From contig VJWM01000117.1 in the NCBI GenBank assembly GCA_010909165.1, forward strand, positions 620,001 through 684,000: a stretch of 64,000 nucleotides of DNA. The letters run 5' to 3'. The stretch is from Anthoceros angustus. Its lineage: Eukaryota > Plantae > Anthocerotophyta. Below, piece by piece: positions 1-64,000 of this stretch (the stretch's first letter is position 1; each line of letters opens with the position of its first letter). The position numbers and the translations under genes are program-made. The notes below the pieces were generated by a model. That model made no database searches and was not told the origin of the DNA. It worked only from the letters and a program-made list of their open reading frames with translations.

Positions 1-1983
1 GTGATAAAACTGTGTACAGCTAGAAAGAACATGGTTGTGGGGCGACGAGTTCATAACCTCACTGTGAAACTTGGGTACGAGTCGAATGCCTACCTGGGGA
101 ACCATATCTTGCGCATGTATGCAGGTGGAGGTAGGCTGCAGGAGGCCATGGATGTGTTCACCAGGGTAGGGAAACCAAATGCCTTCATGTGGTTTTCCAT
201 GATTTCTGCATATGCTAAGCATGGGAAGCCTAATGAGGCCATACAACTGTACCATAAGATCCGTAGGTCAGGAGTGATCGCGGATGCTCACGTCTTTGTA
301 GCTGCCCTTCAAGCTTGTGCATTGGCCGCCGACTTGGAATCTGGCAGAAAAGTGCATTGTGATATATTGGACAGTGGCATTCCTATAAATCTGTTTGTTG
401 GCACCTGCCTCGTAGACATGTATGCGAAATGTGGTGACTTGAAAGATGCACGCCAGGTTTTTGACAACATGGCGACAAAGAATGTGGTGATATGGAATGC
501 CTTAATAGCTGGGTATGCACAGCAAGGGCTTAGCCATGAGGCACTTGTTGTGTACGGACAAATGGAGGAGGAGGGCCTGATTGTAGCTAACCAAGTTACT
601 TTTGCTTGCCTTCTGAAAGCCTGTGCAAGCTCTGGTGCCTTACAGAAGGGCAGGCAGCTGCACTCTCAGATTGTTGAAAGAGGACTTATGGATGACATAC
701 TGGTGGGCACCTGCCTGGTGGACATGTATGCAAAATGTGGTGAACTGGAAGATGCACGCCAGGTTTTTGACATATCCACAAAGGATGTGGTGACATGGAA
801 TGCCCTGATATCTGGGTATGCACAGCAAGGACTCGGCCAAGAGGCACTTCTTCTGTATGAACAAATGGAGCAAGAGGCCCTCGTTTTGGCTGACGATGTT
901 ACTTTTGTGTTTCTGAAGGCCTGCCTGTGCACTGGTGCCTTACAGAAGGGCAGGCAGCTGCACTGAGATTGTGGAGGACTGCTGGATAACATCGTGTTGG
1001 GCAACTGCCTGGTGGACATGTATGCAAAATGTGGTGAACTGGAATGACCAGGTTTTTGACAGCTTAACAAAGGATGTGGTGACATGGAATGCCCTGATAT
1101 CTGGGTATGGTACTTGTGATGATGGTCATAGAGCAATAGCTTGTTTTGAGGACATGTTAGTTGCCGGCATTCAGCCTGATGATGTTACTTTTACTTGCCT
1201 TCTAGTAGCATGCAGCCATGAGGGACTAGTCCAGGAGGGTCGCAAGCACTTTGATTCCATGGCTGAACAGCATGGCATCAAACCCACTTTTGAGCATTAC
1301 ATTTGCATGATTGACCTTCTTGGGCGTGCAGGGCATTTAGATGAGGCAGAGAAGATGCTCTTATCATGTGAGGGCCAAAGTAACGTTGTGGGCTTGACGG
1401 TGTTTTTAAATGCCTGCAAAAGTCATGGGGATCTAGGGAGGGCGAAGTGGTGTTTTGAAAGCATTGTGAGGCTGGACCCTCAGTGGGCGTCTGCGTATGT
1501 GCTCATGGCCAATGCCTACGCAGATGCAGGTAGGTGGACCGATGCAGAGAGGATTGAAATACAGAGAATGGTAGCAGGAGCCAATAAGAAACCTGCAGTG
1601 GCCACCATTGAGGTGAACGAGCAGGTTCATAGATTTCTGGTGGGTGAAAGACGAGAGGATATTGCACTTAAGGTAGCAAGCACAAATTCACGTCTGAAGC
1701 AGGAAGGAGGCCACGTACCTCTCACAAAGTTGGTGTTGAAGCCACTGGGTGAGAAGGAAAAGGAAGATGTGGGCATGCTGAGAAACTAGCTTTGGCTTTC
1801 GGTCTGTTGAACACTCCGAGTGGGACACCTCTAGTGGTGACGAAGAATCTACGCATGTGCGGTGATTGCCACAGTTCCACGGAGGTCATGTCAAGGCTTG
1901 AACAGAGAGACATTGTTGTAAGGGATGGGTACCGCGTCCATCGGTTCGCAAATGGTTGTTGCAGTTGTAAGGGTCGACCTTAG
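1..1983 (+). pseudogene. PLS-class PPR-E-DYW:KP (GRP-type) gene, 5' end outside the window, frameshifted in this sequence
   Basis: ORFs 1-966, 935-1789 and 1792-1983 tile P/L/S motifs, E1/E2, KPAVATIEV and CGDCH, ending CKGRP*. Small deletions near 910-1050 and 1770 break the frame and may be sequencing errors. Confidence 0.85.
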
Positions 1984-3013
1984 AGAATTATGAACTGGTC
2001 CGGTTTCTAGGCATACGCCATTCAACATTCCTTTATTTTCCTTGGGGTCAATGTGCTTGCCATTTAATGGCTTGGGCAGGTGCGGGGCGGGGCTCGGAGA
2101 TGACGGCAGGGCCTGGGCGCTTGGACGGCTCGACGGGCCCGCCTGGCATTGTCATGCGCGCCCTGACTTCTGGGCGTTCCGTGGTATTCCTGGGTCCGTC
2201 GAGGCGTAGATCACAAGGACTTTGATCGGACAACTTGGGACACTTAACTGTAGTCTGCATCTTTCTCCACTGCTATCCTCTCGACTTAGATCTTCCTGCT
2301 ATACCCCTTAGATCTTCTCCAGAGTCTTGACAGTGGTTGCTGGGGCAGTCTGATCATCTCCTAGCCTAAGCGCGTTTCTCGAGACGAGGCCTTTTTTCGC
2401 GCCTCCCATGGTGCTAATGCTAACCTTGCTTATCGCCTTCTTTTAGAGCGCTTCACGCCGGATCACCGGGACAAGGCTGCTTGGGCTTTGTCTTTTCTCC
2501 TGGGTGCTTTCACAATCCGGGCGATTTTTGGGCTTTGGGAGATCGCCTCGCCTTTGATCTTGAGGAGGGAGCTGAGATGTAGGGACTCTTGAAGTAGATT
2601 AGTCTCTGCCGCCTGACCTAGTGGCTCGAGTATCCAAGCGTTCCACATCGCACCAACAATTTTTTCCACCACAATGTAATTTCGCCTGGGTTTGATCCAA
2701 CCTCCGGCTTGCTCTCTCTCTCAACATGCAGCTGTGGGCCCCTCTCGACAACTCTAGGACCCACCTGGCCCATTGTCCCACTGGCATGCAACGCATTATT
2801 ACGCGCGACACAATCCACGATGTCATGTTCTCAATGGCTAAGAAGAACGGGATTTTTTCCTTTAGAGAGCGCTCATACACCCTACTCAATGGCGTTTCTC
2901 TTAGAACTGACCTATTTTTGATCCGGGGGACTAAATTTCAATTGATGGTGTGATTGTAACCTATCCAGGACAGTGTTATCCTCAATCCTCTAGGTTGGGC
3001 GACGAAGGGATGC

Positions 3014-3178
3014 GCGATAACAAAGGTCCATAAGTACGCGATAACAAAGGTCCATAAGTACGCGATAACAAAGGTCCATAAGCACGATAACAAAGGTCCA
3101 TAAGTACGCGATAACAAAGGTCCATAAGCACGCGATAACAAAGGTCCATAAGTACGCGATAACAAAAGTCCATAAGTA
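3014..3178. repeat. Minisatellite, ~24-bp unit CGCGATAACAAAGGTCCATAAGTA, ~7 copies
   Basis: Direct tandem repeats visible in the sequence. Confidence 0.95.
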
Positions 3179-3349
3179 CTTTTCTATACAGGATGGCCAC
3201 ACCTTCATCTCCTGCCATCAAGACTCAGGGAGCCATGGGCCAAGATTTCTCTAGGTTCGTTAAGGCCTATGCCAAGGCTTACTATAGTTGCAAGAATGGG
3301 GTTGGTCTCCTTTTTCTTGTATTGTGCGTTTCTTCACGCAAAAGGTATC

Positions 3350-3500
3350 CATGGCCCTGCAGAGGGCATTCACAAAAGCAATATACAATAGGTGTCCATA
3401 GCTGCAGAGGGCATTCACAAAAGCAATACACAACAGGTGTCCATAGCTGCAGAGGGCGTTGGCAATCGCAATATACAACATATATCCATGGCCCTGTAGA
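3350..3500. repeat. Degenerate tandem repeat, ~45-bp unit (CTGCAGAGGGCATTCACAAAAGCAATATACA...), ~3 copies
   Basis: Direct repeats; repeated CRGHSQKQYT in the translation. Confidence 0.85.
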
Positions 3501-4008
3501 GAGTGTTGACAAATGCAATATACAGGACGACGACAAACACTGGGATCCAGTGGTAGGTAGGCCTTGTCATATACCTAACCACGAAATTCCTCGAGCTGTA
3601 GGTAGTTTCGAGACGAGGGATCGCGGGTTAGTCCCCTTTGCATGGTACCTTCGTTGGTTGTCCCTTTTCACTAACCCCGTCCCTTTTCTTTTATCGGAGT
3701 ACCCCTTGTCAAAAAAAAAACATGGATGACCAACGCGGATGCACCTCCTAGATACCTATCACAGAGATCAGTGTCTCGAGAATTGTTAGCAACTAGGTAG
3801 CCATAACAAAGATCAGCGAGTCATGAATTGCTGCAACGAGCCATATCGGTTGCTGTCTAAACCTCCCAAACCATAACGTGTTTCTTTTGTCGGTATCCAA
3901 TGAAAATATATCTGTGCTGTTCTCCAAGGCGGCGTGGATTGTACACATTACCTCGGCATCTGCCATAGTTGGTTGTTAGACTCATCTTCCGACAGGGGTC
4001 CCTGAAGG

Positions 4009-6595
4009 ATGGCCACAGTATGGCAAGCGGACCCGTTGTGGACCCAAATTGGTTCGTGTACAGGGATTCTACCAGGAGCTCCCGCTCACCTCACCTCAGG
4101 GAGTCAATACCTGGCAAACAACCAAGCTTCCAGGTGCAGCAATGTAAGGAGCCCATCTCTTCCGATTCCAAGCCAATGTGTGGGTGGGGACGGATTTTCC
4201 ACCGATGGTGGTCGTCAGGAGCAGGAGAACTTGTGGCAACAATTTTTTTTGGACCCCACTGTGTGGTGGGATTACCGACGGGACAAGAAGAGCTCCCGTT
4301 CTCCTGACTTCCGGCGTATGGGGTCCGGAGAGGTCCTGTGGTTAAACAGTGTGCTCAAGCCAGCTTGGGTTGATGACCAGCTGGTTTCCTTGGATATCCA
4401 GATGGGTCGTTGTGCCTCTCCTCCCACGTCGACCTGTCCGGATCAGCCTGAGCCTGGGAGGGGTGCAGGATCGAAAATGGGCGTCGTAACGGCTGGAACC
4501 GTGAGCATGTTGTGTCAGCAGGGGAAACTTTCTGATGCTGTTGGAGCCCTGGAATCTCTGGCGGAGACAGACTCTTCTGTTTCTCAGTCTCTGTTTTACA
4601 CTGTGCTAAAGCTCTGTACAGCTAAGAAGGATTTGGTTGTGGGGCGACGAGTTCATGATCTCACTGTCAAGTAATGCATTCCAGGGAACCATATCTTGCG
4701 CATGTATGCATGTGGAGGGAGGCTGCAGGAGGCCATGGATGTGTTCACCAGGGTAGGCAAACCAGATGTTTTCATGTGGTCTTCTATCATCTCTGCATAT
4801 GCTAAGCATGGTAAGTCTAATGAGGCCATACAACTGTACCATGAGATGCGGAGGTCAGGTGTGAAGGCGGATGCTCACGTCTTTATTGCTGCCCTTCAAG
4901 CTTGTGCATTTTCCACCGACTTGGAATCTGGCAGAAAAGTGCACTGTGATGTATTGCACAGTGGCATTCCTCTGAACCTTTTTGTTGGCACCTGCCTGGT
5001 GGACATGTATGCAAAATGTGGTGAACTGAAAGATGCACGCCAGGTTTTTTACAGCATGGCCAGAAAGGATGTGGTCACATGGAATGCCCTGATATCTGGG
5101 TACGCTCAGCAGGGACTTGGCCAAGAGGCGATTGATCTATATGAACAAATGGAGCACGAGGGCCTGATTTTGGCTGACCATGTTACTTTTGCTTGCCTTC
5201 TGAAGGCCTGTGCCAACACTGGCGCCTTACTGAAGGGCAGGCAGCTGCACTCACAGATTGTTGAAAGAGGATTGCTATATGACATACTGGTGGGGACTTG
5301 CCTGATAGACATGTATGCAAAATGTGGTGAATTGAAAGATGCCCGCCAGGTTTTTGACAGCATGGCCAGAAAGAATGTGGTGATGTGGAATGCCCTGATA
5401 GCGGGGTACGCCCAGCAAGGGCTGGGGCAGGAAGCGCTTGTCCTGTATGGCCAAATGGAGCAAGAGGGCCTCATTTTGGCTGACAATGTTACTTTTGCTT
5501 GCCTTTTGAAGGCCTGTGCAAGCACTGGTGCCTTACAGAAGGGCCGGCAGCTGCACTCACAGATTGTCCAACAAGGACTGCTGAATAACGGAGTGTTGGG
5601 CAACTGCCTGGTGGACATGTATGCAAAATGTGGCGAACTGGAAGCTGCACGCCGGGTTTTTGACACTTTGACCACGAAGGATGTGGTAACATGGACCGCC
5701 CTGATTTCTGGATATGGTGCTTGTGATGAAGCCCACAAGGCACTAGCTTGTTTCGAGGAGATGTTGGTTGCCGGTATTCAGCCTAATGATACAACTTTCA
5801 CTTGCCTTCTTGTGGCATGCAGTCATAAGGGACTGGTCCAGGAGGGTCGCAAGCACTTTGATTCCATGGCTGAACAGCACGCCATCAAACCTACTCTTGA
5901 GCATTACGTTTGCATGATTGATCTTCTTGGGCGTGCAGGGCATTTAGATGAGGCAGAGAAGATGCTGTTGTCATGCGAGGGCCGAAGTAATGTTGTGGCC
6001 TTGACGTCTTTGTTGAATGCCTGTAAAAGCCACGGGGACATAGATAGGGCCATGAGGTGCTTTGAAAGGATCGTTGGGCTGGACCCTCAAAAGGCGTCTG
6101 CGTATGTGCTCATGGCCAATGCCTACGCAGATGCAGGCAGGTGGAGCGATGTCGACAGGATTGAAACACGGAGAATGGTAGCAGGAGCTAACAAGAAACC
6201 TGCTGTGGCCACCATTGAGGTGAACAACCAGGTACATAGATTTCTGGTGGGAGAAAGAAGAGATGATATTGCACTTAAGGTGGAGAGCACGAGTGCACGT
6301 CTGAAGCAAGAAGGAGGCCACGTACCTCACACAAAGTTGGTGTTGAAGCCTCTGCGTGAGAAGGAAAAGGAAGATGCGCTTTGTGGCCATGCTGAGAAAC
6401 TAGCTCTGGCGTTTGGTCTCTTGAACACTGAGTGGGACACCTCTGGTGGTAACGAAGAATCTACGCATGTGCAGTGACTGCCACAGTTCCACGGAGATCA
6501 TGTCAAGGCTTGAACAGAGACACATTGTTGTAAGGGATGGGTACCGTGTACATCGATTCGAAGATGGTTGTTGCAGTTGTAAGGGTCGACCTTGA
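4009..6595 (+). pseudogene. PDF-motif + PLS PPR-E-DYW:KP (GRP) gene, disrupted
   Basis: ATG MATVWQ at 4009. A deletion at ~4670 removes LGYES and creates a TAA. ORF 4696-6477 continues through HAEKLA, a 2-nt loss at ~6430 shifts the frame, and KGRP* ends at 6595. Confidence 0.85.
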
Positions 6596-6889
6596 GAATA
6601 AGGGAGTTTTCATTTGTGTACGCCAGAGAATATTTCCTTTTTCCTTGGCAGCGAATGTGCTTGCTTTGCTCCATCCCTGCCCACTCTCAGGGGCAACTTG
6701 CTATTAGACTGCCATTGCTGGGGCTTTCCTCAGTAGAAGACAGCCTTATTCTTCTCCTCCTCCTTCTCAACAGATGACATACTGTTGCAATATGGGGTCA
6801 ATATTTAGTGCAAAAAATCTATATTGATCATCTTGGCAACGAGGTTCCATGCGGCGAGCGACGGAACTGACGAGGCTGTACTGATGCCT

Positions 6890-7010
6890 GGACTTCGACG
6901 AGGCTGGAGTCTTCGGACTTCGACGAGGCTGGAGTCTTTGGCCTTCGACGAGGCTGGAGTCTTTGGCCTTCGACGAGGCTGACCTCTTTGCGTTCGATGA
7001 GGCTGGACTG
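6890..7010. repeat. Minisatellite, ~24-bp unit (CTTCGACGAGGCTGGAGTCTTTGGC-like), ~5 copies
   Basis: Direct tandem repeats. Confidence 0.85.
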
Positions 7011-7164
7011 TTGGCCTTCGCCTGAGGCTGGGTTTCTCGATATCGCAGCCTTAGACGAGGTTGGGCTCGCCACCCAAATCTGGAGCCGGATCTGGCCATG
7101 TGTTGCAGCCTGAGTGAGTGCGGGTGTATGGGACCACACCAATCCGATAGCAGAGCCAGGTGCT

Positions 7165-7204
<40 letters not shown>

Positions 7205-7212
7205 TGGAGCAG
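7165..7212. repeat. (GAGCAG)n microsatellite
   Basis: About 8 tandem hexamers. Confidence 0.95.
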
Positions 7213-7521
7213 AGGCTTCTGGGATGGATCCGTGGCGGCTGTGGAACAGCTGGTGGCAGCCTCCGGGTACCTGTGGCCGCTGCTGGACGGATGGAAGAGC
7301 GTGTCCGATACGAGGCATGCTCGCTCCACCAGGGTGTTCATCTACTTGGCAAGCATGTTAGACTACGTTCCAATTGTTTCGTGTTGGTGCCTTTCCCAAT
7401 TGTTGGTGCCCAATGCAAAATAGTCTGCACTTTTCTTCAGGGTGGTGTGGTCACACACAGTACCTGGGCATCCTGCCATAGTCTGTTGTTAGACTCATCT
7501 TCCGGCAGCAGTCCCTGAACG

Positions 7522-10431
7522 ATGGCCACAGTATGGCAATCGGACCCGTTGTGGACCCAACAAGTTGGTGTCTGTACAGGTATTCCACGAGGAGCTCCCG
7601 CCCGCCTCACCTCAGGGAGTCAGCCCCTGGCGAATATCCAAGCCTCCAGGTGCGGCAGTGTAAGGAGCCAAGCATTTCCACTTCCGACCAAATGTGTGGG
7701 TGGGGACGGGTTTTCCAGCGATGCTCGTCGCCAGGAGCAGGAGCACTTGTGGCAACAATTTTTTCTGGATCCTACCGAGTGGTGGGATCACAGAGATACC
7801 AAGAGCTCCAGTTCGCCTGACTTCCAGCGTAAGGGGTCTGGTGAGGTCCTGCGGTTAAACAGCATGCTGAAGCCAGCTTGGGTTGATGACCAGCTCGTTT
7901 CTTTGGATATGCAGATGGGTCATAGTACATCTCCTTCCACGTCGAGCTGTCTGGATAAGCCTGAACCTGAGAGGCGTGCAGGGTCGGCAATAGGCGTCGT
8001 AACGGCTGGAACTGTGCGCATGTTATGTCAGCAGGGGAAGCTTTCTGAGGCCGTTGGAGCCCTGGAATCCCTCGCGCAGACGGGCTATCCTATTTCTCAG
8101 TCTCTGTTTTACACTGTGCTAAAACTGTGTACAGCTAAGAAAGATGTGGCTGTGGGGCGACGAGTTCATGACCTTACTGTCAAACTTGGGTACGAGTCGA
8201 GTGCATACTTGGGGAACCATATCTTGCGCATGTATGCATCTGAAGGTAGGCTGCAGGAGGCCATGGATGTGCTCACCAGGGTGGGCAAACCAAATGCCTT
8301 CATGTGGTCTTCCATAGTCTCTGCATACGCTAAGCGTGGGAAACCTAAAGAGGCCATACAACTGTACCATGAGATGCGCAGGTCAGGAGTGAAGGCAGAT
8401 GCTCACGTCTTTGTAGCTGCCCTTCAAGCTTGTGCATTGGCCGCCGACTTGGAGTCCGGCAGAAAAGTACATTGTGATGTATTGCACAGTGGCATTCCTC
8501 AAAACCTGTTTGTTGGCACCTGCCTGGTGGACATGTATGCAAAATGTGGTGAATTGAATGAAGCACGCCAGGTTTTTGACAGTATGGCCACGAAGAATGT
8601 GGTGATGTGGAATGCCCTGATAGCTGGGTATGCCCAGCAAGGACTCGGGCATGAGGCGCATGTTCTGTATGGCCAAATGCAGCTCGAGGGCCCCATTTTG
8701 GCTGACCATGTTACTTTTGCTTGCCTTCTAAAGGCCTCTGCAAGCACTGGTGCCTTACAGAAGGGCAGGCAGCTCCACTCACAGATTGTCGAAAGAGGAC
8801 TTCTGGATGACATAGTGCTCACCAACTGCCTGGTGGACATGTATGCAAAATGTGGTGAACTGGAAGACGCACGCCAGGTTTTTGAAAGCTTGGCCACAAA
8901 GGATGTAGTGACATGGACAGTGCTGATTGCTGGGTACGCACAGCAAGGACTCGGCCAAGAGGCGGTTGCCCTGTATCGACAAATGGAGCAAGAGGGCCTG
9001 ATTTTGGCTGACAATGTTACTTTTGCTTGCCTTCTAAAGGCCTGTGCAAGCACTGGTGCCTTACAGGAGGGCAGGCAGCTGCACTCACAAATTGTCGAAA
9101 GAGGACTGCTCAATGACATAGCATTGGCCAACAGCCTGGTGGACATGTATGCAAAATGTGGTGAAGTGGAAGATGCACGCCAGATTTTTGACAGCATGGT
9201 CAGAAAAGATGTCGTGACATGGAATGCCCTGATATCTGGGTATGCACAGCAAGGACTCGGCCAAGAGGCGCTTGTTTTGTATGGACAAATGGAGCAAGAG
9301 TGCCTCCTGTTGGCTGACGATATTACTTTTGCTTGCCTTCTGAAGGCCTGTGGAAGCTCTGGTGCGTTACAGAAAGGCAGGCAACTGCACTCACAGATTG
9401 TCGAAAGAGGACTTCTGGATAATGTCGTGTTGGGCAACTGCCTGGTGGACATGTATGCAAAATGTGGTGAACTGGAAGATGCACGCCAGGTTTTTGACAG
9501 CTTGGCCACAAAGGATGTGGTTACATGGAATGCTCTGATATGTGGGTATGGTACTTGTGATGATGGTCACGGAGCACTAGATGTTTTTGAGGAGATGTTG
9601 GTTAACGGTATTCACCCTGATGCTGCTACTTTTACGTGCCTTTTGGTAGCATGCAGTCATGAGGGACTGGTCCGCGAGGGTCGCAAGCACTTTGATTCCA
9701 TGGCTGAAGAGCATGGCATCAAACCTACTATTGAGCATTATAATTGCATGATTGATCTTCTTGGCCGTGCAGGCCATTTAGATGAGGCAGAGCAGATGCT
9801 ATTATCATGTGAGGACCAAAGGAATGTCGTGGGCCTGACTTCTTTGCTGAATGCCTGCAAAAGTCACGGGGATGTAGAGAGGGCGATGTGGTGTTTTGAA
9901 AGCATCGTTAGGCTGAACCCTCAATGGGCGCCTGCGTATGTGCTCATGGCCAATGCATATGCAGATGCAGGTAGGTGGACCGATGTAGACAGGATTGAAA
10001 CGCAGAGAATGGTAGCAGGAGCTAACAAGAAACCTGCTGTGGCCACCATTGAGGTGAATCAGCAGGTACATAGATTTTTTGTGGGAGAAAGGAGAGAGGA
10101 TATTGCGCTGAAGGTAGCGAGCATGAATGCACGTCTGAAGCAGGAAGGAGGCCACGTACCTCTCACAAAGTTGGTGTTGGAGCCACTGGGTGAAAAGGAA
10201 AAGGAAGATGCGCTTTGTGGGCATGCTGAGAAGCTAGCTCTGGCGTTTGGTCTCTTGAACACTCCGAGTGGGACACCTCTGGTGGTGACGAAGAACCTAC
10301 GAATGTGCGGTGACTGCCATAGTTCAACGGAGATCATGTCAAGGCTTGAAGAGAGAAACATTGTTGTAAGGGACGGGTACCGTGTTCATCGATTCTCAAA
10401 TGGTTGTTGCACTTGTAAGCGTTGTCCGTGA
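7522..10431 (+). CDS. Intact 969-aa PDF-motif + PLS PPR-E1-E2-DYW:KP protein (candidate U-to-C RNA editing factor), C-terminus KRCP
   Basis: Single open ORF: transit-peptide-like N-terminus, WWDHRD..SPDFQRKG motif, P-L-S triplets, P2L2S2, E1/E2, KKPAVATIEV, HAEKLA, CGDCH, HRF..CCTC. Confidence 0.95.
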   Translation: MATVWQSDPLWTQQVGVCTGIPRGAPARLTSGSQPLANIQASRCGSVRSQAFPLPTKCVGGDGFSSDARRQEQEHLWQQFFLDPTEWWDHRDTKSSSSPDFQRKGSGEVLRLNSMLKPAWVDDQLVSLDMQMGHSTSPSTSSCLDKPEPERRAGSAIGVVTAGTVRMLCQQGKLSEAVGALESLAQTGYPISQSLFYTVLKLCTAKKDVAVGRRVHDLTVKLGYESSAYLGNHILRMYASEGRLQEAMDVLTRVGKPNAFMWSSIVSAYAKRGKPKEAIQLYHEMRRSGVKADAHVFVAALQACALAADLESGRKVHCDVLHSGIPQNLFVGTCLVDMYAKCGELNEARQVFDSMATKNVVMWNALIAGYAQQGLGHEAHVLYGQMQLEGPILADHVTFACLLKASASTGALQKGRQLHSQIVERGLLDDIVLTNCLVDMYAKCGELEDARQVFESLATKDVVTWTVLIAGYAQQGLGQEAVALYRQMEQEGLILADNVTFACLLKACASTGALQEGRQLHSQIVERGLLNDIALANSLVDMYAKCGEVEDARQIFDSMVRKDVVTWNALISGYAQQGLGQEALVLYGQMEQECLLLADDITFACLLKACGSSGALQKGRQLHSQIVERGLLDNVVLGNCLVDMYAKCGELEDARQVFDSLATKDVVTWNALICGYGTCDDGHGALDVFEEMLVNGIHPDAATFTCLLVACSHEGLVREGRKHFDSMAEEHGIKPTIEHYNCMIDLLGRAGHLDEAEQMLLSCEDQRNVVGLTSLLNACKSHGDVERAMWCFESIVRLNPQWAPAYVLMANAYADAGRWTDVDRIETQRMVAGANKKPAVATIEVNQQVHRFFVGERREDIALKVASMNARLKQEGGHVPLTKLVLEPLGEKEKEDALCGHAEKLALAFGLLNTPSGTPLVVTKNLRMCGDCHSSTEIMSRLEERNIVVRDGYRVHRFSNGCCTCKRCP

Positions 10432-10891
10432 GAAAATATGGTTGTGTTCTCCATACAGGATAAATAAATGAGCGATAAATAATCGAGCAAAGAAATAGCC
10501 TTGCCGATCGAACTAACCAGAAGAAGATTCCCTTCGAATAGGAGGAAACTCCATTTCCGAGAAACATGTTTGTTTTAGGTCTTGGAAACACTGCGAATCG
10601 AAAAATCATTGAGCAGACATGGATGGGAAGAGAAGAGCGGGCGGTAATTGCCATGGAGGCTCGGAAAAAGAACAATTTGTAGACGAGGACTCAAAAATAG
10701 ATATATTTATCGTTACAGAAAAATGTTATAAATAGCCCGGTTAAGAAAGCCTTAGAATCATGATGGATGAGAACCATGGATGTGATGAGAACCACTTGAT
10801 CTAGATATCTTGCTTCATTTAGCATACCAGTGTATGCTATGTCAAGAAGAAAGGTTTGTCTCCTGATTCAAAAGTAGAGTATGAGGCTCCA

Positions 10892-13800
10892 CACTGGTAC
10901 GGAATACTATTCTCGTCACGGGCCATGGTGTGTGTGATGTTGTTTTTTTGGCTGTACTTTGTTTTTTTGGCTGTACTGTACTCAAATATGCCACGGCATC
11001 TTCAAGATTCCTTCATATAATACACGTATAATACGTGCCACATCAGCCTGGGTAGGGTCGTGCGCGGGCGAAAAACTTTCTATCACACACTTTTGGCCCG
11101 GTGTTCCCATTGTGTCAAGCAGAAGTTTTGTTCTTTGGGTTACGATCACCATACATACATGTTTACACGCGGCAGTGCACACATGCACAGTTTATTTCGC
11201 AAGTTTGGCCCGCGTGCAGGCTTCGCTCTCGCGTGAAGGCTTTGCTCTCCCATGACAGTAGCTACAACATGCACCTAAGGCTTGTGCATCGTGCAGCATA
11301 AGAGGCTCAGCCGAGGCACATGTTTAGGATCCCTTGTCTCATTTCTCGTCACTCCCCTTCATCACATAGCATTTGATGGCCTGGAGAAGGCATCCAGGCC
11401 ACTCTGGACAACCTTCATGCCTTGTCCTGGCCATCAGAAGCATTTGAAGTGATACCCCCAATTTCAAACATAAAACTCCACATTTGGGGTCATGCTTGCA
11501 CAATTGCAATTACAAAAACAAGACAAATGTTCAAGTTTGTGCTCCCACCTCATGGTGGGAGCTCCTCTACCTAGCCATGCTCCACTCAATCCCAAACTGC
11601 AGTAGGGCCACCATCTCCATGCTGAGGCAAGGCCCCTGCTCTTGAGTTGAACTGCCTCAGAGCCTGAGGGGAGCCTCAATGGGAAGGCGGTGTAGCGTGT
11701 AGCAGCATGGCGAGTGTGCGCTCCCGTGGGATTAGAGAGGAACAAAGGCATTCCACATGAAAGGGAATGGATGGGGGAAAGGGGAATGTGGGATCGGAAG
11801 GGTCCTCACCAACGTGCTTTGTGGCTGGTGCTACCCTAACCACAAGTGGGCAAGAGAAAAAAAGTTTGTGTGCATCATCAGCTTGACGAGATCGGTACAC
11901 CAGGAGGCCCTGGTGGATGCTTTGCTGCACAAGCATGGAGTGAAATGGTTGAGGAACGCCATTGATAGGGTAGTGAAAGGCGTTGGCAGGGCACCACTGT
12001 TGTTTGGTGGGCTTAAGGAGAGGAGATACGAAAAAATATTGGACCTAGTGAGGACAAAGGTTGTCAACGACCTGGGCTACCTGACAAGGTGGCGGGACTT
12101 TTCGAAAGCAAAGAAGGCCCGATTAATCAAGTGTGTGAGGGAGTCCTTTCCAGATTTATTGGTGAAGTTGTGCATAGGTAGACATTTCTCCCAAATGATG
12201 CGCACACGCAATTGTAGGTATGTGGATCTGCGGCGCGTTGGAAGAAAAGAGGGAACTCCTCGAGGAAACCTTCCATGGTGGACGAGGAAGGTGGGAAGAT
12301 GCCTTAGCATGGGCTCAGGAGGAAAAGGGCGCGTTTGAGCCTTCAAAGCACGAAAGCGCAGCCAGAGACTAGCAAAAATGGCGGAATGGGTCCAAACCCG
12401 GGAAAGGGTCGGACATGGGTGTTGTGGTTTCACAAAGCGGTATGGCGCATTACCGCATCTTGAGAATATGGAATGCTAGAAGGAACCACAAACATGGAAG
12501 TGCTATGGGCGATGGCGGGCGATTCGCACGAAATTCCACAGGGCGTTTAGTAAATTATGCCCAAACCCTCGAGATGCAGGCCATTGCCAGGAGCACGTGG
12601 GAAATGACTACGTTGCTGAATGATATAGTTTTGGAGAAGGATCCTCATCTCGTGGCCTTCCCAAGGAGGAGGATAGTGGAAATGGGAGAATCCATCGGAA
12701 CGGATAGTAGGGCAAAGGATGTGAGGAGGCAAGGTATACGAGTCGCACAAGGGGAACCCTCAAACAGTGGTGGAGGACAAGTGACAATGAATGTGCAGGA
12801 AGGTAGGACAAATGGCAGGGGAGAACAGGGGAGAAGTGGAACCCGGAAAGGACAGGCACGTACCCACAGCAACGGTCCACCATGGGAGGACGGGACGTCA
12901 ATTGAGGTAGTAGGCAAGGGAGAACACAAGCAACCATCACACAAGAAAGGGGTGTGAGTGGCGAGAGAAGGAAATGCTTACACGGTGGGGCCATTAGATG
13001 TCAGTCGGAGGCGGGCGGGGCAATCTGGTGACGCCGTCGGCTGTACGAGGCGATGATGTGGTGGTCCTAGCGACACAGAACGCGTGTTTGGAGGCAGAAC
13101 GGTGCTGGTCATGTTTGTGGAGGAGGGGGGGTGGCACAGGGTGGGTGGAGCAAAAGAAGAACATGTTGGGGAGTCTGGCGTCACAACAAGTGAGAGGTGG
13201 GTCTCTTGTAGCATGGGGCCAGGTACATATGGAGGGAATGGTAGTGTCTAGCGAACATTAAAAGTTGAAACAGGGATGGTCAAGAGGAAGAAGGAAGGCC
13301 GGCGGAGGCGTGGGGTCACACATGTGTAATCGTAAAAAAACGTTGCCGTCAATGGGGGCAGGCACACAAGGGAGGCGAGAGACAGAAATGAGACATTTGT
13401 CGGGATTCCTGCAATTGGTGGTTGGCGGTGTTGACATGGTGACCGTGAGGAAGAGAACAGTGGAGGAAGCGGAGATGTGGCGAGGAAATAGTCTTTGTCT
13501 GATAGTGCATACAAAAGAAATCTGTGGACTATTTCTTTGTCTGTAACTAAAGATATGGATGGCGTGTGATATAGGTATTCCATACACTGGGGCAATGAAG
13601 CCTGAGAATGAGAATCGAATGAAGACTAGCGGTTAAGGAGAAGACAAGACAACTGCGCCGTCCGTTGGGCTGCAATTGTGAGGGTATATAGTTTTCTGGC
13701 AATCGAGTAGCATGCATGAGATGGAGACATTGACAAAATTGTGTCCATCACACTCACTATGGATGTGTATTTGGTTGCGGCACATGTGGGCACGGGCTGA

Positions 13801-14732
13801 TACCGAAACGAAATGCATACCCAAATTGATAAGAACCACTTGATCTTTTGCTTCAGTCGGCATACCTATGGAATACCGATATCGTAACGGGCCATCCATA
13901 TCTTTTTAGGGTTCGAAACAGAAAGAAAGAAGTCCCGCCGTATACGGTGGGACTATTTCTTTATGTCACGGATGACCACATCGGCATTCACTGCGGCCCC
14001 CCGGTGTACCGATGTCGTCAAGCTGATGATGCACAAAAATTTTTTTTCTCTTGCCCACTTGTGGTTAGGGTTGCTCCAACCACTACAGGCACGTTTGGTG
14101 AGGACCCTTGTGATGGGCGTTTGTGTGCGTTTGCTCTAGACCCTTGCATTGTTAATCTGCTTTGCAAATATTAGGGTTTTTGTTTGAAATTGGGGGTATC
14201 ACTTCAAATGCTTATGATGGCGTGGACAAGGCATGAAGGTTCATAGTGGCCTGAATGCCTTCTCCATGCCATCAGATGCTATGTGATGAAGGGGAGTGAC
14301 GAGAAATGGGACAAGGGACCTTGAACCCGTGCCTAGGCTGAGCCTCTTATGTTGCACGATGCACTAGTCTTAGGTGCATGTTGTAGCCACTGTCACGCGA
14401 GAGCAAAGCCTGCATGTGGGCCAAACTTGCCGAAATAAACTGTGTATGTGTGCACTACCACGTGTAAACATGTATATGTGGTGATCGTAACCCTAAACCC
14501 CAAAGAACAAAACTTCTGCATGACACAATAGGAACACCATGCCAAAAGTGTGTCATAGAAAGTTTTTTGCCCGCGTATGACCCTACCCAGGCTGATGTGG
14601 CGCGTATTATATGTGTATTATATGAAGGAATCTTGAAGATGCCGTGGCATATTTGAGTACAGTACAGCCCAAAAAAAACATATCACACACACGATGGCTC
14701 GTGACGAGAACAATATTCCATATATGCCAGTG
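10892..14732. mobile_element. Non-autonomous long-TIR (foldback-like) DNA element with CACTG...CAGTG termini
   Basis: 10892-11470 is the reverse complement of ~14181-14732. A second internal inverted pair lies at ~11797-11910 and ~14000-14108. No transposase recognised inside. Confidence 0.75.
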
Positions 14733-15121
14733 TGTACTATGTCAAGAAGAAAGCTTCGTCTCCTGATTCAGAAGCAAAGTATGAGCTACACCCCGGGGCT
14801 ATGAAGCGAAGTCCCGTCATAAAGAGGACTATGTAGCTAGTGAAGCAAGCTTGCGAGGTTTCTCTGTGTGAGGTTAGCTTTACAATCAGATTCATGCAGA
14901 ACTTTTCATCGTCTTGTTTGAGCAGTTGCTTTGCCCCGTGTGAGCTTGCGAGAGATGTTACCGCCCTCTCGGGGCCCGGGGTCCCGAAGCCGTGATTTTG
15001 CTGGTGCTGGTGCTATTGCTGCTAGTGTTGCTGCTATTGGTGGCAATGTTAATGGCACAAGAGGACAAGGTAGACATGCACTAAACTCTAAACCCTAAAT
15101 GCTCCACATGATGGAGGAGAG

Positions 15122-15538
15122 GTGGCGGCAGGCCCAAGGAGAAGGGGATCCCAAAGTGCAAGCCAGGTTAAGATCATGAAGATCATGAAGATCAAGCCCA
15201 TCGTGAACCAGCGGCAAACCACGTTCAGGAACCGCAACTTCGGGCTGCAAAAGAAGTTGATGGAGCTGGTGGTGCTGTGCGGCCTAGAGGTATACCTCAT
15301 TTGCTACAGCACCGACATTGGTTCCGACAAGCAGAAAAACAATGAGAGAAACAATCTGTTCTTGGGGACGCCGAGCGGCGAGGCTGTGATCCGGCGCTAC
15401 AAAGCCAAACCCCAAGGAGGAGCAGGAGAAGAGGAAGTAGGACAATACGGCTATGCTCGAAATCTTCATCAAGAAGAACGCAAGCGAGTGGGATTCGTTT
15501 CCATGCACACGTCAGGGCAGCTGCAGTTGATGCACTAG
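15122..15538 (+). CDS. Divergent MADS-box (SRF-TF domain) ORF, type I-like, intronless, possibly a pseudogene
   Basis: KIKPIVNQRQTTFRNRNFGLQKKLMELVVLCGLEVYLICYS aligns with the MADS consensus IKRIEN..RQVTFSKRRNGLLKKAxELSVLCDAEVALIIFS. First ATG at ~15176; no K-box seen. Confidence 0.65.
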   Translation: MAAGPRRRGSQSASQVKIMKIMKIKPIVNQRQTTFRNRNFGLQKKLMELVVLCGLEVYLICYSTDIGSDKQKNNERNNLFLGTPSGEAVIRRYKAKPQGGAGEEEVGQYGYARNLHQEERKRVGFVSMHTSGQLQLMH

Positions 15539-16358
15539 TCTTTTCTTTAGTCGACTGGACCTTCTTCCGGATCCAGAATGCCATGATGATGGGCTTCACC
15601 CGGTGAACCCAACTTCCACATATCTTCACTTGCAAGACTTGTGATTCACACAATTTGAGAGCTTGGGCGACGTTGCACACATGCTTCGTATTGTCCCACG
15701 TTTGTGAAGGAGGATTCAACAGCCACAAGGGTTTGGCTCCTTTGCATTGCATGCTCAAGGACGTGAGCTCGCCAAGGCATCGATGGCATTGGCAGTTGTG
15801 CCTTCCACCCTGCGGCCATGCACCGTTCCACCAATTTTGCACTTGGAGGTCAAGGAAGAGACTGACTTCTTGGACTCACCTGCATCTTGGGCACTTTCTG
15901 CGGGCCGGACCGGGTGACATGGGAAAATTAATGGCCCTTAATGGCCTTGGGGCCATGGTATCGATGTAGAAGGTAGAAGGGTGGAAGGTGAAACTGGCCT
16001 TGTCTTCGCCAAAACCCCCGCCATGGCATCGATGTCATTGGCTGTTGTGCCTTTGGGCCATTTCCCATGTTACCCGACCCGGCCCCAGAAACTGCACCAG
16101 GTCAGGTGACCACTTTTCTATGCACAGCTCTTCCCAAAAAAATGGAAGGGCTTGAATAACATATTTTACATAATAATTTTATTTTAAAATTTTATTGTTT
16201 GATCTCATCCACATTACTTGAGCGAGCCGTCACGACATAGATAAATAACATAAACAAAAAGGTTACATGAGCAACAGGCACACCCGTTCGATGTTGGCCT
16301 CATAGGCGTCGAGATTAAAGAGTGCAGAATGGGGAAACGGCAAATAGTATTCCCGTTC

Positions 16359-16896
16359 AACGATATCTAGGGATGGGGTGCACGTGCATGGTCGCCACGC
16401 CTCTATCATTTTTTAGTACCCTCGCTCCCTCCAACCCATGTAGCCGCTTTCGCGAGCTATGGCAAACATGACATCGCGGATAGCGTCGTGGGTGGCGATG
16501 TGATGACCTTCGTGGGGACAACGAGCAAGGTGAACCCCAGAGTCATCGAGGGCAGAGCCACACTCGTAGGTAAGGAGGGAAGATCCCACAGGCTAGAGCA
16601 GTGGTGAAGGTGGTTGGTGCGATGACAAAACCCCGTATAGATGGACGAGCGGAAGCCGCGCCCGCCTTTGCAAACGGGCGGCCGAGCCCTCGTAGACACA
16701 GGGATGGAGGGTCCAAGGAAGAATGACCCGGCCGGCGCTTCTCAAGTAACAATGCTTGCAACTCCCTGAAACCATCGGAGATGAATATCGAGAAAGGAGG
16801 AAATTCCCGCCGAGTATTCGCAGAAAGTATTTCCCTAGCCTGCCTCAACGATATCTAGGGATGGGGCGCACATGCATGGTCACCATGCCTCTATCA
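16359..16896. repeat. ~50-bp direct repeats (CAACGATATCTAGGGATGGGG...CCTCTATCA) flanking ~440 bp
   Basis: Copies at ~16359-16409 and ~16846-16896. Confidence 0.75.
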
Positions 16897-17179
16897 CAAG
16901 GCGATTTTTTTTTTTGGAGAACTTGAAGACTTTATATAGATATTTCAGAGTATAGATGGAAGTCCAATGGGAGTTTTAGCTTGGAGTAACCACAAGGCAC
17001 TTTGTAATATGGAGGACGTTTAGCATGGAGTAACCCTGTAGGGCACTACCAACTGGAGTTTGTAATCTGAAGGGCCCTGCACAATGCGGGGACCAAGGGC
17101 ATGATATATGGCTAGGGAATGAGTGGCACCCCATGCGAGTACTAATTCATCCCAACAACCCTTGACTATGGAGTTCAAA

Positions 17180-17740
17180 TGAACCCATGTACGGATGTCA
17201 CTCTTTGAAGGAAGGGAAATTCCAATGAATCTATATATGGATGTCACTCCTTAAAGGAAGGGAAGTTCCAATGAACCCATGTCTGGATGTCACTCCTTAA
17301 AGGAAGAGAAGTTCCAATGAACCCATGTCATGATGTCATTCTTTGAAGGAAGGGAAGGCAAAATCTTTTTCGATGCCTCGAAGGAAGGGAAGTTCCAATG
17401 ACCCATGTGTGGATGTCATTCCTTGAAGGAAGGGAAACAAAAGGTTTCGTGCTCGTTCTTCCAATGACCCATCTGTGGATGTCACTCCTTGAAGGAAGGG
17501 AAAGCGAAACCTTTTTCGTGCTGGTTCTTCCAATGACCCATGTGTGGATGTCACTCCTTGAAGGACGGGAAAGAGAAACCGAAACCTTTTTCGTGCTGGT
17601 TCTTCCAATGACCCATGTGTGGATGTCACTCCTTGAAGGACGGAAAAGTGAAACCTTTTTCGTGCTGGTTCTTCCAATGACCCATGTGTGGATGTCACTC
17701 CTTGAAGGAAGGGAAAGTGAAACCTTTTTCGTGCTGGTTC
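17180..17740. repeat. Minisatellite, ~60-66-bp unit (CCAATGACCCATGTGTGGATGTCACTCCTTGAAGGAAGGGAAA...)
   Basis: Tandem repeats; the array recurs at ~19065-19530. Confidence 0.9.
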
Positions 17741-18419
17741 ATAAGGACCAATACCCCTTGTTTCTAGGTACTACTACCAATACGCATCGACGCTGGTATG
17801 ATAAATGCTATGTTAAAAACATATATATTTTGAGATAATATAGACTATTATTCATAAATATCTTTTAATACATCAGTTTTAATCTTTATAATTATGTGGG
17901 ATTTTGAATGCATATGCTACATAAACACATTTAACGGGCACGAGTCCACCACATGTGCACATGAAGTCCCTATCCGCACAAGGCAAGTGTGCACCTCAAG
18001 TCCTTGCCAGCAGAGTCAACAACATGCGACATATGTACATACATACATACGCTGCAACCCGGTCCTTTATAAGGACATACATAGGTACATATGTATATAT
18101 AACCGAGGGCCTGACTGAAGGGTTCTGAAGTGCTATGAGGCATCCCCTTCCTTCACTCAGATCTCGAACCTCCCCGGATATGAACTTGACAATGGCTGCC
18201 CTCTCACTTCCAAATCGCCCTTTCCTCGCAGTGGTAATCCAAAAGAGGAGACACATTAAATTCAGATGTCCCCTCATGGAAAGGGGTGAAGATCCGTTAT
18301 AGCGACCTTTTCTGCTGTCTCAGTTTGAACAGGGATGGCGTTAAGCAAGCATATTCACCCCTCACAAAAAAGCAAGAATCCCTGGCGTACGCACGTGGGC
18401 ACTGGCAAGCTCTCCCTTC

Positions 18420-19065
18420 TCATGGCCGACCCTTACAACTGCAACAACCATTTGCGAATCGATGCACACGGTACCCATCCCTTACAACAATGTCTCTGTT
18501 CAAGCCTTGACATGATCTCCGTGGAACTGTGGCAGTCACTGCATGCGTATGCGTAGATTCTTCGTTACCACCAGAGGTGTCCACTCGGAGTGTTCAAGAG
18601 ACCAAACGCCAGAGCTAGCTTCTCAGCATGCCCACAAAGCGCATCTTCCTTTTCCTTCTCACACAGTGGCTTCAACACAACACCACTTTGTGTGGGTACA
18701 TGGCCTCCTTCCTGCTTCAGACGTGCATTCGTGCTCTACCTTAAGCGCAATATCCTCCTTTCTCCCACCAGAAATCTATGTACCTGCTTATTCACCTCAA
18801 TGGTCGCCACTGCAGGTTTCTTGTTAGCTCCTGCTAACTTTCTCTGTGTTTCAATCCTGTCTACATCGGTCCACCTACCTGCATCTGCATAGGCATTGGC
18901 CATGAGCACATGCGCAGACGCCCTGAGGTCCAGCCTAACAATGCTTTCAAAACACCACATCGCCCTCTCTATATCCCCGTGACTTTTGCAGGCATTCAAC
19001 AAAGACGTCAAGCCCACAACATTACTTTGGCCCTCACATGATAATAGCATCTCTGCCTCATCTAA
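18420..19065 (-). pseudogene. E1-E2-DYW:KP (GRP) 3' fragment, indel-rich, part of a ~1.8-kb tandem duplication
   Basis: ORF 18736-19050 contains KKPAVATIEV; KGRP* at 18420. Near copy of 20188-20840. Confidence 0.75.
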
Positions 19066-19530
19066 AGGAAGGGAAGTTCAATGAACCCATGGATGTCACT
19101 CCTTAAAGGAAGAGAAGTTCCAATGAACCCATGTCATGATGTCATTCTTCTTTGAAGGAAGGAAGGCAAAATCTTTTCGATGCCTCGAAGGAAGGAAGTT
19201 CAATGACCCATGTGTGGATGTCATTCCTTGAAGGAAGGAAACAAAAGGTTTCGTGCTGTTCTTCCAATGACCCATGTGGATGTCACTCCTTGAAGGAAGG
19301 AAAGCGAAACCTTTTCGTCAATTCTTCCAATGACCCATGTGGATGTCACTCCTTGAAGGACGGAAGAGAAAGAAACCTTTTTTAGCTGGTTCTTCCAATG
19401 ACCCATGTGTGGATGTCACTCCTTGAAGGACGGAAAAGTGAAACCTTTTCGTCGGTTCTTCCAATGACCCATGTGTGGATGTCACTCCTTGAAGGAAGGA
19501 AAGTGAAACCTTTTTGCTGGTTCATAAGGA
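19065..19530. repeat. Second copy of the ~60-bp minisatellite array
   Basis: Matches 17250-17740 with many small deletions. Confidence 0.85.
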
Positions 19531-20187
19531 CCAATACCCTTGTTTCTAGGTACTACTACCAATACGCATCGACGCTGGTATGATAAATGCTATGTTAAAA
19601 CATATATATTTTGAGATAATATAGACTATTATTCATAAATATCTTTTAATACATCAGTTTTAATCTTTATAATTATGTGGGATTTTGAATGCATATGCTA
19701 CATAAACACATTTAACGGGCACGAGTCCACCACATGTGCACATGAAGTCCCTATCCGCACAAGGCAAGTGTGCACCTCAAGTCCTTGCCAGCAGAGTCAA
19801 CAACATGCGACATATGTACATACATACATACGCTGCAACCTGTCCTTTATAAGGACATAGGTACATGTATATATAACCGAGGCCTGACTGAAGGGTTCTG
19901 AAGTGCTATGAGGCATCCCCTTCCTTCACTCAGATCTCGAACCTCCCCGGATATGAACTTGACAATGGCTGCCCTCACTTCCAAATCGCCCTTTCCTCGC
20001 AGTGGTAATAAAGAGGAGACACATTAAATTCAGATGTCCCCTCATGGAAAGGGGTGAAGATCCGTTATAGCGACCTTTTCTGCTGTCTCAGTTTGAACAG
20101 GGATGGCGTTAAGCAAGCATATTCACCCCTCACAAAAAAGCAAGAATCCCTGGCGTACGCACGTGGGCACTGGCAAGCTCTCCCTTC

Positions 20188-22762
20188 TCATGGCCGACCC
20201 TTACAACTGCAACAACCATTTGCGAATCGATGCACACGGTACCCATCCCTTACAACAATGTGTCTGTGTTCAAGCCTTGACATGACCTCCGTGGAACTGT
20301 GGCAGTCACCGCACATGCGTAGGTTCTTCGTTACCACAAGAGTCGTCCCACTCGGAGTGTGCAAGAGACCAAACGCCAGAGCCAGCTTCTCAGCATGCCC
20401 ACAAAGCGCATCTTCCTTTTCCTTCTCACACAGTGGCTTCAACACCAGCCTTGTCTGGGGTACATGGCCTCCTTCCTCCTTCAGACGTACATTCGTGCTC
20501 TCGACCTTAAGCGCAATATCCTCCCTTTTTTCTCCCACCAAAAATCTATGTACCTGCTTGTTGACCTCAATGGTCGCCACTGCAGGTCTCTTGTTAGCAC
20601 CTGCTAACTTTCTCTGTGTTTCAATCCTGTCTACATCGGTCCACCTACCTGCATCTGCATAGGCATTGGCCATGAGCACATACGCAGACGCCCATTGAGG
20701 GTCCAGCCTGACAATGCTGTCAAAACACCACATCGCCCTCGCTAGATCCCCGTGACTTTTGCAGGCATTCAACAAAGACATCAAGCCCACAAGATTACTT
20801 TGGCCCTCACAAGATAATAGCATCTCCTGTGCCTCATCTAAAAGGCCTGCACGCCCAAGAAGATCAATCATGCAAGTGTAATGTTCAATAGTAGGTTTGA
20901 CACCATGCTGTTCAGCCATGGAATCAAAGTGCTTGCGACCATCATGGACCAGTCCCTCGTGACCACATGCTACTAGAATGCAAGTAAACGTAGCACCATT
21001 AGGCTGAATACCGGCAACTAACATCTCCTCAAAGCAAGCTAGTGCTCTGTGACCATCATCACAAGTACCGTACCCAGATATCAGGGCTGTCCATGTCACC
21101 ACATCCTTTGTGGCCAAGCTGTCAAAAACCTGGCGTGCATCTTCCATTTCACCACATTTCGCATACATCTCCACCAGGCAGTTGCCCAACACTACATTAT
21201 CCAGCAGTCCTCTTTCAACTATCTGAGAGTGCAGCTGCCTGCCCTTCTGTAAGGCACCAGTACTTGCACAGGCCTTCAGAAGGCAAGCAAAAGTGAGATC
21301 GTTAGCCAAAATCACCCCTTCTTGCTCCATTTGTCCATACACAACAAGAGCCTCATGTCCGAAACCTTGCTGGGAATACCCAGCAATCAGCACCGTCCAT
21401 GTCACCACATCCTTTGTCGCCAAGCTGTCAAAAACCTGGTGTGCAGCTTCCAGTTCACCACATTTTGCATACATGTCCACAAGGCAGTTGCACAACACTA
21501 CATCATCCAGCAGTCCTCGTTTGACAATCTGTGAATGCAGCTGCCTGCCCTTCTGTAGGGCACCAGTGCTTCCACATGCCTTCAGAAGGCAAGCAAAAGT
21601 AACGTGGTCAGCCACAATGAGGCCCTCCTGCTCCATTCGTTCATACGCTACAAGTGCCTCTTGCCCGAGCCCTTGCTGTGCATACCCCGCAATCAACGCC
21701 GTCCATGTCACCACATCCTTTTTGGACAAGCTTTCAAAAACCTGGCGTGCATCTTTGAGTTCGCCACATTTTGCATACATGTCCACCAGGCAGTTGCCAA
21801 CAAACAAGTTACTAGGAATGCCACTGTGCAACACATCAAGGTGCACTTTTCTGCCTGATTCCAAGTCGCTAGCGAATGTGCAAGCCTGGAGGGCAGCTAC
21901 AAAGACGTGATCATTCGCCTTCACTCCTGACCTACGCATCTCATGGTACAGTTGTATGGCCTCCTTAGGTTTCCCATGCTTAGCATGTGCAGAAATTATG
22001 GAAAACCACATGAAGACATTTGGTTTCCACCCTGGTGAACACATCCATGGCCTCCTGCAGCCTACCTCCACCTGCATACATGCGCAATATATGGTTCCCC
22101 AAGTATGCACTTGACTCGTACCCAAGTTTGACAGTGAGATCATGAACTCGTCGCCCCACAACCAAATCCTTCTTAGCTGTACACAGCTTTAACACATCAT
22201 AAAACAGAGACTGAGAAATAGCAGAGTCTGCCTGCGCCAGAGATTCCAGGGCTCCAACGGCCTCAGACAGCTTCCCCTGCTGACATAACATGCTCACTGT
22301 TCCAGCCGTTACGACGCCCATCTCTGATCCTGCACGCTTCACAGGCGGAAAGCTCGAGTTGGCAGAGGAGGCACCACCACCCATCTGCATATCATGGGAA
22401 ACCAGCTGCTCATCAACCCAAGCTGGCTTAAACATGTTGTTTAACCACAGGACCTCGCCGGACCCCTTCCGCAGGAAATCAGGCGAACGGGAGCTCTTCT
22501 TATCTCGTCTGTTGTCCAACCACATGGTAGGATCCAGGAAAAATTGTTGCCACAAGCGCTCCTGCTCGCTGGAAAACCCGTTCCCACCCACACATTTTCT
22601 CGGAAGTGGAAGTGCTGGGCTCCTTACACTGCTGCACCTGGGGGCTTTGTTTGCCAGTGGTTCACTCCCTAAAGTGAAGTGAGCGAGAGCTCCTGGTAGA
22701 ATCCCTGAACACACACCAATTGGTTGGGTCCACGACGGGTCCGGTTGCCGAACAGTGGCCAT
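20188..22762 (-). CDS. PDF-motif + PLS PPR-E-DYW:KP (GRP) protein with one frameshift (~22030, likely sequencing error)
   Basis: ORFs 21980-22762 and 20188-22161 join across a short deletion in GTAGGGAAACC. Contains KRPAVATIEV, HAEKLA and CGDCH, ending KGRP*. Confidence 0.85.
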
Positions 22763-23074
22763 TGTTCATCAGGGACCGCTGTCGGAAGATGAGTCTAAGA
22801 ACATGGCAGGCTGCCCAAGTTTGTATGTACAGTGTCTGATCACACCATCCGGGCTCCGATGGGGCCGAACCCAGAGTGCTTGAATGCAATCAAGGCTATA
22901 TATCCAACTGACCTAGGTGTTTGAGATAATATAAGACTTCTAGTTTTATGAAATAATAAAATACATAGGTCTATCAAATAATATAGAACACCTACCTGAT
23001 TGGAGTTCTCGTGAATTATCAAGTCTCGGCACATGAACAATGAGAGCGCTCAGAGCGCCTGGCACAAAGACAAC

Positions 23075-23340
23075 TTATGGAACAAAGCAAGGGAAACTTA
23101 CAAGGCAAACATGGAACAACGCAAGGGAAACTTACAAGGCAAACATGGAACAAAGCAAGGGAAACTTACAAGGCAAACATGGAATAAAGCAAGGAAACTT
23201 ACAAGGCATGGAACAAAGCAAGGGACAACCTACTAACAAAGCAAGCATAGAACAAAGCAAAGAACAACCTACTAACAAAGCAAGCATAGAACAAAGCAAG
23301 GGACCATCTATCAATAACGCAAGCATGGAACAAAGCAAGA
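23075..23340. repeat. Minisatellite, ~33-34-bp units (ATGGAACAAAGCAAGGGAAACTTACAAGGCAAAC and variants)
   Basis: Tandem repeats. Confidence 0.9.
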
Positions 23341-24054
23341 GATGACTTACAAGGCAACCATGGGACTAAGTAAGCTTTTGGTCCCCGAAGAGAAGGAAAA
23401 CACCACCAAGAGGTGTACCCCCAGGGTGGCATAGTAACTACAATGGAGGCATCCTGCTCCCAAACTAAAAACAATTGAGCCTCAAAACGTTTAACCAACG
23501 ACTTCTCATCTCAACATGTTTATATGTACTCAAGTCCCTTGGGTTTAGGGTTCCAACACTTTGGCATGACATTAATTGCTCTATCAACAGTGAGAGCAGC
23601 GGCTAATTCATTTGATAGCATCATGTTTGTTGTGCAAGTAGTCAAGCGGGACATGAGATTCCACTTTTGGACAACTCTCTTCGGCGCAACTACTCTCCCT
23701 CGACCTAAACCTACTCTTGTTTGTCATACCATTCCAGAATATTTTTTCCATCCCCTCGTTCTTCCATGACAATCTCCTCTAAGACTTGATCAAGCTTTGA
23801 TGACATTCTTCTCGTGCTCCTTGTGCGGGTATTGTTGTTCCAAGTGTTCTGTCATTTGCTGCTGGTGTTGCTTTATCATTTTATTGCTCTAAGTGCTTTG
23901 TCATTTTGCTGCTGTAAATAGTTGGCCTAATATTTTATGTAGAGCAGCTTGCGCTTTTTCTTGTGGTTAACATAAAATTAATGTATAGCATATGTACATA
24001 TTTGGGCAGGTGGAGACAAATGGTTTAGATAACTTCAAGGAAAGAAAGAAACAT

Positions 24055-24165
24055 ACCAGCAAATACCAACAAATACAAAGAATGTACCAACAAATGCAAA
24101 CAATGTACCAACAAATGCAAACAATGTACCAACAAATGCAAACAATGTACCAACAAATGCAACCT
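24055..24165. repeat. 21-bp tandem repeat AAATGCAAACAATGTACCAAC
   Basis: About 5 copies. Confidence 0.9.
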
Positions 24166-24239
24166 TCTATATAATCCAAGAAACCCAGAAGAGGTAAGAT
24201 GTGCAGCCCTCCAAAAATATGCATCTTTTGTAGTTGTAC

Positions 24240-36856: not shown

Positions 36857-39553
36857 TCACGGCCGACCCTTACAAGTGCAACAACCAGCTGTGAAACGAT
36901 GCACACGGTACCCATCCCTTACAACAATGTCTCTCTGCTCAATCTTTGACATGATCTCCGTGGAACTGTGGCAGTCGCTGCACATGCGTAGGTTCTTTGT
37001 TACCACCAGAGGTGTCCCACTCGGAGTGTTCAAGAGACCAAACGCCAGAGCTAGCTTCTCAGCATGCCCACAAAGCATGTCTTCCTTTTGCTTCTCACCC
37101 AGGGGCTTCAACACCAACTTTGTTTGAGGGACGTGGCCCCCTTCCAGCTCCAGACGTGCAGTCGTCCTCTCTACCTTAAGAGCAATATCCTCTCTCCTTC
37201 CTCCCACCCGAAATCTATGTACCTGCTTATTCACCTCAATGGTCGTGACTGCAGGTTTCTTGTTAGCTCCTGCTACCCTTCTCTGTGTTTCAATCCTGTC
37301 TACATCGGTCCACCTACCTGCATCTGCATAGGCATTGGCCATGAGCACATATGCGGTCGCGTCCTGGGGCTCCAGCCGAACAATGCTTTCAAAACACCAC
37401 ATTGCCCTCTGTATATCCCCATGACTTTTACAGGCATTCAACAAAGACCTCAAGCCCACAACATTACTTTGGACCTCACATGACAACAGCATCTTCTCTG
37501 CCTCATCTAAATGACCTGCACGCCCAAGAAGATCAATCATGCAATTGTAATGCTCACAAGTACGTTTGATGCCATGCTGTTGAGCCATGGAATCAAAGTG
37601 CTTGCGACCCTCGTGGACCAGTCCCGCATGACTGCATGCTACTAAGAGGCAAGTAAAAGTAGCATCATTAGGCGGAATACCAGAAGCTAACATCTGCTCA
37701 AAGCAAGCTAGTGCCTTGTGACCATCATCACAAGTACCATACCCAGAGATCAGGGCGGTCCATGTCACCACATCCTTTGTGGCCATGATGTCAAAAACCT
37801 GCCGTGCATCTTCCAGTTCACCACATTTTGCATACATGTCCAACAAGCAGGTGCACAGCACTGTGTTGTCCAACAATCCCCTTTCGACAATCTGCGAGTG
37901 CAGGTGCCTGCCCATTTGTAAGGCACCAGTGCTTCCACAGGCGTTCAGAAGGCAAGCAAGAGTAACATCGTCAGCTAAAATCAGGCCCGCCTCCTCCATT
38001 TGTCCATACAACTCAAGTGCCTCTTGGCCCAGTCCTTGCTGTGCATACCCAGAAATCAGCGCTGTCCATGTTACCACATCCTTTGTGGAAAGGCTGACAA
38101 AAACCTGGCGTGCAGCTTCCAGTTCACCACATTTTGCATACATATCCACCAGGCAGTTGCCCAAGACTACGTCATTCAGCAGTCCTCTTTCGACAATCTG
38201 TGAGTGCAGCTGCCTGCCCTTCTGTAGGGCACGAGTGCTTGCACAGGCCTTCAGAAGGCAAGCAAAAGTAACATGGTCAGCCAGAATCAACCCCTCCTGC
38301 TCCATTTGTCCATACAGAACAAGTGCCTCATGTCCGAGCCCTTGCTGGGCATATCCACCTATCAGGGAATTCCATGTCACCACATCCTTTGTGTTCATGC
38401 TGTCAAAAACATGGCGTGCATCTTTCAGTTCACCACATTTTGCATACCCAGATATCAGGGAATTCCATGTCACCACATCCTTTTTGGCCATGCTGTCAAA
38501 AACCTGGCGTGCATCTTTCAGTTCGCCACACTTTGCATACATGTCCACCAGGCAGTTGCCAACAAACAAGTCAGGAGGGACGCCACTGTGCAACACATCA
38601 CAGTGCACTTCTCTGCCAGATTCCAAATCGCCGGCAAATGCGCAAGCCTGAAGGGCAGCTACAAAGACGTGACCATTCGCCTTCACACCTGACCTACGCA
38701 TCTCATGGTACAGTTGTATGGCCTCCTTAGGTTTCCCGTGCTTAGCATGGGCAGATATTATGGAGAACCACATGAAGACATTTGGTTTCCCCACCCTGGT
38801 GAACACATCTATCGCCTCCTGCAGACTACCTCCACATGCATACATGCGCAAGATATGGTTCCCCAAGTATGCACTCGACTCGTACCCAAGTTTGGCAGTC
38901 AGATCATGAACTCGTCGCCCCACAACCAAATCCTTCTTAGCTGTACACAGTTTTAGCACAGTGTAAATCAGAGACTGAGAAATACCACACTTCGCCTGCG
39001 CTAGAGAATCCAGGGCTCCGACGGCCTCAAAAAGCTTCCCCTGCTGACATAACATGCTCACGGTGACAGCCGTTACGACGCCCATTTCCGGTCCTGCACT
39101 CGTCCCAGGTTCAGGCTTATCTGGAGAGCTCCACTGGGAAAGAGAGGCACCATCACCCATCAGCATATCCAAGGAAACCAGCTGCTCATCAACCCAAGCA
39201 GGCTTAAACAAGTTGTTCAACCACAGCACCTCGCCGGACCCCTTACGTCGGAAGTCAGGCGAACGGGAGCTCTGCTTGTCTCGTCTGTTGTCCAACCACA
39301 TGGTAGGGTCCAGAAAAAACTGTTGCCACAGGTGCTCCTGCTCCAGGCGACGACCATCGCTGGAAAATCCGTTCCCACCCACACATCTTCTCGGAAGTGG
39401 AAGTGCTGGGCTTCTTACACTGCTGCACCTGGAGGCTTTGTTTGCCAGGAGTTCACTCCCTGAAGTGATGTGAGCGGGAGCTCCTAGTAGCATCCTAGTA
39501 CACACACCAATTTGAAGGGTCCACAACAATTCTGGTTGCCATACTGTGGCCAT
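36857..39553 (-). CDS. Intact ~898-aa PDF-motif + PLS PPR-E-DYW:KP (GRP) protein (candidate U-to-C editing factor)
   Basis: Unbroken ORF 36857-39748. The family start MATVWQ is at 39553. Contains WLDNRRDKQSSRSPDFRRKGSGEVLWLN, KKPAVTTIEV, HAEKLA and CSDCH, ending KGRP*. Confidence 0.95.
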   Translation of the reverse strand: MATVWQPELLWTLQIGVCTRMLLGAPAHITSGSELLANKASRCSSVRSPALPLPRRCVGGNGFSSDGRRLEQEHLWQQFFLDPTMWLDNRRDKQSSRSPDFRRKGSGEVLWLNNLFKPAWVDEQLVSLDMLMGDGASLSQWSSPDKPEPGTSAGPEMGVVTAVTVSMLCQQGKLFEAVGALDSLAQAKCGISQSLIYTVLKLCTAKKDLVVGRRVHDLTAKLGYESSAYLGNHILRMYACGGSLQEAIDVFTRVGKPNVFMWFSIISAHAKHGKPKEAIQLYHEMRRSGVKANGHVFVAALQACAFAGDLESGREVHCDVLHSGVPPDLFVGNCLVDMYAKCGELKDARQVFDSMAKKDVVTWNSLISGYAKCGELKDARHVFDSMNTKDVVTWNSLIGGYAQQGLGHEALVLYGQMEQEGLILADHVTFACLLKACASTRALQKGRQLHSQIVERGLLNDVVLGNCLVDMYAKCGELEAARQVFVSLSTKDVVTWTALISGYAQQGLGQEALELYGQMEEAGLILADDVTLACLLNACGSTGALQMGRHLHSQIVERGLLDNTVLCTCLLDMYAKCGELEDARQVFDIMATKDVVTWTALISGYGTCDDGHKALACFEQMLASGIPPNDATFTCLLVACSHAGLVHEGRKHFDSMAQQHGIKRTCEHYNCMIDLLGRAGHLDEAEKMLLSCEVQSNVVGLRSLLNACKSHGDIQRAMWCFESIVRLEPQDATAYVLMANAYADAGRWTDVDRIETQRRVAGANKKPAVTTIEVNKQVHRFRVGGRREDIALKVERTTARLELEGGHVPQTKLVLKPLGEKQKEDMLCGHAEKLALAFGLLNTPSGTPLVVTKNLRMCSDCHSSTEIMSKIEQRDIVVRDGYRVHRFTAGCCTCKGRP

Positions 39554-40322
39554 CGTCCAGGAGCGCTGCCGGAAGATGAGTCTAACAACAGACCTTGACA
39601 GTATGACCACACCATACGGGCTGGCTCCGATGAGCCTGAGGCTCCCAGTCTGAATGCAAACATGCACACCCATGGATGACTCCATTTTGACGTGACAGAC
39701 ATATGGGTGATGGTCTATTGGAGTCGCACAGGTCTTGAATGCAAACATGTTGCTCAGAGCGTTTTGATAATGTCACGACATGAGTGGCGGCGAGCGAATG
39801 CTGCATTTCATCAAGACTTTCGTTTGCCTGGCTGTCACTCCAGAAAAATTCAAAGCAGCTTGTGAAATGTGTTCAACTGCCCTCATCTGTGAGTAAAGTT
39901 GCAACCTATTACAGGTGTTCGTGTCTGGAGATTCCGTGCGCTTCCAGAGCTGCTGGCAGGCAGGACCACACTTCATCCAGTCTCTCACGGCAGGGACTGC
40001 AGATGCCGAGACCAGCATCGATCCTCGGGTCCTGGAGACCTGCAGATTCCCAGATCTTGCTTCCACAGATGCAAAACGCGAAGATGCAGTGCAAATGAGC
40101 ATCTTACAGTCTGAGGAGGATTAATAGTGCAAAATAGTGATGGTTCCAGATTAGAGAATCACAAGCTTCTTTATGATCTGTTGTGAAGAAATCAAGATTG
40201 TATCTCATGACTGTTATGATGTGAGGTGCAGGATTAGTGTTAGCCATCCATGTCCGCCATCCATGTCTCAGTTCAAACAGGAATGGGGTTAAACAAGCAC
40301 ATTCACCCTAAAACCAAGATTC

Positions 40323-43300
40323 TCACGGTCGACCCTTACAACTACAAGAACCAGCTGCGAAACGATGCACACGGTACCCATCCCTTACAACAACGTCTCT
40401 CTGTTCAACCCTTGACATGATCTCCGTGGAACTGTGGCAGTCACTGCACATGCGTAGATTCTTCGTTACCACCAAAGGTGTCCCGCTCGGAGTGTTCAAC
40501 AGGCCAAACGCCAGAGCTAGCTTCTCAGCGTGCCCACAAAGCGCATCTTCCTTTTCCTTCTCACACAGTGGCTTCAACACCAACTTTGTATGGGGTACAT
40601 GGCCTCCTTCCTCCTTCAGACGTGCATTCGTGCTCTCTACCTTATGCGCAAGATCATCTCTCCTTTCTCCCACCAGAAATCTGTGTACCTGCTTATTCAC
40701 CTCAATGGTCGCCACTGCAGGTTTCTTGTTAGCTCCTGCTGCCATTCTCTGTGTTTCAACCCTGTCTACATCGGTCCACCTACCTGCATCTGCATATGCA
40801 TTGGCCATGAGCACATACGCAGGCGCCCATTGAGGGTCCAGCCTGACAATGCTTTCAAAACACCACATTGCCCTCTCTATATCCCCGTGACTTTTGCAGG
40901 CATTCAGCAAAGTCGTCAAGACCACAACATTACTTTGGCCTCACATGATAATAGCATCTTCTCTGCCTCATCTAAATGGCCTGCACGCCAAGAAGATCAA
41001 TCATGCAATTGTAATGCTCAATAGTAGGTTTGATGCCATGCTGTTCAGCCATGGAATCAAAGTGCTTGACCCTCGGACCAGTCCTCATGACTGCATGCTA
41101 CCAAAAGGCAAGTAAAAGTAGCATCAGGCTGAATACCGGCAACTAACATCTCCTCAAAACAAGCTAGTGCCTTGTGACCTTCATCACAAGTACCATACCC
41201 AGATATCAGGGCATCCATGTCCACATCCTTTGTGGCTGTTGTCAAAACCTGGCGTGCATCTTCCAGTTCACCACATTTTGCATACATGTCCACCAGGCAG
41301 TTGCCAACACTACATCATCCAGCAGTCCTCTTTCACAATCTGAGTGCAGCTGCCTGCCCTTCTGTAAGGCACCAGTGCACAGGCCTTCAGAAGGCAAGCA
41401 AAAGTAACATGGTCAGCCAAAATCAGGCCCTCCTGCTCCATTTGTCCATACAGAACAAGCGCCTCTTGGCCGAGTCCTTGCTGTGCATACCCAGCAATCA
41501 GGGCATCCATGTCACCACATCCTTTGTGGCCAAGCTGTCAAAACCTGGCGTGCATCTTCCAGTTCACCACATTTTGCATACATGTCCACCAGGCAGTTGC
41601 CAACACTACATCATCCAGCAGTCCTCTTTCAACAATCTGTGAGTGCAGCTGCCTGCCCTTCTGTAAGGCACCAGTGCTTGCACAGGCCTTCAGAAGGCAA
41701 GCAAAAGTAACATGGTTAGCCAAAATCAGGCCTCCTGCTCCATTTGTCCATACAGAACAAGCGCCTCTGGCCGAGTCCTTGCTGTGCATACCCAGCTATC
41801 AGGGCATTCCATGTCACCACATCCTTTGTGGCCAAGCTGTCAAAAACCTGGCGTGCATCTTCCAGTTCACCACATTTTGCATACATGTCCACCAGGCAGT
41901 TGCCAACACTACATCATGCAGTCCTCTTTCAACAATCTGTGAGTGCAGCTGCCTGCCCTTCTAAGGCACCAGTGCTTGCACAGGCCTTCAGAAGGCAAGC
42001 AAATGGTTAGCCAAAATCAGGCCCTCCTGCTCCATTTGTCCATACAGAACAAGCCTCTTGAGTCCTTGCTGTGCATACCCAGCAATCAGGGCATTCCATG
42101 TCACCACATCCTTTGGCCAAGCTGTCAAAAACCCGGCGTGCATCTTCCAGTTCACCACATTTTGCATACATGTCCACCAGGCAGTTGCCCACCAGTATGT
42201 TATCTAGCTCTCCTCGCTCAGCTATCTGTGAGTGCAGATGCCTTCCCTTCTGCAAGGCACCAGCGCCTGCACAGGCCTTCAGAAGGCAAGCAAAAGTAAC
42301 GTGGTCAGCCACAATGACGCCCTCCTGCTCCAGTCGTTCATACACAACAAGCGCCTCTTGACCTAGCCCTTGCTGTGCATACCCAGCGATCAGCGCCGTC
42401 CATGTCACCACATCCTTTTTTGCCATGCTTTCAAAAACCTGTCGTGCATCTTTCAGTTCGCCACACTTTGCATACATGTCCACCAGGCAGTTGCCAACAA
42501 ACAAGTCAGTAGGAATGCCACTGTGCAGCATATCAAAGTGCACTTTTCTGCCAGATTCCAAGTCGGCGGCAAATGCACAAGCCTGAAGGGTAGCTACAAA
42601 GACGTGACCATTCGCCTTCACACCTGACCTACGCATCTCATGGTACAGTTGTATAGCCTCGTTGGGTTTCCCATGCTTAGCATGCAGAGATTATGGAACA
42701 CCACATGAAGGCATCTGGTTTCCCACCCTGGTGAACACATCCATGGCCTCCTGCAGCCTACCTCCACATGCATACATGCGCAAGATATGGTTCCCCAAGT
42801 ATGCACTCGACTCGTACCCAAGTTTGGCAGTCAGATCATGAACTCGTCGCCCCACAACCAAGTCCTTCCTAGCTGTACACAGTTTTAGCACAGTGTAAAA
42901 CAGAGACTGAGAAATAGCAGAGTCTGTCTGCGCCAGAGATTCCAGGGCTCCAACGGCCTCAGACAGCTTCCCCTGCTGACATAACATGCTCACGATTCCA
43001 GCCGATACGACGCCCAATTCCGATTCTACACGCCTGCCAGGTTCAGGCTTATCTGGAGAGCGCACCTTGGAAAGAGAGGCACCCTGACCCATCTGCATAT
43101 CCAAGGACACCAGCTGCTCATCAACCCAAGCTGGCTTAAACATGTTGTTTAACCACAGGACCTCGCTGGACCCCTTACGCAGGAAGTCAGGCGAACGGGA
43201 GCTCTGCTTATCTCGTCTGTTGTCCAACCACATGGTAGGGTCCAGAAAGAATTGTTGCCACAAGTGCTCCTGCTGCTGGCGACGACCATCGCTGGAAAAC

Positions 43301-43488
43301 CCATTCCCACCCACATATTTTCTGGGAAGTGGAAGTGCTGGGCTCCTTGCACTGCTGCAAGGGGAAGTTTGGTTGGTTGCAAGGGATTGACTTCCTAAAG
43401 TGAGGTGAGCGGGATCTCCTTGTAGAATCCCTGTGCACCCACCAATGTGTTGGGTCCAGAACGGGTCCGGCTGCCATACTGCGGCCAT
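40323..43488 (-). pseudogene. PDF-motif + PLS PPR-E-DYW:KP (GRP) gene, many indels between ~40930 and 42120
   Basis: ORFs 42691-43488, 42007-42636 and 40323-40925 (KGRP*); the central array is full of 1-3-nt deletions. Confidence 0.8.
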
Positions 43489-43874
43489 CGTTCAGCCTTT
43501 AGCCTGAGGAAACAATGTCCCAAAGAGCTCCTGGCGCCTGCCGCCGCGCCCCGAGCCACACACTCCTTTTGGACCAAGGCTGCAGCCAGCCCCTCAAGTG
43601 GCCAGCAGCGCTTGCCCATCAAATCCTCGTTGTGGGCTGGTCTGCGAAGGCTGTTGCTAAAAGCGGCCCCGTCGCTCTCTCTCTGTGCCCGTTCATACTG
43701 TGTAGACGGATATGGAAATGCTCGTGAATCGTGATTCCCTGTGGCAATGGCAGCTACCTAATTCTCTACGCGACTTTAGCGCTACCCTAGACTAGACCAG
43801 ACCACCAGGCAGAAGTCCTTGATGCTCTGCATAAGCGTGAATTTGCTTGTTTGTGCTTCACGCTGCCTGTCACC

Positions 43875-45765
43875 ATGGCGAGGTCGCAGAGGAAGGTGGC
43901 CGTTGTGACGGGGGCTAACACCGGCATTGGACGGTAAGAGGCATCCATCTTGGCCAGCCTCTGCCTCTGAGTCCACTGCATGTGCCTGATGGGTTTCACT
44001 CCTCAGGGAAACAGCCTTGGCCTTGGCTAAGGATGGCCATGAGGTGTTCCTGGCGTGCCGGAGCGAGGGCAAAGCTAGAGAAGCTATTAGCTACATCCGG
44101 GAGGTAATCTGCTACGGTTTGAACGGAACGGAACGGGACAGCAGGACTGGTGTTTTATCTTTCTTGACGGCTTGGTTCTCAGTTCCACTTGGCTGTGCAG
44201 TCTGTTCCAGATGCAGACTTGGAATTTTTGGAGCTGGATTTGAGGACTCTGGAATCTGTTCACCGGTGTGCGAATCAATTCAAAGCCAAGAACCTACCGC
44301 TGAACGTCCTGGTACGGTTTGATGATTGCATGATTGAAGGAGCTGTGGATGTTCTGGATCTCTCTTCAGCTTTGCACGTCTGCCCCTTTGCAGGTCAACA
44401 ATGCAGGGGCCGCAATGGGCACTCCTTGGTACACTGCCGAACGTGTTGGTGGATCTGCTCAGGTATTCTGTTTGATGGCTTCAGGTTGCCGATAGTGTGC
44501 TTCACTCTAGTCAAGGTCCTGATCGTGGTCTCTCTCAGGTCAACTTCCTTGGCCCTTACGTTCTGACCCGGCTTCTGGAGAAGAATTTGGTTGAAGGGGC
44601 ACCTTCCAGAGTATGTCACCCGATCATGCCGACTTGAAGCTTTGGTGAAACTAAGACGGGCTCTCGGAACATGCAGTAGCTGAGCTTTTGTGGTTTTGTC
44701 CTTCGTGCAGGTAGTGAACGTCTCGTCTGTCACTCACAGGCATGCCAGAATCCGTGATGCCGTAAGCCAGTTGTGCCCTTTGCAACACCTGTTACTCGTT
44801 TTGTGGCAGCAGTTCGCATAACCTCTTTCTTTGTATGCCAGGAAAAATTCTTACGGGACTTCAAGGCAGGATCGTATGAACACACCAAGTTGGCAAACGT
44901 CCTCTTTACGGCTGAGCTTCAACGGCGTTGGGGAGGTAATGATCAATTACCCCCAAGTCGTCAGAGGATCGTCTTTTTGATTGTCCTCACATTTTACTGG
45001 ATGGAAGTTCTTGATGCAAACTTGTGTTCTGTTTGACAGCCAAGGGAGTGGAAGCGATTGCTGCAGATCCAGGTAGGCTTCACGCTTGTACAGGTTTATC
45101 AAGTGCCGGTGCTGGTGAGTCATGCCCTTGTCACTCACTCGTGTCTCACCTCATGTGCGTGCATGAACACAGGCGCTGTTGCAAGCGATATCTGGAGGAG
45201 GAGCAAGTACAACCGTCCTCCCATCTCCTGGCTTTTAAGAGTAAGGAGGATCCATGCTTCCCCAAGTTGAATTCTCTGCCACATTCATTGGAATTTGAGG
45301 TGGTAAGGCGCCGGTCATTTCTTACAAACTCATCTGCAAATGTGACAGTCACTTTACTCCCCCACCTGGGATGGAGCTAAAGCAGTAATACATGCTGCAT
45401 CAGGGCCTTTGGACACCAAACCCAAGCAGGAAAAGCCATTTCGCTACTTGGCAAGAGGGGCGTTCACGTGGAATGTGGTACGACAACAACCCACTTCTGA
45501 TGTTCACACCCTTGATGAAACTAGTACTTGTTCCCCACATTTCCTCATCCGCTACGCATTCCTGTTCCTGCAGATCACAGGCCCAAAGCCGATTGGTATT
45601 GTCCATCTTGTGGTCTCCTTCATGGACTGGCCTCTCCGATGGACCAGCCGCGGATACTTGTGCAGTGAGGTGAAGGAGGTCTCCGCAGCCCCCTTCGCAT
45701 ACGACAAGGAACTAGCAGCAAACCTGTGGAGTAAAGCAGCAGCCATTGCTGGCTTCGACGAGTGA
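43875..45765 (+). CDS. Short-chain dehydrogenase/reductase (retinol-dehydrogenase/Tic32-like SDR), multi-exon
   Basis: Spliced reading across ~10 short GT-AG introns: MARSQRKVAVVTGANTGIG (TGxxxGxG), LACRS, LELDL, LVNNAG, VNFLGPYVLTRLL, RVVNVSS, YEHTKLAN (YxxxK), ADPGAVASDIW, LAANLW. Last exon boundaries approximate. Confidence 0.9.
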
Positions 45766-46055
45766 AGAAGAAGAAATGATCACAGCAGCCTTGGGCCTCA
45801 TCCCCCACAGCCCAGAGATGTCTGATGTCCAGAATTCTTTTTGTAGTGCTGGTTCATTCTTTGCATTTCACAGCAATGTCATTATGGTCTTCATATATGT
45901 ACTTCTAGAGAAATTAATGCTCAGCACTCCAATGTCAGTCCTTTTTGAAGAATTCTTGGAAGGAAGTGACAAGTACCAGAGTGGCAAGAGGGAGGTACCT
46001 TGGTTGGAAGGATGATAGCAGCCCCCTGGCTGTCATGACGGATGCCAGTACACTA

Positions 46056-46103
46056 ACCAATTTGTTGGGTCCACAACGGACCTGGTCGCCACATTGTGGC
46101 CAT
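46056..46103 (-). pseudogene. Tiny remnant of a PPR-family 5' end (MATMWRPGPLWTQQIG)
   Basis: Reverse complement matches the conserved family start ATGGCCACA.TGTGG...TGGACCCAACAAATTGGT. Confidence 0.6.
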
Positions 46104-46579
46104 GCTAGACAAGCAAAGCTCTCGGAAGTTGAGGCGCACCATTAACTAGGTAAGCTGTGGCAGGATTGGATGTAATACTGTGGCCACTTGTTATCTGTGT
46201 ATGGGATTTGTCGTTAAGACGCGGTGAGACGGCATGGGCTTGCACAGAGCAGTTATGGGTACATACCATGGTCTGCGGTTTCCAGAAGTTTCTCCCACAG
46301 TCGAGGGTAGTTCGAAGGTTTCCAACCATCTGTTCCCTGATACTGCAGACACATACTTCGGAAAGTGAACACGTTGCCAGCTCATGAGGGTGAAATCTAC
46401 GAGCAACCAAACCAGCTTGCTGGGCCAAGCCCTGTGACTCGCAAGCCTCCTAGCAGCAAACTCCAACAACATTAGCAATATGCCCAGGCTGCAACTCACA
46501 GAGACGGTGCAATCCAACTGCCTCTCATCCTCCTGACCCTCCTGGATTGGATAAACGGAGTTGCTTTTCCCGTTCAAAT

Positions 46580-46790
46580 CGTTCTTCTGTATTACTTTGT
46601 CTCTGGGGTGACTTCAAACAGTTTCTCTTCAAGATATCGCATACTCCTTAGGACATAGCACCAGAAAGAGTCACGTTGACAACAGCTCGAAACAGATCCT
46701 TATGCAGAGAAGTAAACCCCTTGGTCCGGATCATCTGCGCGGCACATCCAACACTGCTGCAGTGCCCTGCAGTGCTATGTCGAACACCTA
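46580..46790 (-). pseudogene. Second degenerate carrier-like remnant, paralogous to 29690-29900
   Basis: QMIRTKGFTSLHKDL..VTLSGAMS*GVCDILKRNCLKSP; the flanking 46150-46900 aligns with 29280-30160. Confidence 0.5.
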
Positions 46791-47022
46791 GCCAGGATGT
46801 TGACAGCGTGGAGCCCTCTGCCGGAAGAAATAAGATCTAAGACAAATTCCAAGCCTGCACCTTCTGTGACCCAGCCACATCACAAGCCTCCAAACGAGTT
46901 AACCATCCAGGTGCATGTCTCAGCTTTGGACTGGGATGGAGTTAAGCAAGCACATTCACCCCCAAGAAGCAAAGAAATCTTTCTCTGGCGTTCACACGTG
47001 AGCACTGGCAAGTTCTCCCTTC

Positions 47023-50000
47023 TCATGGTCGTCCCTTACAGCTGCAGGAACCAGCTGCGAAACGATGCACACGGTACCCATCCCTTACAACAATGTTTCT
47101 CTGTTCAACCCTTGACATGATCTCCGTGGAGCTGTGGCAGTCACTGCACATGCGTAGATTCTTTGTTACAACCAGAGGGGTCCCGCTCGGAGTGTTCAGC
47201 AGACCAAACGCCAGAGCTAGCTTCTCAGCATGCCCACAAAGTGCATCTTCCTTTTCCTTCTCACACAATGGCTTCAACACCAACTTTGTATGGGGTACAT
47301 GGCCTCCTTCCTCCTTCAGACGTGCATTTGTGCTCTCTACCTTAAACGCAATATCATCTCTTCTTTCTCCCACCAGAAATCTATGTACCTGCTTATTCAC
47401 CTCAATGGTCGCCACCGCAGGCTTCTTGTTAGCTCCTGCTACCATTCTCTGTGTTTCAATCCTGTCTACATCGGTCCATCTCCCTGCATCTGCATAGGCA
47501 TTGGCCATGAGCACATAAGCGGGCGCCTGGTGAGGGTCCAGCCTAACAAGCCTTTCAAACGACCACCTCGCTCTCTCTATATCCCCATGAATTTTGCAGG
47601 CATTCAGCAAAGACGTCAAGCCCACAACACTACTTTGGTCATCACATGATAATAGCATCTTCTCTGCCTCATCTAAACGGCCTGCACGCCCAAGAAGATC
47701 AATCATGCAATTCTGATGCTCAACGTTAGGTTTGATGCCGTGCTCTTCAGCCATGGAATCATAGAGCTCGCGACCCTCATGCACCAGTCCCTCATGACTG
47801 CATGCTACTAAAAGGCATGTAAACGTAGCGTCGTCAGGCTGAACACCAGCAACTAACATCTCCTGGAAACACGCTAGTGCACTGTGACCTTCATCACAAC
47901 CATACCCAGATATCAGGGCATTCCATGTCACCACATCCTTTGTGTTCATGCTGTCAAAAACCTGGCGTGCATCTTCCAGTTCACCACATTTTGCATACAT
48001 GTCCACCAGGCAGGTGCCAACCAATGTTATCAGCAGTCCTCTTTCACAATCTGTGAGTGCAGCTGCCTGCCCTTCTGTAAGGCACCAGTGCTTGCACAGG
48101 CCTTCAGAAGGCAAGCAAAAACATGGTCAGCCAAAATCAGGCCCTCTCCATTTGTCCATACAGAACAAGCGCCTCTTTCCAGTCCTTGCTGTGCATACCC
48201 AGCAATCAGGGCATTCCATGTCACCACATCCTTTGTGCCAAGCTGTCAAAAACCTGGCGTGCATCTTCCAGTTCACCACATTTTGCATACATGTCCACCA
48301 GGCAGTGCCAACCAGTACGTTATCCAGCAGTCCTTTTTCCACAATCTGTGAGTGCAGCTGCCTGCCCTTCTGCAAAGCACCAGCGCTTGCACATGCCTTC
48401 AGAAGGCAAGCAAAAGTAACATGGTCAGCCACAGCCAGTCCCTCTTCCTCCATTTGTCCATACAGAACAAGCGCCTCTGGTCCCAGCCCTTGCTGTGTAT
48501 ACCCAGCAATCATGGCATTCCATGTCACCACATTTTTTGTGGCCAAGTTAAAGACCTGCCGAGCACCTTCCATTTCCCCACATTTTGCATACATGTCCAC
48601 CAGGCCGGTGCCAACCAATGGGTTATCTAGCAGCCCTTTTTCCACAATCTCTGAGTGCAACTGCCTGCCCTTCTGCAAGGCACCGGCACTTGCACAAGCC
48701 TTCAGAAGGCAAGCTAAACTAACATGGTCAGCCACAGCCAGTCCATCTTCCTCCATTTGTCCATGCAGAATAAGTGCCTCGTTTCCTAGACCTTGCTGTG
48801 TATACCCAGCAATCAGGGCTGTCCATGTCACCACACTTTTTGTGGCCAAGCGGTTAAAAACCTGGCGTGCATCTTCCAATTCGCCACATTTTACATACAT
48901 GTCTACCAGGCCGGTGCCAACCAGTACGTTATCCAGCAGTCCTTTTTCCACAATCTGTGAGTGCAGCTGCCTGCCCTTCTGCAAAGCACCAGCGCTTGCA
49001 CATGCCTTCAGAAGGCAAGCAAAAGTAACATGGCCACAGCCAGCCTCCTCCATTTGTCCATACAGAACAAGCGCCTCTGGTCCCAGCCCTTGCTGTGTAT
49101 ACCCAGCAATCATGGCATTCCATGTCACCACATTTTTTGTGGCCAAGTTAAAGACCTGCCGAGCACCTTCCATTTTCCCACATTTTGCATACCCAGCTAT
49201 AAGGGCCGTCCATGTCACCACATCCTTTGCGGCCAAGCTGTCAAAAACCCCACGTGCATCTTCCAGTGCGCCACATTTCGCATACATGTCCACGAGGCAG
49301 GTGCCAACCGGTACGTTATCCAGCAGTCCTCTTTCCACAATCTGTGAGTGCAGCTCCCTGCCCCTCTGTAAGGCACCAGTGCTTGCACAGGCCTTCAGAA
49401 GGCAAGCAAAAGTAACATCGCTCGCCACATTCAGGCCTTCCTGCTCCATTTGTCCATACAGAACGAGCGCCTCTGGTCCCAGCCCTTGCTGTGTATACCC
49501 AGCAATCATGGCATTCCATGTCACCACATTTTTGGCCTTGTGGCACCTTCCATTTTCCCACATTTTGCATACCCAGCTATAAGGTCCATGTCACCACATC
49601 AGCCAAGCTGTCAAAAACCACGTGCATCTTCAGTTCCACATTTTGCATACATGTCCACCAGGCAGTTGCCCACCAGTATGTTATCAGCAGTCCTCTTTCC
49701 ACAATCTGTGAGTGCAGCTGCCTGCCCTCTGTAAGGCACCAGTGCTTGCACAGGCCTTCAGAAGGCAAGCAAAATACATATCGCCATTCAGGCCTCCTGC
49801 TCCATTTGTCCAGAACAAGCGCCTCTGGCGAGCCCATGCTGCATACCAGGTAGGATTCCATGTCACCACATCCTTTGTGGCCAAGCTGTCAAAAACCTCA
49901 CGTGCAGCCTCCAGTTCGCCACTTTTTGCATACATGTCCACCAGGCAGGTGCCAAGAAACAAGTTAAGAGGAATGCCACTGTGCAACACATCACAGTGCA

Positions 50001-50949
50001 CTCGTTTGCCAGATTCCAGGTCGGCAGCCAATGCACAAGCTTGAAGGGCAGCAGCAAACACGTGAGCATCCGCCTTCAAACCTGACCTACGCATCTCCTG
50101 GTACAGTTGTAAGGCCTCCTTAGGCTTCCCGTGTTTAACATGTGCTGAAATTATGGAAGACCACATAAAGGCATCCGGTCTGCCTACCCTGGTGAGCACA
50201 TCCATGGCCTCCTGTAACCTACCTCCATATGCATACATGCGTATGAGATGGTTCCCCACGTATGCATTCGACTCGTACCCAAGTTCGACAGTGAGATCAT
50301 GAACTCGCTGGCCCACAACCAAATCCTTCTTAGCTGTACACAGTTTCAGCACAGTATAAAACAGAGACGGAGAAATAGGACAGTCTGTCTGCGCCAGACA
50401 TTCCAGGGCTCGAACGGCCTCAGTAAGCTTCCCCTGCTGACAAAACGTGCTCACGGCTCCAGGCGTTGCGACGCCCATTTCCCATCCTGCACGCCTGCCA
50501 GGCTCATCTGGAGAGCTCGACTTGGAAGGGGAGACCCCATGACCCATCTGCATATCCAAAGATAGGAGCTGCTCATCCACCCAAGCTGGCTTGAACATGT
50601 TGTCTAACCAGAGGACCTCGCCGCCGGACCCCTTACGCCGGAAGTCAGGCGAACGCGAGCCCTTCTTATCTCGCCTGTTGTCCCACCACATGGTAGGCTC
50701 CAGAAAAAACTGTTGCCACAAATTCTCCTGCTGCTGGCGACGACCATCGCTGGAAAATCCTTCCCACCCCACACATTCTCTTGGAGGTGGACGTGCTGGG
50801 TTCCTTGCACTGCTGCACCTGGAGGCTGGGTTGTCTCCCAGCGGTCGACTTCCTGGGGGGATGAGATGGGCGGGAGCAACTCGTGGAATGCCTGTGCACT
50901 CACTAGTTTGTTGGGTCCGCAGTAGACCCGGTTGCCGCACTGTGGCCAT
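47023..50949 (-). pseudogene. Long-array PDF-motif + PLS PPR-E-DYW:KP (GRP) gene, frameshifted at ~48030-48310 and ~49500-49860
   Basis: ORFs 49684-50988 (MATVRQ at 50949), 48127-49563 and 47023-48114 (KGRP*). Confidence 0.8.
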
Positions 50950-51104
50950 GTTACAGACAGCGCTCTCCAAGGATGAGGCGCACAACACACTTCCTACGCC
51001 ATGACAGCATCCCCCTAATTTTATGGCGGGGCTCGCGAGTCTCCTTAGTCTTCAGGGCCCTGGAACCCAGGTGGGCAAAAACTTGTCCAAATGGCTTGAG
51101 GCCA

Positions 51105-51450
51105 AATGGACACACGTTTATAAGAACGTCGTTATTAAGCATCCTTAGATGGGGGTGCCTAAAGGGAGTGGATGCCCTTGGTGTTATTAAGCATCCTGCG
51201 CTTAGATCGATACTTAGATGGGGTGCTTAAAGGGAGTGGATGCCCCTTGGTGCAAGTAGCTTAGGCACACCATTGTACAAGTTGTTAAGTATCAAGTGTG
51301 CCATGACGAAAATCCTTCCTTAGTGGACTTTAATCCTTCCTCTTTGGTTGTCCCCTCCTAGATGGGCTTTTCCCATCGTTTTTCACCTCAATAAAATCTT
51401 TCTTCCTTAGTGGACTTTAATAAAATTCTTCTTCTTCTACTTCTTCCTCA
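51105..51450 (+). mobile_element. Short dispersed repeat (SINE-like), copy 3, with internal duplications
   Basis: Same sequence as 25045-25237, ending CTTAGTGGACTTTAATAAAATTCTTCTTCTTC. Confidence 0.6.
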
Positions 51451-51489
51451 CTTTTTTATTATCCTATTAAATAAACGGAGACAAGCCTA

Positions 51490-51622
51490 TGACAACCTGT
51501 GTCCTAGTCCTAATTGCCCACAATGCTCCTGTGACAACCTGTGTGTGTCCTAGTCCTAATTGCCCACAATGCTCCTGTGACAACCTGTGTGTGTCCTAGT
51601 CCTAATTGCCGTCCTAATTGCC
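51490..51622. repeat. ~48-bp tandem repeat GACAACCTGTGTGTGTCCTAGTCCTAATTGCCCACAATGCTCCTGT
   Basis: About 3 copies. Confidence 0.85.
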
Positions 51623-52440
51623 TATAATGCTCCTTGAAGGTGCTCATCCCAATTTTGCAGTAGCTTCTCACATAGCTTAGATAAAACCTTAATAGCTAGC
51701 TTGTTGGTGCTCACGGCTTGTTCGTTGGAGATGGGGTGATACAGAGTTGTCATCTTGTGCTTCACTGAATAAGCCCTAGCAAACCCATCTATCATGTTGT
51801 TAGCAAACCCATCTATCATGTTGTTAGCAAACCCATCTATCATGTTGTTAGCAAACCCATCTATCATGTTGTTAGCAAACCCATCTATCATGTTGTTAGC
51901 AAACCCATCTATCATGTTGTTACTCTCTGCCGTGGTCAGTGACAATTTCTATTGGGCGATTATCTACGAGAACAAGAACTATCCAGTGAGTTCTCTCGAC
52001 AAGGCATGCAAGGCCTAAGCTTCAATCCACTTGGTAGCAAACTCGGTAGCCGTGTTTATGTATTTGATGCCTTGTAGACTAGGATGTTCAACAACCACTA
52101 CTTTCGTGACACCTCCGCGTACCTCTGGCAACTTGAACATGCTGGCAATACGCTCCCACATCTTGGAACATGGAAGACCAAAAATACCCAACCCAGAGTA
52201 ATTTTTTTGCCATGGCAGTTGCATCAAAATGACCCCCACGCACGGAATTGTGCATCTCCAAGAGCACTATGAAGATCTACTGCCCTCAAATGCGGAGATG
52301 AAGAATCTGTTCGGGCCTAACTTTGAATAATCCACCATCCACCACAGCATAATCCTTCGTCAGCAATATTCTTCCCAAGTCCTTCTGTTCTTGAGGCAAC
52401 ATCCTATTTGTAAGGTAGTCCATCAGCTCGTTGTAGAGTG
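51622..52440 (-). mobile_element. Degenerate Ty3/Gypsy integrase remnant with an internal 24-bp minisatellite (51776-51921)
   Basis: HKMTTLYHPISNEQAVSTNK..WDEHLQGAL and ATEFATKWIEA resemble rve core/C-terminal motifs (TxYHPQxNGQxERxN, DYxTKWxEA); frames broken. Confidence 0.65.
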
Positions 52441-52884
52441 TTGTTGGGTCCTAATCTCAATGGCCAACGCTCACAAATCCCTAAAGCCCTTTAAAACATC
52501 TGACTAGGGCGGAAATGTTTTGAAAATTATAATAATAAATTTTAATAAATAATAAAATATGATAAAATTTTAAAAATAAAAATTGAATTAAAATATAATA
52601 TTATTTTGGGGTACGGTAGGTGGTTTTGCGCATATGGCCTGTTTGGCCGCTACTTGTCTCTTTTGCTGTCCTTTTGTTATCTGGATATGTTGCAGTGTAG
52701 GTACATACATATACATATGTGGAAATGTACTGCAAACCAGCCATCGTATAGACAGGTGTGCATAAGGGCGCATGCCCCTCTCTGGGTGATAAGATTATGG
52801 AAGTGGCCAAAGAATTTGGGCAATTAGGTACTGCACTGCGGAAGAAGTTTTTGGGCCTCCTCTCCCAACAGCAGTGCCTGTAAC

Positions 52885-55800
52885 ATGGTCAGAGTATGGC
52901 AACCGGATGCAATGTGGACCCAGCAAATTGGTGAGTGTGCAGGGATTCTTCCAGGATCTCCCGCTCAGCTCATCTCTTCAGGGAATCAAGCTCTGGGAGA
53001 CAGCCAAGCCTCCAGATGCAGCCGTGTGAGGAATCCAGCATTCCCACTTCCCAGAAAATGTGTGGGTTGGGAAGGATTTTGCAACGATGGTCGTGGCCAG
53101 GCGCAGGAGCAAGAGCTCCTGTGGCAACAATTTTTCCTGGACCCTACCATGTGGTGGGACAAGAGGCGACATAATAAGAGCTCCCGTTCGCCTGACTTCC
53201 AGCGGAAGGGAACTGGAGGCGAGGTCCTGTGGTTAAACAACATGTTCAAGCCAGCTTGGGTGGATGAGCAGCTCGTTTCTTTGGATATGCACACGGGTCA
53301 TGGTGCTTCTCCTTTCAAGTCGAGCTCACCGGAGAAGCCTGAGGCTGGCAGGCGTACAGAGTCAGAAATGGGCGTCCAAATGGCTGCAACAGTGAGCACG
53401 TTATGCCAGCAGGGTAAGCTTACTGAGGCTGTTGGAACCCTGGAATCTCTGGTGGCGCAGACAGACTCTCCTATTTCTCCGTCTCTGCTTTATACTGTGC
53501 TAAAGTTGTGTACAGCTAAAAGGGATTTGTTGGTGGGGAAACGAGTTCATGATCTCATCGTCGAACTTGGGTACGAGTCGAATGCATACTTGGGCAACCA
53601 TCTCTTGCGCATGTATGCATGTGGAGGTAGGTTACAGGAGGCCATGGATGTGTTCACTAGGGTAGGCAAACCAGATGCCTTTATGTGGGGTTCCATAATT
53701 GCTGCATATTCTAAGCAAGGGAAACCAAAGGAGGCCATACAACTTTACCATGAGATGCGGAGGTCAGGTGTGAAGGCGGATGCTCACGTCTTTGCAGCTG
53801 CCCTTCAAGCTTGTGCATTTGCTGCCGACTTGGAGTGTGGCAGAAGAGTGCACTGTGATCTGTTGCATAGTCGTATTCCTCTTAACTTGTTTGTTGGAAC
53901 CTGCTTGGTGGACATGTATGCAAAATGTGGCCAACTGGAGGATGCGCGCAGGGTTTTTGACAGCTTGGCAAGAAAGGATGCGGTGACATGGACGGCCCTA
54001 CTTTCTGGATATGCACAGCAAGGGCTCGGCCAAGAGGCGCTTGTTCTGTATGGACAAATGGAGCAACAGGGGCTGAATTTGGCGAACAATGTTACTTTTG
54101 CTTGCCTTCTGAAGGCATGTGCAAGCACTGGTGCCTTACAAAGGGGCAGGCAATTGCATTCACAGATTATGGAAAGGGGACTGTCGGATGATGTACTCGT
54201 TGGCACCTGCCTGGTGGACATGTATGCAAAATGCGGCGAACTGGAAGATGCACGTAAGGTTTTTGACAGCTTGACCACTAAGGATGTTGTGACGTGGACA
54301 GCCCTTATAGCTGGGTATGCAAAATGTGGTGAACTGGAACGTGCACGGCAGGTTTTTGACAGATTGGCCACAAGAAATGTGGTAACATGGAATGCCCTGA
54401 TTGCTGGGTATACACAGGAAGGGCTCGTTCAAGAGGCACTTGTCCTGTATGGACAAATGGAGAAGGAGGGCCTGATTGTAGCTGACCATGTTACTTTTGC
54501 TTGCTTGCTGAAGGCCTGTGCAAGCACTGGTGCCATACAGAAGGGCAGGCAGCTGCACTCCCAGATTGTGGAAAGAGGACTGCTAGATAACATACAGGTT
54601 GGCAATTGCCTGGTGGACATGTATGCGAAATGTGGCGAATTGGAAGATGCGCGTGGGGTTTTTGACAACATGGCCACGAAGGATGTGGTGACATGGACAG
54701 CCCTGCTTGCTGGGTATGCACAGCAAGGGTTCGGGCAAGAGGCCCTTGTTCTGTACGGACAAATGGAGGAAGAGGGCCTCATTTTGGCTAACGATGTTAC
54801 CTTTGCGTGCCTTTTGAAGGCCTGTGCAAACACTGGTGCGTTACAGAGGGGCAAGCAGCTGCACTCACACATTGTGAAAAGGGGCCTGCTAGATAACATA
54901 CTGGTTGGCACCTGCCTGGTGGACATGTATGCAAAATGTGGTGAACTGGAAGATGCACACGGGGTTTTTGACAGCTTGGCTACAAAGGATGTGGTGACAT
55001 GGAATGCCCTGATTGCTGGGTACACACAGCAAGGGCTTGGTCAAGAGGCGCTTGTTCTGTATGGACAAATGCAGGAAGAGGGCCTGATTTTGGCTAATGA
55101 CGTTACTTTTGCTTGCCTACTGAAATCCTGTGCAAGCAGTGGTGCGTTACAGAAGGGCAGGCAGCTACACTCTCAGATTGTGGAAAGGGGACTGCTAGAT
55201 AATGTACTCATTGGCACCTGCCTGGTGGACATGTATGCAAAATGCGGGGAACTGACAGATGCACGCTGGGTTTTTGACAGCTTGGCCACGAAGGATGTGG
55301 TGACATGGACAGCCCTGATTGCTGGCTATGCACAGCAAGGGCTTGGTCAAGAGGCGCTTGTTGTATGCACAATTCGAGCAGGAAGGCCTGGTTGTAGCTG
55401 ACCATGTTACTCTAGCTTGCCTACCCAAGGCCTGTGCAAACGCTGGTGCCTTACAGAAGGGCAGGCAGCTGCACACACAAATTGTGGAAAGAGGACTGCT
55501 AGATAACCTACTGGTTAGCAACTGCCTAGTAGACATGTATGCAAAGTGTGGCGAGCTGGAAGAAGCACGCCGGGTTTTTGACAGCTTGGCCACAAAGGAT
55601 GTTGTCACATGGAATGCCCTGATATCTGGATGTGGTACTTGTGATAAGGGTCACAATGCCCTAGCTTGTTTTGAGGAGATGTTAGTTGCTGGCATTCAGC
55701 CTGATGATGCTACTTTCATTTGCTTATTAGTAGCATGCAGCCATGAAGGACTGGTGCATGAGGGTCGCAAGCTCTTTGATTCCATGGCTGAACAGCATGG

Positions 55801-56514
55801 CATCAAACCTTCTATTGAGCATTACAATTGCATGGTTGATCTTCTCGGGCGTGCAGGCCATTTAGATGAGGCAGAGAAGATGCTATTATCGTCTGAGGGC
55901 CCGAGTAATGTTGTGGGCTTGACAACTTTGTTAAATGCTTGCAAAAGTCATGGGGATATAGAGAGGGCGATGTGGTGTTTTGAAAGCATTGTTAGCCTGG
56001 ACCCTACAAGTGCGTCTGCGTATATGCTCATGGCCAATGCCTATGCCGATGCAGGTAGGTGGACCGATGTAGATAGGATTGAGACGCAGAGAATGGTAGC
56101 AGGAGCGAACAAGAAACCTGCAGTGGCGACCATTGAGGTGAATAAGCAGGTACATAGATTTCTGGTTGGAGAACGAAGAGAGGATATTGCGCGTAAGGTA
56201 GAGAGCATGAATTCCCAGCTGAAGGAGGAAGGAGGCCATGTACCCCATACAAAGTTGGTGTTGAAGCCAGTGTGTGAGAAGGAAAAGGAAGATGCACTTT
56301 GTGGGCATGCTGAGAAGCTAGCTCTGGCGTTTGGTCTGTTGAACACTCCAGTGGGACACCTCTGGTGGTAACGAAGAATCTACGCATGTGCAGTGACTGC
56401 CACAGTTCCACGGAGATCATGTCAAGGCTTGAACAGAGAGACATTGTTGTAAGGGATGGGTACCGTGTGCATCGTTTCGCAGCTGGTTCTTGCAGCTGTA
56501 AGGGACGACCATGA
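52885..56514 (+). CDS. Long-array PDF-motif + PLS PPR-E-DYW:KP (GRP) protein with two frameshifts (~55365, ~56350)
   Basis: ORFs 52885-55401 and 55319-56371, then KGRP* at 56514. Contains WWDKRRHNKSSRSPDFQRKG and HAEKLA. Confidence 0.85.
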
Positions 56515-57400
56515 GAAGGGAGAACTTGCCAGTGCTCACGTGTGAACGGCAGAGAAAGATTTCTTTGCTTCTTCGGTATGAAAGTGTTTGCTTCACTCCG
56601 TCCCCGTCTAAATTGAGACACGGACATGGATGGCTGACGCCGATGATATGATCCACCTCTCAACATCACGGAGATAATCAGAATCGCTTGAATCTCCTCC
56701 TGTACGTAAGTACAGTGGAGAAAGGGAGCTGACTGTAAGGGAGAACAGCTGAATGCAAGTGAGAACGGAGACATGTGGAATGGAGGGGGATGCTTCATGG
56801 CATGTGGCAAGCCCTTCTTTACAAAGAGCTTGGCCCGGCCTGCAGCGTACGTGTAATCAGCTTTGGGCTGGCAAGAAAACGAACACCCAATGTCCGAGGG
56901 GTTGTCCAACTTGTCAATGAAGAACCTCAAATTTGTCATGCTTGACGTTGTAGCCAAACACTGCAGCCTTGTGGTGCATCGATTCCAAAGGTGTCTCACA
57001 TGTATTTGCAAAGGGGATGCCCCCATCCATGCCTCCAACCATCGCAGGCGGGACTGACAGCCTTTCTGGTGATCGAAGCCCTCGGAGATTTGTGAGAAGC
57101 ACGCGGGATGGGGCCCCGGCCATCCAAGTCTCAGTGACGGGCCCACCTCTGCACACACGAGTGCAATCCTTTTGCTATGGGTATCCAACAAAATTCCGTC
57201 TGCTCTCTCTCCTTCAGGTTGATGTGGTCATCATACCTGGACAGAACATTTCTGTGCATGTGCTACTACTATGGCAGGATGCCCAGCGGACATCCTGCCA
57301 TAGTCAGTTGTTAGACTCCTCCTCCTACTATGGCCGGATGTGGACATCCTGTCAGAGTCTGTTGTTAGACTCCTCATTTTCCGACTGCGGTCTCTGAACG

Positions 57401-60400
57401 ATGGTCACGGTATGGCAACCGGACCCGTTCTGGACCCAACAAATTGGTGTTTGTACAGGGATTCTGCCAGGAGCTCCCGCTCACCGGAGTCCACCCCTAG
57501 CAAACAAAGCCTGCAGGTGCAGCAGTGTAGGGAGCCCAGCACTTCCACTTCCCAGAAAATGTGTGGGTGGGGACGGGTTTTCCAGCGATGGTCGTCGCCT
57601 GGAGCAGGAAAGCTTGTGGCAACAGTTTTTCCTGGACCCTACCATGTGGTGGGACAACAGACGAGATAAGAAGAGCTCCCGTTCGCCTGACTTCCGGCGT
57701 AAGGGATCCGGCGAGGTCCTGTGGTTAAACAGCATGTCTAAGCCAGCTTGGGTTGATGAGCAGTTGGTTTCCTTGGATATGGAGATGGGTCATGGTGCCT
57801 CTCCTTCCAAGGGGAGCTCTCCGGATAAGCCTGATCCTGGGAGGCGTGCAGGATCGGAAATGGGCGTTGTAACCGGGGGAACCGTGAGCATGTTATGTCA
57901 GCAGGGGAAGCTTTGTGAGGCCGTTGGAGCCCTGGAGTCTCTGGCACAGACAGGCTCTGCTATTTCTCAGTCTCTGTTTTACACGGTGCTAAAACTGTGT
58001 ACAGCTAAGAAGGATTTGGTTGTGGGGCGACGAGTTCATGACCTCACTATCAAACTTGGGTACGAGTCGAATGCGTATTTGGGGAACCATATCTTGCGCA
58101 TGTATGCACGTGGAGGTAGGCTGCAGGAGGCCATGGATGTGTTCACCAGGGTAGGCAAGCCAGATGCCTTCATGTGGTTTTCCATAATCTCCGCATATGT
58201 TAAACATGGGAAACCTGATGAGGCCATACAACTGTACCATGAGATGCGTGCGTCAGGAGTCAAGGCGGATGCTCACGTCTTTGTAGCTGCCCTTCAAGCT
58301 TGTGCATTTGCTGCCGACGTGGAATCTGGCAGAGAAGTGCACTGTGATGTGTTGAAATGTGGCATTCCTCTTAACTTGTTTGTTGGCAACTGCCTGGTGG
58401 ACATGTATGCAAAATGTGGCCAACTGAAAGATGCACGCCAGGTTTTTGAAAGCTTGGCCCAAAAGGATGTGGTGACATGGAATGCCCTGATTGCTGGGTA
58501 TGCAGCAAGGGCTCGGCAAGAGGCGCTTGTTGTGTATGAACGAATGGAGCAGGAGGGTCTGATTGTGGCTGACCACGTTACTTTTGCTTGCCTTCTGAAG
58601 GCCTGTGCAAGCGCTGGTGCTTTACAGAAGGGAAGGCATCTGCACTCACTCATTGTGGAACGAGGACAGCTACGTAACGTTCTGGTGGGCAACTGCCTGG
58701 TGGACATGTATGCAAAATGTGGTGAACTGGAAGAGGCACACCAGGTTTTTGAAAGCTTGGCCACAAAGGATGTGGTGACATGGACGTCGCTCATTGCTGG
58801 TTATGCTCAGCAAGGGCTTGGACACAAGGCAATTGTTGTGTATCGACAAATGGAGCAGGAGGGCCTGGCTGTTGCTAACCATGTTACTTTTGCTTGCCTT
58901 CTGAAGGCCTGTGCAAGCACTGGTGACTTACAGATGGGCAGACATCTGCACTCACAGATTGTAGACAGAAAGCTGCTGGATAATATATTGGTGGGCAGTT
59001 GCCTGGTGGATATGTATGCAAAATGTGGTGAACTGAAAGATGCACACCAGATTTTTGAAAGCTTGCCCACAAAGGATGTCGTGACATGGACGGCGCTGAT
59101 TGCTGGTTATGCACAACAAGGGCTCGGGGAAGAGGCGCTTGCTGTGTATCAACACATGGAGCAGGAGGGCCTGATTGTGGCGGACGACGTTACTTTTGCT
59201 TGCCTTTTGAAGGCCTGTGCAAGTGCTGGTGCCTTACAGAAAGGCAGGCATCTGCACTCTCAGATTGTGGAACGAGGTCTATTAGATAATACACTGGTGG
59301 GCAACTGCCTCGTGGACATGTATGCAAAATGTGGTGAACTTGAAGATGCACGCCAGGTTTTTGACAGGTTGGCCACAAAGGATGTGGTGACATGGAATTT
59401 CCTGATAGCTGGGTATGCACAGCAAGGACTCGGCCAAGAGGCGCTTGTTCTGTTCGGAAAAATGGAGCAAGATGACCTGACTTTGGCTAACCATGTTACT
59501 TTTGCTTGCCTTCTGAAGGCCTGTGCAAGCAATGGGGCCTTACAGAAGGGCAGGCAGCTGCATTCACAGATTGTTGAAAGAGGACTGCTGGATGATGTAG
59601 TGTTGGGCAACTGCCTGGTGGACATGTACGCAAAATGTGGTGAACTGGAAGATGCACGCTGGGTTTTGACAGCTTGGCCACAAAGAATGTGGTGACATGG
59701 AATGCCCTGATATCTGGGTATGGTACTTGTGATGATGGTCACAGAGCACTAGCTTGTTTTGAGGAGATGTTAGTTGCCGGTGTTGAGCCTAATGATACAA
59801 CGTTTACTTGCCTTTTGGTAGCATGCAGTCATGCCGGGCTGGTCCACGAGGGACGCAAGCACTTCGATTCCATGGCTGAACAGCATGGCATCACACCGTC
59901 TCTTGAGCATTACAATTGCATGATTGATCTTCTTGGGCGTGCAGGCCAATTAGATGAGGCAGAGAAGATGCTATTGTCATGTGAGGGCCAAAGTAATGTT
60001 GTGGGCTTGACGTCTTTGTTGAATGCCTGCAAAACTCACGGGGATATAGAGAGGGCGATGTGGTGTTTTGAAAGCATTGTTAGGCTGGACCCACAAAGGG
60101 CGTCTGCGTATGTGCTCATGGCCAACGCCTACGCAGATGCAGGGAGGTGGACCGAAGTAGACAGGATTGAAGCACAGAGAATGGTAGCAGGAGCTAACAA
60201 GAAACCTGCAGTGGCGACCGTTGAGGTGAACAAGCAGGTACATAGATTTCTGGTGGGAGAAAGAAGGGACGATCTTGCGCTCAAGGTGGAGAGCACGAAT
60301 TCCCGGCTGAAGGAGGAAGGAGGCCATGTACCCCATACAAAGTTGGTGTTGAAGCCATTGTCTGAGAAAGAGAAGGAAGATGCACTTTGTGGGCATGCTG

Positions 60401-60603
60401 AGAAGCTAGCTCTGGCGTTTGGCCTGTTGAACACTCCGAGTGGGACACCTCTGGTGGTAACGAAGAATCTACGCATGTGCAGTGACTGCCACAGCTCCAC
60501 GGAGATCATGTCAAGGGTTGAAAACAGGGAAATTGTTGTAAGGGATGGGTACCGTGTGCATCGATTTGCAGCTGGTGCTTGCACCTGTCATGGTCGATCG
60601 TGA
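57401..60603 (+). CDS. PDF-motif + PLS PPR-E-DYW:KP protein (C-terminus GRS), one frameshift at ~59665
   Basis: ORFs 57401-59695 and 59674-60603 join at a T-run missing one base. Contains KKPAVATVEV, HAEKLA and CSDCH. Confidence 0.88.
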
Positions 60604-60644
60604 GAACCGAAAGAACTCGCCTCTCCTCCTAAGGAAAAGTCTGT

Positions 60645-60885
60645 GACCTGGATGAGCAGCTGTTCTTCTTTGGACATGCAGATGGGTCAGGGTGAGTCTC
60701 CTTTCAAGTCGAGCTCACCGGATAAGCGTGAGGCTGGCAGGCTTGCAGACTCGGAAATAGCGTCCAAATGGCCGCAACAGTGACCACGTTATGCCAGCAG
60801 GGTAAGCTTATTGAGGCCGTTGGAACCTTGGAATCTCTGGCGCAGACAGATTCTCCTGTTTCTCCGTCTTTGCTTTCTTCTGTGC
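60645..60885 (+). pseudogene. Orphan fragment of the PPR-family N-terminal linker (DEQL..LDMQMG..AATVTTLCQQGKL)
   Basis: Homologous to 53260-53500 and 62465-62700. Confidence 0.7.
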
Positions 60886-61120
60886 GGCATTCTCTAGGCT
60901 GCCAGGGATCCAAGAGCTCCACTATGGCAACCAACAGCAAACAACATGTAATGTGGAGAAACCTCGAATTGATGCTGGTGCCCAGCTCCGTCCTAAATTC
61001 AATAATACAGTACTCAACTAATCCGCAACCGTGTCCCCTCATCTCCTGCTAGGCATTGAGAAACCCGGAATTGATGCTTGTGACCAGCTCCGTCCAAAGC
61101 TGAATGCCCGGCAACAAACC

Positions 61121-61743
<623 letters not shown>

Positions 61744-62089
61744 GGAAGCCGATCGTGTCCGCAATGTTCAAGGGAGGCGGGTTTTGGGTATTGGGTTCTC
61801 GATGTCCACACCAATGATCTCCACACTACAGGGCGGAAGGTCGATAACGCAAACTTTTCATCATCAGTGTCAGAGAGTGCTCGCCCGCCTCCCTGCTCCT
61901 GGTGCTAACCTTGAGCGATATCTACTGTAGGACTGCTGAGTCGCAGCACACATATAAATCTGGATTGGAAGATGGGGAAGAAGAGCCCATGCCGTCTGGC
62001 TGATGCTAGTGGGCAGAGGATTAGGGCGTCTTCTTGCAGGGCGTAAGAAGTTTTTGTGCGCCTTCTCTTCCAAGAGCGGTGCCTGTGAC

Positions 62090-64000
62090 ATGGCCACAGT
62101 ATGGCAACCTGATGCAATGTGGACCCAGCAAATTGGTGAGTGTTCAGGGATTTTACGAGGAGCTCCTGCTCACCTCATCACCGTAGAGAGTCAACTGTTC
62201 GGAGACAACCAAGCCTCCAGGTGCAGCGGTTTAAGGATCCCAGCATTTCCACTTCCCAGGAATTGTGTGGGTTGGGAAGGATTTTGCACCGATGGTCGTC
62301 GACAAAAGCAGGAGCAGGAGCTCCTCTGGGAACAACTTTTTCTGGACCCTACCATGTGGTGGGACAACAGGCGAGATAAGAAGAGCTCCCGTTCGCCTGA
62401 CTTCCGGCGTAAGGGATCTGGCGGCGAGGTCCTGTGGTTGAACAACATGTTCAAGCCAGCTTGGGTGGATGAGCAGCTCGTTACTTTGGATATGCAGATG
62501 GGTCATGGTGCTTCTCCTCTTAAGGCGAGCTCACCGGATAAGCCCGAGGCTGGCAGGCGTGCAGAATTGGAAATGGACGTCGAAATGGCTGCAACAGTGA
62601 GCACGTTATGCCAGCAGGGTAAGCTTGCTGAGGCCGTTGGAACCCTGGAATCTCTGGCGCAGACAGACTCCCCTGTTTCTCCGTCTCTGCTTTATACTGT
62701 GCTGAAGCTGTGTACAGCTAGAAGAGATTTGGTTGTGGGGAAACGACTTCATGACCTCACTGTCAAACTTGGGTACGAGTCGAATGCATACTTGGGCAAC
62801 CATCTCTTGCGCATGTATGCATGTGGAGGTAGGTTACAGGAGGCCATGGATGTGTTCACCAGGGTAGGCAAACCGGATGCCTTTATGTGGGGTTCCATAA
62901 TTTCCGCATATGCTAAGCAAGGGAAACCAAAGGAGGCCATACAACTTTACCATGAGATGCGCAGGTCAGGTGTGAAGGCGGATGCTCACGTCTTTGCAGC
63001 TGCCCTTCAAGCGTGTGCGTTTGCTGCCGATTTGGAATCTGGCAGAAGAGTGCACTGTGATCTGTTGCATAGTCGTATTTCTCTTAACTTGTTTGTGGGT
63101 ACCTGCTTGGTGGATATGTACGCAAAATGTGGTCAACTGGACGATGCACGCGGGGTTTTTGACAGCTTGGAAACAAAAAATGTGGTGACATGGACGGCCC
63201 TTATAGATGGGTATGCAAAATGTGGCGAACTGGACGGTGCACGTCAGGTTTTTGACAGCTTGCCCACAAAAAATGTGGTGACATGGAATGCCCTGATTGC
63301 TGGGTATACACAGCAAGGGCTCGGTCAAGAGGCACTTCTTCTGTATGGACAAATGGAGCAGGAGGGCCTGACTTTGGCTGACGATGTCACTTTTGCTTGC
63401 CTTCTGAAGGCCTGCGCAAGCACTGGTGCTTTACTGAGAGGCAGGCAGCTGCACTCACAGATTGTGGAAAGGGGACTGCTAGATAACATACTTGTTGGCA
63501 CCTGCCTGGTGGACATGTATGCAAAATGTGGCAAACTGGATGATGCACGCATGGTTTTTGACAGCTTAGCCAGGAAGGATGTGGTGACATGGAATGCCCT
63601 GATTGCTGGGTATACACAGCAAGGGCTCGGTCAAGAGGCACTTGTTCTGTATGGACAAATGGAGCAGGAGGGCCTGAATTTGGCTGACGATGTCACTTTT
63701 GCTTGCCTTCTGAGGGCCTGTGCAAGCACTGGTGCCTTACAGAGGGGCAGGCAGCTGCACTCACAGATTGTGGAAAGAGGACTGCTAGATAACATACTTG
63801 TTGGCACCTGCCTGGTGGACATGTATGCAAAATGTGGCAAACTGGATGATGCACGCATGGTTTTTGACAGCTTAGCCAGGAAGGATGTTGTGACATGGAC
63901 GGCCCTGATATCTGGGTATGGTGCTTGTGATGAAACTCAGCTCGCACGAGGTTGTTTCCGGGAGATGTTAGTGGCCGGTATTCAGCCCGATGATGCTGCT
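62090..64000 (+). CDS. PDF-motif + PLS PPR protein, open to the window end (DYW presumably beyond it)
   Basis: ATG GCC ACA GTA TGG at 62090 is in frame with ..QPDDAA at 64000. Contains WWDNRRDKKSSRSPDFRRKG. Absent from the ORF track, consistent with having no stop in the window. Confidence 0.9.
   Translation, partial: MATVWQPDAMWTQQIGECSGILRGAPAHLITVESQLFGDNQASRCSGLRIPAFPLPRNCVGWEGFCTDGRRQKQEQELLWEQLFLDPTMWWDNRRDKKSSRSPDFRRKGSGGEVLWLNNMFKPAWVDEQLVTLDMQMGHGASPLKASSPDKPEAGRRAELEMDVEMAATVSTLCQQGKLAEAVGTLESLAQTDSPVSPSLLYTVLKLCTARRDLVVGKRLHDLTVKLGYESNAYLGNHLLRMYACGGRLQEAMDVFTRVGKPDAFMWGSIISAYAKQGKPKEAIQLYHEMRRSGVKADAHVFAAALQACAFAADLESGRRVHCDLLHSRISLNLFVGTCLVDMYAKCGQLDDARGVFDSLETKNVVTWTALIDGYAKCGELDGARQVFDSLPTKNVVTWNALIAGYTQQGLGQEALLLYGQMEQEGLTLADDVTFACLLKACASTGALLRGRQLHSQIVERGLLDNILVGTCLVDMYAKCGKLDDARMVFDSLARKDVVTWNALIAGYTQQGLGQEALVLYGQMEQEGLNLADDVTFACLLRACASTGALQRGRQLHSQIVERGLLDNILVGTCLVDMYAKCGKLDDARMVFDSLARKDVVTWTALISGYGACDETQLARGCFREMLVAGIQPDDAA

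Follow-up and report, generated by a model that had tools for sequence, protein, structure and literature searches.

An OSB-type PDF domain at the N terminus of putative PPR-DYW:KP editing factors in the hornwort Anthoceros angustus

A cluster of PDF-bearing PPR genes

The window, by which we mean the whole 64,000-nucleotide stretch of Anthoceros angustus DNA analysed here (GC content ~49%), contains PPR genes clustered in tandem, some on each strand. Eleven of them are PLS-PPR-DYW:KP paralogues of the GRP type with an N-terminal PDF block, and all copies share one layout, in which an ATG opens a leader of 69–78 residues that runs in frame into the PDF and then the PLS array (Table 1). The block at 57614–57778 has nine further copies in the window, 84–91% identical to it (tblastn, E 1e-27 or better). 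The first-pass annotation had placed these ten copies correctly, each to within two bases; an eleventh, at 33199–33074, was absent from its list.

Pfam identifies PPR, E and DYW domains in the window proteins, and the order of PLS array, E1, E2 and DYW is that of the GRP subgroup of PPR-DYW:KP proteins. All seven complete C-termini carry a 133-residue DYW domain with a KP box in place of the PG box, HAE (Ala following the His of HxE), CxxC, and Lys88, counted from the KP Lys. The C-terminal triplet is GRP in five of the seven, GRS in the gene at 57401–60603 and RCP in that at 7522–10431. These data bear out the DYW:KP assignment made at first pass. GRP is a hornwort variant of DYW:KP (PMC9478123), and Lys88 is required for U-to-C editing, a chemistry demonstrated on RNA uridine (PMC11845758). 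PMC11845758 also states that natural U-to-C editing factors have not shown activity in any assay; activity is reported there and in PMC9478123 for designer KP proteins only. By homology, then, the window genes are putative nuclear genes for organelle-targeted PLS-PPR-DYW:KP editing factors. They share the PLS array, E1/E2 and all the C-terminal features listed above with the hornwort factors of PMC9478123 and PMC11845758, and differ in having an additional folded N-terminal domain, which goes unmentioned in the available passages of those papers. The designer KP proteins described there likewise lack a PDF, whereas the window KP proteins have one.

Table 1. Features of the PDF-bearing genes in the window and examples of prokaryotic loci
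Position	Strand	Feature	Basis or remark
57401–57613	+	Putative organelle-targeting leader of 71 aa	In-frame stop two codons upstream of ATG
57427–57489	+	Out-of-frame relic of a second PDF	DNA score 30 vs shuffled mean 16.4; reached by 1 of 1000 shuffles
57614–57778	+	OSB-type PDF domain of 55 aa, with three short strands between two helices	tblastn, OSB-derived HMM, AF2 model
57779–57883	+	Variable S/P/G-rich linker	dN/dS 0.83
57884–60033	+	PPR array of PLS type, in P-L-S cassettes of 306 bp	Pfam, cassette alignment
60034–60201	+	E1/E2 region	Pfam
60202–60603	+	DYW:KP domain, 133 aa: KP box, HAE, Lys88, CxxC, GRS end (GRP type)	Pfam
4231–4395	+	PDF copy	tblastn
7522–10431	+	Intact paralogue, 969 aa	ATG-to-stop reading frame
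7747–7908	+	PDF of the 969-aa paralogue: 1-aa deletion, two conserved Trp replaced	tblastn
22391–22555	-	PDF copy	tblastn
28129–28293	-	PDF copy	tblastn
33074–33199	-	Damaged PDF copy, in-frame 13-aa deletion	tblastn
36857–39553	-	Intact paralogue with full PDF (39331–39167) and GRP end	ATG-to-stop reading frame
43099–43263	-	PDF copy	tblastn
43459–43391	-	Best-preserved out-of-frame relic, upstream of the 43099–43263 PDF	DNA alignment
50554–50721	-	PDF copy	tblastn
53119–53286	+	PDF copy	tblastn
62324–62491	+	PDF copy; gene continues beyond the window end	tblastn
28489–28421; 7551–7634; remaining leaders		Further leader relics	DNA alignment
L004:12674–13483	-	C4 zinc-ribbon core locus	Core pattern
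L072:5299–6099	-	C4 zinc-ribbon core locus	Core pattern

Other elements are interspersed among the genes. A MADS-box gene or fragment lies within the cluster at 15122–15538 (+; SRF-TF, E 1.2e-11). E-DYW:KP ends with no PDF-bearing 5′ part close by are found at 18432–18984, 30274–30826 and 35190–35610 (-), and a linker fragment (60651–60848) and a leader fragment (46103–46041) stand apart from full genes. A minisatellite of 66–69 bp is common to 17172–17740 and 19201–19514; further short tandem repeats occupy 3013–3179, 23077–23374, 34115–34516 and 51777–51922.

Only two of the 11 genes, at 7522–10431 and 39553–36857, are open from ATG to stop. As assembled, the gene at 57401–60603 is not a single ORF, because one nucleotide is missing from a T run near 59664–59667; it also has compensating deletions of 2 and 1 nt near 58503 and 58515. 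Among 28 aligned 306-bp cassettes, the eight broken ones hold 23 frameshifting deletions, with no insertions and no in-frame stops, and the four most broken differ from the consensus by 4–10 substitutions, as against 22–39 in intact cassettes. Over whole genes, nearly all indels are deletions of 1–4 nt. One identical G-run deletion occurs in three non-sister genes, and the closest relatives of two of these are intact at that site. Dense runs of 1–4 nt deletions with few substitutions, seen at 41000–42150, 48000–49900, 35150–35650 and 18490–18930, probably reflect unpolished long-read consensus. Genuine decay would bring substitutions and stops, whereas a poorly polished long-read consensus yields a pattern of deletions only; we therefore think it quite likely that the broken frames are errors of long-read assembly. 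If so, this assembly gives a wrong tally of hornwort editing genes that are dead and those that are live.

The leader contains 4–8 acidic (D/E) and 3–10 basic (R/K) residues, a composition only partly typical of an organelle targeting peptide; its earlier description as acid-poor holds only to a moderate degree. The first 35 codons of each leader encode, in another frame, a decayed PDF (best tblastn E 3.7e-5; 63–70% DNA identity). In DNA-level alignment, six of ten leaders exceed at least 998 of 1000 codon shuffles, and an HMM built without window sequences ranks two relics directly behind the true copies (E 0.008 and 0.012). In several paralogues the relic frame is still opened by an ATG that lies out of frame, 11 nt past the start codon. 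We rejected the relic as a live ORF, given eight stops in its frame and none in the main frame. The simplest history is that the leader is the older PDF of a tandem pair, whose frame would have slipped just after W-Q and which then turned into a leader.

Identity, conservation and distribution of the PDF domain

The first-pass annotation had proposed that the N-terminal block is a PDF motif of the kind found in plant OSB proteins. Profile and structure comparisons both uphold this identification. The block has the Pro-Asp-Phe signature and the conserved Trp residues that define the ~50-residue motif. A profile of the ten window copies, searched against 1.84 billion proteins, retrieved 634 at E up to 0.001, including OSB1 of Populus (E 2.6e-22) and OSB3 of Anthurium (E 1.3e-14), which carry an SSB domain. 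In the reverse direction, an HMM made from the PDFs of non-PPR proteins, six of them with a confirmed SSB domain, gives the block 90 bits. An AF2 model is compact (helix, three strands, helix; pLDDT 92) and superposes on an SSB/OSB-family Atlas cluster with TM 0.94 and rmsd 1.1 over 62 residues, both sides being predicted models; three PPR/DYW Atlas clusters (57–127 members) match at TM 0.84–0.93. By profile and predicted fold, then, the block is an OSB-type PDF domain, homologous to the PDF motifs of OSB proteins. No Pfam model covers it, PHROGs gave weak matches only, and searches of the PDB by sequence and by fold returned no significant solved structure for the plant PDF. Two candidate matches were dropped: the CP29 N-terminus (E 0.3–1.4) and an Atlas feature match to Phage_gp49 (score 0.81, low recognition).

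The window proteins are not themselves OSB proteins, since Pfam finds no OB-fold (PF00436) in them. OSB1-4 and PTAC9 (Zaegel 2006, via PMC6963530 and PMC4166229) have the same ~50-residue domain by our profile and predicted-structure comparisons; in them, an OB-fold is followed by one to four C-terminal PDFs. The window proteins instead have a single N-terminal PDF, fused to a PPR array and DYW domain. The best-conserved PDF residues are Trp, Phe and Pro. All near-invariant residues are retained in the window family; a conserved loop Asn-Pro, present in OSB proteins, is missing from every window copy. The domain carries a net charge of only about +2. The PDF of AtOSB1 is sufficient for ssDNA binding (PMC6963530), and OSB1 and OSB2 favour ssDNA over RNA (PMC4166229); for the window PDFs, ssDNA binding is a prediction carried over from AtOSB1 by homology alone.

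The domain has been conserved by selection. Across ten paralogues, the PDF shows 0.86 amino acid identity versus 0.60–0.67 in its flanks, and its dN/dS is 0.14 (CI 0.08–0.22). The corresponding ratios are 0.23 for DYW, 0.30 for E1/E2, 0.83 for the linker, and 0.55 and 0.75 for the two leader halves; all are pooled pairwise values that ignore the tree. That the block is more conserved than the adjoining linkers, as had been noted at first pass, is thus confirmed. Although the ratio is flattered by a high dS in the PDF (0.51), dN is equal in PDF and DYW (0.073), and purifying selection on the PDF is about as strong as that on the DYW domain. Recent duplication or gene conversion as the source of this conservation is excluded by the high dS, which is not lowered in the block. 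Two of the 11 PDF copies are damaged, one of them within the otherwise intact 969-residue gene at 7522–10431, so the PDF may be dispensable in some paralogues.

The fusion of PDF and PPR array is not confined to the window. About 17 proteins among the best 150 of the 634 matches combine a PDF with a PLS array; carriers include Adiantum, Ceratopteris, Pteridium, Selaginella and Diphasiastrum, and some of the proteins have two or three PDFs. The first-pass annotation had linked the PDF to KP editases and raised the question of whether it co-occurs with the KP clade alone. It does not: the full-length fern and lycophyte fusions are PLS-E proteins that bear the same N-terminal PDF, stop after the E region and have no DYW domain. 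This rules out KP-specificity and implies that KP chemistry is no precondition for the fusion. Among the best 150 of 634 matches, the only fusion with DYW:KP is P0095, which is of the GRP type. Its neighbours (L001:1–1104 and 7295–8970) are PPR genes, one with no PDF before the array and one with a truncated PG-like end; PDF-less and PDF-bearing genes therefore share clusters.

Sequence comparison among the window genes, ferns and lycophytes thus shows that they have a PDF-PPR fusion in common. Four Pteridium transcript contigs have PDF and PPR in a single ORF, which is indirect evidence that the fusion is expressed. In a 64-column tree, a branch with support 86/85 has 16 of the 17 PPR-fused PDFs on the same side as the window copies, and the data do not reject a single origin of PPR-fused PDFs (p-AU 0.14). 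The tree fits an old fusion, short of proof. A word-based homologue search returned no matches for an atypical window copy and just three and six for fern queries, and so under-samples the family. Other arrangements also appear among the matches: P0001-P0004, P0006 and P0010 are built mostly of 7–12 PDF repeats, some with no SSB match, and P0057 (1526 aa) has a kinesin motor domain after three PDFs and may be a fused gene model.

In the openly searchable literature, which excludes subscription papers and with them the main hornwort PPR surveys, we found no paper describing this architecture, in keeping with the first-pass remark that no characterisation of it was known. Within the same limits, the PDF motif together with PPR or pentatricopeptide led only to an OSB review, and OSB jointly with PPR and hornwort or fern led to no paper; neither OSB nor PDF occurs in a 2026 survey of editing-factor fusions. 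The pairing of PDF and PPR editor is real, under selection and, within these limits, apparently undescribed. A selected N-terminal domain is missing from surveys and constructs because designers are built from PPR and DYW parts only and Pfam holds no model for it.

Phage and bacterial relatives

The Atlas structure search with the plant PDF also returned two phage clusters (TM 0.75 and 0.68) and, weakly, a Rad52 cluster. When the core was searched for as a DNA pattern, 59 viral contigs (IMG/VR, L004-L062) and at least 120 genome contigs (GTDB, L063-L182) matched, with ~0.03 matches expected by chance; the genome contigs are mostly of Gemmatimonadota among the matches listed. Several conserved features lie outside the search pattern, namely an upstream Cys pair (174 of 179 loci), a downstream Cys and Trp (175/179), the loop Asn-Pro (171/179) and an acidic tail with a Pro-Phe end (145/179), and they confirm that the prokaryotic core is a real family. 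ERF domains occur in 38, and Rad52/22 domains in 73, of the at least 179 loci. Profiles of the prokaryotic and plant forms align with a probability of 98.6% over 32 columns (hhalign), a value that is partly circular because of the way in which the prokaryotic set was found.

These phage ERF and bacterial Rad52/22 annealing proteins have the core, WDNR..K.NPK.PDFK...G..W, in common with the plant PDF. They carry it in a C-terminal C4 zinc ribbon, with four Cys that putatively bind zinc, and have SSB-like acidic tails; plants have two flanking helices instead of the Cys. The core is modelled as a small beta zinc ribbon, and its best matches among solved structures, all below the level of trust, are topoisomerase I (Z 3.9, rmsd 2.8, 41 aligned) and the GRF domains of NEIL3 (Z 2.5) and APE2 (Z 2.1). 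The core had no match in cultured phage genomes, Pfam has no family for it, and we found no paper linking the PDF to prokaryotes in the openly searchable literature. A separate phage gene, L002:2932–3609, lies between genes for a DNA polymerase and a UvsX-like recombinase; its product has an N-terminal zinc-ribbon core and an acidic tail and is possibly an unrecognised SSB-like protein. Judged by pattern and profile, the PDF core is not restricted to plants: a predicted zinc-ribbon form is encoded at no fewer than 179 loci of phages and bacteria. The core thus occurs on three kinds of protein that act on single strands, namely OB-fold, ERF and Rad52 proteins. These relatives overturn the view of the PDF motif as specific to plants, and offer small soluble models for work on its structure and binding.

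Possible roles of the PDF in editing factors

We propose that the PDF provides a sequence-independent grip on single-stranded nucleic acid, by which the PPR array would load more readily onto RNA, a proposal with roughly an even chance of being correct. In its favour are the homology to OSB proteins, the ssDNA binding of the AtOSB1 PDF (PMC6963530), the purifying selection, and the recurrence of the core on proteins that act on single strands. In this scheme, the leader would be cleaved on import and the PDF kept in the mature protein. A basic and aromatic surface of the PDF would bind single-stranded nucleic acid without sequence preference and, joined to the array by a flexible linker, could prolong residence on organellar transcripts and help the array find or open its target site. 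Specificity would still come from the PPR array and chemistry from DYW:KP. In lineages that lack MORF proteins, which are confined to seed plants (PMC13386178), the PDF might serve as a cis RNA-binding helper. RRM-PPR fusions of the SM-ORRM class (PMC13386178) provide a precedent, as they too place an accessory domain for single-stranded nucleic acid on a PPR protein; that domain has an unrelated fold, and the fusions are rare and mostly P-class; the PDF fusion, by contrast, has multiplied to form a large family of PLS proteins. Counted against a grip on RNA are the preference of OSB1 and OSB2 for ssDNA (PMC4166229), the two damaged copies, the loss of Asn-Pro and the low charge. The domain is not needed for catalysis, since designer KP editors are active without it (PMC9478123).

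It is also conceivable, though rather unlikely, that the PDF retains the ssDNA preference of OSB proteins (PMC4166229) and keeps the editor anchored at nucleoids, transcription bubbles or R-loops, thereby coupling editing to transcription. The full set of near-invariant residues is consistent with such a role, as is the presence of prokaryotic relatives on DNA-annealing proteins. To our knowledge, seed-plant editors manage without a PDF, and we count this against nucleoid tethering. A single PDF on a monomer would, moreover, probably bind weakly; AtOSB2 acts as a tetramer (PMC6963530). A role in protein contacts is unlikely as well: the PDF would stabilise the degenerate first PPR repeats as an N-terminal cap, or recruit partners, which for E-class proteins might include a catalytic one. 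Trp, Phe and Pro, the residues most conserved, would suit a core or an interface, the PDF is common on E proteins with no DYW, and in the RNAP complex that gave the (weak) structural match, the zinc ribbons of topoisomerase I make protein contacts too (Z 3.9). The 35-residue, near-neutral linker between PDF and array argues against a packed cap, however, and ssDNA binding is the sole PDF activity that has been measured (PMC6963530).

The damaged window copies, the copy that decayed into a leader through a frameshift, and several fern proteins in which the PDF begins only 16–29 residues after the annotated Met would all fit a PDF that is a passenger, or that belongs to a presequence removed by cleavage, and that was acquired along with 5′ targeting exons which a PPR gene took from an OSB-like gene. 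We regard this as improbable, given a dN/dS of 0.14 with high dS, the retention of the invariant residues from the window genes to ferns and lycophytes, and the C-terminal position of PDFs in OSB proteins, away from the targeting peptide (PMC4166229). Finally, the PDF might bring the deaminase-fold domain to ssDNA, so that organellar DNA is edited; DYW-like bacterial deaminases do act on ssDNA (PMC11789416, PMC12494967). This we consider very improbable, as most fern and lycophyte fusions have no DYW domain at all and KP chemistry is known on RNA uridine via Lys88 (PMC11845758).

A broader history can be sketched, doubtful as it is. A zinc-ribbon module of phage and bacterial DNA-annealing proteins would have given rise to the PDF of plant OSBs and, through these, entered a large family of PPR editors in seedless plants, where it would tether them to ssDNA at organellar transcription sites and couple editing, including U-to-C editing, to transcription. 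A role of the PDF in editing could account for the ability of seedless plants to edit although they lack MORF proteins, or could be used to improve engineered editors.
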